Source of the DNA: Elusimicrobiota bacterium
GTDB lineage: Bacteria; Elusimicrobiota; Elusimicrobia; 2-02-FULL-39-32
Assembly (NCBI GenBank): GCA_021730935.1
Contig: JAKFYJ010000021.1
Location: forward strand, 22,451 to 86,450
Length of the DNA stretch: 64,000 bases
Reading direction: 5' to 3'
The position numbers and the translations under genes were made by a program. Positions 1-64,000 of this stretch are shown here, piece after piece. A model generated the notes under the pieces. It was given only the letters and a program-made list of their open reading frames with translations. It was not told the origin of the DNA and did not search any database. The stretch's first letter is position 1. Every line of letters begins with the position of its first letter.

Positions 1-716
1 ACGCGGCTCTGAAAGGCGAGCATATGCGGAAGGGGGTGTCCGAGAGTGTCCATGATGCCTGCGACGGACGCTTTGATGTGGTCCAAATAAGGATCGCCCT
101 TGTCGATGATGCTCTGGGGCAGGCCGTGAGCGGAAAAAACGATGCGCGATTTGGAGCGGTTTTTGAGGCGCGGCAGGAGGGATGAAATTTTTTGGCTCCA
201 GGCCTCCACGAAAAACGGCGCGTTATAATAGGCCGGGACCAGTTCAAGTTCGACTTGTTTGCCGCTCTCTTGGATGCGGCGCTTGAGTTCGTTGACGCTG
301 GACCCGGTGGTCGCGGAACTGTAATGCGGATAAAAGGGAACGGTCAGAATTCGGTTCACGCCATTCTTTAAAAGATTCGGCACGACCTCCTCAGTGAGGG
401 GGAAGGAAAAGCGGAAGACCAGTTCAAATTGCAGGTGCGGGCGGCCTGGTTTAAGGTTTTTGGCGATATGTTCCATCTGCGCGAGGGAATATCGATATTG
501 AGGCGACCCTCCGCCGATCGTTTCATATTGCGGCCATATTTTTTTCAGCCGCGTTTTGGCGATCCACCCGGCGAGCGCGGGCTGGAATGTGGCCGGAACG
601 GGAAATTTGATGGTTTCTCTGTCTGAGAATAGGCGCGTGAGGAACGGGACGATTTCGGATTTGTCTCTCGGGCCTCCAAGGTTTACGAAAGCCAGCGCTG
701 TGGGGGGAAATTTCAC
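1..716 (-). CDS. hemH: ferrochelatase, N-terminal part (gene continues past window start)
   Basis: Reverse-strand translation gives VKFPPTALAFVNLGGP...LFSD...SAHGLP, matching ferrochelatase signature regions. Probable GTG start at 716; no stop before the window edge. Confidence 0.75.
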   Translation of the reverse strand, partial: MKFPPTALAFVNLGGPRDKSEIVPFLTRLFSDRETIKFPVPATFQPALAGWIAKTRLKKIWPQYETIGGGSPQYRYSLAQMEHIAKNLKPGRPHLQFELVFRFSFPLTEEVVPNLLKNGVNRILTVPFYPHYSSATTGSSVNELKRRIQESGKQVELELVPAYYNAPFFVEAWSQKISSLLPRLKNRSKSRIVFSAHGLPQSIIDKGDPYLDHIKASVAGIMDTLGHPLPHMLAFQSR

Positions 717-721
717 GGGGC

Positions 722-2146
722 TTAAAGCGTGCGGGAAAAAACCGGAGCTTTTCCTGAACCTCCGCCGTTCCTGCGCGCCCGCAAGTGAGCGTCGAAAACC
801 ATGCAGATGTTCCGAATGCAGATGCGTCCTGACGGCGTGATTTTTATTTTCTGTATCCGCCCCTGATCGGACCTTGTCAGGACGAGAAGCCCGTCTTTTT
901 CAAAGGGTTCCATTTCCGACAGTTCGTCCTTGAGACATTCCCACGGATCCAATTCAAACTGCTTTTTGAACCCTTCCAGATCCAGATGCATCCGGCACAT
1001 GAGGTCGAGGATGATTTGTCTCCGGAGATTGTCGTCTGCGGTTCGGCGGTATCCCCGCAGGATCGGGAGTTCTCCCTGGGAGATTGCGGTTTCATATGCT
1101 TTATAATCTTTAAGATTTTGGGTGAAAGACCCGCCGATGTCGCCGATGGCGGTCAGGCCCGCGCCGATCATTTCGCCTGCCCGGGCCACCGTGTATCCCA
1201 TGAAATTCCGGTGAAGGGTTCCGTTGTCTGCGGCCCGCGCAAGCTCGTCGTCTTTCCGCGCGAAATGGTCCAGGCCGATGGGGACATATCCGCGCTCCGC
1301 GAATTTCAGCATGGCCGCTTCGAACAATCGGACCCGCTCTTCGCCCGTGGGAAGTCCCATCTTTTCCAGAGCCGCCTGCTGAGGGTGAAGCCAGGGCACG
1401 TGGGCATATCCATAAAGAGCCACCCGGCCCGCTTCCATTTCGCACACGGCTTCAGCCGTGTCAATCAAAGATTCTTTCGTCTGGCCCGGCAACCCATAAA
1501 TCAAATCCACATTGGTGCTCACAAATCCAAGGTTCCTGGCATAAGCCAGCATTTTTGCCGTGTCCTCTTTGCTCTGAATGCGGTTGACGGCCTTCTGAAC
1601 TTCGGGCTTAAAATCCTGCACGCCAACGCTCAGGCGGTTGAACCCCAGGCCCCTCAAGGTCGAAATCTGTTCCTGGGAAGTGACCCGGGGATCCACCTCA
1701 ATCCCCAGCTCCGCGTCCGGCGAAAAGGTGAAATTTTTATTCACCGCGCTCATGAGGAGGGTCAGCTCTTCAGAGTTCAGGAATGTGGGAGTGCCTCCGC
1801 CCCAATGCATCTGCGTGAGGGTCTTTCGTTCGCCCAGCTGTTCCGCGATCATCTCAAGTTCGCGCGCCAGAAGTTTCAGATAAGCGGCCGTTCTTGAATG
1901 GTCCCGAGTCACGATGATGTTGCACCCGCAATAGAGGCAAAGGTGCTCGCAAAAGGGGAGATGGATATAAAGCGAGAGAGGTTCTTGGGGGGTTAAACGG
2001 GCGCGTTCGAGAGCGGAATGATAGTCCTGAACCTTGAAAACCTGCTCCGCCCAATCCGGGACCGTCGGATAGCTTGTGTATCTTGGACCCGGCTGGTCAT
2101 ATTTGACCAGGAGTTCATAGCTCGGGAGGCGCAGGGTTTCAGGCAT
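722..2146 (-). CDS. hemN: oxygen-independent coproporphyrinogen III oxidase (radical SAM)
   Basis: 474-aa ORF with a CxxxCxxC radical-SAM motif (LPFCEHLCLYCGCN) and HemN-like length, adjacent to hemH. Confidence 0.9.
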   Translation of the reverse strand: MPETLRLPSYELLVKYDQPGPRYTSYPTVPDWAEQVFKVQDYHSALERARLTPQEPLSLYIHLPFCEHLCLYCGCNIIVTRDHSRTAAYLKLLARELEMIAEQLGERKTLTQMHWGGGTPTFLNSEELTLLMSAVNKNFTFSPDAELGIEVDPRVTSQEQISTLRGLGFNRLSVGVQDFKPEVQKAVNRIQSKEDTAKMLAYARNLGFVSTNVDLIYGLPGQTKESLIDTAEAVCEMEAGRVALYGYAHVPWLHPQQAALEKMGLPTGEERVRLFEAAMLKFAERGYVPIGLDHFARKDDELARAADNGTLHRNFMGYTVARAGEMIGAGLTAIGDIGGSFTQNLKDYKAYETAISQGELPILRGYRRTADDNLRRQIILDLMCRMHLDLEGFKKQFELDPWECLKDELSEMEPFEKDGLLVLTRSDQGRIQKIKITPSGRICIRNICMVFDAHLRARRNGGGSGKAPVFSRTL

Positions 2147-2177
2147 GACAGGGTGAAAGATAGTATATAATTTTTTT

Positions 2178-2531
2178 TCATTTCGACTTCATCACGAAAT
2201 CATTGTTTTCCCGGAGCTCATTGAGGCAGGCGGCCAGGATCCGGTTGGGGCATCGGATTTTTGCCTTGCAGTCGCAGAGGAGGACCAGCTGTTTTCTTAA
2301 GGAAAGAAGGGCCAGAGGTTTGAGGAGCTCCGCCGCCGCCGCGGATTTGAGCTCGCGTTTATAGTTGAGCGCAAGATCGTCCCAAGATATTTTGTTTCGG
2401 CGATATTTCCGGGACAACGACGGGCTCGGGGCGATTTCCGGAAACCACAAATCAATTTTCCTGGAATGCTTTAAAAGGAGAGGCCATCTCCAGGACGGCA
2501 GGACTTTGTATCCCTTGCCCGCTTTCTCCAA
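2178..2531 (-). CDS. DUF488 (YeaO-like) family protein
   Basis: 117-aa ORF with YKVLPSWRWP...DLWFPEIAPS...LLCDCK, typical of the DUF488 family. Confidence 0.55.
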   Translation of the reverse strand: MEKAGKGYKVLPSWRWPLLLKHSRKIDLWFPEIAPSPSLSRKYRRNKISWDDLALNYKRELKSAAAAELLKPLALLSLRKQLVLLCDCKAKIRCPNRILAACLNELRENNDFVMKSK

Positions 2532-2551
2532 GCGGACGATTGCGATCGGGT

Positions 2552-3160
2552 TTATTGTTTTTCCTCCGCCCCGATCTGCATGCGGTAATGCACCGTGACT
2601 TTGTCGTCCACCTTGATCGCGCCGAACATCAGCGTCGGAGGCTTGATGCCGTAGTCCGTCATTAAAATGTCTTTCGCGCCTTCCAAAACCAGAATCTCGT
2701 CCTTCATCCGTCCGGAGGATTCCAGGTCCACTTCCTTTTCAACGCCCGCGATCTTGAGCTTGCCCTTGAGTTTCACCGAGACCCCGTCTTTTTCGGAAGC
2801 GGCCTGATATTTTTCGAGGGCAAATGTGATGGCGGGAAACTCCTTGACCTTGAGGGAAGAATACATGTTTTTGTCCATCTGTCCGCTCTCGGATTTCATG
2901 AGGTTCACGGGAATAACGACGGAGAGCTCTTTCGCTTTGCCTGCCAGAACGAGGTCCCGGATGCGGTCGGTTTTTGAGGCCGGATCCTGGAACTTGATCG
3001 AGACATCCACCTGGGTGGCGGTGCTGGAATAGGGATGCAGGGTTGAAGTCCCCGTGATCCACAACGCGCATTTCGCCGCGTGGGCCGGCCCTGCGAGGGT
3101 TAATAAAATTGCGGATAAGGCTAATAATTTTGCAGATGTTTCTTTGAGAATGTTTTTCAT
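2552..3160 (-). CDS. YceI-like periplasmic polyisoprenoid-binding protein
   Basis: 202 aa with an N-terminal signal peptide (LLALSAILLTLAGPAHA) and YceI-like beta-barrel sequence features (GSTLHPY...). Confidence 0.55.
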   Translation of the reverse strand: MKNILKETSAKLLALSAILLTLAGPAHAAKCALWITGTSTLHPYSSTATQVDVSIKFQDPASKTDRIRDLVLAGKAKELSVVIPVNLMKSESGQMDKNMYSSLKVKEFPAITFALEKYQAASEKDGVSVKLKGKLKIAGVEKEVDLESSGRMKDEILVLEGAKDILMTDYGIKPPTLMFGAIKVDDKVTVHYRMQIGAEEKQ

Positions 3161-3327
3161 GAACGCCTCCTTAAGGGTGACTCAGTCTATCAACAAGATC
3201 GGAAATCTTCTATGATGCAGGTCATAGTCAGGATTTTCCGAATTGATACACTATCGCCATAAATAGTATAAACATTATTCGATTTGCGGAAACGATTTGT
3301 CATAAAAATAAAAATGAGGAGGAAGGA

Positions 3328-4635
3328 ATGAAGAACACAAGAAAGATCGCGCTTGCCATGGCCCTGTTCGGGCTGATGAGCGGCGTTGCGCACAGCATCG
3401 AGGTCGTGAACAAGGATGACGTGAAGCTCAATATGCACGGGACACTGCAGTCTTATGCGTTCACAAATTATGTGAACGATGAATATCGTGATCACCTCCG
3501 CCTGCTCCTGTTCGTCCGCCAGGCGCGCCTGCGGTTCACGGGAGAAGTGAACACCATCAAGTTCGACGTGCAATATGCGTTCGGCGGCGAAGAAGGCGTG
3601 AAAAACACCGGCGGCACCGTGGCCAACTCGTCCCTGGGCCTCCTGGACTTCAGCGCGGATGTTCCTGTTCCGTTCCTGAGCCAAACTTATTTCAAGTTCG
3701 GACAATACAAAGTTCCCTATGGCCTTGAGCGCCTGGAATATTCCGCCAACCTCATGTATGCGGACCGTTCCATCGCCACCTTGCCCTTCAACCAGGGCCG
3801 GGACGTCGGATTCTCTCTCGTCAACTCGGCGGAACACCATGTCCTGAGCGGAAGCATTTTCACCGGCGGCGGCCGCGACAACCCCATCCGCGATCTCCCC
3901 ATCCGGCTTGGAAGCCCCATGCTCGTTGTGAGAGGCGGATATAAAAATGGGATCGATGAAAATCTGTTTGAACAGAAGCAGACCGATTACGATCAGCTGA
4001 AACCCGGCTTCGCCCTTTTCGGAAACGCTCTTTATATGGAAGACAGCCGCGTGGGACACTCCACCGTCATGCAGACCAAGGCTGTGGAAAAAGGGCTTCT
4101 CACGGATTCCAACTGGAACCCGTATATCGGCGTTGCGGATGTGACCGGCGTGAGCAACTTTGTGACCGGAGACCTCTGGCAGGCGGGCGCGGACATGATC
4201 TGGAGAAAGGCGCTTGCTTCAGGCATTTTCAGCACGGAAGCCGAAGCCAATTACGGCATTTATAAAAATACCCTCGGTTATGTTGAAGCCACGGGCGGCA
4301 GAGTCCAGGTCGGATATTCAAAATCCTTCTGGGGACTGGGACTCCGCTATGCCGTCATCTTCCCTGACGACAAGTTTGCAAAATCCGGACGCAAAGTCAC
4401 AGGCCAGAGAGACCCCATCCACGAAATCACGCCGTCCCTCACGCTCTATCACAAGAAATTCTTCAAGATCGTGATGGACGCGCCTCTCTTGATCGATGTC
4501 CCTGTCTCAGTGGAATCGTCCCCGACGAAACTGGGAGCTTATGTGTTGACCGATCAGCCGGACCAGACGAACGCAGGAGCCATCACCCGCCAGACTGTGC
4601 CTTCGGGCCGGCTGGTCATGCAGTTCAGCTTCTAA
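3328..4635 (+). CDS. outer-membrane porin-like beta-barrel protein (phosphate-selective porin O/P-like)
   Basis: Signal peptide, alternating beta-strand pattern and a C-terminal ...MQFSF aromatic terminus. A strong AGGAGG Shine-Dalgarno sequence sits 6 nt upstream of the start. Confidence 0.55.
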   Translation: MKNTRKIALAMALFGLMSGVAHSIEVVNKDDVKLNMHGTLQSYAFTNYVNDEYRDHLRLLLFVRQARLRFTGEVNTIKFDVQYAFGGEEGVKNTGGTVANSSLGLLDFSADVPVPFLSQTYFKFGQYKVPYGLERLEYSANLMYADRSIATLPFNQGRDVGFSLVNSAEHHVLSGSIFTGGGRDNPIRDLPIRLGSPMLVVRGGYKNGIDENLFEQKQTDYDQLKPGFALFGNALYMEDSRVGHSTVMQTKAVEKGLLTDSNWNPYIGVADVTGVSNFVTGDLWQAGADMIWRKALASGIFSTEAEANYGIYKNTLGYVEATGGRVQVGYSKSFWGLGLRYAVIFPDDKFAKSGRKVTGQRDPIHEITPSLTLYHKKFFKIVMDAPLLIDVPVSVESSPTKLGAYVLTDQPDQTNAGAITRQTVPSGRLVMQFSF

Positions 4636-4647
4636 AGCGCAGACGCA

Positions 4648-5208
4648 TTGTTCGTGAAGAAAACTCTGCTCGCTGGACTTGGGTTACTCCTTGTTCCCTT
4701 CCTGCGAGCAGAGCTTCTTTTTTGTTCCGAGCCCTCTGTTCAGGTTTTTGAAACGGGCCACGACGCCTATGAAGTGTCCTGCCGATTTTCAGTGAACACG
4801 GACAGCAAGACGGCTTGGGCGGTGTTGAGCGATTATGACGGGATCGGCAAGTATGTCACCTCGCTTAAATCCAGCAGGACCGTCGAACGCAAAGCGGACC
4901 ATGTCATGGTTGAGCAAGTGGGGCAGGCAGGATTGTGGTTCGTTCAGTCGAAATTTGAGGTTTTGTTAAAAGTTTACGAAACTCCCGGAACCAAAATTGA
5001 TTTCGAGGATGTCAGCAAGAAAAGTTTTCAGTTTTATCGCGGCTCCTGGGAGATTTTAAACGGTCAGAACGGCGTTCAGATTGTCTATAAACTATCGGTG
5101 GTTCAGCAGACCCGGTTCCCCATGTTCGTGACTCGAGGTTTTTTGCGCAAGAGCATCGCGGAGCTGATCGGTCAGGTCAAAAATAAGATCGATGGCCGGG
5201 GAAGCTGA
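4648..5208 (+). CDS. SRPBCC (polyketide cyclase/dehydrase, START-like) domain protein, secreted
   Basis: 186 aa with a signal peptide followed by sequence resembling a cyclase/dehydrase fold. Confidence 0.5.
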   Translation: MFVKKTLLAGLGLLLVPFLRAELLFCSEPSVQVFETGHDAYEVSCRFSVNTDSKTAWAVLSDYDGIGKYVTSLKSSRTVERKADHVMVEQVGQAGLWFVQSKFEVLLKVYETPGTKIDFEDVSKKSFQFYRGSWEILNGQNGVQIVYKLSVVQQTRFPMFVTRGFLRKSIAELIGQVKNKIDGRGS

Positions 5209-5216
5209 TATTATTT

Positions 5217-5891
5217 TTATTCGATCAAGCTGCGAATATCGTCGGGCTTCTTGATCTCGATTTTCCCTCTCAAAGACACCAAATACCCTTTCTTCTGAAA
5301 ATCCGATAAAGCCCTGAAAGTCGTTTCCAAGGCCACCCCGATCAGTTCCGAAATTTCTTTTTTGGTGAAGGGAATGACATCCCCGTGAATCTGGTGCAGG
5401 CGCGTGAGGATGTTGGCCAGGCGCACATGCACCGTTTCCTGCCCCATGCACCGCAGTTCCTGAACGTCTTTGAGGCGATCCGAACAGAGAGAGCACATGC
5501 CCCGGATCATTCCGGGACTCTTCATATAATATTCCAGAAAAACTTTGTCCAGAATCTGGAGGACCGTCGTGTCGTTGGCGGCCACGGCCGTGCAGGGATA
5601 GGTGCGGTTGTTTCCTCCCATCCGGCAGAGGGTCCCGAACAGTTCGCCGTGACCCAGGCTTTCGATGGCGAAAGGTTTTCCGTCGGAAGTATATTTAAAA
5701 ACCTGCACGCGGCCGTCATAAATCACCCACACGCTGTCCGCCGGATCGCCTTCGTTATAAATGGTGTCTTCCTTCGCGAATGATTTTTCCCTGGCGTGGG
5801 ACGCCACCGCTTTGATGTCGGCGGGGGACAAAGATTTGAACGGCTGGATGTGGGTGAGGAATTTCAGGATGTCCGAAGAGGCCGCGCTCAT
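5217..5891 (-). CDS. Crp/Fnr family transcriptional regulator
   Basis: cNMP-binding beta-roll (GELFG...) plus a C-terminal HTH (EISELIGVALETTFRALSDFQKKGYL). Confidence 0.85.
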   Translation of the reverse strand: MSAASSDILKFLTHIQPFKSLSPADIKAVASHAREKSFAKEDTIYNEGDPADSVWVIYDGRVQVFKYTSDGKPFAIESLGHGELFGTLCRMGGNNRTYPCTAVAANDTTVLQILDKVFLEYYMKSPGMIRGMCSLCSDRLKDVQELRCMGQETVHVRLANILTRLHQIHGDVIPFTKKEISELIGVALETTFRALSDFQKKGYLVSLRGKIEIKKPDDIRSLIE

Positions 5892-7267
5892 TTGTTCAGC
5901 GCTTCCAGCATGGACGGTATGTTCGTGAATTTCTTGCGGGTTTTGCCGTCGGCTTTTCCGTTCGTGATTTCGATCGCGTCGAGCTTTTTCCAGTCCTCAA
6001 AGGTGATGTATTGGATGCCCTTGCTCTCCAGCCATTTCGGAATCGTTGAGAGATCGCTTTCCCTGAAGGGGACCTTGCCGTCTCTCCAGTCTTCAAGGAC
6101 CTTGTGAACGGTGTCGATGGAGTCGGGCTTGTTGGTCCCGATCACGCCGGAGGGGCCCCTCTTGGCCCAGCCCACGACATAAATTCCCGGGATCTGCTTG
6201 AACTGGGGATCGATCACTCGCCCTTCAAGGTTCGGGATCGTTCCTTTTTTTTCGTCATAGGGAATCCCCGGAAGCCGCGTGCCTCGGTATCCGATGGACC
6301 TGAAAATAAGTCCCACGGGAAGAGTTTCAAATTCTCCGGTCCCTTCCGCCGCGATGTTTCCCTGGGCGTCTTTCACGAGACGGTTCTTTTCCAGTTTCAG
6401 CGCCGCGGCTTTTCCGCTTTTCCCGAGGATCTCTTTCGGAGACCCCAAAAACTTGAGGACAATTTTTCTTGGGTTGCCTGACGGCTGTTTCATGGAGTGT
6501 TCCATCAGGATGTTTAAATTATTTTTAGGTTTGGATCCGCCTTCTCCGGATTCAAGAGACGCTTTGGAAAGCTCGTCGAGTTCCAGCTCTTTGGGATCCA
6601 CGATGAGGTCCGCTCCGGGCAAATCGCAGAGTTCCCTGGCTTCAGGGTTCGTGAAGGCCGCCTGCACCGCGCCCCGCCGCCCGATCATATAGATCTCTTT
6701 GATGCGGCTTTCTTTGAGCGCCTGCAGGGCATAATCCGCGATGTCGGTGGATTTGAGCGTTCTGGGATCCCGCGCCAGGATTCGCGTCACGTCGACGGCC
6801 ACATTGCCGTTTCCGATCACGGCCGCCCGTTCGCACGAAAGGTCAAATTTAAGGTTCCGATAATCCGGATGCCCGTTATACCACCCCACGAACTCGGTCG
6901 CAGGAAAACTGCCTTCAAGGTCTTCTCCGGGGATGTTCATTTTGCGGTCGGATTTGGCTCCGACGGCAAAAAGGATCACATCATAAAATTTCTGCAGGTC
7001 TCCGAGCTGGAGGTCCCGCCCGAACTCCACATTTCCGAAAAACCGGAACCCTTCGCGCGCGGCCGTCTTCTCGAACACTTTGGTCACGGTCTTGATCTTC
7101 TCGTGGTCCGGAGCCACTCCGCCCCGCACCAGGCCGAAAGGGGTGGGCAGGCGGTCGAACATGTCCACTGATATTTTCGGCGCGGTCTGGTTCAAAAGTT
7201 CTTCCGCCGCAAAGAATCCGGAAGGCCCGCTTCCGAGGATGGCCGCTTTAAGGATGTTTTCTGGCAT
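5888..7267 (-). CDS. FprA-like NADPH:ferredoxin/adrenodoxin reductase (FAD/NAD(P)-binding)
   Basis: 459 aa with an N-terminal GSGPSGFFAAEELL dinucleotide fold. Its length and motifs are collinear with mycobacterial FprA and adrenodoxin reductase. Confidence 0.8.
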   Translation of the reverse strand: MPENILKAAILGSGPSGFFAAEELLNQTAPKISVDMFDRLPTPFGLVRGGVAPDHEKIKTVTKVFEKTAAREGFRFFGNVEFGRDLQLGDLQKFYDVILFAVGAKSDRKMNIPGEDLEGSFPATEFVGWYNGHPDYRNLKFDLSCERAAVIGNGNVAVDVTRILARDPRTLKSTDIADYALQALKESRIKEIYMIGRRGAVQAAFTNPEARELCDLPGADLIVDPKELELDELSKASLESGEGGSKPKNNLNILMEHSMKQPSGNPRKIVLKFLGSPKEILGKSGKAAALKLEKNRLVKDAQGNIAAEGTGEFETLPVGLIFRSIGYRGTRLPGIPYDEKKGTIPNLEGRVIDPQFKQIPGIYVVGWAKRGPSGVIGTNKPDSIDTVHKVLEDWRDGKVPFRESDLSTIPKWLESKGIQYITFEDWKKLDAIEITNGKADGKTRKKFTNIPSMLEALNK

Positions 7268-7320
7268 AAGGGTATTTTATCATTTTACAGGGGAAGGGAA
7301 TTCTAGTAAAATTTTCCGGC

Positions 7321-8169
7321 ATGGATGATTTGACGCTGGTCCGGGAACTGGACAAAATTTTCGTATATATTGTTGTCCCGGGCCTTGCGGGCATCACATT
7401 CTTTGCGCTTGCCAAATTCGTGCGCCACATCATGCCGCTCCGCGCCCTCGTCTCCAGCCCCCAGACCTATCACGCCGCTTTCTGGGGATTTTTAATTTTC
7501 GGATTTTATCTCGGGCTTCGTCCCGTGCAGGTCCTGGCCGGCCCGCACCCGTGGCCCCTCATCATCTCCAGCATCCGCGAATTTCTCCTGATCGGCGTTT
7601 TCGGTCCCGCCGCGTTCATCGGGATGCTGACCCTCTGTTTCGGGCCGGACCGGATCGGCCGGGGAACCATCGCCGCCGTTGTGGTGATGAGCGTCGCCAT
7701 GGCGGTCGCCTTCTGCGTCGTGAACGGCATGGCGATCGGCGGGTCCGAAGAAATCGTCCGCCTCGGGAGACTCACCGCCTATGACGGCTTGTGGTATAAA
7801 AATAAACGCGAAGACATCGACACGCTCATGCACATCCTTTTTGTGATCCGCATCATCAACCCCGGAGCCATGCTTTTCATCGGCGCCTCTTTCATCCTGC
7901 ACCACGCCTTCACCTATAACGCGTTCAAGCGCAAACTTTATGACAACATGCCCCGCAAACTTTATATCCTGAGCATCGCGGCTTTCATCTATGCTCTCTC
8001 CATTTTCGGCGGCAGTCTCATTTATACGTTCCGTAAAGTCCCCGACCAATGGGGCATCTATCACCTGGGCTCTTTGATCGCGGGGTTCCTCGAAGCGATT
8101 TCTCTCTCCATGCCGGTCCGGAGCGACGTGCAGGTGAGCGAGCATAACGACTCTCCTCTGACGATGTAG
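7321..8169 (+). CDS. polytopic membrane protein of unknown function
   Basis: 282 aa with about seven hydrophobic helices. The antisense ORF 7492..8145 is an acidic low-complexity artefact. Confidence 0.5.
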   Translation: MDDLTLVRELDKIFVYIVVPGLAGITFFALAKFVRHIMPLRALVSSPQTYHAAFWGFLIFGFYLGLRPVQVLAGPHPWPLIISSIREFLLIGVFGPAAFIGMLTLCFGPDRIGRGTIAAVVVMSVAMAVAFCVVNGMAIGGSEEIVRLGRLTAYDGLWYKNKREDIDTLMHILFVIRIINPGAMLFIGASFILHHAFTYNAFKRKLYDNMPRKLYILSIAAFIYALSIFGGSLIYTFRKVPDQWGIYHLGSLIAGFLEAISLSMPVRSDVQVSEHNDSPLTM

Positions 8170-8212
8170 GCTGTTTCTTCCCTTAACACCCCGACCGATT
8201 CTCGGTTAAAAT

Positions 8213-8277
8213 TGTTACATTTTTGTTACAAAATGTTTAGGATTTTATTATGACATTACAGGTAGACTCTTGTAATG
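8213..8277 (+). promoter_or_regulatory. candidate promoter and 5' leader structure of the giant GT gene
   Basis: Direct repeat TGTTACA at 8213-8219 and 8224-8230 with 11-bp phasing. -35 TTGTTA (8223-8228), 17-nt spacer, -10 TATTAT (8246-8251). Inverted repeat CATTACA (8254-8260) / TGTAATG (8271-8277) spans the ATG at 8275. Confidence 0.4.
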
Positions 8278-11200
8278 GATAAATCCTTAAACTGGAACTG
8301 GGTTCGATGCACGTCCATTGGGATATGCCTTGTCTTTGTTTATGTCCATGTTGTTTTCTCCGCCATTGAACCCGCAAAGAGCTTCTGGGAACAGCGAAAA
8401 GAATCAGCCCAAAAACTGAGACGAGGGAATGTCCCTCTGCGAGAAGGAAACGTCACGCTTCTCGCAAAGCTACCGGAAGTTGATCTGAATCTTCTGCCGC
8501 AATCGATCCCCATTCCTCAGTCGCTTGGCCGGGAATTTAAAATGGAAGAACATAAAATTTCCGTTCCAAATCTCCCCATAACTTCAAAATATTCCATTAT
8601 ACCCTCCTGGGTTCAATCCTTGTCGGGGAAAAATGTTTCCATCAAAGACCTTTACCTTCCGCCATCCTGGAAACCCGGAGATTTTATGGTTGTGCACATC
8701 CAGGACGCGCACGGCAATGTTGAAGCCCAAAAAAACATCGCCAAAGCTATTGAGTTTTTGTCTCAGGGGCAAAATAAAACCCCCTCTCCCAATCTGGGAG
8801 AGGGCCAGGGTGAGGATCCTCATCTGATTGTGGGCATTGAAGGCGCCAGAGGAGCCTTCAACTTCGCGGCCTATCGCGCTTTCTCCGACAACGACATAAC
8901 AAAACAAATTGCCGATTATTTTCTCCAAGGTTCATTCATAACAGGTCCGGAATATGCGGGCATGACGTCTGAACAGCCGCTCGAGTTCTGGGGCGTTGAG
9001 GACGAAAGTCATTACCTCTCCCATGTTCAGGCATATAAGGACTCCGTGGCTTTCCAAAAGGAAGCCCGCGCCATGATCGAATTGCTCATGCAGCAGCTTG
9101 AACAGACCAAAACCAAATCGCTGAACCCCGAGCTCTGCAGGCTCGACAATCAAATCACATTGCACCGCAAAGGCAAAACCGGCCTTGGGGAACATCTTAA
9201 GATGTTGGATCAGATCAATTTCGGCCGGGATTCCGGTCCCGCCATAAAACAATTTCTTAATGCCTATCAAATCGAAGCCTCGCTCGACTTCAAGAAAGTG
9301 GAATCTGAACGCACTTCCCTCACCCGCGCGCTGGCTGAAAACCTGCCTAAACAAGAACTGCAAAATCTCGTCAAGGCCAGTCTTTCGTATCGCCTCGGGA
9401 ATTTGGCCCACGGGGCATTTTATCAGTATATGAAAGACCTTTGCATAGCTTACGGCATCAAGCTTTCCGCCTGGCCGGAAATGGACAAATATATCCGCTA
9501 TGTTCTTCTCTCTGATAAGATCAGCGCCGAACAGCTTCTCGCAGAAGTGGGAGATGTTGAGAAAAAAGAGGTTGAAGGACTGATAAAAACCGATAAAGAG
9601 CGGGAAGTCATCCGGCTCTCCAGATATCTCACTCTGATCGAAAAACTCGTGAACTTTCAGCTTTCTCCCGCAGAATGGAAGGAATATGAAATGTTGGGTC
9701 ATCCGGCGTCTGCCGATTTCGCGAACGTTATAAAATTTATTCAACCCTTCGAACGATTCAACCGCGCCGCCATCGCCCGTAATGATGTCCTTGTCGGCAA
9801 TCTCCTTCAAAAATCCGGAGGGCGGTTGGCCGTTCTGGTCGCAGGGGGGTTCCACACCGACGGCATGATGGGAATCTTAAAAAACAAAAAAATCGCCTAT
9901 GCGGTTCTGACTCCTCGGCTCGGCAAAGCGGAAGGAACGGGCAGCGAGTATCTCGATGTCTTCAAGCGCGATGAGACCCCGATCGAAAAGCTTTTTACGG
10001 GCGAGAGGATCACACTTGCATCTCAATCCCGGATGGCTCCCGGCATGGGTGAAACGATGCCGGACACTTTGACGGTTGAGAGCCAATTCATTGGGTTCCA
10101 AATTCTTCTGAAACTGGCCAAAACATTGAAAGCCGAGGGATATAAAACCCCGTCTGAGCGCAGGGCAGCCGTCGATCAAATAGCTGAAAAGGTTCGGGCT
10201 CAAGTCCTGGGAGAGGACGGGGTAAAATTTTTAACGGTCAGAGATATTGAGACGAGTTCTCAAGATGATCGATCGATTGCGGTCCATTACACCTACGAAC
10301 TTAATGGTGTGAAAAAGCAAAGCACAGTTGACTTTGCGCTCTTGGAGAAAGAGGCTCCGCTCGAAAATGTTTCCGGGATCCCTGCGGATGTTGGACCAAA
10401 TAAAATTCTTATGACTCCCCATATGCCTGCGGTCCGATGGGGAAGTCAGTTAACCACACTGCGGTCCTCAGGCGCGATCGGATTTTTAATGTCTCTTTCT
10501 GTAATGGACATCTTGTCCCCTCATGGCATTGCGATCGGAGCAGGTTTGGGTCTCGGCATGATTTTTTGGCTCTGGCTGTCAGACCTTCTGAGCAGACGCA
10601 AAAATCCCTCAGCAAATCATTTGATTGTTCAACCCGTTGTCCGCGAACCCGGGACCTTGCCCAAAGTTGCCATTGTCATCGTAAATTTTAAAGGGGGAGC
10701 GGATCCCCGGGGGACTGTGCACATCAAAAACCTGCTTGCTTCTCTCGGCGCAATGACTCGTGAGAAGTTCAACTATGAAGTGATCGTGGTGGATAACGAT
10801 TCAACCCCAGACTCTCTCGGCGCGATTCGCGAAGGATTGGCAGATTTTCCCGTCTCTGAGGTTATAGAAAATCCGGCAAATCTTGGAGCTGCGGCGGCAA
10901 GAAACCAGGCGATCAGGAACGCATTGGGCCGCGGCAATGATTACATCATGACCTTTGACAATGATACTTTTATTGAACCGGGTGTCGTCGATCAGATGGT
11001 GGACTTTGCGGAGAAATCGCCTCAGGATGTTTTGGCGATCACGCCGAGAATCTATAATGCAAAGGACAAAGATAAACTTTGGTCTGTGGGCCGGAAATTG
11101 GCCAAATTTCCGTATCTGCGCCTGGACGCGCGGGGCAGCCAAGAGGATAAATTCACAGAGCCCTCCGAAGTTGATTTTCTGACGACAGCGGCCGCCCTTT

Positions 11201-14200
11201 TCAGAGCTTCTGCATTTAAGGAAGATCATGCAGGCCTCTTCAATGAGGATTTTTTCATCTACGAAGAGGACAGCGAATGGTGTGTCAGGGCTCAAAAAGC
11301 CGGAGGGAGGACACTTTTCGTACCGGTCGCGGACAAAGTGTACCACGTCGGGAACCAAAGCTTCAATGGGGGCAGAATATCTTCCGAAAGAAATTATTAC
11401 ATGATCCGGAATCGGCTCCTGTCGATGCGCATCCATGGCCAATTTTTACAGCCGCTCCATCTCCTGAGGCTTTTCAGAGCCTTGGCGATAATGAGTTATA
11501 AAACATTGATTCAAGGGAAAAGTCTCCGGGCTTTCGGAGCATTCCTTCTTGGCATTTGGGATGGAAGCCTTGGCAGAGGCGGGATAGGACGCACTTTTCA
11601 AAATCAAGCGTCCAATCAGAACCCCCGCGCCGCGAAAGTTTCCTGGGGGAAAAGATATGAGAAGGTTCTTTTTCCCTCAAATAATACTGCTTCACAAAAT
11701 GTGCCAAGCCTCCGCGATAAAATTATTCAGCGTATCGCATCCAATGTCCCGCTGCTAATGTCCCTGCCGATTAACTTCATTATGATTGCGATCGTCGGAA
11801 CAAGTGCAACACAGTTGTCCGGATTATTTCTGTCGGAAGGCCACTTTTGGCTTGCGGTCTTTATTTGGGGATATTCCATTTCAATAATTTTACTCATCTG
11901 GATCTGGTCGTTCAGAGTCGTTTATAGCATTTTAGGGTTTTTGATCGAAAAATTCATGCATTTCGATTCCAAGCATTTGGCCTATACCAAACCAAATTTG
12001 CCTCAAAACGCGATTTATCCTTCTCTCACGGCTATCATTCCGGTTTATGATGAGCCCTGGGAAGCGATTTTAACATCTCTCAACTCGGCCATTTCCGCTC
12101 GTGAACATTTTGAACACGCATCAAATATTGTTGTCGCGGATGACTACATCGGTGTTTTGGCCGGGGGAGATGTTGCTGAGTTCGTTCGAAGCGCAAAATC
12201 AAAGGCCATACAAAATGTTCCCCTGAGCGGTGCGGAAACCGAAGTCCTCCGGCGGTTAAACTTTTATGATAGCCACGGCATTGGGGTCATCGCGCAGCCT
12301 GCCCATCAGGCCCATTTTGCTGAAGGAACCTACATTCGCGAAGGGCAATTTCCAAAGGCCCACAATCTCAACGTGCTTCATCAGGCCTCGGATTTGATCG
12401 AGGATTATATGAAAGGGGGAATGACCTATTCCGAAGCTTTGAAACGGTTAATCAAAAATGGACAAGTCCACGGATTCACCACGTTTAAATATGCCTATAT
12501 TTCCGAAGTGCAATCCATTTGCACCGGAGATGTTTTGTTATTCTTAGATAATGATTCCTTTGTCCCTCAAGCGGCGCATTCCCCCACCTTGGCTCAGTTT
12601 GTGTTGGAAGAAAATCTGGCCTACACTCAGAATGAAACCGTCATTCATAACGGGGATCAATCGCTTTTCGCGAGGCTGCTGGCCAGTAACGTGGATGCAA
12701 ATAGATTTCTAAACGGATTCAAAGCGCGATTTGGAATCGTGACCTTTTCTGGGCACAATGGGTACATTCGTAAAAGCGTTCTCAGGCAGGTGGGGTACTG
12801 GCCGGTGGACAGAATTTCCGAAGACCATGTGGTAACATATCGCATCATTAACGAGAGAGACCCCGTTGGTAACCAATATTACGGCAAATTTATTGCTTAT
12901 CCGGGGCTGGAATTTGGAGAATCGGCTCCGGAAGACTTCACCACATTTGCCGGCAGGGAATATAAATTTATCATGGGCGACCTGCAAACGTTCTTAAACC
13001 CAATAGCGAACTGGATGAGAGAGGGGATTTTTTCCAGGGACACGCGTTCTTATCTTTCCTCTCATCTGACTCTAACCCAGAGGCATGATAACCTTTTCAG
13101 GCAATCCCGCCCGCTTTTGTCTATTTTAAATTTTGTGACTCTAATCAATTTTCTTATATTCCCAATCATTGTGCCGGAGTCATTGTTGTCGATAGTTCAA
13201 AACGGGGCGACGATCTCGGTTGTTTCCAATCCGGTGAATTTGCGAATTGTGCCCTACAGCGTATTTACAATCATCTTCTTATCCATCCTGCTAATTGACT
13301 TGATCCCCATTTGCGTTTCTCTTATCAGGACCTCGGTCACCCTTAAAAATGATCTTAAGGAAGAGGAGGAAATATTTTATTGGACCAGAATTATTTTTAC
13401 AGCCCTTATCGCCGATACCTTGATCATGAAAATGATCGTGCACATCGCCACCCTTCCCTGGCAGCTCAAGGGAATCGCGACGCACCTTTTGTCCAGAGAG
13501 ATCAAGATCGGAAGCACCAAAAATCTGACGGGGGATTGGAAAGCCCAAGCCGTCAAGATCTTGCGCGCCAACAAACTCAATATTCCTTTTTCAATTTTCA
13601 TCGGCATCTTGTTCACCTTGTGGCTGCGACATGTTTTTCCGCTGATTCAAACAACAAATCTCCTGACCCGCGTCATCTTATTCGTTTTCATTTTTGAACA
13701 TTCCATCCGGGTCGTGGGGCCCCTCCTTGGCCCATTTGTGTTAAATCCCTCCTCAGGTAAAAAAGCCATCCATCTTATGAATGATGTTAAAGAATTTTCA
13801 AGAAACAAATTTAACCTTGAAGCTCGTCCCAGGCGCCTTTCCCTTTATTTTATCGGGACGGCCGCCGTGGCGGGAGGCATCCTTCTTCGGTTCTGGAATC
13901 TCAATTATTTGGGACCATGGATGGACGAAGCCATGTACATACTCGCTGGCAAAAACATGGGCAACCCTGCGCTCAATTATGGCTGGATCAGCGGATGGAA
14001 ATATCTTTATCCCGCAGTCACTTACTTTGGATACGATCTGGCCGGTTCCGTGGTCGGGTCCAGAATTGTCAATGGGCTCCTCGGGTTGGGGACGGCGTTT
14101 TTCGCTTTCCTGTTTTCCAGGAAAGTGATTTCTGAAATTTTTAGCGCGGACAATGCTAAGACGAACGATGCGAGAGCCCTGGCGAGCTTGGTGGTTCTTA

Positions 14201-16935
14201 TGGCCTCGGGGCCCTTGATGATCATCAGCCGTTTGGCAACGTATGACGGTTTGGCCTTTTTCTTTTTTGCGGTTTCCGTTTATCTGATCCAGAATAATTC
14301 AAAATCTAAAAACCCTTCGGCTTTTTTATTTTTAGGTGCCATCGCATTTGTGCTGGCCTTTCTTTCAAAATATTTTCTGGTCATTTTTACGCCCTTCATC
14401 TTAACCTATGCCCTCATTCAGACGAAAGACAGAACTCGGTGGACAAAATATTTCCTGCTTCCTTTTCTCTTCCCCTTGGCTGTCTTTTTTGCCTTCTTTG
14501 GGAATGACTTTGCCGCGGGACTGCAATATGCCGCCAAACAAAATAAGTTGCAGTCTTGGGGCGTCTGGGGGATCACAAGGGAAACGGCCATCAACGGCGG
14601 AGTCCCATTTCTGCTTTCCATTCTGGGATTATTGCGGGTGCCAAAAGAGAAAAGAATGCTGGCTTTTTGGCCCATCGGAGGGGCCATGCTGGTATATGTC
14701 TATCACGTGCTCGATCTTCATGTTCAGGGCCTTCCCAAAGTCCTCAGTGGCTCAGTGATTCTTTTGGCTCCGCTGGCCGGCGTTGGGCTTATAAAACTGA
14801 TGTCCTTGGCCATTCACCGGCGCAAACAAGTGAACTGGCTCGCGAGGTTGTCGATTTTGGCCATCTTAATTCGCGCTTCCATTTGGACTTTGCCCGGGCA
14901 TCCCATTGCGGGTTCACGGACTGAGTTTTGGCAGGACAACTATACGGTTGCGGAAGTAATTAAATATTATGCGCAGGACGTCCCGGAGCCTTGGATCCAT
15001 TCTTCCCGAGCGCATGAGCTTGCGCTATTACTGCCCTCTCTGGAGTCCTCCATCAATCCGGTGAAAAAAACCGGCGTGGAGAGTAATCCTTATTTTTCGA
15101 GCATGTATGTCACTCCCGAGCCGGAATTTTTTGAGAATATCAAGAACCGGAAGTACGCCATCGTCCATTTATATCCTGAATATTGGAATCCCGCTTGGTC
15201 CGAATATCCAGATTTAGTCAGAAACACTCTGGAATTGCTCAAACAAAATGGCTATGTCCATGCTTATTATGATGACCGGCCGAACATCACCTCTTTCGGA
15301 ACGGAACTTTCCCCGTCGCGTTCCCACATTTATGTCCGGGATGATATTTTTAATAAATCCGGCACCGTTACAAGCAAAGACGGCCATCTTCTTTTCCCCG
15401 GGAAATCTCCGGGCGCCATGGGCATGTGGCAGAAATTTGGAATAAATAATCTCGTAAAAATCGCGCACCTTGAAAATATCATCCTCGGAATCTTGGCCAT
15501 GGGCGCAACCGTATTTCTTATTCACCTGGGTCTCATGCCTCAAGCTCCGCCCGCAAATTTCGCAGATGCTGGCCTTCTTCTTTTTAAAATCTTTTCAGTT
15601 TCAGGATTCCTTTACATTTTTCTTCGTCACCTCCTTCTCAAAGCGCATTATTATTTGGGCGTCGCTCAACCGATCGGCCCGCCCGTCATGCGCGATTGGG
15701 AGGAGGCCGTGCAATCCACAAGAACAGCGTCCTTGAGTCTCGTCTCCGTTCCCTTCATTGTCGCGGGAATGATTTTTATGTCTTGGGCAGGCCCTCTCGC
15801 GATCCTCACCGGTATTGCGCTCTCCGGCATGGGTGTCTCTTTGGGAGGCCGCTTGCATGCGCGAAGAAATGACCTTGCCCAATCCTGGGCTATGCCGCGG
15901 AGTCTTATTGAAATCCGAATGGAACGCGCTTTCAGTGAAATAAAAAAATTCCAAATTGATGATCACAACGCTCAAGTCAGGCATGCTCTGAAACTGGTCG
16001 CACTCTGGAGACTGTTCAATGGGGAAGCTCTGGACCAAACTTTGAGCGCGGACCGCATCGATCAGACGGAACTCGAAAGAGTAATCAGATTTCATTCCAC
16101 CAGAGAAATGGCTTCCATCGCGGGTCACATGGACGCCGTGGCGAAAGGCGTTTCTGCATGGGACTTCTTCTATCATGGAGGCATGCAAGAGGACTTGAGC
16201 GCGGATGCTTTAATTTTCGAAGAAGCCATTAACGCTTATCAAATCATGCGGTATCATGCGCGGCCGGGTCTGCGATTGAGTGAAACACAAATCGCAAGTG
16301 CAAAAGATATTTGGGAACTTGGACGTATTTCAGCTTCCGCGCTCAAAACCTGTGAAGTTATCGATGTTTTAAACAGCGAAAAATTAAAGCGAACGGACGC
16401 CTATGCTTCAGAAAATCAAGTTCTGCTTCATAAAGTGCACCGCCTCTCAAATCAGGAGATTTCTATATTGGTCCGCAGCATCAAAAGGGAAAATGCTTCC
16501 GGCAATCTCAATCAGGTCACTTTTTTGCTGGATGCGGGAACGCGAAACATATCCCGAAGCGAGCTAAAACAGCTTCTCGGGAAATATGGCGTTACGGAAA
16601 ATATGTTTGACGGTGCCTTCAGAGGCGACTTCAAGAGCCACATGATTACAGAGGAAGAAATAGCCCAGCGCCAGAATGTGGACCCTTCCATCAAGCGCGA
16701 CACGGAGATGATTTATGAAATCGCCGCAGGAAAAGCCGGCGTTTTGGCTGGCCGCCCCATCCGAGGCAAAATATCCCTGGACATTTATACCGATGAAATG
16801 ATTTACAGCGAAAGCTGGGGAGAAAAATTATCCATCAGAATTCTGTTCATCGTCTCGCAAACCCAGGTCGTTGTTATGAGTCAATGCATCGATCAAGCCC
16901 TCCGCGAAGACGCTCTCGTTGCTTTGCAGCAATAA
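8275..16935 (+). CDS. giant 2886-aa polytopic multi-glycosyltransferase fusion (ChaN/Tiki-like domain + GT2 + cellulose-synthase-like GT2 + PMT/ArnT-like GT-C + C-terminal domain)
   Basis: Single uninterrupted 8661-nt ORF. Motifs: VVHIQDAHGN...AGGFHTDG; VAIVIVNF...VVDNDS...FDNDTF...YEEDSEWCVR; IIPVYDEP...VVADDY...FLDNDSF...ISEDHVVTYRI; LRFWNLNYLGPWMDEAMYILAG, with more than 25 predicted transmembrane helices. Confidence 0.9.
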   Translation: MDKSLNWNWVRCTSIGICLVFVYVHVVFSAIEPAKSFWEQRKESAQKLRRGNVPLREGNVTLLAKLPEVDLNLLPQSIPIPQSLGREFKMEEHKISVPNLPITSKYSIIPSWVQSLSGKNVSIKDLYLPPSWKPGDFMVVHIQDAHGNVEAQKNIAKAIEFLSQGQNKTPSPNLGEGQGEDPHLIVGIEGARGAFNFAAYRAFSDNDITKQIADYFLQGSFITGPEYAGMTSEQPLEFWGVEDESHYLSHVQAYKDSVAFQKEARAMIELLMQQLEQTKTKSLNPELCRLDNQITLHRKGKTGLGEHLKMLDQINFGRDSGPAIKQFLNAYQIEASLDFKKVESERTSLTRALAENLPKQELQNLVKASLSYRLGNLAHGAFYQYMKDLCIAYGIKLSAWPEMDKYIRYVLLSDKISAEQLLAEVGDVEKKEVEGLIKTDKEREVIRLSRYLTLIEKLVNFQLSPAEWKEYEMLGHPASADFANVIKFIQPFERFNRAAIARNDVLVGNLLQKSGGRLAVLVAGGFHTDGMMGILKNKKIAYAVLTPRLGKAEGTGSEYLDVFKRDETPIEKLFTGERITLASQSRMAPGMGETMPDTLTVESQFIGFQILLKLAKTLKAEGYKTPSERRAAVDQIAEKVRAQVLGEDGVKFLTVRDIETSSQDDRSIAVHYTYELNGVKKQSTVDFALLEKEAPLENVSGIPADVGPNKILMTPHMPAVRWGSQLTTLRSSGAIGFLMSLSVMDILSPHGIAIGAGLGLGMIFWLWLSDLLSRRKNPSANHLIVQPVVREPGTLPKVAIVIVNFKGGADPRGTVHIKNLLASLGAMTREKFNYEVIVVDNDSTPDSLGAIREGLADFPVSEVIENPANLGAAAARNQAIRNALGRGNDYIMTFDNDTFIEPGVVDQMVDFAEKSPQDVLAITPRIYNAKDKDKLWSVGRKLAKFPYLRLDARGSQEDKFTEPSEVDFLTTAAALFRASAFKEDHAGLFNEDFFIYEEDSEWCVRAQKAGGRTLFVPVADKVYHVGNQSFNGGRISSERNYYMIRNRLLSMRIHGQFLQPLHLLRLFRALAIMSYKTLIQGKSLRAFGAFLLGIWDGSLGRGGIGRTFQNQASNQNPRAAKVSWGKRYEKVLFPSNNTASQNVPSLRDKIIQRIASNVPLLMSLPINFIMIAIVGTSATQLSGLFLSEGHFWLAVFIWGYSISIILLIWIWSFRVVYSILGFLIEKFMHFDSKHLAYTKPNLPQNAIYPSLTAIIPVYDEPWEAILTSLNSAISAREHFEHASNIVVADDYIGVLAGGDVAEFVRSAKSKAIQNVPLSGAETEVLRRLNFYDSHGIGVIAQPAHQAHFAEGTYIREGQFPKAHNLNVLHQASDLIEDYMKGGMTYSEALKRLIKNGQVHGFTTFKYAYISEVQSICTGDVLLFLDNDSFVPQAAHSPTLAQFVLEENLAYTQNETVIHNGDQSLFARLLASNVDANRFLNGFKARFGIVTFSGHNGYIRKSVLRQVGYWPVDRISEDHVVTYRIINERDPVGNQYYGKFIAYPGLEFGESAPEDFTTFAGREYKFIMGDLQTFLNPIANWMREGIFSRDTRSYLSSHLTLTQRHDNLFRQSRPLLSILNFVTLINFLIFPIIVPESLLSIVQNGATISVVSNPVNLRIVPYSVFTIIFLSILLIDLIPICVSLIRTSVTLKNDLKEEEEIFYWTRIIFTALIADTLIMKMIVHIATLPWQLKGIATHLLSREIKIGSTKNLTGDWKAQAVKILRANKLNIPFSIFIGILFTLWLRHVFPLIQTTNLLTRVILFVFIFEHSIRVVGPLLGPFVLNPSSGKKAIHLMNDVKEFSRNKFNLEARPRRLSLYFIGTAAVAGGILLRFWNLNYLGPWMDEAMYILAGKNMGNPALNYGWISGWKYLYPAVTYFGYDLAGSVVGSRIVNGLLGLGTAFFAFLFSRKVISEIFSADNAKTNDARALASLVVLMASGPLMIISRLATYDGLAFFFFAVSVYLIQNNSKSKNPSAFLFLGAIAFVLAFLSKYFLVIFTPFILTYALIQTKDRTRWTKYFLLPFLFPLAVFFAFFGNDFAAGLQYAAKQNKLQSWGVWGITRETAINGGVPFLLSILGLLRVPKEKRMLAFWPIGGAMLVYVYHVLDLHVQGLPKVLSGSVILLAPLAGVGLIKLMSLAIHRRKQVNWLARLSILAILIRASIWTLPGHPIAGSRTEFWQDNYTVAEVIKYYAQDVPEPWIHSSRAHELALLLPSLESSINPVKKTGVESNPYFSSMYVTPEPEFFENIKNRKYAIVHLYPEYWNPAWSEYPDLVRNTLELLKQNGYVHAYYDDRPNITSFGTELSPSRSHIYVRDDIFNKSGTVTSKDGHLLFPGKSPGAMGMWQKFGINNLVKIAHLENIILGILAMGATVFLIHLGLMPQAPPANFADAGLLLFKIFSVSGFLYIFLRHLLLKAHYYLGVAQPIGPPVMRDWEEAVQSTRTASLSLVSVPFIVAGMIFMSWAGPLAILTGIALSGMGVSLGGRLHARRNDLAQSWAMPRSLIEIRMERAFSEIKKFQIDDHNAQVRHALKLVALWRLFNGEALDQTLSADRIDQTELERVIRFHSTREMASIAGHMDAVAKGVSAWDFFYHGGMQEDLSADALIFEEAINAYQIMRYHARPGLRLSETQIASAKDIWELGRISASALKTCEVIDVLNSEKLKRTDAYASENQVLLHKVHRLSNQEISILVRSIKRENASGNLNQVTFLLDAGTRNISRSELKQLLGKYGVTENMFDGAFRGDFKSHMITEEEIAQRQNVDPSIKRDTEMIYEIAAGKAGVLAGRPIRGKISLDIYTDEMIYSESWGEKLSIRILFIVSQTQVVVMSQCIDQALREDALVALQQ

Positions 16936-17042
16936 AAAAATAACTCACGCCTAAAAACTTTCCTACACACGTTGACATAATTCCCTGATTCCGCGTCCGC
17001 GCTGAACTTTTTATACTGGTCTCCATGAAAGGAGACAAGTTT

Positions 17043-18659
17043 ATGAAAAGATATTTTTTCGCCGCAATTTTCCTTATTGTCTGCGCCGCAGTTCATGCTC
17101 AGCCTTCGGTCCTCATCAATGAGGTCGCCAGCGAAGAGCCCACGCCGCCCGGAGACTGGATCGAGTTTTATGTCTCAAGTTTCACGGACCTGAGCGGCTG
17201 GAAAGTTTTTGAGCAGAACGCGCTCGTGAAAACATTTCCTTCCTTGTCATTGTCCGCGGGAACCTATTTCATCCTCAAATTCAACTCCTCTTCGCCTGAC
17301 GAAACCCCTGCCTCCGGCGACGCGAACGGCAACGGAATTCTGGATCTCTATACGGCGGACACGGGCCTGACAGGGACGTCCAATGCAGTTTCCTTAAGAG
17401 ATGCGAAAGGGCTCGTCATGGACGCGGTCGTTTTCTCAGACAGCGCGAGCTGGACCAGCGCTCAGCAATCCGCCTTCGACATGCTGGTGTCCACGGGGCA
17501 GTGGCAGGGAACCGTGAACGGCGGTCTCAAAAACTTTTCTGATTCCGTGAATATCGCGGGAGGCGTCGGGCCCGGCAATTCAATCGGCAGGAACCCGGAC
17601 GCGCTCGACACGAACCACTTTTCGGACTGGCGACATATTAAAGGAACCCAAACCAAAGGCTCTCAAAATCCCGCCTCAGTCGCCTGCCCAAACAGCCCGC
17701 CGTTCGAGGGGACGATCTCGGAGGTCGCCCCCTCCCTGCCCATTTCCGCCGGAGGCGATTTTGTGGAGATTTTCGTCAACAACCCGATCAATGTTTGCGG
17801 ATCAAAAATATATGAAGGCGCGGGACTCATCAAAACACTCCCTTCCGTGACTCCCAATGCCGGACCTTTCGGGTCCTATATTATTCTTCACGCAGGAGCA
17901 AAAATATCTCCTTCCAATCCTGACGAAACCGATGTCACAGGTGACATGAACGGCAACGGCTCTGTCGATCTTTATTCGGACGAGTCCAGTCCCGGCATCA
18001 CCGGGAGCGCGGACAACGCCATTCTGCTGGAATCTTCCGACGGAAACCTCATTGATTTTATGGGGTTCTCCGACAAATTGCTTTTTTATTCCGCCGTTCT
18101 TCAGGGGCAATATAACCGCGCGGTTTCTCAGGGCCTCTGGGTCCCGGAATGCAGCGGTGAAGAGGACTGCTACGGCGCCGGCTCCGTGGCCTGGTCCAAC
18201 TCCACGACAAAATCAATTTCCAAGAAAATTTCAGAAGGAGGTTTTCCGATGAGTTCTCGGCCTTCCAGTCCCGACGACTGGGAGATATCGGCGCCCACTC
18301 CCGGGAAAACATCAAGGACCGCAAAACAAGAAACGGCGCCTGCCAAAAACGCCATCCGCGTGAGCCAGTCCCCTTTTTCTCCGATTGGCGACGGGCCTTT
18401 CAGAGAAGCCTTGTTTGATTGCCCGTCGGACCCCGGCTCAAAGATCACGCTCAAGCTTTATGATGTTCAGGGCCGGCTCATCCGCACGATCGCGGACCGC
18501 GTTTCCGCAGACGATGCCCAGGTTTTTTCGTGGGACGGCAGGAATGCCGGAGGCGATTTGGTTCCCGTCGGCATCTATGTCGTCTGGTTTGAAATCAAGC
18601 AGTCAAACGGCGAGCTCAGCCATAACGCCGAAACGGTCGTCGTCGGGAGACAGCTATGA
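17043..18659 (+). CDS. secreted protein with two lamin-tail domains and a C-terminal FlgD-Ig/T9SS-type sorting domain
   Basis: AAGGAG Shine-Dalgarno 8 nt before ATG 17043, with signal peptide MKRYFFAAIFLIVCAAVHA. Lamin-tail-domain motifs LINEV...DWIEFYV..DLSGW and ISEV...DFVEIFV. C-terminal KITLKLYDVQGRLIRTI...GIYVVWFEI matches por_Secre_tail/FlgD-Ig style domains. Confidence 0.75.
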   Translation: MKRYFFAAIFLIVCAAVHAQPSVLINEVASEEPTPPGDWIEFYVSSFTDLSGWKVFEQNALVKTFPSLSLSAGTYFILKFNSSSPDETPASGDANGNGILDLYTADTGLTGTSNAVSLRDAKGLVMDAVVFSDSASWTSAQQSAFDMLVSTGQWQGTVNGGLKNFSDSVNIAGGVGPGNSIGRNPDALDTNHFSDWRHIKGTQTKGSQNPASVACPNSPPFEGTISEVAPSLPISAGGDFVEIFVNNPINVCGSKIYEGAGLIKTLPSVTPNAGPFGSYIILHAGAKISPSNPDETDVTGDMNGNGSVDLYSDESSPGITGSADNAILLESSDGNLIDFMGFSDKLLFYSAVLQGQYNRAVSQGLWVPECSGEEDCYGAGSVAWSNSTTKSISKKISEGGFPMSSRPSSPDDWEISAPTPGKTSRTAKQETAPAKNAIRVSQSPFSPIGDGPFREALFDCPSDPGSKITLKLYDVQGRLIRTIADRVSADDAQVFSWDGRNAGGDLVPVGIYVVWFEIKQSNGELSHNAETVVVGRQL

Positions 18660-19756
18660 AACGCCTGGGATATGTTGCCGCGCTTCTTTTGATTTTCTTT
18701 GCCGCCGGTGCCCGCGCCGCGTTTGAGCCGAAAGAAATCGGTCCCCGGGCCATCGGGTTTTCCGGCGCTTATTCCGCCGCCGCAACGGACGCCTATGCTC
18801 CCTTTTGGAACCCGGGCGCTCTCGGCCGGATCAAAGCCAGAGAAGCCGCCTCATTTTATAGCCGCGCTTTTGCCCTGGGAGATTTGGCTCAAACAGGAAT
18901 CGCCTATGCCGACAAGACGCGTTTTGGGAACATGGCGTTCGGCTTCACGCAGTTCGGCTCAAAAACCTATCTGGAACAGGAAATGATTTATACCCACGCC
19001 TATCAAATCACGCCGAGACTCAGCGCGGGATATAACCTCAAGATGCTTCTTCTCCGCATCGAAAATTTCGGGTCTTCCGTGAAATTTGCGATGGACCTCG
19101 GACTTGAAGGCAAAGTCTCTGAGAGGCTGGACCTCTCTCTGTCAGGGAAAAATATCAACCGTCCCGCGTTCGGTTCGCAGAAGGAAGAGATCTCCTCGAT
19201 CTGGACTTCCGGGTTCGTGTTCAAAGTCATGCCGGGACTTCTTTTCGCGTGCGATGTGGAAGGTTTGGGAACGCCCTCCGCCCGCCTGAAATCCGGAATG
19301 GAAGTGGACTTGAGCCCCGCTTTCGCTTTGCGCGGCGGATTGCAGAGCGGGCCTTCCCGTTTTTCCGGCGGGTTCCGCGCCAGGCACGGCAACCTGTCTC
19401 TGGATTACGCCTATCAGCATCATCCTTTTCTCCCCGGATCCCACCACATGGGCCTCAGCTACAGCTGGGGAGATCCCGAAAGCTTTGCGGGGTTTCTCAA
19501 CATAAAAGCAGAAAAGAAGCCGGCAAAAAAATCCGCGGCCAAAATTTATAAGTTCAATGAAAAAATGAACCTCATGACCGCCTCAAAGGAAGAGCTTCTT
19601 CAAATTCCGGGAATCGGCGAATTCACCGCCGAGAAACTGATTGCCTATCGCGACCAGGTCGGGCTCAAAACCATCGACGATGTTTTATATATCCCGGGCA
19701 TGACCAAAAGAATTTTCCTGCTCATCAAAGACACCTGTTCCGTGGAGAAACCGTGA
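18656..19756 (+). CDS. PorV/PorQ-like outer-membrane beta-barrel fused to a C-terminal ComEA-type helix-hairpin-helix domain
   Basis: Signal peptide, then a PorV-type N-terminal motif (AIGFSGAYSAAATDAYAPFWNPGALG) and beta-strand periodicity. The C-terminus has LLQIPGIGEFTAEKLIAYRDQVGLKTIDDVLYIPGM, a ComEA-like HhH. The ATG overlaps the upstream TGA (ATGA). Confidence 0.6.
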   Translation: MKRLGYVAALLLIFFAAGARAAFEPKEIGPRAIGFSGAYSAAATDAYAPFWNPGALGRIKAREAASFYSRAFALGDLAQTGIAYADKTRFGNMAFGFTQFGSKTYLEQEMIYTHAYQITPRLSAGYNLKMLLLRIENFGSSVKFAMDLGLEGKVSERLDLSLSGKNINRPAFGSQKEEISSIWTSGFVFKVMPGLLFACDVEGLGTPSARLKSGMEVDLSPAFALRGGLQSGPSRFSGGFRARHGNLSLDYAYQHHPFLPGSHHMGLSYSWGDPESFAGFLNIKAEKKPAKKSAAKIYKFNEKMNLMTASKEELLQIPGIGEFTAEKLIAYRDQVGLKTIDDVLYIPGMTKRIFLLIKDTCSVEKP

Positions 19757-20328
19757 GGGCTTTTCTTTTCCCTCTCATCCTCATTTGTCTCGCGGTTCCG
19801 GCGCGGGTCCAGGCTTCGGAGCCTGATTGGGATGACCCTGAGAGTGAAGCGGACGCTCTGCCCGTTTCCAGAGAACTGACCTATGAAACTTTCGGCCGGT
19901 CCTCGGGGTTTCGGAGCCACAAATGGCTTCTGTCTCTGGCCCAAAAAAAAGGAATGAAGACGGGCGTTTATCTCATCCGGGACGAATACACAACTTCCCC
20001 AATCGAGTCTCACATGCTCGGCTTTTATGGAAGCCGAAATTTCAGGCGGGTGGGGGTCCGGGGAAGCTATGCCCTCAAAGACAAATCGCTCGCGGGGCCT
20101 CAGGGAAAAAATTTTGTTTCCGGAGGCCTGCGCGTGAGTCCTTTTCCGAATCTTGACCTGGTCGCGGATTATGACCGCATCCAGGACGAATATCTGACGG
20201 GGGAAGACGACAGCGAGCGCGAAACTTTTTCAGCCGGGTTCAGCCTGCGGGCGGCCAAAGCGTTCCGCATGAAAGTGGTCTATTCCGGAGAAAACCGGAT
20301 GAGAGCCAAAGTCAGCTATCGCTGGTGA
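19753..20328 (+). CDS. outer-membrane beta-barrel protein (hypothetical)
   Basis: GTG start overlapping the upstream TGA, a signal peptide, and a C-terminal ...KVSYRW aromatic terminus. Confidence 0.45.
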   Translation: MRAFLFPLILICLAVPARVQASEPDWDDPESEADALPVSRELTYETFGRSSGFRSHKWLLSLAQKKGMKTGVYLIRDEYTTSPIESHMLGFYGSRNFRRVGVRGSYALKDKSLAGPQGKNFVSGGLRVSPFPNLDLVADYDRIQDEYLTGEDDSERETFSAGFSLRAAKAFRMKVVYSGENRMRAKVSYRW

Positions 20329-20361
20329 CGGTTGCGGAGGCAAAAATGATAAAATATCCTC

Positions 20362-20811
20362 ATGAGATCAAGGTTGCCGTTATTCCTCTCTGTCCTGGCC
20401 CTTGTGTCCGCCTGCGCGCCGTCCCAGAAATATGTTTTTTATCAGTATACTCCGCTGGAAGGCGTCAAAAGCAAATCTCTTGACCGCCTGAAATGGGAAA
20501 ATGAAGTTCAGCCCGGCGACGACATGTCCAAAGCCCTGATCCTCCAAATGGACAATGCGAGCACGCACCTGGTCCAGATCAAGGGCGCGGAAAAAAACCA
20601 TATCCACCAATATCACGATTCCACTGTTTTTATCCAATCGGGGACAGGCCGGATGTATCTGGGAAAAACTTCGTTTCAGGTGGGCCCGGGCGCGATCATT
20701 TTCATTCCCCAGGGTCTCGAACATCACTATGTGAACGGAGGAGCGGAGCCGACCAGCGCGATCGCGGTCTATTCTCCTTCTTTCGACGGAAAAGATATTA
20801 TTTACAAATAG
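20362..20811 (+). CDS. cupin-domain lipoprotein
   Basis: Lipobox LALVSAC plus a cupin motif GAIIFIPQGLEHHYVN. Confidence 0.6.
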   Translation: MRSRLPLFLSVLALVSACAPSQKYVFYQYTPLEGVKSKSLDRLKWENEVQPGDDMSKALILQMDNASTHLVQIKGAEKNHIHQYHDSTVFIQSGTGRMYLGKTSFQVGPGAIIFIPQGLEHHYVNGGAEPTSAIAVYSPSFDGKDIIYK

Positions 20812-20831
20812 GGTCGATTCATGAATCGACC
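20812..20831. terminator. perfect 20-bp palindrome between convergent genes (candidate bidirectional terminator hairpin)
   Basis: GGTCGATTCATGAATCGACC equals its own reverse complement. It lies exactly between the cupin gene stop (20811) and the nuclease gene stop (20843). Confidence 0.45.
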
Positions 20832-20842
20832 TTTCACGGTCT

Positions 20843-21343
20843 CTATTTGTTCTGTTCGGGGGGCTTTTTGATGTCTTTGAAAATGTCTTCCGGTTTAAGG
20901 TCCGAAAGTTTTTTGCGGAAATCATCCACTTCTTCTTTCGAGATGGGTTTGAGGAGCGGCTCGCATTGCTCGAACACAGAGTCGTCCACGAAAAGCGGGG
21001 AAGAAGACCGGAGGGCGAGCGCGATGGAGTCGGAAGGTCGGGCGTCGATTTCCTGAACCGTTCCGTCCTGCTCAACGAAGATGGACGCGTAAAACGTGCT
21101 TTCTTTGAGTTCCGTGATGACGACTTTGGTGATTTTTGCGTTCACAGCTTTCACGAAACTGACCATGAGGTCATGGGTCATGGGCCGGGGCAGATGAACG
21201 TTGTTGAGGTGCATGGCGATTGAGTTTCCCTCTGCGGGCCCGATCCAGATGGGGATCAGACGCGGGCCGTCCATCTCTTCAAGGACGATGACATATTGCG
21301 ATCCCAAAGCCACGAGGGAATATAAATTGACGGGTTTGAGCAT
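20843..21343 (-). CDS. bifunctional nuclease (DUF151) family protein
   Basis: 166 aa with ...IWIGPAEGNSIA...RPMTHDLM...ARPSDSIALAL motifs typical of the DUF151 nuclease family. Confidence 0.7.
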   Translation of the reverse strand: MLKPVNLYSLVALGSQYVIVLEEMDGPRLIPIWIGPAEGNSIAMHLNNVHLPRPMTHDLMVSFVKAVNAKITKVVITELKESTFYASIFVEQDGTVQEIDARPSDSIALALRSSSPLFVDDSVFEQCEPLLKPISKEEVDDFRKKLSDLKPEDIFKDIKKPPEQNK

Positions 21344-21364
21344 CTTGCTCCAAGGTTAACAGAT

Positions 21365-22063
21365 ATGAATAAAAGATTCAAGTGTATCCTTTTTGATCTG
21401 GACGGCACGCTTTTGTCGACGGGCGGAGCGGGAATCCGCGCGCTGGACAGGGCGTTTTTCGAGCTTCATGGGCTGGAAAAATCGCTGGACAGGATTGACC
21501 CCGCGGGCAAGACGGACCCGGCCATCATCCGTGAAATTTTCAGACTCAAACTGGGAAGGCCCTGCGCCGCGGACGAGATGGAAGCCGTCCAGCAAAGATA
21601 TCTTCAGCACCTCCCCGTGGAATGCCGCACCGCGGACGACTATAAAATTATGGAAGGCATCCCAAAGATCCTTGAGCACATTCAATCTCTGGACCTTGCT
21701 GTCGGCCTCGGGACGGGAAACATTGAAAGCGGGGCCCGAAAAAAGCTGGACCGGAGCGGCCTCAACAAATATTTCCCTTTCGGCGGGTTCGGCTCTGATT
21801 CCGAAGACCGCCCGGAACTCCTCAAAATCGGCCACGCCAAGGCTTGCGTTCATTCAGGGCGCGACATCCCCAAAGAAGACGTCTTCATCATCGGCGACAC
21901 GCACCTCGACATCTCCGCGGCCCGCAAGGCGGGGTTCAAGGTGATCGCGGTCGCCACGGGAAATTTCACCGTCGATTTTTTGAAATCGCACAATCCGGAT
22001 CACGTGCTGCCCAACTTTGAGAACCTGGAGGAATTTGTTGGCATCATCCTTAATGGGAATTAG
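21365..22063 (+). CDS. HAD-superfamily hydrolase (phosphoglycolate phosphatase-like)
   Basis: Motif I ILFDLDGTLL and a downstream IIGDTHLD motif. Confidence 0.8.
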   Translation: MNKRFKCILFDLDGTLLSTGGAGIRALDRAFFELHGLEKSLDRIDPAGKTDPAIIREIFRLKLGRPCAADEMEAVQQRYLQHLPVECRTADDYKIMEGIPKILEHIQSLDLAVGLGTGNIESGARKKLDRSGLNKYFPFGGFGSDSEDRPELLKIGHAKACVHSGRDIPKEDVFIIGDTHLDISAARKAGFKVIAVATGNFTVDFLKSHNPDHVLPNFENLEEFVGIILNGN

Positions 22064-23192
22064 GAAGTTCTCCGCAGTCGTTCTCGCCGTTGTTTGTCTT
22101 GCAAGTGTGTCCGTCCCGCTCTCCGCCGTTCAGCCTCCCGCCGTCAGCACCGCGCTTGTTCCTGTCCCGGACTCCGCCGTCCCCGTGTTTAAAGACGACG
22201 GAGATTTGAAAACATTGGGAAATGCCGTCCAACACAGCCTTCAATATTATTCCGGTCTTCCGTCCACCGCCTCCGTGATGTTCGGCGCCGATGCCGCGTC
22301 CCCCAAAGAACTCGAGTCCGGCCTGCTGGCTTTTCTCAGTTTTTTGAGGACGCATCCCTCCCTGGACGCAGTGAACGCCTTCATCAAAACTCATTTTGAG
22401 GTTTATCGCTCCGCAGGTTCTGACGGCTTGGGCCGGGTCACTTTTTCGGCCTATTATGAGCACCGCATGAAAGCGGCTCTTTCTCCGTCGGAAAAGTTCC
22501 GATACCCCATCTATTCCCGCCCGAAAGACCTGGTCTCCGAAAATGGTTCGTTTGGACGCCTTGACGGAACTCGACTTCTCCCTTATTATTCAAGGGAAGA
22601 GATTGATTCCAAAGGAATGCTCAAAGGGCGGGGTCTGGAAATCGCGTGGGCCGACAACCCCATCGATATCCTTCTCCTCCAGATTCAAGGTTCAGGGTGG
22701 CTGGAAGTTTTGGGATCCACCGAGACTCTGCACATCCGCTATGCCGCGGACAACGGTTTGCCCTATCGGTCGGTGGGGCAATATTTGATCGAGTCCGGCA
22801 AACTGCCGAGACTGAATTTTTCCAGGGCCGTCATGACGGATTATTTGAACAGGCTGTCCAAAGAAGCCAGACAGGAGATGCTGAATCAGAATCCCAGATA
22901 CATTTTTTTCGAGATTGTTTCGTCCACAAACCCGACGCGAGGTTCGCTCATGGTCCCTCTGACGGCGGGCCGGAGCGTGGCCAGCGATCCCAAAATTTAT
23001 CCGCCCGGCGCTCTCTCCTGGATCAAAATGAACGGCATCGAGAGATTTGTCCTCAATCAGGATGAAGGCGGCGCGATCAAGGGCCCGTCGAGGATTGATT
23101 ATTTTGCCGGAGGCGGGAAAGAAGCGGAAAAGCTGGCCCAGTCCGTCTGGTCCGGCGGAGAGCTTTATTTCTTCAGGTCCAAACGCGAATGA
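22053..23192 (+). CDS. mltA: membrane-bound lytic murein transglycosylase A
   Basis: Signal peptide and a C-terminal DEGGAIKGPSRIDYFAGGG 3D-domain motif. Start taken at ATG 22053, which gives a better signal peptide and overlaps the HAD gene end by 11 nt. Confidence 0.7.
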   Translation: MGIRKFSAVVLAVVCLASVSVPLSAVQPPAVSTALVPVPDSAVPVFKDDGDLKTLGNAVQHSLQYYSGLPSTASVMFGADAASPKELESGLLAFLSFLRTHPSLDAVNAFIKTHFEVYRSAGSDGLGRVTFSAYYEHRMKAALSPSEKFRYPIYSRPKDLVSENGSFGRLDGTRLLPYYSREEIDSKGMLKGRGLEIAWADNPIDILLLQIQGSGWLEVLGSTETLHIRYAADNGLPYRSVGQYLIESGKLPRLNFSRAVMTDYLNRLSKEARQEMLNQNPRYIFFEIVSSTNPTRGSLMVPLTAGRSVASDPKIYPPGALSWIKMNGIERFVLNQDEGGAIKGPSRIDYFAGGGKEAEKLAQSVWSGGELYFFRSKRE

Positions 23193-25375
23193 AATTAAAA
23201 CTGTTTCACAAGATCGCTCTCTTCTCCATTCTCCTGGCCACCCTTCCCGCGGCCATCGTCGGCTGGCAAACCGCGACCCTGAACCGCGAACATCTCGAAA
23301 ACAATATTCTGGAACTCCACACCAACCTCGCCAATTCTCTGGCCCGCAGGATCGATTTTTATCTGGACGGCGTGACCGGAAAGCTCCGCGCCCTCATTGA
23401 AAGCCTCCGCATCCAGGGCATTTCGTCTCCGGCCTCCATTCAGGCCTTCCTCGATTCCAACCATGAGTTCGTGTCCTTTTCTTTTGTGAACGCTTCCGGC
23501 AGGGAAATCATGAAGACCGTCAACGAAATTTACGGCGAAGGCCAGAGTTTTGTCTCGCATGCGGACGATCCTCTTTTTAAAACGTATGCCGCGCAGGAGG
23601 CGGGGGGCGTGATCGATCCCAAGTTTATGCTGTACTTCGAAAAGGGAGAACCCCGGCTTAAAATTTTTTATCCCTATGACCCTTCGAGCATCAAGCGGGG
23701 CTCCCTCATGATCGTGATTTCTCTCAGGGAACTTTGGGACGACATTTTAAGCGAAGGGGCCGGCGTGGGCGGCGGAGGCAGGCACATTTTCATTGCGGAC
23801 CAGTTCGGAAATTTGATTGCCCATTCCGATCCCTCAACCATGAAAAAGATTCTGGAGTCCGGACCGATTCCAGCGCCGGACCATCCGCTCGTCAGAGAAG
23901 CCCTTCAGGCCAGGACGATTGGGTCAAAGGAGTTCAAGGATTCCATGGGGCAGGACATGGTCGGATCCTATGCTTTGGTGAAGTGGACCGGCTGGGTGTC
24001 GGCAATTCAGCAGCAGAAGAAAGGCGCCTTCGCTCCGATTTATCAAACCCGCACCCGGGCCTGGATCGTCATCATCCTCTCCATCCTGCTCGCAGGCGTC
24101 TCGGCCATATACCTGAGCAAGGGCCTTTCACGGCCGATCTTTGAAATCATCGAGGCGGCGCGCAAGGTGGCCGAAAACAATTTTGATCAGCAGGTGAAAA
24201 TTTCTTCCGACGATGAGCTGGGAAACCTGGCCGAGACCTTCAATGAAATGGTCTGGGCGCTCCGGAGTTATCACGATCTTCAGGTGGACCGGATCATCGA
24301 GGAGAAGACGAAAACGGAGTCCGTCATCTTTTCAATCGCGGACGGCCTGATCATGACGGATCACACGGGGAAGATCCAGATCATGAATCAGAGGGCCGCT
24401 CATGTCTTTGACTTGGATGGAGACAGGAGCAAACAGGCAAACCCGTGGAATTGGGTCGGGAAGAACATATTGGATGTCATCAAGGACGATTCGGTTCATG
24501 AAGTCCTCAAAAAAGCGCTCATGGAGAGCGGGTCGCAAACCAAGGAAATAACCATGACGCACGGGGAAGATGTCCGGCATTACCAGATGTCTTCCGAGAG
24601 CGTGGTGAACCCCAAAACAGGAGCCAATCTTGGAGTGGTCACGGTCGTGCACGATGTGACGCTGGAACGGGAGCTCGACAAAATGAAGGAGACCTTCCTG
24701 CATTCCATAACGCACGATTTGAGAAACCCGATGACATCAATCCAGGGATTCGTCAAAATCCTCATCGAGCAGAAATCCGGACCCTTGAACGATGCCCAGA
24801 AATCCATGCTCGCAACGATGGAGCGGGCCAGCATGCGGTTCCTTTCCATGATCAACGACATTTTGGACATCGCCAAGGTGGAAGCCGGGAAGATGGAAAT
24901 TGAGGTCAAAAAGTTTGATCTGAACCCCATGATTGAATCGCTTCACAGTCTTTATCAGCCCATGGCGGACAAAAGGCAGATTCAGTTCGACGTTTCGTGG
25001 AATGTTTCTCAAAAACCTTTTTCAATGACGGGAGACGAGAATCAGCTTGAGCGGGTGACGGGCAACCTGATCGCCAATGCCCTCAAATTCACCCCGATGA
25101 ACGGGAAAATAAATTTAAGAGTGGAAGAATTTCCGGATAAAATACAAATATCAGTGACGGACAGCGGGCCCGGGATTCCCGAGAGCCACAGGAAATCCAT
25201 TTTTGATAAATTTCAACAGCTGGGTCCCGGCAAACAAAAAGGCGGAACGGGTCTGGGCCTCACGATCTCCAAACATTTCATTGAGCTTCACAAGGGGCAA
25301 ATTTGGGTTGAGGCCGGCGACGGCGGGCAAGGGTCCAAGTTCGCGTTTTGGATTCCCAGGAACCTCGCCGTATGA
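23189..25375 (+). CDS. sensor histidine kinase (periplasmic sensor, HAMP, PAS, HisKA, HATPase_c)
   Basis: H-box HDLRNPMTSIQGF, N/G boxes (GNLIANALKFT, GTGLGLTISK), a HAMP segment and two transmembrane helices. No response regulator is adjacent. Confidence 0.9.
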   Translation: MKLKLFHKIALFSILLATLPAAIVGWQTATLNREHLENNILELHTNLANSLARRIDFYLDGVTGKLRALIESLRIQGISSPASIQAFLDSNHEFVSFSFVNASGREIMKTVNEIYGEGQSFVSHADDPLFKTYAAQEAGGVIDPKFMLYFEKGEPRLKIFYPYDPSSIKRGSLMIVISLRELWDDILSEGAGVGGGGRHIFIADQFGNLIAHSDPSTMKKILESGPIPAPDHPLVREALQARTIGSKEFKDSMGQDMVGSYALVKWTGWVSAIQQQKKGAFAPIYQTRTRAWIVIILSILLAGVSAIYLSKGLSRPIFEIIEAARKVAENNFDQQVKISSDDELGNLAETFNEMVWALRSYHDLQVDRIIEEKTKTESVIFSIADGLIMTDHTGKIQIMNQRAAHVFDLDGDRSKQANPWNWVGKNILDVIKDDSVHEVLKKALMESGSQTKEITMTHGEDVRHYQMSSESVVNPKTGANLGVVTVVHDVTLERELDKMKETFLHSITHDLRNPMTSIQGFVKILIEQKSGPLNDAQKSMLATMERASMRFLSMINDILDIAKVEAGKMEIEVKKFDLNPMIESLHSLYQPMADKRQIQFDVSWNVSQKPFSMTGDENQLERVTGNLIANALKFTPMNGKINLRVEEFPDKIQISVTDSGPGIPESHRKSIFDKFQQLGPGKQKGGTGLGLTISKHFIELHKGQIWVEAGDGGQGSKFAFWIPRNLAV

Positions 25376-26910
25376 TCAAAGCTCTTTTTATTTTCGCCGC
25401 CCTGAGCGCGTGCTTTTATCAGACGGCGTCCGCGAAGGAAGTCCTCCAGGAAATCACCGTCAAAGACGGAGACACGATCTGGGGGATCGCCAATGTTTAT
25501 CTCAAAGATCCCAAAAAATGGCCTGAAATTCTCAAATATAATCAGATCCCATTAAGCGATCCCACGGCGACTCTCCCGGGAATGAAACTCAAGGTTCCGG
25601 TTCAGCTCATCCGCGAGGAACTTCGCAAAGCTGACATCATCTTTCTTCTGAACGATGTGAGATACCGCAAACGAAACGAATCAGAATGGAGAAAGGCCGT
25701 GAAAGACGCGGAGCTGTTGAATGATTATGGTCTGCGCACCCTGGAAGACAGTCAGGTCCATGTCAGGTTTTACAGCGGCGACATCCTCAAGCTGGACCAA
25801 AATTCTCTCGTCGTCCTGCGGCCCGAACTGAAAGTGGAGGAAGTGAACCTCCTTGCCGGAACTCTCCAGGCGGGGCGGGTGAAACTTGTCACTCAGACCG
25901 CTCAGGTCACTCCGCTCACGAAAGACACGCTTTATAAAGCGCGCCTCAGGATCGACAAAGGACTGATCGTCCAGGTGGAACGCGGGAGCACGGAAGTCAT
26001 GGGGACCCTTTCCGGCAAAAAAGTGGTCGTCGGCGCGGATCAGGCCACGATCGCTCATTTCAAGGACGGCCCCATTGAACCGGTCACTGTCGGAAAAACA
26101 TCAGGCATGGAAACTGTGGATTTTGACGCTTCAAACCGGGTGATTGTCCCTGCGGGACACGCCAACATCACTTTTCCTGACAAGGCGCCCACGATTCCGG
26201 TGAAGGTCCCCAATTTGCCGAACTTTGATATGATGGATTTTGACGAGTCCGGCAAAGCGAAAGTTCCGAGCCTTTATGGCAATGAGGCAAAAAAAAGACA
26301 AGGGGGATCTCCTGACATCGCTCCCGTTGCAGGGTATCGTCCGGGTTCCGCGGGCAACATGAAAATCAGCGGAGTGGACGGTTCAGGAAGCCGCGCTCAA
26401 AAGAAAGAAGTGAAAGTCCGAAAATTTTTCCGCATCCAGTTTTCGCTTGAGCCCTCCTTTTCCCGTCCAGCGCTGGATAAAAAGAATCCCATCGGGGTTT
26501 CGGACCCTCTCGGGGACAATAACGAATATGGACTCACCGACGGGATTTATTTCCGGAGGATTTCATATCAGGACAATGAAGGGAACGAAACGGATTTCAT
26601 CGATCTCCCGAAACTCGAGATCGACAACCTGCCTCCCAGATTAATGCTTTCGAAACCCGCGGAAAAATTCACGACGCGGAAACAGTTCGTGCAGGTTGAA
26701 GGGCAGACGGAACCTCAGTGTTTCGTGCGGGTGAACGATTATCAGGTTCCGATCAAACAGGACGCGAAGATCAGCTGGTCTGTGCTTTTGAAGGAAGGCG
26801 AAAACAAGATTTCCATAACGGTGACGGACAAGAAGAAAAGAGTGACGCGGATGGAGAGGACCGTGATCAAACTGGGAGGGTCCGCTCCGGCGGGTGAAGA
26901 AGAAAACTAG
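25372..26910 (+). CDS. LysM domain protein with FecR-like domain, secreted
   Basis: ATG 25372 overlaps the kinase's TGA (ATGA). Signal peptide, then a LysM motif (ITVKDGDTIWGIANVY...LKVP). Confidence 0.6.
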   Translation: MIKALFIFAALSACFYQTASAKEVLQEITVKDGDTIWGIANVYLKDPKKWPEILKYNQIPLSDPTATLPGMKLKVPVQLIREELRKADIIFLLNDVRYRKRNESEWRKAVKDAELLNDYGLRTLEDSQVHVRFYSGDILKLDQNSLVVLRPELKVEEVNLLAGTLQAGRVKLVTQTAQVTPLTKDTLYKARLRIDKGLIVQVERGSTEVMGTLSGKKVVVGADQATIAHFKDGPIEPVTVGKTSGMETVDFDASNRVIVPAGHANITFPDKAPTIPVKVPNLPNFDMMDFDESGKAKVPSLYGNEAKKRQGGSPDIAPVAGYRPGSAGNMKISGVDGSGSRAQKKEVKVRKFFRIQFSLEPSFSRPALDKKNPIGVSDPLGDNNEYGLTDGIYFRRISYQDNEGNETDFIDLPKLEIDNLPPRLMLSKPAEKFTTRKQFVQVEGQTEPQCFVRVNDYQVPIKQDAKISWSVLLKEGENKISITVTDKKKRVTRMERTVIKLGGSAPAGEEEN

Positions 26911-27827
26911 ATTTTTTCAGTAACTTTTTTTCCCAGAAGTCCCTGAGGCCGGAACAGGAGAACGAGAATAAGAATCGCGAAAGCGAAAATATCTTTCCAT
27001 TCCGCTCCGCCGGGGATGAATCCCGCTCCCAAAGATTCCAGCACCCCGATCAAAATTCCTCCCACCACTGCGCCCGTGACGTTTCCGATGCCGCCCAGAA
27101 CCGCCGCCGTGAACGCCTTGATGCCTGGCAGAAACCCCATGTTGTATTTCACGGAGCCATAATACATTCCGTTCAAAAGTCCCGCCGCGCCGCCGAGCGC
27201 TCCGCCGATCAGGAAGGTGAGCGAAATAATCTTGTTCGTGTTGATGCCGAGGAGCTCTGCCGCGTCCCGATCGCCCGCCGTGGCGCGGAGCGCTTTTCCG
27301 AGATGCGTTTTCTCGATGAAAAATTTAAGAGCGGCCATAATCAGAAGCGAAATGCCTATGATAAAGATTTGGAGCGAGTTGATCTGGGCGTTTCCGATGT
27401 TGAATTGGCGGACCGTCATGAGTTCCGGGAAGGGGACGGACTGATTTGAGACGAATAAAAATATGAAGTTCTGCAAGAATATGGAAACGCCGATGGCGGA
27501 GATGAGGGGGGAAAGTCGAGGGGCGTGACGGAGGGGCCGATAGGCGATTTTTTCGACGAGAAAAGCGAGAGCCGCGCTTCCTCCGACGGCAAGGCACATG
27601 GAAATCATTATTTGGAAAGTGTGGGAAAGCTTTTGGACCCAGGGGATGGCGAGGGCGGCCAGAGCAAAAAATGTTCCCGTCATGAAAATTTCCGAGTGAG
27701 CGAAATTGATCATGAGCAGGATGCCATAAACGAGGGTGTATCCGAGGGAGATGAGGGCATAGATGGAGCCCAGGGTGAGACCGTTGATCAGTTGTTGTGA
27801 GAGAGTTCCCCAGAGGGAATCATTCAT
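26907..27827 (-). CDS. livH: branched-chain amino acid ABC transporter permease (LivH family)
   Basis: 306 aa with 8-10 transmembrane helices and a LivH-like EAA region. No livM/G/F partner genes are adjacent. Confidence 0.8.
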   Translation of the reverse strand: MNDSLWGTLSQQLINGLTLGSIYALISLGYTLVYGILLMINFAHSEIFMTGTFFALAALAIPWVQKLSHTFQIMISMCLAVGGSAALAFLVEKIAYRPLRHAPRLSPLISAIGVSIFLQNFIFLFVSNQSVPFPELMTVRQFNIGNAQINSLQIFIIGISLLIMAALKFFIEKTHLGKALRATAGDRDAAELLGINTNKIISLTFLIGGALGGAAGLLNGMYYGSVKYNMGFLPGIKAFTAAVLGGIGNVTGAVVGGILIGVLESLGAGFIPGGAEWKDIFAFAILILVLLFRPQGLLGKKVTEKI

Positions 27828-28428
27828 GGGGCGTCAAAAGAACGTTGAAATGCTTTTTGAATTGGTTTTGGAGCGCCGTCACGGTTTCGGGATTCAGCGC
27901 AATCTGGATGGACCCCTGGTGGAGGGCTTTGTTTTTTTCGCGCCACTGGGCGCCGCCCACGATTTTCTTTCCGTTCAGAGTGAGGTCATAACAAACCGCG
28001 CTCGTGAAACACCATCCGTTGTCCGCATCTTTCTGGCAGGCCATAGTGGTTTCGATTCCGAGCTCTTTCAAACCTTCAGCGATCCAGGTGTGGATCGCGT
28101 TATATGATTCCTTGACGTTCCATGGGATCGACTGAGTTTCTTTGTTCCAAAAAAGCGAGAAGCATAGGTCTTCGCGATGTTCCACCATGCCGCCTCCGCT
28201 GGGCCTTCCCACCACCATGATGCCGCGTTGGAGGAACGACCTTTCAATGTCGGAATCAATGCCTTGCGTGCGGCCGAAACTGACCGCGGGTTTGGACCAG
28301 CGATAAAATCTCAGAGTGGGAAGAGAAAATGTCTGAAAAAGTTTCCGGTCCCTGTCCATGGTTTGGAAGGGAGGCTCAGAAAGATAGGGAAGTGTGTTCC
28401 AGGTCTCGAGTGTTTTTGAAGGGATCAC
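27820..28428 (-). CDS. lipoate-protein ligase / octanoyltransferase family protein (BPL/LPL catalytic domain)
   Basis: KIVGGAQWREKNKALHQGS and RFYRWSKPAVSFG motifs. Likely GTG start at 28428, overlapping the gcvPB TGA as GTGA. The longer annotated ORF 27820..28779 overlaps gcvPB and was trimmed. Confidence 0.6.
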   Translation of the reverse strand: MIPSKTLETWNTLPYLSEPPFQTMDRDRKLFQTFSLPTLRFYRWSKPAVSFGRTQGIDSDIERSFLQRGIMVVGRPSGGGMVEHREDLCFSLFWNKETQSIPWNVKESYNAIHTWIAEGLKELGIETTMACQKDADNGWCFTSAVCYDLTLNGKKIVGGAQWREKNKALHQGSIQIALNPETVTALQNQFKKHFNVLLTPHE

Positions 28429-29897
28429 TTGGCCAGAGCTTCCTGGCTTTGGGCTTCCGGCGACCATCGGAGGATGGGGTTGCGGGCGGCCGTCACTTCG
28501 TCCAATCTCCTCACGGGAGTCGTGTGGGGCGCGGTCTGGACCATGGCCGGGTTTGTTTTGGCTTCGTCCATGATCTTGTTCATGGCTCTCACAAATTCGT
28601 CCATCGTTTTTTTGGATTCCGTTTCGGTGGGCTCCACCATCATGGCTTCCGGCACGATCAAAGGGAAATAAACCGTCGGGGCATAGAACCCATAATCCAA
28701 AAGCCTTTTTACGATGTCCAATGTTCTTATTCCGGACTTGGCGTATTCGCTGGCCGACAAAACGCATTCGTGCATGCAATGCTCGTCGATATAGGGCTTG
28801 AAAAGACCTTTGAGGTGGGACAAAAGATAATTCGCATTGATGATCGCGTTTTCGCTGACAGACCTCAGTCCATCGTGGCCAAGGGTGGCGATATAGGTGT
28901 AAGCCCGGACAAGCGCTCCGCTGTTCCCGAAGAAGGCGCGCAATTGGCCGATGGAGGTTTTTGAATCCGTGACCAGATTAAACTGCTTGTCTTTCTTCTC
29001 GATGCGGGGCATGGGCAAAAACTTTTCCAGATATTTTTTTACACCCACAGGTCCTGCTCCCGGGCCGCCGCCGCCGTGGGGGACGCTGAATGTTTTGTGG
29101 AGGTTCAGGTGCATGATGTCGAATCCGAGTCTCGCCGGTTCCACGAGGCCGACGAGAGCGTTGAAGTTGGCTCCGTCCATATATAAAAGCGCTCCGGCCT
29201 TGTGCACGAGGTCCGCCACTTCCTGAATTTCGTCTTCAAATAGACCGAGGGTGTTGGGACAGGTGATCATGACAAGGGAAACGTCAGGGCCCAGGGCTTC
29301 CGCCAAGGCTTTCTTGTTGACTCTCCCTTTGTCGTTAGAGGGAATGGAATGAACGGAATATCCCGCCAACGCCGCGCTCGCCGGGTTGGTTCCGTGCGCG
29401 CTGTCCGGGACCAGCACTTTGGTGCGTTTCTCTCCGCGCGCGTCAAAATAAGCATGAGCCACGAGGAGTCCTGCCAGTTCGCCTTGAGCGCCGGCCGCGG
29501 GGTGAAGACTGAAAGCATCCATTCCCGTGAGGTCGCACAAGGATCGTTCCAGGTTCCACATGAGCTCGAGAGTTCCCTGCATGGTCTCGGATGTCTGATA
29601 AGGGTGAACGCCTGTGAATCCTGCGAACATGGAAGTTTTATCGTTAATCTTGGGATTATATTTCATGGTGCAGGACCCGAGGGGATAAAAATTCGTGTCT
29701 GCGGAAAAATTGAGCTGGGAGAGCCGGGTGAAATGGCGCACCACGTCGAATTCCGAAACTTCAGGGAGCCCTGCAAGTTTTTTGCGTTTCCACTTTTCGG
29801 GGACGGCGGCTTTCGTGGAGGATTTTTTGAGGGGGAACGCCGCGCCTCTCCTTCCGGGAACGCTGGTTTCGAATATCAAAGGATGTTTTGGGGTCAT
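28425..29897 (-). CDS. gcvPB: glycine dehydrogenase (decarboxylating) subunit 2
   Basis: PLP-dependent GcvPB sequence (MTPKHPLIFETSVPGRRG... N-terminus). The start overlaps the gcvPA stop (ATGA). Confidence 0.9.
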   Translation of the reverse strand: MTPKHPLIFETSVPGRRGAAFPLKKSSTKAAVPEKWKRKKLAGLPEVSEFDVVRHFTRLSQLNFSADTNFYPLGSCTMKYNPKINDKTSMFAGFTGVHPYQTSETMQGTLELMWNLERSLCDLTGMDAFSLHPAAGAQGELAGLLVAHAYFDARGEKRTKVLVPDSAHGTNPASAALAGYSVHSIPSNDKGRVNKKALAEALGPDVSLVMITCPNTLGLFEDEIQEVADLVHKAGALLYMDGANFNALVGLVEPARLGFDIMHLNLHKTFSVPHGGGGPGAGPVGVKKYLEKFLPMPRIEKKDKQFNLVTDSKTSIGQLRAFFGNSGALVRAYTYIATLGHDGLRSVSENAIINANYLLSHLKGLFKPYIDEHCMHECVLSASEYAKSGIRTLDIVKRLLDYGFYAPTVYFPLIVPEAMMVEPTETESKKTMDEFVRAMNKIMDEAKTNPAMVQTAPHTTPVRRLDEVTAARNPILRWSPEAQSQEALAK

Positions 29898-31237
29898 CGG
29901 ATTTTCCTCAGGGTTTCGGAGAGTTTTTCGATATCGTCCGGCATGATCATTTCCGTGGCGCAATAAAGGACACAGCCTTTCAGTTCCGGATAATAGGGTT
30001 CGAGAGCCAATCCTCCAACGATGCCGGCTTTGCGGAGCGCTTTGTTAATTTTCTCCGGCGAGGCTTTTGATCGGATCACAAATTCGTTGAAGAAAGGCGC
30101 TGAAAAGACTTCGGAAAATCCCTTGATCTTGGCGATCGCTTCTTTCGTCTCATGAGCGCGGTTGAAATTGAGCTGGGCGCATTCCTTGAGCCCCTGAGGG
30201 CCGAGCACGGAAAGATATATGGTGGAGGCCAGAGCCATGAGAGCTTCGTTCGTGCAGATGTTGGAAGTGGCTTTTTCCCGCCGGATATGTTGCTCGCGGG
30301 TCTGGAGGGTCAGAGTGAATCCGCGTTTGCCGTTCAGATCTTTGGTCATGCCGCAGACGCGTCCGGGCATTTTTCGCACGTGAGAGAATTTGCAGGAAAA
30401 GAGTCCCAGGTTGGGCCCGCCGAAATTCATTGGAATGCCGAGCGGCTGGCCTTCGCCTGTCGCCACATCCGCGCCATATTCTCCAGGAGGCGCGAGCAGT
30501 CCCAGAGACATGGGGTTGGCGCTCACCACGAAAAGGGCGCCGGATTTTTTTGCCGCATGGCCCATCTGTTCGCCTTCTTCAAGGATGCCGAAAAAATTGG
30601 GAGACTGGATCATCACACAGGCGGTGTCGCTGTCGATCTTTGATTCAAGATCCTTCATGGACGTTTGGCCGTTTTCAATGGCAATTTCTTCCACGGAAAA
30701 ACTTTTGCTGTAGGTTTGGATCACTTTTCTGTATTCCGGATGCACGGCGCGGGAGACAAGGATTTTTTTGCGGCCCGTCTCTCGCACCGCCAGCAAAGCC
30801 GCTTCCGCCAGAGCGGAGGCTCCGTCATAAAGAGAAGCGTTGGCCACATCCATGCCATAAAGCTCCGCGATCATGGTTTGATATTCAAAAGTCGCCTGGA
30901 GAGTTCCCTGGCTGGCTTCGGGCTGATAAGGCGTGTATGCCGTGATGAATTCGCCTCTCGTGATCAGAGAAGGCACGACGGCTGGAATAAAATGGTTATA
31001 AACTCCTGCTCCAAGGAAACAGGCTTTTTTGCCCGCCGGCTCATTTTTGTGGGCCAGGGCTGAGAGATGAGCGTCCACTTCCATCTCCGTCAGGCCGTCC
31101 TGAAGCGTCTGTTTTTTCGTGTGGGAATAGATCGCGTTCTTGGGGATGTTTTTGATCAGGTCTTCAAATTTGGAGACGCCGATCTCGGCTAAAAGTTCTT
31201 TGCGTTCCTTCTCGGTGTTGGCGACGTATTGCATGTT
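29894..31237 (-). CDS. gcvPA: glycine dehydrogenase (decarboxylating) subunit 1
   Basis: Starts MQYVANTEKERKELLAEIG...; the true start lies inside the longer annotated ORF. Confidence 0.9.
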   Translation of the reverse strand, partial: NMQYVANTEKERKELLAEIGVSKFEDLIKNIPKNAIYSHTKKQTLQDGLTEMEVDAHLSALAHKNEPAGKKACFLGAGVYNHFIPAVVPSLITRGEFITAYTPYQPEASQGTLQATFEYQTMIAELYGMDVANASLYDGASALAEAALLAVRETGRKKILVSRAVHPEYRKVIQTYSKSFSVEEIAIENGQTSMKDLESKIDSDTACVMIQSPNFFGILEEGEQMGHAAKKSGALFVVSANPMSLGLLAPPGEYGADVATGEGQPLGIPMNFGGPNLGLFSCKFSHVRKMPGRVCGMTKDLNGKRGFTLTLQTREQHIRREKATSNICTNEALMALASTIYLSVLGPQGLKECAQLNFNRAHETKEAIAKIKGFSEVFSAPFFNEFVIRSKASPEKINKALRKAGIVGGLALEPYYPELKGCVLYCATEMIMPDDIEKLSETLRKIR

Positions 31238-31245
31238 GAAAGTCC

Positions 31246-31632
31246 TTAATGGTGTCCGGCTTCGGATTTCAGGAATTCCAGATACTGGTCGTGCGTCATC
31301 AATTCCTTGAGGTCTCCGGCGTTCGCGATGTCCAGCTTGAAAAGCCATCCGTCTCCATAGGGCGATTTGTTGACGAGCTCGGGATTTTTGGAAACCTTGT
31401 CATTCACTGCGGCAACTTTTCCGGAAACGGGCGCATAAATGGGGAAAGCGGCTTTCACGGATTCGAGGGTCGCGATTTCGCCTTCCTTCTGGGCGGCTTT
31501 GCCTGCCTGCGGGAGATCCACAAACACCACGTCCGTCACTTCTTTCTGGGCGTGGTCCGAAATGCCGACGGTGCCGTCGGGAGAAATCCATTCGTGAGAT
31601 TTTGCGAAGCGTAATTTAGAGGTGTCTTGCAT
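31246..31632 (-). CDS. gcvH: glycine cleavage system H protein (lipoyl carrier)
   Basis: 128 aa containing the lipoyl-lysine motif ESVKAA. Confidence 0.9.
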   Translation of the reverse strand: MQDTSKLRFAKSHEWISPDGTVGISDHAQKEVTDVVFVDLPQAGKAAQKEGEIATLESVKAAFPIYAPVSGKVAAVNDKVSKNPELVNKSPYGDGWLFKLDIANAGDLKELMTHDQYLEFLKSEAGHH

Positions 31633-31647
31633 AGAATTGATCCTTTC

Positions 31648-32724
31648 TTAGTTTTTGCTTCCCGTATAAAACGGCAATTTTACAATCTCTGCGGCCACGG
31701 GTTTTCCGTTGCATTCAATCGCAAACTTTCCGGAGAGTCCTGTTGGAACATAACCCATCGCGATGCCTGTTTTCAGAGTAGGCGAATAAGTCCCGCTGTT
31801 CAGTTCCCCGACGGCTTTCCCGTCGCACAAAATTTTAAATCCGTGTCTCGGGATTCCCCGGTCCGTCATCTTGAAAGCGGTCAGCTTTTGTTTGAGTCCT
31901 CTGTTTTTCTGCTCAAGCAGGGCCTGTTTTCCGATAAAATCACCCTTCTCAAATTTTACGACCCACGAAACTCCGGCTTCGAGCGGAGAGTGATTGTCGT
32001 CGATGTCGTTGCCGTAGAGAAGATATCCCGCTTCGAGCCTCAAAGTGTCTCTCGCCCCCAACCCGCAGGGCAATATCCCGAAAGTTTGGCCTTCTTTCAT
32101 CACGGCGTCCGTTAAATTTTCAATGATCCCGTTCGGGGCGACAATTTCCACGCCGTCTTCGCCCGTATATCCCGTCCGGCATATAAAAACTTTCTGATTG
32201 CTGAAAACTGTTTCTGAAACCTGGTGCCGCTCAGGGACTTTGAATAGCTTTGAGATGACCGCGACCGCTTGAGGCCCCTGAACCGCGATCATGCTCCATT
32301 TGTCGCTCTCGTTGTGAACAGTGACCGAGGGACGCCCGTGCGAAAGCATCCATTGGAAATCTTTTTCTGCAGTCGAAGCGTTGACCACCACGAGATATTT
32401 TGTCGGGAATTTCAAACAATATACAAAAATATCATCGATCACGCCACCTTGGGGGTTGCAGAGGTGGGAATACATGGCTTTGCCCTCCGCGCACTTTGAG
32501 AGGTCGTTCGTGCAGAGGTTTTGGAGGAACGGCAAGGCTTCTGCGCCTTCAACAAAAACCTGTCCCATGTGGGAAATGTCAAAAATTCCGACCCCGTTTC
32601 TCACTGCCAGATGCTCCTGCATGATGCTGGTGTATTGAACCGGCATTTCCCATCCGGCAAATTCTGTGAACCTTGCGCCGCGGCGTTTGTTCCATTCGTA
32701 AAGTGGGGTTCTCTTAGATGACAT
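31648..32724 (-). CDS. gcvT: glycine cleavage system aminomethyltransferase T
   Basis: 358 aa with GcvT N-terminus ...TPLYEWNKRRGARFTEFAGWEMPVQY. Confidence 0.9.
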   Translation of the reverse strand: MSSKRTPLYEWNKRRGARFTEFAGWEMPVQYTSIMQEHLAVRNGVGIFDISHMGQVFVEGAEALPFLQNLCTNDLSKCAEGKAMYSHLCNPQGGVIDDIFVYCLKFPTKYLVVVNASTAEKDFQWMLSHGRPSVTVHNESDKWSMIAVQGPQAVAVISKLFKVPERHQVSETVFSNQKVFICRTGYTGEDGVEIVAPNGIIENLTDAVMKEGQTFGILPCGLGARDTLRLEAGYLLYGNDIDDNHSPLEAGVSWVVKFEKGDFIGKQALLEQKNRGLKQKLTAFKMTDRGIPRHGFKILCDGKAVGELNSGTYSPTLKTGIAMGYVPTGLSGKFAIECNGKPVAAEIVKLPFYTGSKN

Positions 32725-33595
32725 GGTTTAACATTTCTCCCGCGTGATAAGACGATCTCACCAAAGGCCCACAGAACACATGGTCAAATGGAAACTGTTC
32801 CGCTGATTCTTTGATGGCTTTGAATTCATCCGAAGTATAAAATTTTTCTATGGGCAGATGTTCCTTGGAGGGTTGGAGATATTGCCCCACTGTCACCAGA
32901 TGGACTCCTGCGTCATATAAATCAGAAAAAGCAGTGCCCAGCTCCTCAAAAGTTTCCCCAAGCCCCACCATCACTCCAGATTTTATCTTTATGCCTTTGC
33001 TTGTTTGAGACGCCGTCTTAAGCATATAAAGAGAGCGATCATAGGTGGCTTTGGAACGGACTTTGGGAGTGAGCCGCCGCACCGTTTCGAGGTTGTGGTT
33101 GAACACGTCCGGCCTGCTTTCAAGCACGGTCTGCAGAGATTCTACGCGCCCTTCAAAATCGCTCGTCAAAACTTCGATGGTCGCAAAAGGCAGGCCTTGT
33201 TTGAGGGTTCTCACAGTTTCGGCAAATTGGCTTGCCCCGCCTTCATAAAGATCGTCTCTCGCTGGGGCCGTGATCACAATGTGGGTGAGGTTCAGCCTTT
33301 GGGCGGCGTCCAAGATTCTTTGAGGTTCCGTTGCGTCCACGCCCATGGGTTTGCCGGTTTTCTCCGCGCAGAACCCGCACCGTCTCGTGCAGATGTCTCC
33401 CAGGATTTGAAATGTGAGAGTCCCCTTGGCATAACATTCCGTCCTGTTGGGACACTTGGCTTCTTCGCAGACCGTGTTGAGGCGGAATTTGTCCAAAGTT
33501 TCCGTCAAATTAAAATAGGTCGGGCCTCCGGGAATTTTTTGCCGGAATTCCTTCGGCAAAGGCGATGGGCGAAGCACGGTCAAGCGGGAACTCAT
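32714..33595 (-). CDS. lipA: lipoyl synthase (radical SAM)
   Basis: CEEAKCPNRTEC and CTRRCGFC cysteine clusters. Confidence 0.9.
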   Translation of the reverse strand: MSSRLTVLRPSPLPKEFRQKIPGGPTYFNLTETLDKFRLNTVCEEAKCPNRTECYAKGTLTFQILGDICTRRCGFCAEKTGKPMGVDATEPQRILDAAQRLNLTHIVITAPARDDLYEGGASQFAETVRTLKQGLPFATIEVLTSDFEGRVESLQTVLESRPDVFNHNLETVRRLTPKVRSKATYDRSLYMLKTASQTSKGIKIKSGVMVGLGETFEELGTAFSDLYDAGVHLVTVGQYLQPSKEHLPIEKFYTSDEFKAIKESAEQFPFDHVFCGPLVRSSYHAGEMLNHVI

Positions 33596-34953
33596 CGTTC
33601 CATGGCTCCTTTGATGCCTTCAGCAAATGTCGGATGAGCAAAAATCACGTCTTTGATGTCTTTCTTGGTGAGCCCGCCTTTGATGGCGACGGAAATAATG
33701 TGAATGAGTTCAGTCGCGTGGGGGCCGATGATTTGGGCGCCCAGAATTTTTTCCGAAGCTTTGTCTATGATGATCTGGATAAACCCTTCCGTGTCGCCTT
33801 CCGCGAGAGCGCGCCCTGAAGCGCCGAAAAAGAATCTTTGACTCTTGGTTTCGATATTTTTTTCCTGCGCCTGATGCGCCCAGAGTCCCACGGAAGCCAC
33901 TTCCGGCCAGGTATAAAGGCATCTCGGAACGAGGGCCCCGTCATATTCTTTGGATTCTCCCGTGATGTTGGACGCCGCAATTTCGCCTTGAGCGGATCCG
34001 GCGTGAGCGAGGAGAGAAAGACCCGTGACATCTCCGGCCGCATAGATATCGGGATTGGAGGTCTGCATATTCGGATTGACTTCAATGCCTTTGGGGGAAA
34101 ATTTGACGGAAGCGTTTTCCAGGCCCAGCATGTCGAGTTTCGGACGCCGCCCGACGCAAGCCAGGACTTGAGCCGTCTCCATGACCGTCCCGTTTGAGAG
34201 GGTTAGCCGCCAGTTCAGCTGGTGTCGTTCCATTTTGTCTATGGTTGTTGAATCTTTGACCGTGATTCCGCGCTGTTCAAATGATTTTCTGAGGACATTA
34301 ACGATCTGCGGGTCTTCTCCGGGCAGGAGGTTCGCGGTTTTCTCGATGATCGTGACCTGCACGCCCATTTCGTCCAGAAGGCAGGCGAACTCGCACCCGA
34401 TGGCGCCGCCGCCCACAATAACGATATTCTCGGGCAGGTTTTCAACGTCAAAAATGGTGTCGCTGTTGAGGATGTTTTTGACATGCGCATCCAGAGGGGG
34501 AGGGAATATGGGAGATGACCCTGCGGCGATCACAGCCTTGTCGAAAGTCAGAGTCTGGGTTTTTCCGTCAGCTGTGACCTGGATAGAATTTTTTGAGAGA
34601 AATTTGGCTTCGCCTTTGAGCACCTTGGCGCCGGACAAAGCGATGGATTTTTCATCGTCGCCGCGCAGAGTTTCCACGACCTTGGCTTTGCGTTTCCGCA
34701 TGGCGTTCCAAAGGGCGCTTCTGTCTGAGGGGGAATCCAGCGGAACGGCCGTTCGGGACTGGGAGATGACTTCTTTTAAGTCGCGTATCTTCTTGCCATA
34801 GGCGAGGAGAGTTTTGGAGGGGATGCATCCCCAGTTCAGGCAAACGCCGCCCACATGACCTTTTTCGATCAAGGTGACGGAAATTTTTTTCCTGGCGGCA
34901 GATTTCGCGGCGGCCTCGCCTGCGGGGCCGGCTCCGATAACAATGAGGTTCAA
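33592..34953 (-). CDS. lpd: dihydrolipoyl dehydrogenase
   Basis: GAGPAG FAD fold, redox-active CLNWGCIPSK motif, 453 aa. Confidence 0.9.
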   Translation of the reverse strand: MNLIVIGAGPAGEAAAKSAARKKISVTLIEKGHVGGVCLNWGCIPSKTLLAYGKKIRDLKEVISQSRTAVPLDSPSDRSALWNAMRKRKAKVVETLRGDDEKSIALSGAKVLKGEAKFLSKNSIQVTADGKTQTLTFDKAVIAAGSSPIFPPPLDAHVKNILNSDTIFDVENLPENIVIVGGGAIGCEFACLLDEMGVQVTIIEKTANLLPGEDPQIVNVLRKSFEQRGITVKDSTTIDKMERHQLNWRLTLSNGTVMETAQVLACVGRRPKLDMLGLENASVKFSPKGIEVNPNMQTSNPDIYAAGDVTGLSLLAHAGSAQGEIAASNITGESKEYDGALVPRCLYTWPEVASVGLWAHQAQEKNIETKSQRFFFGASGRALAEGDTEGFIQIIIDKASEKILGAQIIGPHATELIHIISVAIKGGLTKKDIKDVIFAHPTFAEGIKGAMER

Positions 34954-34967
34954 GTGATTTATGTTTT

Positions 34968-36155
34968 TTAGTCTACGGGTGAAAATGTTCCGTCTTTAAC
35001 GAGATAAACGGTCACGGCTTTATTTTTTGTGTCGCCTTTCTCGTCAAATTCTGTGTGGCCCAGCACCCCGTCATATTTCAGGGTCTTCAAAAATTCAATG
35101 ATTTTGGATTTGTCCACTTCCGTTGAAGCGGGGTCCTTGATTCCGGCTTTCTCCAGCGCCAGGGCCGCGATCATGGTTGCCTCATAGGTGTAATGGTCAT
35201 AGGGCTGCATGTCGGTGTTGGGATAAGCCGCCTTATATTTATCCAGATATTCTTTCGCGGACGGAATCCGTTCGGGAGGGACTCCGACATTGGTCACATA
35301 GCATCCGCTTGCCGCGCTTCCGGCGATCTTAAAAAACTCCGAGCTCTGGAGCGCGTCGCCCGAAAAGAAAACCGAGCTCATTCCCAGTTCCCGCGCCTGC
35401 TTCACGATGAGTCCGCCTTCGTTATAGATGCCGCCGAAATAAATCGCGTCCGGCTTTGTGGACTTGATGCGGGTGAGCAAAGCTTTGAAATCTTTTTCGC
35501 CGATGGATATGCCGTCAAAGGATTTGACGTTTCCGCCCTTGAGCTTGAATTCCTTGGCAAACTCTTCCGAGAGTCCCTGGCCATAAGGCGTCTTGTCGTG
35601 GATGACCGCGACACTCCCGAGTTTGAGCTTCTTAAGGATGAAATTGGCCGCGAACTGGCCCTGAACGTCGTCGGTGGTGTTGACCCTGAAAATATTTTTC
35701 GGCCATTTCCATGACGGGTCCATCTGCTGTTGCGTGAGCTTGGGGTTTGTGGCGGCGGGCGTGATCATGGCCAAATTGGCTTTGGCATAAACTTGCGCCG
35801 CGGGAATGGAACAGCCGGAGTTGAGGTGCCCGATCACAACGGAAATCGCCGAGTCCGAGACGATCTGGTTGGCGACATTGACCGCTTCTTTCGGGTCGGC
35901 CCGGTCATCAAATGATCTCAACTCAATTTTATACTTAAAACGGCCGGAATCGTTGGCATCTTTGACCGCAAGTTCCGCTCCGCGTTTCATGCCTTGCCCC
36001 ATGGCCGCGATGTCGCCCGTGATGGGCACAGCCAGAGCGAGACGATAAGTTTTTTCTTTGGGGGAACAGGCAACGGCGAGCCCCAGGAGAGGCAGGACGG
36101 CAAAAAGTTTTTTCATGAGTGGGTTTATGCTATCAATTCCCGAACTTAGGGTCAA
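34968..36155 (-). CDS. branched-chain amino acid ABC transporter substrate-binding lipoprotein (LivJ/K family)
   Basis: Lipoprotein signal ...LAVACSP followed by a type-I periplasmic binding fold. Confidence 0.75.
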   Translation of the reverse strand: MTLSSGIDSINPLMKKLFAVLPLLGLAVACSPKEKTYRLALAVPITGDIAAMGQGMKRGAELAVKDANDSGRFKYKIELRSFDDRADPKEAVNVANQIVSDSAISVVIGHLNSGCSIPAAQVYAKANLAMITPAATNPKLTQQQMDPSWKWPKNIFRVNTTDDVQGQFAANFILKKLKLGSVAVIHDKTPYGQGLSEEFAKEFKLKGGNVKSFDGISIGEKDFKALLTRIKSTKPDAIYFGGIYNEGGLIVKQARELGMSSVFFSGDALQSSEFFKIAGSAASGCYVTNVGVPPERIPSAKEYLDKYKAAYPNTDMQPYDHYTYEATMIAALALEKAGIKDPASTEVDKSKIIEFLKTLKYDGVLGHTEFDEKGDTKNKAVTVYLVKDGTFSPVD

Positions 36156-37045
36156 GACAGCAGTTCTTTGAGGGCGCTCTCCAGGGAGGGATGCTGAAAA
36201 ACATATCCGGACGATTTGAGTTTGGCGGACTCCACTTTCGCTCCGGCCAGCAAAAGCTCGTCGGCCATTTCCCCGAAAGCGAGGCGCGCCGCGAAGGCCG
36301 GCATGGGGAAAATTGTGGGGCGACGCAAAACTTTGCCGAGGGTTTTTGTGAATTCGAGGTTGGTCACAGGGGCGGGCGCCGTCACATTCACGGGGCCTCG
36401 GACCGATTCCGTGTTCATCACATGTGTTATGGCTCCAACGGCATCGTCAATGGAGATCCAGCTCATATATTGTTTCCCCGAGCCGATGACTCCGCCCAAT
36501 CCCATCCTGAAAGGAAAAAGCATTTTGGCCAGGGCGCCGCCTTGCGCGCTCAGGATGATCCCAAACCTTAAATTCACCACGCGGACTCCGTTCTTCGCCG
36601 CGGGCTGGGCCGCAGATTCCCATTCTTTGCATATTTTTGAGAGGAAAAGAGAGCCGATGGAGCTGTCTTCGGTGAGGATTTCTGCGCCGCGGTCGCCATA
36701 AAACCCGATGGCGGATGCGCAGAGAAAAATTTTGGGCGGACGGGAAAGTTTGGCGAGCGTTTCCGAAAGGAGCTGGGTTCCGTTCACTCGGCTGTCGCGG
36801 ATTTTTTTCTTTTGAGCTTCGCTCCACCTCGCGCCCGCGATGCTTTCTCCTGCCAGGTGAACAACCGCGTCGAACCCTTCAAGGGACTGCGCGTTGATTG
36901 CGCCTTTTTCCGGATCCCAATAAATTTCGTCCGGATTTTTGGACGGGACCCGCACGAGTTTGGAGACAAGGTCGCCGCGCCGCAGAAGCTGAGGGGTGAG
37001 GGCTTTCGCCACGAGTCCTGAAGAGCCGGATAGGAGTATTTTCAT
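36152..37045 (-). CDS. TIGR01777-family NAD-dependent epimerase/dehydratase-like protein (YfcH-like)
   Basis: N-terminal Rossmann fold ILLSGSSGLVAKAL with a C-terminal DUF1731-like region. Confidence 0.65.
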   Translation of the reverse strand: MKILLSGSSGLVAKALTPQLLRRGDLVSKLVRVPSKNPDEIYWDPEKGAINAQSLEGFDAVVHLAGESIAGARWSEAQKKKIRDSRVNGTQLLSETLAKLSRPPKIFLCASAIGFYGDRGAEILTEDSSIGSLFLSKICKEWESAAQPAAKNGVRVVNLRFGIILSAQGGALAKMLFPFRMGLGGVIGSGKQYMSWISIDDAVGAITHVMNTESVRGPVNVTAPAPVTNLEFTKTLGKVLRRPTIFPMPAFAARLAFGEMADELLLAGAKVESAKLKSSGYVFQHPSLESALKELLS

Positions 37046-37048
37046 GCG

Positions 37049-37396
37049 TTATCTGTATCTTAACACAAAAAACATTCCGATCAACAGGACGGGGAGAATG
37101 ATGATTTGAGAAAGAGCCTGCGCCCTGGGAAGAGTTTCTTTGCCGGCGAAAATATTCCAGGTGCTTTTCCACCCTCTGACGACGGTCCACCACGCAAGCC
37201 CCATGCCTGCCGCGATCATGAAGGCGTTTCGGTCCGCCATGCGCGAAGACCCCTGCCACCGCAAAGTGACGTCGCCATAAAGATTGACGGTCCCCTCCCA
37301 AACAATCGAGAGGGAAATGGCGGAGAGAGCAAGGAGGATGACGGAACGGCTGATCGCCGCCGCCACCGCCAGCTTTCTGGGTGTTTCTGTGTTCAT
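37049..37396 (-). CDS. small membrane protein (hypothetical)
   Basis: 115 aa with three hydrophobic helices. Confidence 0.35.
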   Translation of the reverse strand: MNTETPRKLAVAAAISRSVILLALSAISLSIVWEGTVNLYGDVTLRWQGSSRMADRNAFMIAAGMGLAWWTVVRGWKSTWNIFAGKETLPRAQALSQIIILPVLLIGMFFVLRYR

Positions 37397-37435
37397 GGGA
37401 TGAAAGGATGATAAGACATCAAAGGAAAAACTATT

Positions 37436-37509
37436 CGGGGTCGACGGGATTCGAACCCGCGATCTCTGCCTTGACAGGGCAGCATGTTAGGCCGCTACAC
37501 CACGACCCC
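37436..37509 (-). tRNA. tRNA-Asp (anticodon GTC)
   Basis: Reverse complement GGGGTCGTGGTGTAGCGG...CTGCC-CTGTCAA-GGCAG...GGTTCGAATCCCGTCGACCCCG: cloverleaf with 7-bp acceptor stem and GTC in the anticodon loop. No encoded CCA. Confidence 0.85.
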
Positions 37510-37544
37510 AGGAAGCCGTAAATCATATCAAATGGGCTGTTTCT

Positions 37545-37940
37545 TTACAAGGACGGGGGCTGTTTGAGTTCCAGCCGGAGCGCTTCGAGCGATTCGTTCA
37601 CTTCGCGGATGAACATCACGAGCGCGCTCACCATCAGGAAAAGGCAGGCGGCGAACAAAGCGGCGATGAAGACGGAAGCGTCCACCGCGAGAATTTCGGC
37701 TGAGAAAATTGTGATGATGAGGAGCGCCGCGGTCAGGGCGCTTGAGGACGCGAGGATGATGGCGATGCGGATCAGCCGCGCCCGTTTCCATAAAATGGCC
37801 AATTGTTTGGGATCGGTCAGTTCCCGCGCCCGGTCGATGGTCCGGCCCAGGCGGTTCGTCATGGTGAGCAAGAGAAGCCCCACTCCGGAAATTAAAATCG
37901 CCGGGCTGATCGCGGTCTGGAGGATGGGAATGAGGTTCAT
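37545..37940 (-). CDS. DUF2721 family membrane protein
   Basis: 131 aa with a DUF2721-like helix arrangement. Confidence 0.55.
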   Translation of the reverse strand: MNLIPILQTAISPAILISGVGLLLLTMTNRLGRTIDRARELTDPKQLAILWKRARLIRIAIILASSSALTAALLIITIFSAEILAVDASVFIAALFAACLFLMVSALVMFIREVNESLEALRLELKQPPSL

Positions 37941-38016
37941 GGGTTTATTCTACTTCAAATTTTAGCGTTTGTCTGCATTGAAACTCAGCCCCCAATCATG
38001 ATAAACTCGTCGGGCC

Positions 38017-38592
38017 ATGAACAAGAACCGGCTTGAAGCTTTCAGCGACGGAGTCATCGCCATCATCATCACGATTATGGTCCTGGAACTCAAAGTTCCG
38101 CACGAACCCAATTTTTCCGCTCTCGCCGCCATGCTCCCCACATTTTTGAGCTATACCCTCAGCTATGTTTTCCTCGGCATTTATTGGAACAATCACCACC
38201 ACCTCTTTCAGGCGGCCAAACATGTCAATGGGCGCGTCTTGTGGGCGAACCTGCACTTGCTCTTCTGGCTCTCGCTTATTCCTTTTGCGACGGGCTGGAT
38301 GGGGGAAAACCATTTTGATCCTGTCCCTGTGGCGCTCTATGGCGTCATCATGCTCTTCTCCGGCATGGCTTATTATATTTTGGCTCAGGTCCTCATTTCT
38401 CACCACGGAAAGGATTCTTTGTTGGCTTCCGCGCTCGGCAACGACATCAAAGGAAAAATTTCACTAGTGATTTATGCCCTCACGCCTCCGCTGGCATTTG
38501 TGAACCCCTGGATCTCCTGCGCGCTTTATGTTGTGGTGGCCGTGATGTGGCTGGTTCCTGACCGGCGGATAGAAAAGAAAATTACGGCTTAG
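38017..38592 (+). CDS. TMEM175/DUF1211 family membrane protein (putative K+ channel family)
   Basis: N-terminal RLEAFSDGVIAIIITIMVLEL signature. Confidence 0.7.
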   Translation: MNKNRLEAFSDGVIAIIITIMVLELKVPHEPNFSALAAMLPTFLSYTLSYVFLGIYWNNHHHLFQAAKHVNGRVLWANLHLLFWLSLIPFATGWMGENHFDPVPVALYGVIMLFSGMAYYILAQVLISHHGKDSLLASALGNDIKGKISLVIYALTPPLAFVNPWISCALYVVVAVMWLVPDRRIEKKITA

Positions 38593-39623
38593 TTTTGGAT
38601 GACGGGCTCGGGCGGATTCGAAGCGATGGCTTCAATCATCTCGAGGAGTTCCTGGTGAGTTTTTGAGGAAAAAATCTTGGCCCGCATCTGGGCCGCCTGG
38701 GCAAAACCTTTCAGATACCACAGACAAATTTTACCGAGGGCTCCCACTTTCCCCGCCGAAGGCGAGGTCTCGCCCAAAAGGGGCGGACAGTCCGCAGAAT
38801 TTTCGTCAATCTCTTTGATCAGCCGCAGGTGTTTTATGAGCACGCGGAGTTTGCGCGCCAGGTCCATCGACGGTTTCCATTCCCCCGTGGCGAGATAAGT
38901 TTCAATTTCCTGAAATATGAAAGGGTTTCCGAAAGAGCCCTTGGCGATCAAAATTCCGTCGCACCCTGTCTCGTCAAACATTTTTTTTGCGAGGGGGGGA
39001 TTCAAGATGTTGCCGCTCCCGAAAACCGGAATTTTTACGGCTTCTTTGACGGCGCGAATGGCTTCATAGCTCACGGGGCCATAATTTTCCTGCGACCGTG
39101 ACCGCCCGTGCACGAACAGCGCCGAAGCGCCTGAATTTTCGATGCCTTTGGCGAACTGAACGGCCTGCGGAATGTCCACGGAGCTCAGGCCCACCCGCAT
39201 TTTGACGGTGATGGGCACGGGGAGATCTTTCGTCAATCTTTCGATCAGGCGATAAAGCGGATCTGATTTGCTGAAGAGGCAGGAGCCGGCCCCTTTCTTG
39301 AAAATTTTTCTGGCCGGGCAAGCGGCGTTGATGTCCAGGAAAGTGATGGGGGCCAGGTCCAGAATTTTGCGCGCGGCTTCAAGCATGATCTCGGGGTCCG
39401 TGCCCAACAGCTGGGCCGCGATCGGCGCGTCTCCAGGGGCAGTCCTCAGGATTCTGGACGATCTCGGAGAGCCCCACTTGAGAGAGAGCGAGTCGGACAT
39501 CTCGAAGAAACAGAACTTCGCTCCGTGTTCCCGCGCGATCAGACGGAACGGCAAATCCGAGCAGGCGGAGAGCGGCGCCAGAAAGATGTTGGTGTTGATT
39601 TCCCGATTTCCGATTCGAACCAT
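38589..39623 (-). CDS. tRNA-dihydrouridine synthase
   Basis: MVRIGNREINTNIFLAPLSACSDLPFR N-terminus and a TIM-barrel Dus family sequence throughout. Start at M76 of the longer ORF; M74 at 39629 is an alternative. Confidence 0.85.
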   Translation of the reverse strand: MVRIGNREINTNIFLAPLSACSDLPFRLIAREHGAKFCFFEMSDSLSLKWGSPRSSRILRTAPGDAPIAAQLLGTDPEIMLEAARKILDLAPITFLDINAACPARKIFKKGAGSCLFSKSDPLYRLIERLTKDLPVPITVKMRVGLSSVDIPQAVQFAKGIENSGASALFVHGRSRSQENYGPVSYEAIRAVKEAVKIPVFGSGNILNPPLAKKMFDETGCDGILIAKGSFGNPFIFQEIETYLATGEWKPSMDLARKLRVLIKHLRLIKEIDENSADCPPLLGETSPSAGKVGALGKICLWYLKGFAQAAQMRAKIFSSKTHQELLEMIEAIASNPPEPVIQN

Positions 39624-39639
39624 CGACATATTATATATA

Positions 39640-40533
39640 ATGAACCCTTCAATGAATTCAAAATATTCTCCCAACCGGCAAAGCCCGTTCCTCTCCGGCG
39701 TCGCGGTGGACCCGTCTCCGAGGATCGTTCTCGAAAAAGGATCCAAAGAGCTCACCATGCGCGCCATGGATTTGATCGCTCCCATCGGCATGGGCCAGCG
39801 CGGATTGATCGTGGCTCCGCCCGGATCCGGCAAGACCACGCTCCTCAAACACCTCTGCCAGTCCGTCGCGGCGGGATATCCCGAAGTGAAACTTTATGCC
39901 TTGCTGATCGACGAGCGCCCCGAAGAAGTGACCGATTTTAAACGCGCCATCCCCGCTCCCGTGTGGTCGTCCTCGTCTGACGAAACCTATGAACATCACA
40001 TCCAGATGGCGGACCAGCTCATCCAGCAGGCCATGAGCGAGGCGGGCGCCGGAGCCAATGTCATGATCGTGATCGATTCTCTCACTCGCCTTTCCCGCGT
40101 TCACAACGCGGAACAGCGCGGCGGCGGAAAGATCATGTCGGGGGGAGTTGGGGCAGGCGCCCTGGAAATCCCGCGAAGAATTTTCGGAGCGGCCCGGAAA
40201 ATCGAAAACGGCGGGTCCCTCTCCATCATCGCCACGATTCTGGTTGAAACGGGAAGCCGCATGGACCAGGTGATTTTTGAAGAATTTAAAGGCACGGGCA
40301 ACATGGAACTTGTCCTCTCGCGGGAAGTGGCCCAGCAGAGAATTTATCCCGCCATCGACATCGCCAAGAGCGGCACCCGCAAAGAAGAACTTCTCATGAC
40401 GCCGAAAGAGCTTTTGAAGACCCGCGAACTCCGCCGCGAACTCATCGGTTTGGGCCCTGTCGGCGCCGCCCAGGCTCTCTATGACAGGCTGTCCGTCACC
40501 TCCAACAACGAAAAACTTCTCGCTTCCATATAA
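39640..40533 (+). CDS. rho: Rho-like transcription termination factor ATPase domain only (no N-terminal RNA-binding domain)
   Basis: Collinear with the E. coli Rho C-terminal RecA-like domain, including the Walker A motif and the LIDERPEEV region. The first in-frame ATG (39640) corresponds to the linker after the OB fold; the upstream sequence is antisense dus. Confidence 0.8.
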
Positions 40534-41190
40534 ATGAAATCAGCTTTAATCCTCGGCGCGAGCGGCGCGGTCGGTTCCCATTGTCTGAATCTCCTCCTTG
40601 ACTCTCCTCGATATGAAAAAGTCACCGCCCTGGTCCGCACTCCGCTGGATGTTTCACATCCCAAACTTGTCCAGCATCCGGTTGATTTTGACCAGTTGAG
40701 AAAATATGAGCAAGTCGTCCGGGCTCAAGATATTTTTTGCTGTCTTGGGTCCACCACCAAAAAGTCCGGAAACCAGGCCGCATATTATAAAGTGGATTTC
40801 ACATATCCTTATGAGACCGCAAAAATCGCCTTGAGGAACGGCGCTGAACGATATGCTCTTGTGTCTTCAGTGGGAGCTTCTGTCTCTTCAAGATTTTTTT
40901 ATCTCCGTCTCAAAGGCGAGATCGAACGCGCTCTGACCTTGCTTCCCTTCAAAGCTCTGCACATTTTCCGCCCGTCTCTGATTCTGGCCGAGAGAAAGGA
41001 ATTTCGCTTGAACGAAACCACAGCCGTGGCCGCCGCCAAAGCCCTGTCGTTTATGTTTGTGGGTCCCATGGCCAAATACCGTCCGCTTGAAGCCGAAGAC
41101 ATTGCCCGCGCGATGGTGGGATCGTTCGAGGGGGATTCTCGCGATCACAAAATTTTTGATGTTCCAAAAATTAGGTCGCTCGCGCAATAA
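40534..41190 (+). CDS. NAD(P)H-binding (NmrA/atypical SDR-like) protein
   Basis: ILGASGAVGSHCL Rossmann motif, 218 aa. Confidence 0.6.
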   Translation: MKSALILGASGAVGSHCLNLLLDSPRYEKVTALVRTPLDVSHPKLVQHPVDFDQLRKYEQVVRAQDIFCCLGSTTKKSGNQAAYYKVDFTYPYETAKIALRNGAERYALVSSVGASVSSRFFYLRLKGEIERALTLLPFKALHIFRPSLILAERKEFRLNETTAVAAAKALSFMFVGPMAKYRPLEAEDIARAMVGSFEGDSRDHKIFDVPKIRSLAQ

Positions 41191-41200
41191 GGAGAAAAAT

Positions 41201-41518
41201 ATGCCAGAAATCAAAGTCATCGCAATCGCGAAAGCCAAACCGGGGAAAGAAAAGGCCCTTGAACAGGAACTTTTGGCCGTTATCCCGATCACGCACGAGG
41301 AGAAGGGCTGCATCGTTTACTCTTTACAGAAGTCCGTCCAGGAACAGGGCGTTTATGCCATGGTGGAACGCTGGGATTCCCAGGCCGATCTCGACCGCCA
41401 CCTGGCCGCGCCTCACATCCAAAGACTTTTCAAAAACATCGCCGACCTCGTGCAGGCTCCGCCCCAACTGCTGGTTCTGGAAACCGTCCCCGCTGGAAAG
41501 CCCGAAAAAAGGTTTTAA
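41201..41518 (+). CDS. antibiotic-biosynthesis-monooxygenase (ABM) family small protein
   Basis: MPEIKVIAIAKAKPGKEKALEQEL...; ABM-like ferredoxin fold, ~105 aa. Start chosen inside the longer ORF, which otherwise overlaps the previous gene. Confidence 0.55.
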   Translation: MPEIKVIAIAKAKPGKEKALEQELLAVIPITHEEKGCIVYSLQKSVQEQGVYAMVERWDSQADLDRHLAAPHIQRLFKNIADLVQAPPQLLVLETVPAGKPEKRF

Positions 41519-41573
41519 TTATAATTTTTTTTGAATACCCTCTTGACAGTTTTTTTATATCTGTTATAATATG

Positions 41574-41595
41574 TGAGTAATCACTTATAAATATG
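41574..41595 (+). promoter_or_regulatory. 22-bp conserved box (copy 1) ending in the tetR start codon
   Basis: TGAGTAATCACTTATAAATATG. Preceded by TTGACA (41543-41548) and TATAAT (41565-41570). Confidence 0.45.
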
Positions 41596-42180
41596 AACCT
41601 AATTATTGAGCATTCCAAGCGCAACACCCTCCTTCCTGAAATCCTTCAGGCGGCGGTCAAACTGTTTGTGGAAAAGGGGATTGAAGGAACCACAACCAAA
41701 GACATCGCCCGCGCCGCGAATGTTTCCGAAGGCGCTTTCTATCGCCACTTCAAAAGCAAGGACGAGCTGGCCTGGCACATCTTCTCCACTCATCTGAACG
41801 ATTTTTCAATGAAGCTCATGGGGGAAGTGAGCCGTCAAAAGGGGATGAAGCAGAAAATTCACGCCTATATCGACACCTGTTTCCGTGCATACGAAGAGGA
41901 TCCGGATCTCTTCACTTATCTGATCGTTTCAGAACACCGCGAATTCAAAAAATTCCCGGCGTCTTCCGTTCACATCGGGACCGTCGCTTTGAGGATGATT
42001 GAGGAAGGCCATAAATCCGGCGAATTAAAACCCCTGGACCGTTATGTCGCAGGGTCCATCATCGTGGGAACCGTCATTCGCATCTGCATTGTCCGGGGCC
42101 GCAACGATGAGATAAAAAACTTGAAGGAACATGTGGACTCCTTGTCGGAGAGCCTGTGGCAGGCCTTAAAAAATAAGTGA
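41593..42180 (+). CDS. TetR/AcrR family transcriptional regulator
   Basis: N-terminal HTH TTKDIARAANVSEGAFYRHFKSKDEL. Confidence 0.8.
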   Translation: MNLIIEHSKRNTLLPEILQAAVKLFVEKGIEGTTTKDIARAANVSEGAFYRHFKSKDELAWHIFSTHLNDFSMKLMGEVSRQKGMKQKIHAYIDTCFRAYEEDPDLFTYLIVSEHREFKKFPASSVHIGTVALRMIEEGHKSGELKPLDRYVAGSIIVGTVIRICIVRGRNDEIKNLKEHVDSLSESLWQALKNK

Positions 42181-42199
42181 GTAAATACTTATAAATATG
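42178..42199 (+). promoter_or_regulatory. 22-bp conserved box (copy 2) between tetR stop and the 880-aa membrane protein gene
   Basis: TGAGTAAATACTTATAAATATG, 20/22 identical to copy 1. It begins at the tetR TGA and ends 11 nt before ATG 42210. Confidence 0.45.
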
Positions 42200-42209
42200 G
42201 AGGCGCATT

Positions 42210-44852
42210 ATGTTTAATTTAATCTTCATTGGTTTATCGCTCGGACTTTTTGCGTTTGTCCTGTTCTTTTTTGCGGACGGTTCAAGAAAGTGTGAAGAAA
42301 AACAAGAGTATAAGGGCCCTGGGGTTGGGGGTTCAAATCCGGTTGCGGCGGGTCCTGGCTCATCAGGACTTTTCACGTCAGGCAGTGTCAAAACGCTTCT
42401 GTTCTCCGGTTCGGCTCTTCTCATATTTTCAGTTTATCTTTTCGTAAGATCTTATTGGGATTTTATACCGGATTACTGGAAATTTGCGTCTCTTGCCATT
42501 GTGACGACGCTCATCTATGGAACGGGGTGCCGCCTTTGGCGCTTGAAGACCACGCCAAAGACCGCCACCACGCTTCTTCTGCTTGGGCTGGCTCTTGTTC
42601 CTTTCAATGTTTACGCCGGCAATGTTCTGGTTTTTGGGAGAACCTTGAGCGCCGATTGGTCCTGGTTCATCGGTTCCGTTCTTTTTCTTCCGCTCGCATT
42701 GACGACAGCAAAGATGATTCCCATCGCGCCCTTGGGGTTTCTCATTGGGGGCAGTGTTCTCAGCGCGGCGTTTTTCGGCGTCAGATCCTGGCAGGGTTCT
42801 GAAGCCCTTCAGTCCGCGGCTCTTGCCGCGTCCACTCTGATCGTTCTCATTGTCAGGGTTCTGAATAAATCCGATGAAGATATTGAAACGGGATTGATGG
42901 TTCTTGTCCACTCAGGGCTTTTGGCGGTTTTTGCCTTTCTCTCGTTTCACAGATTTTTCTGGGCGGGACCCGGCCAGCTCGAAACCATGGCGACCCTGAT
43001 TTTCTTCGGCGCTTCCCACGCCCTCATTTCCAGATATTACGAACCTTCTTATGCTTATCCGGCTTCTGTATCCTTCGTCGCGGCCACGATCTTTTTTGTC
43101 CGTTTTCTGGGAGTTCCGCTTTATAAATATGGATATTTCCTGATTCCAGCCGGCATGGCTTCCCTTCTTCGGGCATGGACCTTTGAGCGCGGAAAACGGG
43201 AAGAACTCGCCAAACCTTATTTCCTGGCTGGACAGCTTTCTCTTGCCGCGTCCTTGATCGCATTGGCCCCCGCGTTCAGTTTGTCGGTCCACCCCGGCAT
43301 GGGGCCGCTCATGATCGTTCTGTTTGCCGCGACCGCCGCCTATGCCGCGGGAGGGGCCCTTTATCGAGAGCCGTTTTATACCTATGCCAGCGGCATCGTT
43401 CTTCTCTTTGTCACCTGGACAATGGTCTGGAGCCACAGCCTGGATTTCTCTTTCGGGATTTTATATTTCACCGCGGCCGCCTGCGGATTTTTGCTTTTCG
43501 GTTTTGCGGGAGGATATGCGGACGAAGATCAGATCGGTCAACCCCTCACGGTTTTGGGGCTGGCAACGCTTTCGATTTCGGTCGCAATGCTGGCCGGACG
43601 GTGGGGAAGTCAGCTCATGGAAACGGGAACCCTGATGTCCCAAATGTCTCCATCGCAATTGGATGCCGGTCTCTGGACGGGAATCATGAGCTTGGCGGCA
43701 TATGGATTTTTGGCCGCGGTTAAAAAGAAGGAGGGTTTCCTTTATCCGGCTCTCGTGAGCGCGACCTGGGTGTATATTTGCTGTCTGCAGAAAGTCAGCC
43801 TTCCCATCGATCTCCTGCATATGAGCGGAATTGTCATGGCCGCACTGGCGGTTCATTACGCTTTGGAGTCTCTGGGAAAAAGTGAATCGGCCCGCTGTTT
43901 CGCCTTGTGGGGACAAATGGCCGCGGTTTTTATCGGATGGGGGGCTTTGGCTTCGCAATCCTCTCAAGGGACGGCTGCGTTGCTCCTGTGCGCATTGTGC
44001 TTTCTCCCGGGATTATGGAGGGGCTCTGCGGTCCACGCCGTTCTGTTTCTGGCGGCGCTTTATACGGCGGATTATCTGTGGTATTCTCAGCTCGGAGGAG
44101 TTTTGGGCATCATCAGTTGGGCCGAATATGCTCTCCAGCTTATTTTGGTTAACCTCGCCGTCATCTGTCTCAGGACGATCCTCACCTATGCCCGGCCTCA
44201 GGTTTCCATTGAGCCGTTCCGAGTGTTCGGCCTGATGTTTTCTGTCCTCAGCCTGGTTCTTTCCCTTCACGACGTCAACATCGCCTGGCAGGTGTTTCTG
44301 GTTTATGGGATCGTTGGGCTGACCGTAAGTTATCTGCATTATGAAGGCCGTTATGCCCACATCCCCTGGATTCTGATTCTTGCCGCCTGCGAGCTTTTCC
44401 TCAAGGCCCGGCATGTTGAATACATTGAGGCCTATACGCTTCCGGTCGCGATATTCATGCTGGCCGCGGGCCGGGCAGTGGGAACTCAAAATAAAGGGAT
44501 GAGAGATTTTCTTTATGGCATGGCCCAGATCATGATCTATGCTCCGTCCTCCATTCAGGCGATGAACGAAACTTGGGAGTGGCACGGGATCTTCCTCGGC
44601 GTCTCAAGTCTTTCCATGATGGTTTATGGCATCCATCAGCGCAGTCGAATCATCGTCTTCCCGAGCTTCTGCATTCTCATCGGAAACGGGCTTCTGCAGT
44701 CCCGTCAATATTTCCTCACCGTGCCTCGCTGGATTTATCTTGGACTTGGAGGGATTACGCTCCTTACTCTGGGAGGTCTTTTCGAATTCCAAAGAGAAGT
44801 CATCTATAAAGTGAAAGACCGCTTTTCACAGACGGTGGAAGAGTGGGATTAA
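42210..44852 (+). CDS. large (880-aa) polytopic membrane protein of unknown function
   Basis: More than 20 predicted transmembrane helices across an uninterrupted ORF immediately downstream of tetR. Confidence 0.6.
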   Translation: MFNLIFIGLSLGLFAFVLFFFADGSRKCEEKQEYKGPGVGGSNPVAAGPGSSGLFTSGSVKTLLFSGSALLIFSVYLFVRSYWDFIPDYWKFASLAIVTTLIYGTGCRLWRLKTTPKTATTLLLLGLALVPFNVYAGNVLVFGRTLSADWSWFIGSVLFLPLALTTAKMIPIAPLGFLIGGSVLSAAFFGVRSWQGSEALQSAALAASTLIVLIVRVLNKSDEDIETGLMVLVHSGLLAVFAFLSFHRFFWAGPGQLETMATLIFFGASHALISRYYEPSYAYPASVSFVAATIFFVRFLGVPLYKYGYFLIPAGMASLLRAWTFERGKREELAKPYFLAGQLSLAASLIALAPAFSLSVHPGMGPLMIVLFAATAAYAAGGALYREPFYTYASGIVLLFVTWTMVWSHSLDFSFGILYFTAAACGFLLFGFAGGYADEDQIGQPLTVLGLATLSISVAMLAGRWGSQLMETGTLMSQMSPSQLDAGLWTGIMSLAAYGFLAAVKKKEGFLYPALVSATWVYICCLQKVSLPIDLLHMSGIVMAALAVHYALESLGKSESARCFALWGQMAAVFIGWGALASQSSQGTAALLLCALCFLPGLWRGSAVHAVLFLAALYTADYLWYSQLGGVLGIISWAEYALQLILVNLAVICLRTILTYARPQVSIEPFRVFGLMFSVLSLVLSLHDVNIAWQVFLVYGIVGLTVSYLHYEGRYAHIPWILILAACELFLKARHVEYIEAYTLPVAIFMLAAGRAVGTQNKGMRDFLYGMAQIMIYAPSSIQAMNETWEWHGIFLGVSSLSMMVYGIHQRSRIIVFPSFCILIGNGLLQSRQYFLTVPRWIYLGLGGITLLTLGGLFEFQREVIYKVKDRFSQTVEEWD

Positions 44853-45565
44853 AACATTTTTCACTCATTCTTTTGGCGCTGTTCGGCGCCGGAGCGCTGG
44901 AGGCCCGCGAAAAAGAGACGGTGGTTCTCCTGCACGGCATCCTGAACAAACCCTTCTTCATGAAGAAGATCGAAGGCGCGTTTATCAAAGAAGGATATGA
45001 GGTCGTCAACTGGGGATATCCAAGCACTGAGAAAACGATCGAAGAACACGCCAAGGATCTGGACAAATCCATGCAATCCCTCAGAGGCAAAAAAATTCAC
45101 TTTGTGGCGTTCAGCCTCGGCTCAATCCTGGTCCGATATTATCTCCGGCATTATCCGGGATCTGACGTTGGACGCTTTGTGATGATCGCGCCGCCCAACC
45201 ATGGATCCGAAATGGTGGACAAGCTTTATTCCGAAGCCTGGTTCCGATGGATCTATGGCGACAAATCGATCGAACAGCTTCAAAGCTCAAACTCGGAATT
45301 TCTCGTCAAGGAGTGCGGCATCCCTCAGTGCGAGTTCGGGATCATTGCAGGAGGCCTCGGGGACGGCAAGGGCTTTAACCCTCTGCTCAAAGGCGACAAC
45401 GACGGGACGGTTCCGGTGGAAAGCGCCCATCTCGAAGGGGCCAAAGACTTTGTTCTTCTTCCCTATGAACACACCGCGCTGATATTTTCGGACAAGACCT
45501 CCAGGAACGCGGTTCATTTCATCAGGAACGGAAAATTTATTCATAAGGATAAAAAAATAAAATGA
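44843..45565 (+). CDS. alpha/beta hydrolase (lipase/esterase-like), secreted
   Basis: Signal peptide and a GxSxG nucleophile elbow (AFSLGS), 240 aa. Confidence 0.65.
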   Translation: MGLKHFSLILLALFGAGALEAREKETVVLLHGILNKPFFMKKIEGAFIKEGYEVVNWGYPSTEKTIEEHAKDLDKSMQSLRGKKIHFVAFSLGSILVRYYLRHYPGSDVGRFVMIAPPNHGSEMVDKLYSEAWFRWIYGDKSIEQLQSSNSEFLVKECGIPQCEFGIIAGGLGDGKGFNPLLKGDNDGTVPVESAHLEGAKDFVLLPYEHTALIFSDKTSRNAVHFIRNGKFIHKDKKIK

Positions 45566-46677
45566 AAATTTTGATTCCGTCCGTCACCTGCGGCGGGGGG
45601 CATATGCAGGCGGCCTCTGCGCTTGAAGAAACCTGGAAAATCGTCCGCCCTGAGGATACCGTGAGGAAAGTGGACGTGCTTGATTTTACGCCGCGCATTT
45701 ATAAAAAGATTTATTCTGAAGGCTATGTGAAGCTGATTCAGCATGCCCCGGAGGTGTATTCGCATTATTTTGAAAAGACCGATGATCCCTCATTCATTAA
45801 AAGAATGACGCCTCTGCGCAGAATCACTTCGAGGTTTATGGCAAATCCTTTCGTGAAATATCTTAAAGAATTTTCGCCGGATCTGATGGTTTGTCCGCAT
45901 TTTCTGCCTCTGGAGATTATGGGCGCTTTGGGATCGAAACACTTTAAGAAAAGAAAACCCAAAGTGGTGTGCGTGGTGACGGACTTTGAAGCTCACGCGC
46001 TTTGGATGGAGCCCTGCGTGGATCTTTATTGTGTCGCCGCAGAAGAAACAAAAGCGCGTCTGGTGGCGCGCGGAGTTTCTGAAAAAAAAGTCATTCCCAC
46101 AGGCATCCCCGTGTCTTTAAGATTTTCCAGTCCGATCAATGCCAAAAAGGTGCGTAAAGGGTTGGGGTTCAGAAATGATCAAAAAACTCTTCTCGTTCTG
46201 GGCGGAGGTTTCGGCATGGGACCTCTGCCTCAAATCGTCAAAGAAGCGGATCGGATGAAGGTCCCTTTTCAAATCGTTGTGGTTGCCGGAAAAAACGAAA
46301 AACTTAAGAGAATTTTGGACTCAAAAAAATATCGGCATCCCATGAAAATATTCGGGTTTACCCATAACATGCACGAACTCATGGCGGCCTCTGACCTGAT
46401 TCTCACCAAGCCGGGGGGCTTGACCACTTCCGAATCTCTCGCGATGGGGAAACCTCTTTTCATCTTCAGTCCCATTCCGGGTCAGGAATCCGCAAACAGC
46501 GATTTTTTGCTCGAGCGAGGGGCCGCCATCAAAGCCAACCGCATTGAGGACATCCCCTTTCGGCTCGAACAGATTCTCCATTCGCCCAAGCTGGCCCTCA
46601 TGACGTCAGCCGCAAAATCGTTGGGGCACCCCAGGGCCGCAGTTCAAATCATTCAGGAGGCGGTGAAGCTCGCATGA
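45562..46677 (+). CDS. MGDG synthase / UgtP-like diacylglycerol glycosyltransferase (GT28 family)
   Basis: N-terminal ILIPSVTCGGGHMQAA motif and C-terminal GT-B nucleotide-binding half (TKPGGLTTSE). Confidence 0.7.
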   Translation: MKILIPSVTCGGGHMQAASALEETWKIVRPEDTVRKVDVLDFTPRIYKKIYSEGYVKLIQHAPEVYSHYFEKTDDPSFIKRMTPLRRITSRFMANPFVKYLKEFSPDLMVCPHFLPLEIMGALGSKHFKKRKPKVVCVVTDFEAHALWMEPCVDLYCVAAEETKARLVARGVSEKKVIPTGIPVSLRFSSPINAKKVRKGLGFRNDQKTLLVLGGGFGMGPLPQIVKEADRMKVPFQIVVVAGKNEKLKRILDSKKYRHPMKIFGFTHNMHELMAASDLILTKPGGLTTSESLAMGKPLFIFSPIPGQESANSDFLLERGAAIKANRIEDIPFRLEQILHSPKLALMTSAAKSLGHPRAAVQIIQEAVKLA

Positions 46678-48164
46678 AAATGAGATCTGTGTTGATGGCC
46701 TGTTTTTGTCTCTTGCTTTGCTTTCAGGCGCATGGAGATCAGGAGGCAAAATCTGATCAAGAGAAGATCGGCAAAGACCTTCAGCTCGTTCAGGCTTGCC
46801 GGCAAGGATTGGGTTTCATCCTGACTTTCACTTCGAATCGTCCCGGCATTTTTTCTGCTGATAAAAATAACAAGAGCCGTCTGTTCACGAGGCAGGAAAA
46901 AGAAGAGGCCTGGAACTCCTGGAAAATGGTGTCAGATTATTTCCTGGCATTGGATTCCCTGCGCGCCTCTCACAACTATTTTGAGCGTTCGAAAGATGAT
47001 TCCGGCGATGCTTCATTTTTGATCGCTTATGCGGCATTTCTCGCGCAATATCGTTTCGCCCTGGAATGGATTGAGCGGACTGAAAATAATCCGGATCTGG
47101 ACACAATTTTTAATGAACCCGTTCCCGAAATGGGTTTGCCGGAAAATACATACTCCCTCTTCAAGTTCAGGTTTCTCAATGTTGCCCGAGCGACCGAGTT
47201 TGCCGCTTTGGAAACGGTCTATTCGCTCAATAAAGGACGGGGGCATGAGGAAACTCGAAAACTGATCCGTGAAGACGCCGACGCCGTTTGGAAAGCCGGG
47301 AAATTCAGCGGTCAGATATTGACTGCAAAGAATGCATTAAAAATTGTCAAGAAAGCGGGTTTTGCCGCCTGGATGCCCGTGCAAACCGGAGTTTCTGAAT
47401 ACATGGGCGACACGAAGGTTTATCGCAGATCTCTCTCCCTGATTACAGAGATGCAAATTCGATCCCTGCAGAACCTTCTCGAACCCGGAGACATTTTGCT
47501 TGAGCGGAGGGAATGGTATCTTTCCAACATCGGCTTGCCGGGATTTTGGCCGCATGCGGCGCTTTATGTGGGCACACCTGAGGAGCGGAAAAAATATTTT
47601 GAGGATTCGGATGAGAAAGATATTGATGCGCGCCTAAAAAGCAAATACCTTGCCGCTTATCTTCGCGGCCAAGAGCTGTTCGAAGGACATGTTCCTCGGG
47701 TCTTGGAGGCGATCAGCGAGGGGGTCACCTTCACAAGCCTCGAACATTCTGCGTCCTGCGATTCCCTTGCCGTTTTGCGCCCGAGACTGTCCAAGAAGGA
47801 GAAAGCCCTGGCCATCTTGCGCGCATTTCATTATGCCGGCCGGCCCTATGATTTTAATTTTGATTTTCAAACGGATGCGACCCTGGTGTGTTCGGAGCTG
47901 ATCTATAAAGCGTATGAGCCGTCGAACATCGGGAAAGGTTTGAAACTTGGGACGGAAGAACTCTTGGGGCGGCTTGTGACTCCGCCGAACAGCATGGTGA
48001 AGCAATTCGATCAAGAGGCCGAGTCCGGAGACCGGCAGATGGACCTGGTCCTGTTTTTGGACGGACATGAATGGAAAAAATCCGCAGAGCTGTCGGACGA
48101 AAGGGAATTCAGGGAAAGCTGGAAAAGGCCCAAATGGCACATTTTTGTTCAGGGAAAAAAATGA
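46674..48164 (+). CDS. secreted protein with C-terminal YiiX/YaeF-like permuted papain (C92) amidase domain
   Basis: Signal peptide and a C-terminal ...AALYVG...EGVTFTSLEH...LVCSELIYKAY motif pattern. The ~260-aa N-terminal region has unknown function. Confidence 0.5.
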   Translation: MKMRSVLMACFCLLLCFQAHGDQEAKSDQEKIGKDLQLVQACRQGLGFILTFTSNRPGIFSADKNNKSRLFTRQEKEEAWNSWKMVSDYFLALDSLRASHNYFERSKDDSGDASFLIAYAAFLAQYRFALEWIERTENNPDLDTIFNEPVPEMGLPENTYSLFKFRFLNVARATEFAALETVYSLNKGRGHEETRKLIREDADAVWKAGKFSGQILTAKNALKIVKKAGFAAWMPVQTGVSEYMGDTKVYRRSLSLITEMQIRSLQNLLEPGDILLERREWYLSNIGLPGFWPHAALYVGTPEERKKYFEDSDEKDIDARLKSKYLAAYLRGQELFEGHVPRVLEAISEGVTFTSLEHSASCDSLAVLRPRLSKKEKALAILRAFHYAGRPYDFNFDFQTDATLVCSELIYKAYEPSNIGKGLKLGTEELLGRLVTPPNSMVKQFDQEAESGDRQMDLVLFLDGHEWKKSAELSDEREFRESWKRPKWHIFVQGKK

Positions 48165-49189
48165 AATCAATCTTTTGCGCAAGTCTTTTAGTGTTCGCTT
48201 TGAAGTCTATATCCATGGGAGCATCGCTCAAGTCTGGAGAAAGGGTTATGTTTTATCCGTCTTATGGATTCCTCTCATCCAGCGGGATTTGGTCCGTTCA
48301 AATTCATGGCGTCGCATTTGAAGACGAACCGAACTCTCATCTAAGAAAATATTTGGCCAAAAGCTTGGGACATTTGCTGGGCCTGTCTCCGGAGGAAATC
48401 AAGTGCGAAATTTTTCAAAAGCGCGCGTTCTATTTTGTTGAGGACAACAAACGGTCAAGAACCCTGGAGATTTCAATCGCGGGACAACCTTTTAAACTTA
48501 AAAAAACCGGCCCCAACGGTCACATCGAAGATCATGTTTCTCTCAACTGGACGGACCGATCTGAAATGTCAGAGAGTCCTTGGCTTGAATTCCAGTTTTC
48601 CGGAAAAGCTCAGTTGATCAGCCCTCGCGGGGTGTCGGTCATCTCCGACATAGACGACACAATCAAAGTGACGCAGGTGCATGACAGAAGAAAAATGATT
48701 CAGAACACTTTCGTCAATCCTTTTCGCGCCGTCCCGGGCATGTCCGGCCTTTATCGCGGATGGGAGAAGAGCGGAGCCGTATTCCATTATGTCTCTGCCT
48801 CCCCGTGGCAATTGTATGCGCCTCTGTCTGAATGGATGCATAGCGAAGGATATCCTCAGGGGACCTATCACCTGAAACATTTTCGCTGGAAAGACGCCAG
48901 TTTCTTTTCTCTGTTTGAGTCGCCGGAAAAATATAAGGTCGAAGTCCTGGAGCCGATCCTGCAGGAATTTCCAGGAAGGCAGTTCGTCTTGGTCGGAGAC
49001 TCTTCCGAATCCGATCCGGAAGCTTACGGGGTTATCGCAAGAAAATATCCCGGTCAAATCCGTAAAATATACATATTGGATCCCGCAGGCTCAAAAAATT
49101 CAGAGCGCTATGCGGCGGCTTTTAGAGGAGTTCCGGGGGTGGTCTGGGATGTTTTTAGGGATCCAATCGAAATTGAGGGGGGGTTATGA
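48161..49189 (+). CDS. App1-like phosphatidate phosphatase (DUF2183)
   Basis: VISDIDDTIKV catalytic motif and ...LVGDSSESDPEAY. Start chosen at ATG 48161 (signal peptide MKSIFCASLLVFAL). Confidence 0.65.
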   Translation: MKSIFCASLLVFALKSISMGASLKSGERVMFYPSYGFLSSSGIWSVQIHGVAFEDEPNSHLRKYLAKSLGHLLGLSPEEIKCEIFQKRAFYFVEDNKRSRTLEISIAGQPFKLKKTGPNGHIEDHVSLNWTDRSEMSESPWLEFQFSGKAQLISPRGVSVISDIDDTIKVTQVHDRRKMIQNTFVNPFRAVPGMSGLYRGWEKSGAVFHYVSASPWQLYAPLSEWMHSEGYPQGTYHLKHFRWKDASFFSLFESPEKYKVEVLEPILQEFPGRQFVLVGDSSESDPEAYGVIARKYPGQIRKIYILDPAGSKNSERYAAAFRGVPGVVWDVFRDPIEIEGGL

Positions 49190-49974
49190 ATATAAAGACG
49201 AAGGTGTTGTTTTTTGGTTTGATTTTGCATTTGGGGTTTACGATTCGATTGTCCGCCTGCGGGCCTTCGTTTCCCATGTTTGGCGGACGATGCACAAATG
49301 AAATGATGATAGCGATCAGAAATGAAATGTCGGACCGTTCGAACGCAATGGGTGAAATTTCTGCGAGGGTAAAGGCTGATCGCGAACTGCATATCAATGA
49401 AATTCTCAGGCTTGCGTCCGGCAGGAACATCAAAAGCACAATGGATTTTATTTCTGATTCCGAGACTCGAAAAAAACTGGAAACCCTCACGCCTTATGGA
49501 TATGCCCGGAGGGCTGAAAGTTTGCGGAGCAAGATGTCGGATAAAGAATGGACGAACATTGTGAATGCCTGGTCAAAATATTTGAATCTTACTTCGAAGT
49601 CATCATCGGCGAGTCCCGGTGATTTTTGCGGAGCAAAGGAAAGTTTAAGTTCGATCGGCACTGACGCTGTTCTGGTTGTCGCAATGCCGATCATGGGAAT
49701 TGCGGCCATGGGCGTCGGTGCCGGCGTCGCTCTTGAGGGTCAAAACGATGGAGCCTTCATCGCGGCTTCGGGACCCCTTTTGGGAGTCGTCGGAGCAGTG
49801 GTGAACGCGCTATACTTGACCTCCGATATCGCTGTTTTAGTTCCCAGTCTTGTTCTTAAACACATGAGCTATGCGCATCTGAAACATTATCTCTACAATA
49901 AACAATCGATCAAGGCTTTCGAAAAGTTCGGAAAGCTGGTCATAAAATATGAAAAGAAATACTCGAAATCATGA
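49186..49974 (+). CDS. hypothetical lipoprotein with C-terminal Gly-rich membrane segment
   Basis: LSAC lipobox followed by a C-terminal GxxxG-rich hydrophobic region. Confidence 0.4.
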   Translation: MNIKTKVLFFGLILHLGFTIRLSACGPSFPMFGGRCTNEMMIAIRNEMSDRSNAMGEISARVKADRELHINEILRLASGRNIKSTMDFISDSETRKKLETLTPYGYARRAESLRSKMSDKEWTNIVNAWSKYLNLTSKSSSASPGDFCGAKESLSSIGTDAVLVVAMPIMGIAAMGVGAGVALEGQNDGAFIAASGPLLGVVGAVVNALYLTSDIAVLVPSLVLKHMSYAHLKHYLYNKQSIKAFEKFGKLVIKYEKKYSKS

Positions 49975-50060
49975 AAGGTCCACTTTTGAATTTGAGCCCA
50001 CGCCTGAGAGCGCAGACGGATTTTGGGTTCGCGATATGTCGCCCCGGTCTATAACAGCCA

Positions 50061-50675
50061 ATGAATCCAGATAAGAATCTTCATGTCGGTTTGTGGTTGA
50101 GTTTGACTGTTTTTTTTATCTGGTCCGCCGTCGGATGTCACGATCTTTTCACCTGGTTTTTGGAGGTGTTTCCTTTTATTCTTGGAACGATCATTTTGCT
50201 TTCGGTTTATTCCAAGTTCCGATTCACGCGCCTGGTGTGCTGGCTCTTGTGGCTCCACGCCATCGTGCTCATGATCGGAGGTCATTACACATACGCAGAG
50301 GTGCCGCTCTTCAATTGGATCCGCGACCATTTTCATTTGGCTCGAAACCATTATGACCGCGTGGGGCACTTCATGCAGGGGTTCGTGCCCGCCATGATCG
50401 CGAGGGAAATTCTTTTGAGACTTGGCGTTCTCAAGCGGGGCGGATGGCTTTTTTTCATCGTCGTTTCCATATGCCTCGCTTTCAGCGCATCCTATGAACT
50501 TTTTGAATGGCTGACGGCGGTTTCTTCAGGCGCAAAATCCGACGCGTTCCTTGGCACGCAAGGAGATCCTTGGGACACTCAAACCGACATGGCGCTGGCG
50601 TTGGTGGGCTCCATTTTGGCCCAGCTGTCTCTTTCCAAATCACACGACGCTGCTTTGGAGAAGATCAATGATTGA
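50061..50675 (+). CDS. DUF2238 (YjdF-like) membrane protein
   Basis: 204 aa with YjdF-like helices. Confidence 0.55.
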   Translation: MNPDKNLHVGLWLSLTVFFIWSAVGCHDLFTWFLEVFPFILGTIILLSVYSKFRFTRLVCWLLWLHAIVLMIGGHYTYAEVPLFNWIRDHFHLARNHYDRVGHFMQGFVPAMIAREILLRLGVLKRGGWLFFIVVSICLAFSASYELFEWLTAVSSGAKSDAFLGTQGDPWDTQTDMALALVGSILAQLSLSKSHDAALEKIND

Positions 50676-51615
50676 CGTTCACGTCCACCTGGCCGCTCTG
50701 CCGGACGGCGACAATGGATGCCACATCTCCAAAGAAATGGTTCACGGGGCGCTTTTCCGGTTCCTTTTCTGGAAGCTGGGGATTTCTGTGGATGAAGCCA
50801 AAAAAAGCAATGAGCGTTATGTTGAGAAGCTCGTCAAACTTCTGCGGGAATCCAAACATGTCCGAAAAGCTGTCCTCCTCGGGATGGACGGGGTTTATGA
50901 CGATGCGGGAAACTTGAACAAGGATGCCACGCACTTCATCGTGTCCAACGATTATGTCCTTCAAACCGCAAAAAAATATCCAGACCTCTTCCTTGCAGGA
51001 ATATCAGTGAACCCCAAACGAAAGGATGCGGTTGATGAAATCAATCGCTGTGCCCCGCAAGGCGCGGCCCTCGTAAAAGTCCTGCCCAATTCCCAGGATT
51101 TTGATCCCGCCAATAAAAAATATCTTTCATTTTATAAGGCGATGGCCAAACACAAACTGCCTCTCCTCTCTCATGTGGGATATGAGTTCAGTCTTTGGGG
51201 AAAAGATCAGTCGGTGGGAGACCCCGCCAGAGTCCGCATGGCTCTCGACGAGGGAGTGACGGTGATTGCCGCGCACGGAGCGAGCTATGGGCTTTTCTTC
51301 TATGAAAAATATTGGAACACGCTTCTGGAACTGACGCGGAAATATCCGAATTTTTATTGGGACGCTTCCGCGCTCACTCTGCAAAACCGCGTTGGAATGC
51401 TTTTAAAGATCCGCAATCATCCCGAGCTTCACAGCCGCATGGTCTTCGGGACCGATTACCCTTTGCCCTGCTATGCTTATCCTGCGCTCCTTGCAGGAAA
51501 ACTGTCCGGATACATCGAGCTGCTGCGCACTTCGAACCCATTCGACCGTCACCACCGGCTTTTGGAAATTCTTGGGATTCGCGGAAACTCTGAACTTTTA
51601 AAGGATAAATTATGA
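50668..51615 (+). CDS. amidohydrolase-family metal-dependent hydrolase (TIM barrel)
   Basis: N-terminal MIDVHVHL metal-binding motif. Start at 50668 removes the overlap with the upstream gene. Confidence 0.6.
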   Translation: MIDVHVHLAALPDGDNGCHISKEMVHGALFRFLFWKLGISVDEAKKSNERYVEKLVKLLRESKHVRKAVLLGMDGVYDDAGNLNKDATHFIVSNDYVLQTAKKYPDLFLAGISVNPKRKDAVDEINRCAPQGAALVKVLPNSQDFDPANKKYLSFYKAMAKHKLPLLSHVGYEFSLWGKDQSVGDPARVRMALDEGVTVIAAHGASYGLFFYEKYWNTLLELTRKYPNFYWDASALTLQNRVGMLLKIRNHPELHSRMVFGTDYPLPCYAYPALLAGKLSGYIELLRTSNPFDRHHRLLEILGIRGNSELLKDKL

Positions 51616-54600
51616 AGACACGAAGCCTTCTCATGCGCGATAAAGGGTTTTTGGCGCTCACCATCGCTCAATTTTGGAGCGCGCTCAACGACAACGCTTT
51701 CAAATTTATGGTCACTCTGCTCTGCATCCAGTGGGTGAGCGATCCCGGAATGGCGAGCCGGTATGTTTCAATCGCAAGCGGGATTTTCGTGTTGCCGTTC
51801 ATCCTTTTTTCCACGCATGCGGGCTATGTCGCAGACCGTTTCAGCAAGCGCTCAGTCGCCATCGGCGCAAAAATCGCGGAAATCCTTGTGATGCTCTTGG
51901 CGGTGGGCGCGCTCCACATGAGAAGTCTTCCGGCCATCATGGCCGTGCTGTTTTTGATGGGCCTTCACAGCACATTTTTCAGTCCCGCAAAATATGGAAT
52001 GCTTCCTGAAATTCTGGACGAAAAAGATCTTTCCAACGGCAATGGGATCATCAACCTTTCCACGTTCATGGCCATCATTTTGGGCACGCTTGTGGGCGGG
52101 GAAATTTTAAACCGCGCTGGGGACAACCTTCAGTATGCCGGATGGATGTTTGTCTTGATCGCTGTTCTTGGAACCGCGGCAAGCCTGTTCATCACTCCCA
52201 CACTGCCCGCGCAGACAACGGAAAAAATGGATTGGAACCCGATAAGAAAATCTTATCTGAATCTCAAGGAAGCGGCAGGGGACCGCGTTCTTGGACTGAG
52301 CGTTGCCGGCACGGGATATTTTTGGCTCGTGGGCGCGCTTCTCATCATCGTTCTGCCTCTCTACGGAAAATTCACTTTAGGTTTGGAAGAATCTAAAATC
52401 CAGTGGCTCCTGGCTTGTCTTTCCATCGGGATTGGGTTGGGTTCGGGCATTGCAGGAAAAATATCCGGAGAAAAGGTTGAGCTCGGACTTGTTCCTTTGG
52501 GGTCCATCGGGCTGGGCATCTTCTGTCTGGACATCGCGTTTGGGGCGCCTTCATTTCTGCGCGGAATGACTGACATCTTTTTCCTTGGAGCTTCCGCCGG
52601 ATTTTTTGTTATCCCTTTAAATGCGCTCATTCAGGCCCGCGCCCCCAAAGAATCCAAGGGCAAAATGATCGCGACCACGAACATTGTGAGTTTCATCGCC
52701 ATCGGGCTGGCTTCTTTGTTGAATCTTGTTTTAACCGATCATTCGCTTTTGGGATTGAGCTCAAGACAGGTTTTTGGCATTGTCGGTTTCGGGACCATTT
52801 TTGCGACCGCCTATGTTCTCTGGCTCTTGCCGGCGGCTTTTACGCGTCTGGTCTTTTGGTTCATCACCCACAGCGTTTACCGCATCAAAGTGATCGGCAG
52901 AGAAAACATTCCGCTTAAAGGCCCGGCGCTTCTGGTCTCGAACCATGTGGCCTATATCGACCCGTTTCTCGTCGCGGCTTCGGTATCGCGGAACATCCGG
53001 TTTTTCATGTGGCGCCCGATCTATGAATTCAAGCCGTTAAACTGGTTTTTCAAAATGATGAACGCCATTCCCATCTCCGCCACCGACGGGCCGAAAAAAT
53101 TCATGTCAAGCATGGAAGAGGCCAGGCAGGCCTTGAGAGACGGCCATGTGGTCTGCATTTTCGCTGAAGGTTCAATCACGCGCTTGGGTCAGACCCTGGG
53201 CTTCAAGAAAGGCGTCGAGATCATTGCGAAGGATTTGGATGTTCCCATCATCCCCATCCACCTGGACCGCGTTTGGGGGAGCATCTTCAGTTTTCACGGA
53301 AAACAATTCATCTGGAAACTGCCGAAGAAAGTCCCCTATCCCGTCACCCTTTCCTTCGGCGGCGCCCTTCCGTCAACCTCGAAAGCTCACGAAGTCCGCC
53401 AGGCGGTCATGGATCTCGGGAGCGCGGCGTTCAACCAAAGGGAAGATTCTCTGATGGCGCTGCACCGCATGTTTCTGAGACAAGCCAAATCGAGCTGGAC
53501 AGGGAAATGCATGGCGGACAGTTCCGGAATAAAACTGAATTATGGACAGACCGTCACTGCTTCTTTTTGGATGGCGCGGCAGTTAAAGAATCGACTGGGA
53601 AAATCGGAGAATGTTGGAGTTCTGATCCCATCAACGGTTCCGGGCGCTTTAGTTAATGTCGCTTTGCCCATGCTGGGGAAAACTCCTGTCAATCTGAATT
53701 TCACGATGTCGGAAGACCTTGTTGGCAAGATCGTTCAAAAAAGCGGAATCGAAAAAATTATCACTTCCAGAAAGGTTTTGGAGGCGCTCAAATGGAAGGA
53801 AGATGCGAGAATGATTTTTATTGAAGACCTTCAGGTCCCGAGCATCATCGTGGGTTCATTTCTATGGCTTCTTTTGTGGGCCCTCCCTTCGTTTCTGACA
53901 GAAATGATATTTTTGCCGCAATCAAGAAAAGGGATTGATGAGGTCGCCACATTGATGTTTACAAGCGGAAGCACCGGAGATCCCAAGGGCGTCATGCTCA
54001 CTCACAGGAACATCCAGTCCAATGTTCAGGGCCTTCAGGAAATCTTTCAGCTGGACTCCACAGATGTTCTGATCGGCGTTCTTCCGTTTTTCCATTCCTT
54101 CGGATTTACAGCCACGATATGGTTTCCGCTCCTGGGAGGGTTTCCGGTCGTTTATCATAAAAGCCCTCTGGAAGCCGCAATGGTCGACCGCTTGATTCGG
54201 GAACATCGCGGCACGGTTCTGTTGGGAACGCCGACATTCCTGCAGATGTGGAGCAGGAAATTCAAAAAGGAAGATGTGGCCAGCGTCAAGTTCGCCATGG
54301 TGGGAGCTGAGAAGCTTAGAGATTCGATAGCCAAAGAGTTTGAAGAAAAATTCAACATCAAGGTGCTTGAAGGCTATGGCTGCACGGAGCTTTCGCCTGT
54401 GGCGGTCACGAGCGCGCTCAATGTCCAGGCGCATCATGAGTCGCAGGTGGGTCACAAATCGGGGAAGGTCGGACGTCCGCTTCCGGGGGTCACAATAAAA
54501 ATCGTCGATCCTGAAACGAATAAAAATCTGCCTCAAGGCGAAGCGGGCCTCATGCTGGTCAAAGGGCCCAATGTCATGAAAGGATATTTCGGCGACCCTG

Positions 54601-55025
54601 GAAAAACATCGCAAGTCATCCTGGACGGATGGTATGTGACAGGCGACATTGCCAGGATTGATGAAGAAGGGTTTATCGAGGTGACGGACCGAATGTCGCG
54701 GTTCAGCAAGATCGGGGGCGAAATGGTTCCTCATATTCACGTTGAAGAAAAAATTTATGAAATGGCGTCGGATGGAGAGGCTCGCTTTATAGTGACCTCA
54801 GTTCCGGACGATAAACGGGGCGAAGCTTTGGCCGTGTTATATTTTAACTATAGCGGTTCGATCGACGCGTTGTTCCAAAAACTTCAATCCACGGAGATGC
54901 CAAAACTCTGGATTCCGGCTCCCGATTCATTTTTCAAACTCGACGAGTGGCCGACCCTCGGCACCGGCAAGGTGGATCTGGCAAGAGCCAAATCCATCGC
55001 AAAAAGCAAGCTCGGGATTGCCTGA
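51612..55025 (+). CDS. aas: lysophospholipid transporter (MFS, LplT) fused to 2-acyl-GPE acyltransferase (PlsC-type) and acyl-ACP synthetase (Aas)
   Basis: An MFS domain with about 12 transmembrane helices, an HX4D acyltransferase motif (SNHVAYIDPF), and an AMP-binding domain (TSGSTGDPKGV...YGCTE...) within one 1137-aa ORF. Confidence 0.85.
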   Translation: MKTRSLLMRDKGFLALTIAQFWSALNDNAFKFMVTLLCIQWVSDPGMASRYVSIASGIFVLPFILFSTHAGYVADRFSKRSVAIGAKIAEILVMLLAVGALHMRSLPAIMAVLFLMGLHSTFFSPAKYGMLPEILDEKDLSNGNGIINLSTFMAIILGTLVGGEILNRAGDNLQYAGWMFVLIAVLGTAASLFITPTLPAQTTEKMDWNPIRKSYLNLKEAAGDRVLGLSVAGTGYFWLVGALLIIVLPLYGKFTLGLEESKIQWLLACLSIGIGLGSGIAGKISGEKVELGLVPLGSIGLGIFCLDIAFGAPSFLRGMTDIFFLGASAGFFVIPLNALIQARAPKESKGKMIATTNIVSFIAIGLASLLNLVLTDHSLLGLSSRQVFGIVGFGTIFATAYVLWLLPAAFTRLVFWFITHSVYRIKVIGRENIPLKGPALLVSNHVAYIDPFLVAASVSRNIRFFMWRPIYEFKPLNWFFKMMNAIPISATDGPKKFMSSMEEARQALRDGHVVCIFAEGSITRLGQTLGFKKGVEIIAKDLDVPIIPIHLDRVWGSIFSFHGKQFIWKLPKKVPYPVTLSFGGALPSTSKAHEVRQAVMDLGSAAFNQREDSLMALHRMFLRQAKSSWTGKCMADSSGIKLNYGQTVTASFWMARQLKNRLGKSENVGVLIPSTVPGALVNVALPMLGKTPVNLNFTMSEDLVGKIVQKSGIEKIITSRKVLEALKWKEDARMIFIEDLQVPSIIVGSFLWLLLWALPSFLTEMIFLPQSRKGIDEVATLMFTSGSTGDPKGVMLTHRNIQSNVQGLQEIFQLDSTDVLIGVLPFFHSFGFTATIWFPLLGGFPVVYHKSPLEAAMVDRLIREHRGTVLLGTPTFLQMWSRKFKKEDVASVKFAMVGAEKLRDSIAKEFEEKFNIKVLEGYGCTELSPVAVTSALNVQAHHESQVGHKSGKVGRPLPGVTIKIVDPETNKNLPQGEAGLMLVKGPNVMKGYFGDPGKTSQVILDGWYVTGDIARIDEEGFIEVTDRMSRFSKIGGEMVPHIHVEEKIYEMASDGEARFIVTSVPDDKRGEALAVLYFNYSGSIDALFQKLQSTEMPKLWIPAPDSFFKLDEWPTLGTGKVDLARAKSIAKSKLGIA

Positions 55026-55108
55026 TCGGACGGAATCGCCTTGACATTTGCCTCCAAAGATGTCATTGTGTTACGATCGCATTAAGCCCTGCCGTTCGAG
55101 GAGATTGA

Positions 55109-55324
55109 ATGCAACAAAACAAGAAACGGGACACAAAAAAAGCAGCCGTCGCCGAAGCCGCGCCCGCAGTCAAACCTGAGTCCAAAGCCAAATCCCCCTA
55201 TATGAGCCGGGGAATTTATAACAACTACGCCAAAGGCATGAAAGAAAAAAATCAGAAACGGCACTCCCAGGGCCTTCAGGCGATTTATATCCGCACTTAC
55301 GAAGAGTGGTCTGACGTTTCATAA
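55109..55324 (+). CDS. small Lys-rich hypothetical protein
   Basis: 71 aa, preceded by a GAGGAG Shine-Dalgarno sequence 6 nt upstream. No recognisable family. Confidence 0.3.
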   Translation: MQQNKKRDTKKAAVAEAAPAVKPESKAKSPYMSRGIYNNYAKGMKEKNQKRHSQGLQAIYIRTYEEWSDVS

Positions 55325-56493
55325 ATAAAGATTATCAGGTCCTCGTCATCGGCGGGGGAGCGGCGGGCCTCATGGCCGCGATTCAAGCAGGAAAACGAGG
55401 GCGTTCCGTCCTTGTTATCGAACATTCCCAAAAAATAGGCAAAAAAATACTCATCTCAGGCGGCGGCCGATGCAATTTCACCAATAAACACGCCGGGCCC
55501 GAAAACTATATTTCAAAAAACCCTCATTTCTGTAAATCCGCCCTCGCCCGTTTCACTCCCCAGGACTTCATCGACCTCGTCGAAAAACACGGCATCGCCT
55601 ATCACGAAAAAAAACTGGGCCAGCTCTTTTGCGATGGACTTGCGCAGGAGATTGTGACCCTGCTTGAAAGCGAATGCCGGGAAGCCGGCGTTGAGATCGT
55701 TGTGAAGACGAAAGTCGAGAAAATATTAAAAGGGCAAAAGTTCGAGGCCTGGACAGATCAGGGGATTTTCACCGGCTCTTCATTGATCATCGCCACGGGC
55801 GGACTTTCCATCCCCAAGATGGGCGCCACCCCTTTCGCTTATCAAATCGCGGAACAATATAAGCATAAAATCATTCCTCCAAGGCCCGGCCTCGTTCCGC
55901 TGCTCTGGAATGAGGAAGATCTTGAGGCCTATGCGGACTTGACTGGAATTGCCGTTGACGCGATCGTGACCTGCGGAAAAAAAACCTTCAGGGAAAATAT
56001 CCTTTTTACGCATCGCGGCCTGAGCGGGCCGGCCATCCTCCAGATTTCAAGTTATTGGGCGGAGGGTCAAACGATCGCGATCAATCTTTTGCCCGATCGG
56101 GACCTGTTTATGGAGTTGAAAGAGAGCCGCGCAAATAAACTGCAAATTTTTGATCTGCTCTGCAAACATTTGCCCAGGCGCGTCGCTCAGAAATGGACGG
56201 AAATATATACTTCTGACAAATCCATCGTCGAGTGTTCCGACAAGGAACTGGAATATGTGTCTCAGCAGATTCAGGAATGGAAATTCGTGCCTGCGGGGAC
56301 AGAAGGGTATGACAAGGCCGAAGTGACCTCAGGGGGCGTGGACACTGCGGAAATTTCCTCAAAAACGATGGAGTCCAATCTTTGCACGGGGCTTTATTTT
56401 GTGGGGGAATCTCTGGATGTCACGGGACAGCTGGGGGGATACAATTTTCAGTGGGCCTGGGCATCCGGGTTTTCGGCAGGCCAGGCCGCTTAA
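55321..56493 (+). CDS. HI0933/BaiN-family FAD-dependent flavoprotein; start codon unclear
   Basis: In-frame upstream codons encode KDYQVLVIGGGAAGLMAA (the dinucleotide-binding motif), before the first ATG at 55372. No canonical start exists upstream; ATA at 55321 is the only in-frame start-like codon. Confidence 0.75.
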   Translation: MNKDYQVLVIGGGAAGLMAAIQAGKRGRSVLVIEHSQKIGKKILISGGGRCNFTNKHAGPENYISKNPHFCKSALARFTPQDFIDLVEKHGIAYHEKKLGQLFCDGLAQEIVTLLESECREAGVEIVVKTKVEKILKGQKFEAWTDQGIFTGSSLIIATGGLSIPKMGATPFAYQIAEQYKHKIIPPRPGLVPLLWNEEDLEAYADLTGIAVDAIVTCGKKTFRENILFTHRGLSGPAILQISSYWAEGQTIAINLLPDRDLFMELKESRANKLQIFDLLCKHLPRRVAQKWTEIYTSDKSIVECSDKELEYVSQQIQEWKFVPAGTEGYDKAEVTSGGVDTAEISSKTMESNLCTGLYFVGESLDVTGQLGGYNFQWAWASGFSAGQAA

Positions 56494-56500
56494 ACAAATT

Positions 56501-57058
56501 TTATCGGACGAGTTTTTTTACGAGTTTTATAGGAAGCCCCATCACGCCCTGCCAATCTCCGTCGATTTTATTGACCAGCCGGTCCACTTTGTCCTGACAG
56601 GCATAAGACCCGGACTTGTCCAGATGTTTGCCCCCGATTTTGGGCGCCTCGTCTTTGGATATTTTCCTGAAATAAACCTTGCTCACCGACAGCCCGCTTT
56701 TCACTTTTCCGCTCTTTGAATTGATGAGAGCCACCCCCGTATAAACCCGGTGCATTTTTCCTGACAACTGCAAAAGCATATTGCCCGCGTGCCGGACCGA
56801 CCTGGGTTTGCCGAAAATTTTTCCTCTCAAGACCACGATCGTGTCCGCGCCTATCACGAGATGTTCATCTTCTTCAGATTTAATTTTGTTCGCAATTGAA
56901 CGAGCTTTTAAAACGGCAAGACGCCTCACAAACTTCGACGGAGATTCTCCCCGTTTGCGGTTTTCAGGCTCATGGCTCGGAATCACTTTGAAGTCCACGC
57001 CCATTTCTTTCAGGAGTTCTTTTCTGCGCGGTGATGAAGAAGCTAAAATCCATTTCAT
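56501..57058 (-). CDS. maf: Maf-family nucleoside triphosphate pyrophosphatase
   Basis: ILASSSPRRKELL N-terminus, 185 aa. Confidence 0.85.
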   Translation of the reverse strand: MKWILASSSPRRKELLKEMGVDFKVIPSHEPENRKRGESPSKFVRRLAVLKARSIANKIKSEEDEHLVIGADTIVVLRGKIFGKPRSVRHAGNMLLQLSGKMHRVYTGVALINSKSGKVKSGLSVSKVYFRKISKDEAPKIGGKHLDKSGSYACQDKVDRLVNKIDGDWQGVMGLPIKLVKKLVR

Positions 57059-57079
57059 GGGTGGTTATTTTATCAAAAA

Positions 57080-57088
57080 TGGTAGAAT
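57080..57088 (+). promoter_or_regulatory. extended -10 promoter element TGGTAGAAT upstream of small ORF
   Basis: TGnTAGAAT lies about 33 nt upstream of ATG 57121, with an AGGAGG Shine-Dalgarno sequence 8 nt before the ATG. Confidence 0.4.
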
Positions 57089-57120
57089 GACTGACTCAAA
57101 ATAAATCAGGAGGCGCAAAA

Positions 57121-57282
57121 ATGGCCATCATTTCGGAGTCGGAATATAAAGGGAACCCCATGATCGTGATCAAGAACTCGGAAGAAGACAAATTTCCGTT
57201 TCAGTTTGGAGTGAAGAAGGCGAAGCTGGTGCTTGAGAATGTGGAAGCGATCAGGAAGTTTGTTGAGAAGTACGAGAAATAA
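57121..57282 (+). CDS. small (53-aa) hypothetical protein
   Basis: MAIISESEYKGNPMIVIKNSEEDKFPFQFGVKKAKLVLENVEAIRKFVEKYEK. Strong Shine-Dalgarno and extended -10. Below the 60-aa cutoff of the ORF track; overlaps the 3' end of the convergent ABC-F gene by about 30 nt. Confidence 0.4.
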   Translation: MAIISESEYKGNPMIVIKNSEEDKFPFQFGVKKAKLVLENVEAIRKFVEKYEK

Positions 57283-58738
57283 AATATTCGTAGTTGCCGG
57301 GATAAAAAGTGACCTTGCCGTGATGCACGTGCACGACGTGGCTGGCGAGAGCGTTCACAAAATATAGATCGTGGCTGATGAAGCAGAGCGTGCCCTCGAA
57401 TTCTTTCAGGGCCGAGATCAGGGCTTCCACGCTGTCCAGATCCAAATGGGTGGTGGGCTCGTCCATCAAAAGCACGTTGGGCGGGTCCAAAAGAATTTTC
57501 ACGAGGGAAAGCCGGCTTTTCTCTCCTCCGCTCAAAACCTTCACGGGCTTGAAAACCGTCTCCCCCTGAAATAAAAAGCTTCCCAAAATTGTCCTCACCG
57601 TCTGTTCCGAATGGTCCCTCGGCGTGTTGAGGGCTTCCTGAAGCACGGTCTTTTCCGGGTCCAGGGAATCGGCTCGGTGCTGGGAAAAATATCCCACCTT
57701 CACGTTCAGCCCCAAAATTCTTTCACCTTTGTCGAAGGGGATCGCGTCCGCCAGCATTTTTAAGAGCGTGGATTTGCCCGCGCCGTTGTGCCCCACGAAA
57801 GCCACTTTCCAGTTCCGCTCCAGCTCAAAGTTTAGATTTTCATAAACTTTGATTTTATCGTAAGACTTATAAATTCCCTTGAGGGCGATGGTTCGGACGC
57901 CCGTGCGCTGGGGCTGGGGGAATTTGATCTTCATCTTGCGGGCTTCTTCGGGGAGCTCGATCTTTTCCATCTTCTCAAGGCGTTTGATGGCGCTCTGGGC
58001 GCGGCTCGCGGTTGAAGCCCGTGCGCGGTTCCGGTTGATGAAATCTTCCATGTCAGAAATTTCTCTCTGCTGGGCGGCATAGGCCGTTTGGAGGCGCTCT
58101 TTTTCAGACGCTTTTTCCCTCAAATAATATTCGTAGTTGCCGTGATAAATTTTGAGTCTCTTCTCCTGCACGCTCACCACGGATTTGCAGACGGTGTTGA
58201 TGAAATTCCTGTCGTGCGAAATCAGGAATATGGATCCGCGGTAATTGAGCAGATAATTCTGGAACCAGAGCATGGATTCCAGATCGAGGTGGTTGGTGGG
58301 TTCGTCCAGCATAAGCAGGTTGGGCTCTTCCAAAAGGAGGCGCGCCATGGCGACCCGCATCGCCCATCCGCCAGAGAGCGTGTTCACTTTTCGCTCGAAA
58401 TCGGTGGTCTTGAACCCAAGCCCCATGAGGATGGATTTGGCTTTGGCGGCCATCTTTCCGTCCGGATCCGTTGTGTGAGCCAACGCTTCTTCAACGACGC
58501 TCAGCTCCGACATCGGCGCGTTTTCCTGGGGCAGATATCCGGTGGTGATGCCGCGCTTGAATTGGATTTCGCCGGAATCCGGGAAATCTTCGCTGAGAAG
58601 CATTTTGAAAAGCGTGGATTTTCCCGCGCCGTTGGGGCCCACCAAAGCGAAACGATCTCCGGAATTGATCTGGAGGTTGGCTCCTTCAAAAAGCGTCTGG
58701 AGCCCAAAGGACTTGTGAACTTCACGAATAGTTATCAT
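57251..58738 (-). CDS. ABC-F family ATPase (tandem ABC domains, no transmembrane domain)
   Basis: Two Walker A motifs (GPNGAGKST, GHNGAGKST) and two LSGG signature motifs. Confidence 0.85.
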   Translation of the reverse strand: MITIREVHKSFGLQTLFEGANLQINSGDRFALVGPNGAGKSTLFKMLLSEDFPDSGEIQFKRGITTGYLPQENAPMSELSVVEEALAHTTDPDGKMAAKAKSILMGLGFKTTDFERKVNTLSGGWAMRVAMARLLLEEPNLLMLDEPTNHLDLESMLWFQNYLLNYRGSIFLISHDRNFINTVCKSVVSVQEKRLKIYHGNYEYYLREKASEKERLQTAYAAQQREISDMEDFINRNRARASTASRAQSAIKRLEKMEKIELPEEARKMKIKFPQPQRTGVRTIALKGIYKSYDKIKVYENLNFELERNWKVAFVGHNGAGKSTLLKMLADAIPFDKGERILGLNVKVGYFSQHRADSLDPEKTVLQEALNTPRDHSEQTVRTILGSFLFQGETVFKPVKVLSGGEKSRLSLVKILLDPPNVLLMDEPTTHLDLDSVEALISALKEFEGTLCFISHDLYFVNALASHVVHVHHGKVTFYPGNYEYFISRTSQQTS

Positions 58739-58770
58739 ATGGAGCCGTAAATCTTATAAAATTAAAGAAC

Positions 58771-60363
58771 ATGAAGCCACACACAGGACCCAGGCCCAAC
58801 TTCGCGAGCATCCTGGAGAACGCTCTCGGAAGCAAGAAAACTTTGGAATGTCAGGTCACTTTGCATTTGGGGCCCGCCAATTCCGGCAAGACCTATGATT
58901 CCGTCCAGGCCCTGAAATTTTCTTCCAGCGGGGTTTATCTGGCGCCTCTCCGTTTGCTCGCCTGGGAAGTGGCGGACAAACTCAAAAGCGAAGGACACCT
59001 CTGCTCGCTTTTGACCGGCGAAGAAAAACTCATGATCCCGGACGCGCCGTTTTTATCCTCGACGGTGGAAATGTTCAACCCTGACAATTATGCCGAGTGC
59101 ATCATCCTCGACGAAGCTCAAATGATCGCGGACGATCAAAGGGGCTGGGCCTGGATGCGGGTGCTGGCGCAAGCTCAAGCCAAACGGTTGGAAATCATCG
59201 CTTCGCCGGACGCGGAAAAATTGCTCCTCAAGATTCTGCATAAACTTGGATACACCGTAAAAGTCGCGAGGCACGAGCGGCTGGCGCCTCTCACGGTGGC
59301 TGACAAACCCTGGCGGATCGATCGGCCCGAAGAGCACACCATTTTTGTTTCCTTCAGCCGGGGCGGCGTCCTGAGTCTAAAAACATTTTTTGAAAGAAGA
59401 GGATGGTCGGTTGCCGCGATTTATGGAAACCTGCCTCCGGAAGTGAAACGCAAGCAGGCGGAACGGTTTTTGAGCGGCGAGGCCAAACTCTGTGTCGCCA
59501 CAGACGCCATCGGCATGGGCATGAATTTGCCCGCGTCCAAAGTTTGTTTTACGTCGATGTCGAAATATGACGGGCAAAGCCAGAGAGATTTGACCCCGGC
59601 GGAAGCGCGCCAGATCGCGGGCCGGGCGGGCCGTTTCGGCGTGAAAGAGTCCGGAGAGGCCGGAGCTCTCACCCGCGAAGATGTTGAGCTTCTGAGGGTT
59701 TTGCTCCAAGTGAAACCTGCAGATTTGGAATACGCGAGAATTTCTCCCGAACTTGAAGACCTCGCTCATTTGCGCGGCCCCCTGTCCCATCGCCTGGAAG
59801 TCTGGGAAAAACAGAAGGCAATTCCGGAAGGATTGAAAGACGTTATCCTGCCGTCTGATTTGGAACACCAAAAAACTTTGGCCGCTCTCATGAAGGAAAA
59901 GGATGTCGAACAGCTCGGGCTGGACGCCGCGTTCACGCTCATCAAGGCCCCGGCCAGCAGAGAAACATTCGGATATTGGTGGGCCTGCGTGCAAAGCATA
60001 TTGTCGGGGAAACCCTTCCCAGTCCCCGTTGCCCTTGCGCACGGGCAGGCCATCCGGAGCGACGATCCTCTTTTAAATTCGGAAAATGTTGTCGGCCAAT
60101 GCGATGTTTATCTTTGGCTCAGCAACCGCGCGGAACTTGCGCAGTTCGGAAAGGAAAAAGAAAAAGTTTTGGAATATAAGTGGAAACTGATCGAACACAT
60201 CGACGCGACCCTGGCATCCCAAAGCGACATGAGCCGCAAATGCAGAAAATGTTTCAGGAAACTCCCCGCCGTCCACGATTTCGGCGTCTGCCAAAACTGT
60301 TTCCAGCAAGGCCGCCGCAGGCACTTCGCCCGCCCCAAACATAAAAAATTTCGCTTTCGTTAA
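58771..60363 (+). CDS. SUV3-like DExH-box ATP-dependent RNA helicase with C-terminal CxxC-CxxC zinc ribbon
   Basis: GPANSGKTY (motif I), LAPLRLLAWEV (motif Ia), DEAQMIAD (motif II) and a helicase C-terminal domain. Tail has CRKC...CQNC. Confidence 0.7.
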   Translation: MKPHTGPRPNFASILENALGSKKTLECQVTLHLGPANSGKTYDSVQALKFSSSGVYLAPLRLLAWEVADKLKSEGHLCSLLTGEEKLMIPDAPFLSSTVEMFNPDNYAECIILDEAQMIADDQRGWAWMRVLAQAQAKRLEIIASPDAEKLLLKILHKLGYTVKVARHERLAPLTVADKPWRIDRPEEHTIFVSFSRGGVLSLKTFFERRGWSVAAIYGNLPPEVKRKQAERFLSGEAKLCVATDAIGMGMNLPASKVCFTSMSKYDGQSQRDLTPAEARQIAGRAGRFGVKESGEAGALTREDVELLRVLLQVKPADLEYARISPELEDLAHLRGPLSHRLEVWEKQKAIPEGLKDVILPSDLEHQKTLAALMKEKDVEQLGLDAAFTLIKAPASRETFGYWWACVQSILSGKPFPVPVALAHGQAIRSDDPLLNSENVVGQCDVYLWLSNRAELAQFGKEKEKVLEYKWKLIEHIDATLASQSDMSRKCRKCFRKLPAVHDFGVCQNCFQQGRRRHFARPKHKKFRFR

Positions 60364-60806
60364 AAAAGGCCGCTCAGAAAAGTTTTGATCATCTTCCACT
60401 TGAAGAGGATGATCATCGCGGCGACATAGGCGGGAATGGCATAGACTAAAAATTTGACGATTTTTTCCTGCGTCGAGCTCACTCCTGACCAGCTCATCCC
60501 GCTTCCCTCGCTCATGGCCCGCATCTTGATCAGTTCGTCCAGGTTGCTTTTGATGGCGTCTTGGTCTTTGTCATATCCCGAGCGGGTCACGCGGTCTTCA
60601 ATATTGATGGCGGGTTTCAGCTCGCTCAGCAGTTCATACGCTTCCTGAATCTTCTTAAACTTTTTTTCCGCGATCTGTTTGTCGATTTCGTCCTGGTGTT
60701 TGTCGGGGTGATGCTTGACGGCGAGTTCGCGATAGGCCTTGCGGATGTCGCTTTTGGAGGCGGCGGCGTCCAGCCCCAGGGCCTTGATGGCTTCGTCGAA
60801 GGTCAT
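60360..60806 (-). CDS. J-domain (DnaJ-like) protein with C-terminal membrane anchor
   Basis: HPD motif in ...YRELAVKHHPDKHQD and a C-terminal hydrophobic helix FLVYAIPAYVAAMIILF. Confidence 0.7.
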   Translation of the reverse strand: MTFDEAIKALGLDAAASKSDIRKAYRELAVKHHPDKHQDEIDKQIAEKKFKKIQEAYELLSELKPAINIEDRVTRSGYDKDQDAIKSNLDELIKMRAMSEGSGMSWSGVSSTQEKIVKFLVYAIPAYVAAMIILFKWKMIKTFLSGLF

Positions 60807-60864
60807 ATTTAATTGTAACGGGGGAACCCCTGATTTTCAAGGGTTATGTATAATGTTGTGTCCG

Positions 60865-62241
60865 ATGGCGAACCTGGGCGACAAGATAAACATAAGCATT
60901 GAAAAGCTCTCTCTGGGCGGGGACGGAATCTCGCGCACGGACGGGATGGTTGTCTTTACGCCTTATGTGGTTCCGGGAGAAGTCATTGAAGCCAGGATCG
61001 TGGACCAGCGCAAGACGTTCGCCCGGGCTGTCCCGACCAAGATCATCAAGAGCGGGACGGGTCGCGTCCTTCCGGAATGCGAGCATTTTTTTACGGTCTC
61101 TCACGGCAAATGGTGCGGCGGCTGTGATTATCAGCACCTGAAATATTCGGTTCAGCTTCAGGCCAAACTCGCGGCGTTCAAGGAAACTCTGGAGAAGATC
61201 GGGGGCCTCAAACCGGGGGTGAACGAACCTCTCGGCATGGCTCCCGGGGAAGAGTGGCGATACCGCAACAAGATGCAGGCGCCTTTCGCGATGCTGGGCG
61301 GGAAAGTGGTGGCGGGGTTTTATTCGCCCGGCAGTCACGACATCGTTCCCCTCAAAGATTGCCTGATCCATTCCGAGTCCATGGTTTCCGTCCTGCATGG
61401 CGTTTTGAAGCGCATGAATGACTGGAAGATGGAACCCTATTCCGAAAAGAGCCGAAAAGGCTGGCTCCGCCATCTGGTCTTGCGCGAAGAGCTCTCAAGC
61501 GGGAAGATCCTGGTCACGTTCGTGACTGCGTCGGAATTTTTGCCCAAAAAAGACATTTGGGTCTCCGAGCTCAGAAAAGAATTTCCAAAAATCGCAGGCA
61601 TCTGCCAGAACATCAACCCTGAGAAAACCAACGTCATCCTGGGGCGGAAATGGCGGTGCCTCTCAGGCCGGGATTTTCTGACGGAGAATGTCTGCGGCGC
61701 GCGCCTGAAAGTTTCCGCGAGCTCTTTTTTTCAGGTGAACACAAAAATGGCTGAGCGTCTTTATGGTTTGGTCCGGGACTGGGCGGGCCTTGGAAAAATT
61801 TTGCTGGACCTTTATTGCGGCGTGGGCGGCATCGGGCTTCTGTGCGCTCCGTTCTTCGAGCAGGTTTTTGGAGCCGACGAAGTCCCTTCCTCCATCAACG
61901 ACGCGATCGAAAACGCGAAAATAAACAAAGCGTCCAACTGCAAATTTTATCTGAAAGACACGCGCGATTTTCTGAAAGACCTGCGCCGGACCGCCTTTGA
62001 TCCCGAGATGGTCGTGGTTCTTGATCCGCCCCGCGCGGGCTGTTCGCCGGAAGTGTTGACGCATCTGTCCAAACTCGCGCCCTTGAAAATCATTTATGTT
62101 TCCTGCGACCCCGGAACGCTCGCGCGGGACCTGAAAATTTTATGCGCGGATAAATATTCAGTCGAAAAAGTACAGCCTGTGGATCTTTTTCCCCAATCCT
62201 CCCACCTGGAGTCCGTGACGCTCCTCAAGCGGATTCGATAG
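60865..62241 (+). CDS. rlmD: 23S rRNA (uracil-5-)-methyltransferase RlmD/RumA (TRAM + [4Fe-4S] + SAM MTase)
   Basis: TRAM domain, Cys cluster CEHF...C..CGGCDYQH and a SAM fold LDLYCGVGGIG. ATG 60865 is preferred because ATG 60853 lies inside a TGTATAAT extended -10. Confidence 0.8.
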   Translation: MANLGDKINISIEKLSLGGDGISRTDGMVVFTPYVVPGEVIEARIVDQRKTFARAVPTKIIKSGTGRVLPECEHFFTVSHGKWCGGCDYQHLKYSVQLQAKLAAFKETLEKIGGLKPGVNEPLGMAPGEEWRYRNKMQAPFAMLGGKVVAGFYSPGSHDIVPLKDCLIHSESMVSVLHGVLKRMNDWKMEPYSEKSRKGWLRHLVLREELSSGKILVTFVTASEFLPKKDIWVSELRKEFPKIAGICQNINPEKTNVILGRKWRCLSGRDFLTENVCGARLKVSASSFFQVNTKMAERLYGLVRDWAGLGKILLDLYCGVGGIGLLCAPFFEQVFGADEVPSSINDAIENAKINKASNCKFYLKDTRDFLKDLRRTAFDPEMVVVLDPPRAGCSPEVLTHLSKLAPLKIIYVSCDPGTLARDLKILCADKYSVEKVQPVDLFPQSSHLESVTLLKRIR

Positions 62242-62255
62242 TCCCGGAAATTTTC

Positions 62256-64000
62256 GTGAACGCTTTCATCCGTCCCTGGCAAAAGTTCGACAGCCTCCTC
62301 GACCAGCTTGACCGGGAAAAAACAGTTCAGGTTTCCAATCAGTCCGGCCTTGTCTATTTAATTTTGCGCGCCGCTCTCAAAGGCCGTTCCGTGCTTGCGG
62401 TCTGTGAAGAAGAAAGCATGGACGCTCTGTGCGATGATTTCAGGGCTGTCTGCTCTCCGTTCGAGGTTTTCAAAGACTGGTCTGTGGGCGTGATGCCTTT
62501 TGAGTCCATCGCGGAAAAAAACGCGAGGTTTGAAGAAGCGGGCCATTCCAAAGGACTCGTGTGGTTCGCTTCCAGGCCGTCGGTCCTCGAACTTTCACTT
62601 TCCAGGTCCGAGTTTTCGGAAACCCGATTCCCTCTCAAGGTCGGGAAAAACGTGAATTATCATAAATTTGTGTCGCACTTGAGCGAACAGGGTTATGAGA
62701 GGACTCACGCCGTTGAAAGCGTGGGGGAATTTTCAGTGAGAGGCGAGATCCTGGATTTCTGGTCTCCCAATTATCCGTCTCCGGCCCGCCTCATCTTCAT
62801 GAACGATGTCGTGGAGTCTCTCCATTTTTTCGAGCCGGGCGAACAGCGGACCCTTGAATTCGCGGCCGAGCTCGTGCTCGTTCCCTGCCGATCTGCGGAT
62901 TCGAACACGACGATGCTGGATCACCTCCCGCCCTCTGCGATCCTTCTCGACGCTTCAGAGGCCTCGATTAAATCAAATTTTCCGACGATAGAAATCATCC
63001 CTTCCGGCCGGGATCTGGGCCTCTCGCCCGCCGCTCCCGTGAGGCTTCAATGGGACCTCTTTAAAAAAGAGATAATGCAAAATGTTGAGCGCGGCATTGC
63101 CGACATTGTTTTCTGCAGGAACCAGGGCGAAGCTCAGCGCCTCGAAGACCATCTCGAGGACTTGCGCCTCCGCAGACAAGACTGGCCCGCAGTTTTGATC
63201 GGACCTCTGAATAAAGGTTTTCAGGCGGAAGAGCCCCAAATATCGGTGTGGAGTTTCCGTGAAATGGTGGGCGGCCCTCCGCCTGCCAGGCGTCTCCCCA
63301 AATGGAAAAGCGGGAGCATCCTGGACTCGATCCTTGAAATATCCGAGGGCGATTTTATCGTTCACGAAAATTTCGGCATCGGGCGATATCGGGGCCTTGA
63401 GCGCATGAGCTTCAAGCGCGGGCTGGAAACGGAATTTTTAAACCTTGAATATCGCGGCGGCGACCGGCTTTATGTTCCCATCCAGGAATTCCGCATGGTT
63501 CAGAAATATGTCGGAGCGGAAGGCAAACGGCCGGCTCTCAACTCTCTGGACAGAGCGGCCTGGGAACGGATGAAAGACAAAGTGAGGCGCGAAGTGGCGG
63601 ACCTTGCCCGCGAACTCCTCAAAACGGCGGCCTCTCGCGAAGCGATCCGCCGCCCGACAGAAGGGTTGACTCTCGCAGACCGCCCCGTCGAACAAATGAT
63701 GCGGGAATTTGAAGAAGCGTTTCCTTATGAGGAGACGCCGGACCAGGAAGAAGCCATAAGAAAGGTCCTGTCTGATTTGCAGAGCGACAAGCTGATGGAC
63801 CACCTGGTCTGCGGGGATGTCGGATACGGCAAAACGGAAATCGCCATGCGGGCCGCGTTCCGCACCGTCTGCGATTCAAAACAGGTTGCGGTTCTCGTCC
63901 CGACCACCATTTTGGCTGAACAGCATTACAAAACTTTTTGCGCCCGTTTCGCGGATTTTCCCGTAAAAATCGGACTGCTTTCGCGGTTTCAGAACAAGGC
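62256..64000 (+). CDS. mfd: transcription-repair coupling factor Mfd, N-terminal part (continues past window end)
   Basis: GTG start, then UvrB-homology and RNAP-interacting regions ending in a DEAD-box-like motif I (CGDVGYGKTEIAMRAAF). No stop within the window. Confidence 0.85.
   Translation, partial: MNAFIRPWQKFDSLLDQLDREKTVQVSNQSGLVYLILRAALKGRSVLAVCEEESMDALCDDFRAVCSPFEVFKDWSVGVMPFESIAEKNARFEEAGHSKGLVWFASRPSVLELSLSRSEFSETRFPLKVGKNVNYHKFVSHLSEQGYERTHAVESVGEFSVRGEILDFWSPNYPSPARLIFMNDVVESLHFFEPGEQRTLEFAAELVLVPCRSADSNTTMLDHLPPSAILLDASEASIKSNFPTIEIIPSGRDLGLSPAAPVRLQWDLFKKEIMQNVERGIADIVFCRNQGEAQRLEDHLEDLRLRRQDWPAVLIGPLNKGFQAEEPQISVWSFREMVGGPPPARRLPKWKSGSILDSILEISEGDFIVHENFGIGRYRGLERMSFKRGLETEFLNLEYRGGDRLYVPIQEFRMVQKYVGAEGKRPALNSLDRAAWERMKDKVRREVADLARELLKTAASREAIRRPTEGLTLADRPVEQMMREFEEAFPYEETPDQEEAIRKVLSDLQSDKLMDHLVCGDVGYGKTEIAMRAAFRTVCDSKQVAVLVPTTILAEQHYKTFCARFADFPVKIGLLSRFQNK

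What the first reader, a model, noticed from the sequence alone, without database searches (positions are those of the whole stretch)
39621..40533. Rho paralog reduced to the ATPase domain, with start codon back to back with dus
The ORF is collinear with Rho residues about 150-419 and keeps the P-loop, catalytic Glu region and Q/R loops, but the N-terminal helical and OB-fold primary RNA-binding domain is absent. Sequence upstream of ATG 39640 is the antisense strand of a well-supported dus gene whose own ATG (39623 or 39629) lies 11-17 nt away across a TATATATA element. Neither gene therefore has independent upstream non-coding space. If not an assembly artefact, this is a naturally N-terminal-domain-less Rho expressed from a promoter embedded in dus, which raises the question of how it loads onto RNA.
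Basis: seen in the sequence. Interest (0 to 1): 0.6.

Follow-up and report, generated by a model that had tools for sequence, protein, structure and literature searches.

The report
Rho-like motor lacking RNA-binding domain
This is a real, conserved gene for a Rho-type ring ATPase that keeps the RNA-pulling motor but has lost the whole N-terminal RNA-recognition domain; it belongs to a widespread, apparently undescribed clade in uncultivated Omnitrophota-like bacteria, so how it finds its RNA is an open question.

Summary
ORF 39640 (or 39652)-40533 encodes 297 (or 293) aa that match only the C-terminal motor domain of Rho (about 49% identity to E. coli Rho 143-411). Walker A/B, the catalytic Glu, the Arg finger and the Q and R loops are all intact. 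dus starts 10-28 nt away on the other strand.

It is not an assembly artefact. More than 200 protein clusters from Omnitrophota- and Elusimicrobia-labelled MAGs have the same architecture (259-358 aa, no Rho_N or OB domain) in unrelated gene contexts. Many carry Arg/Pro/Ser/Asn-rich basic tails instead of the N-terminal domain.

The clade is separate from canonical Rho: 51% motor identity, against 67% among canonical Rho of different phyla. Omnitrophota also have a highly conserved full-length Rho in the usual coaE-rho-rpmE-prfA context. "Paralog" is therefore likely, but I could not show both genes in one genome.

The dus adjacency is specific to this genome. The spacer is a perfect palindrome, ATTATATATAAT, giving TATAAT on both strands. 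Many genes in this window have a -10-like box just before the ATG, so leaderless transcription looks common here.

Verdict: a new variant of a known kind, of moderate interest.

The parts
39640..40533 (+). Short Rho-like gene (297 aa from ATG 39640; 293 aa from ATG 39652, the start used for database protein P0001). It encodes the Rho C-terminal RecA-type motor domain only.
   Evidence: the AlphaFold model has pLDDT 86; Foldseek against Rho structures gives TM 0.91, rmsd 1.4 A
39640..39687 (+). N-terminal tail [16 protein letters not shown] (16 aa, net charge +2), predicted disordered. It is the short counterpart of the 25-55 aa basic R/P/S/N/Q/H-rich tails of other family members.
   Evidence: (residues 1-13 have pLDDT below 50)
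39688..39735 (+). Conserved family motif [16 protein letters not shown], aligned with the E. coli Rho inter-domain linker and the start of the C-terminal domain (about residues 131-147).
   Evidence: F17, D24, P25, P27, R28, L31, E32 invariant in 28 sequences
39814..39837 (+). Walker A / P-loop APPGSGKT (E. coli PPKAGKT; the residue aligned with K181 is Gly throughout the family)
39910..39927 (+). DERPEE: catalytic Glu and adjacent Arg, aligned with E. coli E211 and R212
40069..40089 (+). Walker B VIDSLTR (aligned with E. coli D265, S266, R269)
40117..40155 (+). Q loop [13 protein letters not shown] of the secondary RNA-binding site. K283 is kept here and is Arg in 97% of the family; T286 is Ser in all members.
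40249..40266 (+). R loop TGSRMD of the secondary RNA-binding site (E. coli K326 is Arg in 100% of the family)
40369..40383 (+). SGTRK: arginine finger, aligned with E. coli R366
39630..39641 (.). Perfect palindrome ATTATATATAAT between the divergent starts. It gives TATAAT on both strands, ending 6 nt before dus ATG 39623 and 10 nt before rho ATG 39652. Candidate bidirectional -10 element (inferred).
   Evidence: no full sigma-70 consensus promoter was found
38589..39629 (-). tRNA dihydrouridine synthase gene (Dus; DusB-like), start ATG 39629 or 39623. Incidental neighbour.
   Evidence: not adjacent to short rho in any related locus
40534..41190 (+). NAD(P)H-binding (NAD_binding_10) protein gene. 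Its ATG directly follows the rho stop codon, so it is probably co-transcribed.

Best explanation
The ORF is a genuine, selectively maintained gene for a Rho-family ring ATPase made of the C-terminal motor domain plus a short disordered tail. It belongs to a distinct, old clade of OB-fold-less 'short Rho' proteins found in MAGs labelled Omnitrophota, Elusimicrobia and, in one case, Sericytochromatia. Most likely mechanism (inferred): subunits assemble into a hexamer through the C-terminal domain, hydrolyse ATP, and pull single-stranded RNA through the central channel with the conserved Q and R loops, as Rho does. The protein has no primary binding site, so it cannot read C-rich rut sites. RNA capture must instead be non-specific, through the basic Arg-rich tail that most members carry (rudimentary in this copy), or must come from a partner. 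Such a partner could be a transcription-complex factor or full-length Rho subunits in mixed rings. Omnitrophota also have a canonical, very conserved Rho, so the short form is most likely a specialised second Rho rather than the housekeeping terminator. The dus adjacency is incidental. Both genes are probably transcribed divergently from the palindromic TATAAT spacer as leaderless or near-leaderless mRNAs.
For: Shown:
- The match covers the motor domain only, and all catalytic and RNA-translocation residues are conserved or conservatively replaced across 125 aligned family sequences.
- The fold agrees with Rho structures.
- The 205 or so listed clusters are 259-358 aa and lack Rho_N and Rho_RNA_bind.
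- Twelve independent loci have unrelated upstream genes, and in two the start overlaps the stop of the preceding gene.
- No remnant of the N-terminal domain lies within 10 kb in 14 loci or anywhere in the window.
- The short clade has 83% NJ bootstrap support. Motor-domain identity is 51% to canonical Rho, against 67% among canonical Rho of different phyla.
- Canonical Rho is widespread in Omnitrophota, and sits in a coaE-rho-rpmE-prfA context on complete genome CP070837.1.
- Tail length correlates with net positive charge (r = 0.87), and Arg makes up 18% of tail residues. Elusimicrobia members have Arg/Gly/His/Gln-rich tails.
- The gene's GC3 (0.70) resembles that of its neighbours, so it looks native.
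- The review PMC12360218 assigns hexamer cohesion, ATPase activity and translocation to the C-terminal domain.
Against: - No genome was shown to hold both forms.
- This copy's tail is only 16 aa with charge +2, and several members start with acidic 7-aa tails. Tail-mediated loading therefore cannot be general, unless some starts are miscalled.
- No conserved partner gene was found.
- Hexamer formation, RNA-stimulated ATPase activity and any termination activity are untested.
- In published pre-termination complexes Rho contacts RNA polymerase largely through its N-terminal face, and that face is missing here.
Confidence: 0.6

Rival explanations
1. Sole Rho: in this lineage the short protein is the only Rho and carries out genome-wide transcription termination without any primary RNA-binding site. 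It would be recruited, for example, by NusG or directly by the elongation complex.
For: - No canonical rho lies in the 64-kb window.
- Strong conservation of the motor is compatible with an essential role.
- In the small sample of accessions read (7 short, 7 canonical clusters), no short and canonical accession fell in a shared range.
- A related member comes from a Sericytochromatia MAG. Sericytochromatia is, to my knowledge, sister to the Cyanobacteria, which lack functional Rho.
Against: - Canonical Rho is present and highly conserved in many Omnitrophota MAGs and in a complete genome.
- The short clade is not derived from the Omnitrophota canonical Rho and lies outside all canonical Rho diversity, as expected of an old paralog.
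- The window covers only a few percent of a genome.
Confidence: 0.2
2. Split Rho: the N-terminal RNA-binding domain is encoded by a separate gene elsewhere and joins the motor non-covalently.
For: - Moreira et al. 2024 report stand-alone 'N-terminal + RNA-binding' Rho-like proteins in some bacteria.
- A CSD gene lies 1.3 kb downstream in one locus.
Against: - No sequence resembling the N-terminal domain lies within 10 kb of the gene in 14 loci or anywhere in the window.
- The CSD neighbour occurs in only 1 of 12 loci.
- The family has its own conserved N-terminal motif and basic tails, which suggests an independent solution.
Confidence: 0.05
3. Repurposed ATPase: the protein keeps the Rho fold but no longer acts on RNA or transcription, for example as a stress-linked ATPase with another substrate.
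For: - There is a recurrent, loose neighbourhood of stress and repair genes: msrA/B, Gpx, OsmC, UvrB, ExoX, RidA, Lhr.
- The clade has diverged from canonical Rho.
Against: - The Q-loop and R-loop RNA-contact residues are invariant or conservatively replaced: K326R in 100%, K283K/R, T286S. This is hard to explain without an RNA, or at least single-stranded nucleic acid, substrate.
- The neighbourhood pattern is anecdotal.
Confidence: 0.12
4. Artefact or pseudogene: a misassembly at about 39630, or a truncated dead copy of rho.
For: None beyond the unusual 10-28 nt spacing from dus.
Against: - The same length and architecture occur in more than 200 clusters and 12 loci.
- The reading frame is intact, with all catalytic residues.
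- An independent Logan assembly (SRR10388233) reproduces the adjoining stretch: the downstream gene preceded by a 286-residue ORF that runs off the contig end.
- dus is complete to its N-terminus.
Confidence: 0.02

Closest known systems
Canonical transcription termination factor Rho (E. coli type; TIGR00767; PDB 1pv4, 3ice, 5jji)
   Same: The C-terminal RecA-type motor has the same fold (TM 0.91) and 49% identity. Walker A/B, catalytic Glu, Arg finger, and Q and R loops are present.
   Different: It lacks the entire N-terminal domain (helical Rho_N plus the OB-fold primary binding site), so it has no rut or YC-dinucleotide recognition. It scores below the TIGR00767 cut-off (349.5 against 509.45). 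The family carries its own substitutions (K181G, V203K, K326R, T286S). It forms a separate clade.
'Group B' / Type 4 / subtype 2d second Rho copies (D'Heygere 2013, as cited; Moreira et al. 2024, PMC11347177)
   Same: These are shorter, divergent extra Rho copies attributed to ancient duplication and common in the PVC group. They often have basic disordered N-terminal regions, and hetero-hexamers have been proposed for them.
   Different: Those proteins keep the OB-fold RNA-binding domain, and Moreira's definition of a functional Rho requires it. This family has lost it as well. Omnitrophota were not in that 2730-genome survey.
'Rho-like' single-domain sequences (Moreira et al. 2024)
   Same: By that paper's definition (only one Rho domain) this protein falls in the 'Rho-like' bin, which was reported for 421 species.
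   Different: The bin is heterogeneous and is described only in a supplement not available here. In the text I could read I found no clade-level description, conservation analysis or proposed function.
NCBIfam NF041509 'paralog_Rho2, transcription termination factor Rho, short form' (360 aa)
   Same: A curated short Rho paralog family. This protein aligns to its positions 77-359.
   Different: It scores 317 against a cut-off of 628, and no sampled member of the clade reaches the cut-off. The model's additional ~76 N-terminal positions align with the canonical Rho region that includes the RNA-binding domain (P0355 residues 53-412), and that region is absent here.
Rho factors with intrinsically disordered, Arg-rich insertions (Bacteroides thetaiotaomicron, Mycobacterium tuberculosis)
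   Same: Basic low-complexity regions add non-specific RNA affinity or drive condensation. The tails of many short-Rho members have similar composition.
   Different: In those proteins the disordered region is inserted into an intact N-terminal domain. Here it replaces that domain, and in the window copy it is only 16 aa.

Membership tests
Canonical Rho (equivalog TIGR00767) | Whole-protein score at or above the curated cut-off of 509.45 bits | tested here: not met
   349.5 bits, matching model positions 138-412 only
Canonical Rho | Rho_N helical domain (PF07498) | tested here: not met
   No Pfam hit. None in the precomputed Pfam domains of the ~205 listed relatives. tblastn of the N-terminal domain against the window found nothing.
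Canonical Rho | OB-fold RNA-binding domain / primary binding site (PF07497) | tested here: not met
   No Pfam hit. The protein starts at the linker that corresponds to E. coli residues about 128-143.
Canonical Rho | RecA-type ATPase core with Walker A, Walker B, catalytic Glu and Arg finger | tested here: met
   Residues aligned with K184/T185, D265, E211/R212 and R366 are conserved in 99-100% of 125 aligned family sequences
Canonical Rho | Secondary RNA-binding site: Q loop and R loop | tested here: met
   Q loop GK(I/T)(M/L)SGG and R loop TGSRMD. K326R, K283K/R and T286S are conservative and fixed in the family.
Canonical Rho | Three-dimensional fold of the C-terminal domain | tested here: met
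   The AlphaFold model (pLDDT 86) superposes on 8q3n, 5jjl and 3ice with TM 0.91 and rmsd 1.4-1.6 A
Canonical Rho | Hexameric ring, RNA-dependent ATPase activity, release of transcripts from RNA polymerase | not testable with these tools
   Needs biochemistry. Only a single chain could be modelled.
NCBIfam NF006886 (Rho, equivalog, used by NCBI's PGAP annotation pipeline) | Score at or above 315 bits | tested here: met
   365.9 bits, but covering only model positions 132-412. This probably explains why sources name these proteins 'transcription termination factor Rho'.
NF041509 paralog_Rho2 (Rho, short form) | Score at or above 628 bits | tested here: not met
   317.1 bits. Five sampled clade members and three other divergent or OB-less Rho-like proteins score 289-384.
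'Functional Rho' in the sense of Moreira et al. 2024 | [quoted passage not shown] | tested here: not met
   ATPase domain only, so it is 'Rho-like' by that definition
Group B / second-copy Rho paralogs | Co-occurs with a full-length Rho in the same genome | tested here: inconclusive
   A full-length Rho is widespread in the phylum. No shared contig or neighbouring accession numbers were found between the short and canonical sets. The window's own assembly could not be retrieved.
Group B / second-copy Rho paralogs | A clade distinct from the housekeeping Rho of the same phylum (ancient duplication) | tested here: met
   In the NJ tree the short clade has 83% bootstrap support, and the Omnitrophota canonical Rho (L075, P0355) groups with other canonical Rho. 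Identity is 51% against 67%.
tRNA dihydrouridine synthase (the neighbouring gene) | Pfam Dus domain; DusB equivalog TIGR00737 cut-off of 293.3 bits | tested here: met
   Pfam Dus scores 204 bits (cut-off 20.4). TIGR00737 scores 274.5, just below its equivalog cut-off, so this is a Dus-family enzyme that is DusB-like.

The most novel reading that the evidence does not exclude
The short-Rho clade is a natural RNA translocase and terminator that works without a primary binding site. It would act either as the only Rho in some lineages or as a subunit that mixes with full-length Rho to tune how many rut-reading sites a ring carries. Loading would come from Arg-rich tails or from the elongation complex rather than from rut sites. 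That would show that Rho-type termination does not intrinsically need the OB-fold crown.
Probability: 0.25. Interest if true: 0.75.

Novelty: new variant of a known kind. Interest (0 to 1): 0.5.

Why it matters
Textbook Rho loads by reading C-rich rut RNA with its N-terminal OB-fold crown. Whether that step is obligatory, or whether Rho can be delivered to RNA by the transcription complex, is still debated as 'catch-up' versus 'stand-by'. A large, strongly conserved natural family that keeps every motor residue but has discarded the whole crown, often in exchange for an Arg-rich tail, is a ready-made test case for loading independent of the primary binding site. The same family could show how hexameric helicases swap their substrate-capture modules.

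It also exposes an annotation problem. A curated NCBI model's cut-off lets these proteins score as 'transcription termination factor Rho', so genome surveys that count Rho by name or by ATPase-domain score may overestimate canonical Rho in uncultivated phyla.

Tried and rejected
1. Misassembly or pseudogene: rejected, because the architecture recurs in more than 200 clusters and 12 loci.

2. Remnant or split N-terminal domain nearby: tblastn with the E. coli and Omnitrophota Rho N-terminal domains against the window and 14 short-rho loci found nothing.

3. Conserved partner gene or operon: the neighbourhoods of 12 loci share no gene, and dus is adjacent only here.

4. Same-genome co-occurrence of short and canonical Rho:
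- I compared longest-contig lengths between the two short-Rho hit lists and the canonical hit list. The only coincidences were contigs too small to hold both genes.
- I compared GenBank protein accession ranges for 7 short and 7 canonical proteins and found none adjacent.
- I tried to recover the window's own record and obtained only a 1.6-kb Logan contig.
- I searched Omnitrophota papers and their supplements for Rho or K03628 and found only binary presence tables.
- Result: no evidence either way.

5. Defence-system membership: PADLOC gave only a 28-bit P-loop-level hit to mad8, which I rejected.

6. Sigma-70 consensus promoter in 39300-39950: none found.

7. NusG-binding-site conservation: the key paper (Lawson 2018) is not held, so this was not evaluated.

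8. Horizontal transfer of the gene into this genome: its GC and GC3 resemble the neighbours, so there is no support.
Full report
**1. The observation**

The + strand carries an ORF from ATG 39640 to TAA 40531-40533 (297 aa). A second in-frame ATG at 39652 gives the 293-aa form that exists as an identical database protein, P0001, on a 103,677-bp NCBI contig.

Pfam sees only the generic ATP-synt_ab nucleotide-binding domain. NCBIfam Rho models match only their C-terminal two thirds. NF006886 scores 365.9 bits over model positions 132-412. TIGR00767 scores 349.5 bits, below its cut-off of 509.45. E. coli Rho aligns over residues 143-411, with E = 1e-81 and about 49% identity.

The motor motifs are all present and were located exactly:

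| Motif | Sequence | Coordinates |
|---|---|---|
| Walker A | APPGSGKT | 39814-39837 |
| Catalytic Glu | DERPEE | 39910-39927 |
| Walker B | VIDSLTR | 40069-40089 |
| Q loop | [13 protein letters not shown] | 40117-40155 |
| R loop | TGSRMD | 40249-40266 |
| Arg finger | SGTRK | 40369-40383 |

An AlphaFold model built on a 28-sequence alignment has mean pLDDT 86. Residues 1-13 are disordered. The model superposes on Rho crystal and cryo-EM structures with TM 0.91 and rmsd 1.4-1.6 A, over the C-terminal domain only.

On the minus strand a Dus-family gene (Pfam Dus 204 bits, DusB-like) ends its N-terminus at ATG 39629 or 39623. The one correction is that collinearity with Rho begins at the inter-domain linker (E. 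coli residues about 128-143), not at residue 150.

**2. Not an artefact: a conserved family**

The 120 best database relatives of the protein (66-100% identity) are all 259-337 aa. None has Rho_N or Rho_RNA_bind among its precomputed Pfam domains. Those that carry a name come from Candidatus Omnitrophica/Omnitrophota MAGs and one 'Elusimicrobia' MAG. A second search, from a different member, added about 85 further clusters with the same architecture.

I read twelve loci, and the upstream genes differ in every lineage:

- sensor kinase
- ABC-F ATPase
- AAA_14/DUF4143
- DUF4412
- NDH-2-like flavoprotein
- methyltransferase
- a glutamate-racemase-like protein
- others

In L002/L003 and L089 the short-rho start overlaps the stop of the preceding gene, which leaves no room for an N-terminal domain. 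tblastn with the N-terminal domains of E. coli Rho and of an Omnitrophota full-length Rho found nothing in the window or in 14 short-rho loci. Misassembly, truncation and an adjacent split gene are therefore excluded. dus is next to the gene only in this window, even when compared with relatives of 79-82% identity.

**3. Anatomy of the family**

After a variable tail, all members share an invariant N-terminal motif, F-x(6)-DP-x-PR-x(2)-LE ([16 protein letters not shown] here), followed by the motor.

Across 125 aligned family sequences the residues aligned with E. coli K184, E211, R212, D265, R269 and R366 are 100% conserved. The RNA-contact residues are kept or conservatively and uniformly replaced. 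K326 is Arg in 100% of members. K283 is Arg in 97%, and is Lys in this copy. T286 is Ser in 100%. K181 of the bicyclomycin/P-loop region is Gly in all members. This pattern is what purifying selection on an ATP-driven RNA translocase would leave.

The tails before the motif range from 4 to 55 aa, with a median of 15. Their composition is:

| Residue | Share of tail residues |
|---|---|
| Arg | 18% |
| Pro | 13% |
| Ser | 10% |
| Asn | 8% |
| Gln | 6.5% |
| His | 6% |

Net charge reaches +10 and rises with tail length (r = 0.87). Elusimicrobia-labelled members have 60-90 aa Arg/Gly/His/Gln-rich tails.

The window copy has one of the rudimentary tails, [16 protein letters not shown], with charge +2. 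The tail cannot be longer here, because the upstream in-frame sequence is antisense dus and does not resemble the family's tails. One caveat applies: some very short tails in database entries may be start-codon miscalls.

**4. Relationship to canonical Rho**

In a search of 1.84 billion representative proteins the family collapses to a few representatives. Every other Rho scores at about 50% identity.

Over 271 aligned motor-domain columns, canonical Rho from about 20 phyla average 66.6% identity with one another. Short-family members average 51% to canonical Rho, with a maximum of 56%. The window protein is 49% identical to E. coli Rho and 53.5% to the Omnitrophota canonical Rho, whereas that canonical Rho is 66% identical to E. 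coli Rho.

In an NJ tree the Omnitrophota, Elusimicrobia and Sericytochromatia short forms make one clade with 83% bootstrap support. The Omnitrophota canonical Rho (L075, P0355) sits among ordinary Rho. The short form is therefore an old, separate lineage and not a recent N-terminal deletion.

Full-length Rho (Rho_N + Rho_RNA_bind + ATPase, mostly 415-477 aa) is abundant and very conserved in Omnitrophota. The top 120 clusters are 78% or more identical, and 26 of them are named Omnitrophica/Omnitrophota. On complete genome CP070837.1 it lies in the classical coaE-rho-rpmE-prfA-prmC context.

This makes 'paralog' the likelier status. I could not prove that both genes sit in one genome. There were no shared contigs between the hit lists and no neighbouring accession numbers. 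I put about 70% on a canonical rho existing elsewhere in this genome.

**5. Comparison with what is known**

Moreira et al. 2024 (PMC11347177) surveyed 2730 RefSeq genomes, and the text does not mention Omnitrophota. They describe second Rho copies ('Group B', Type 4, subtype 2d), which lack Rho_N but keep the OB RNA-binding domain. They attribute these copies to ancient duplications, note that they are common in the PVC group, and suggest hetero-hexamers. They define proteins with a single Rho domain as 'Rho-like', set them aside as not functional, and describe them only in a supplement not held here.

NCBIfam has a 'paralog_Rho2, short form' model of 360 positions. Neither the window protein nor any sampled clade member reaches its cut-off.

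I found no paper that links Omnitrophota with Rho. The window protein is thus a further step along a known trend, a Rho paralog that has lost the whole substrate-recognition module. It represents a large clade that appears not to have been described as such.

Other OB-less lineages with Arg-rich tails also turned up: P0130, P0135, P0156, and P0136 on 4.4-4.9 Mb contigs. The architecture may therefore have arisen more than once.

**6. Mechanism: what is shown and what is inferred**

Shown: the fold, and the conservation of the ATPase and RNA-loop residues. Established knowledge (review PMC12360218) places hexamer cohesion, ATP hydrolysis and translocation in the C-terminal domain, and rut recognition in the N-terminal domain.

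Inferred: the protein forms a ring and translocates RNA, but cannot read rut sites. Capture would be non-specific through the basic tail where one exists. In tail-poor copies such as this one, capture would depend on a partner, such as mixed rings with full-length Rho or a transcription-complex factor.

No partner gene is conserved in cis. The immediate neighbours are often stress or repair genes:

- msrA/B
- Gpx and OsmC
- HI0933-like flavoprotein
- ExoX
- RidA
- UvrB
- Lhr
- the NAD(P)H-binding gene at 40534 in this window

This may hint at a stress-linked role, but it is anecdotal. Whether the protein terminates transcription at all is open.

**7. The dus junction**

The spacer 39630-39641, ATTATATATAAT, is a perfect palindrome that gives TATAAT on both strands. 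Its -10-like hexamer ends 6 nt before dus ATG 39623 and 10 nt before rho ATG 39652. Neither start has a Shine-Dalgarno motif.

In this window 14 of 32 ATG-start genes have a -10-like hexamer ending 4-12 nt before the ATG. About 1.8 would be expected from the window-wide rate. The density is 1.8 hits per position at 4-12 nt, against 0.5 further upstream. Only about a quarter of gene starts have a Shine-Dalgarno-like motif.

Leaderless or near-leaderless mRNAs therefore look common in this organism. The lack of 'independent upstream space' is then ordinary: a shared bidirectional -10 element, with only the -35 regions lying in the neighbour's first codons. No full sigma-70 consensus promoter was detected, so this remains inference. 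The likely true starts are dus 39623 and rho 39652.

**8. Verdict**

The gene is a member of a sizeable, apparently undescribed clade of Rho-like motors without an N-terminal domain. That makes it a new variant of a known kind, of moderate interest mainly as a natural test of Rho function without a primary binding site.

Noticed in passing
window, gene starts throughout (for example 5888-7267 -, 37545-37940 -, 56501-57058 -, 58771-60363 +): 14 of 32 ATG-start genes have a TATAAT-like hexamer ending 4-12 nt before the start codon (about 1.8 expected), and only about a quarter of starts have a Shine-Dalgarno-like motif. Leaderless or very-short-leader mRNAs may be common in this organism.
   Followed up: partly
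L002 10893-11402; L089 5888-6890 and 9068-9463; L090 7842-8327; L004 10928-12049; L009 3095-3904; L011 9931-10323; L006 11707-13752; L086 557-4918; window 40534-41190: Genes next to short rho are often stress or repair functions (msrB, Gpx, OsmC, msrA, HI0933-like flavoprotein, ExoX/RNase T, RidA, UvrB, Lhr helicase, NAD(P)H-binding protein), and several overlap or abut its stop codon. An ABC-F ATPase is adjacent in L002/L003/L089 and lies 17 kb away in the window (57251-58738). The pattern is anecdotal and was not tested statistically.
   Followed up: partly
P0130, P0135, P0136, P0156; L010 9746-10846, L011 8900-9934: Other Rho-like proteins without an OB fold fuse long Arg/Gly/Pro-rich disordered regions directly to the motor domain. 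P0136-type proteins sit on 4.4-4.9 Mb contigs. They do not all group with the Omnitrophota clade, so loss of the OB fold with gain of a basic tail may have happened repeatedly.
   Followed up: partly
window 39640-40533; NCBIfam NF006886: The curated cut-off of NF006886 (315 bits) is passed by proteins that have only the C-terminal domain (366 bits here), while TIGR00767 rejects them. This probably explains why public records name them 'transcription termination factor Rho'. Name-based Rho censuses may miscount.
   Followed up: yes
L007 9920-10891 (NZ_JBDVBQ010000029.1): A short-Rho gene (62% identity, Lys-rich tail, locus GC 38%) lies on a contig binned into a RefSeq 'Paraglaciecola sp.' MAG. 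This is either a binning error or horizontal transfer into a gammaproteobacterium. L005 is similarly labelled 'Planctomycetales'.
   Followed up: no
P0129 (MEZ0371657.1): A 301-aa short Rho from a Candidatus Sericytochromatia MAG joins the clade (83% bootstrap). Sericytochromatia is, to my knowledge, the non-photosynthetic sister lineage of Cyanobacteria, a phylum reported to lack functional Rho.
   Followed up: no
window 8275-16935 (+): A single 2886-aa ORF, which I did not annotate. Very long proteins are reported as a feature of Omnitrophota (titles and abstracts).
   Followed up: no
window 51612-55025 (+): A 1137-aa fusion of an MFS transporter, an acyltransferase and an AMP-binding enzyme. 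To my knowledge this resembles Aas/LplT-type lysophospholipid recycling fusions. It looks ordinary.
   Followed up: no
window 28425-34953 (-): A glycine-cleavage cluster (GcvP subunit, GcvH, GcvT), a radical-SAM protein and a dihydrolipoamide-dehydrogenase-like flavoprotein, next to a branched-chain amino-acid binding protein. Ordinary metabolism, and consistent with a free-living or metabolically capable cell.
   Followed up: no
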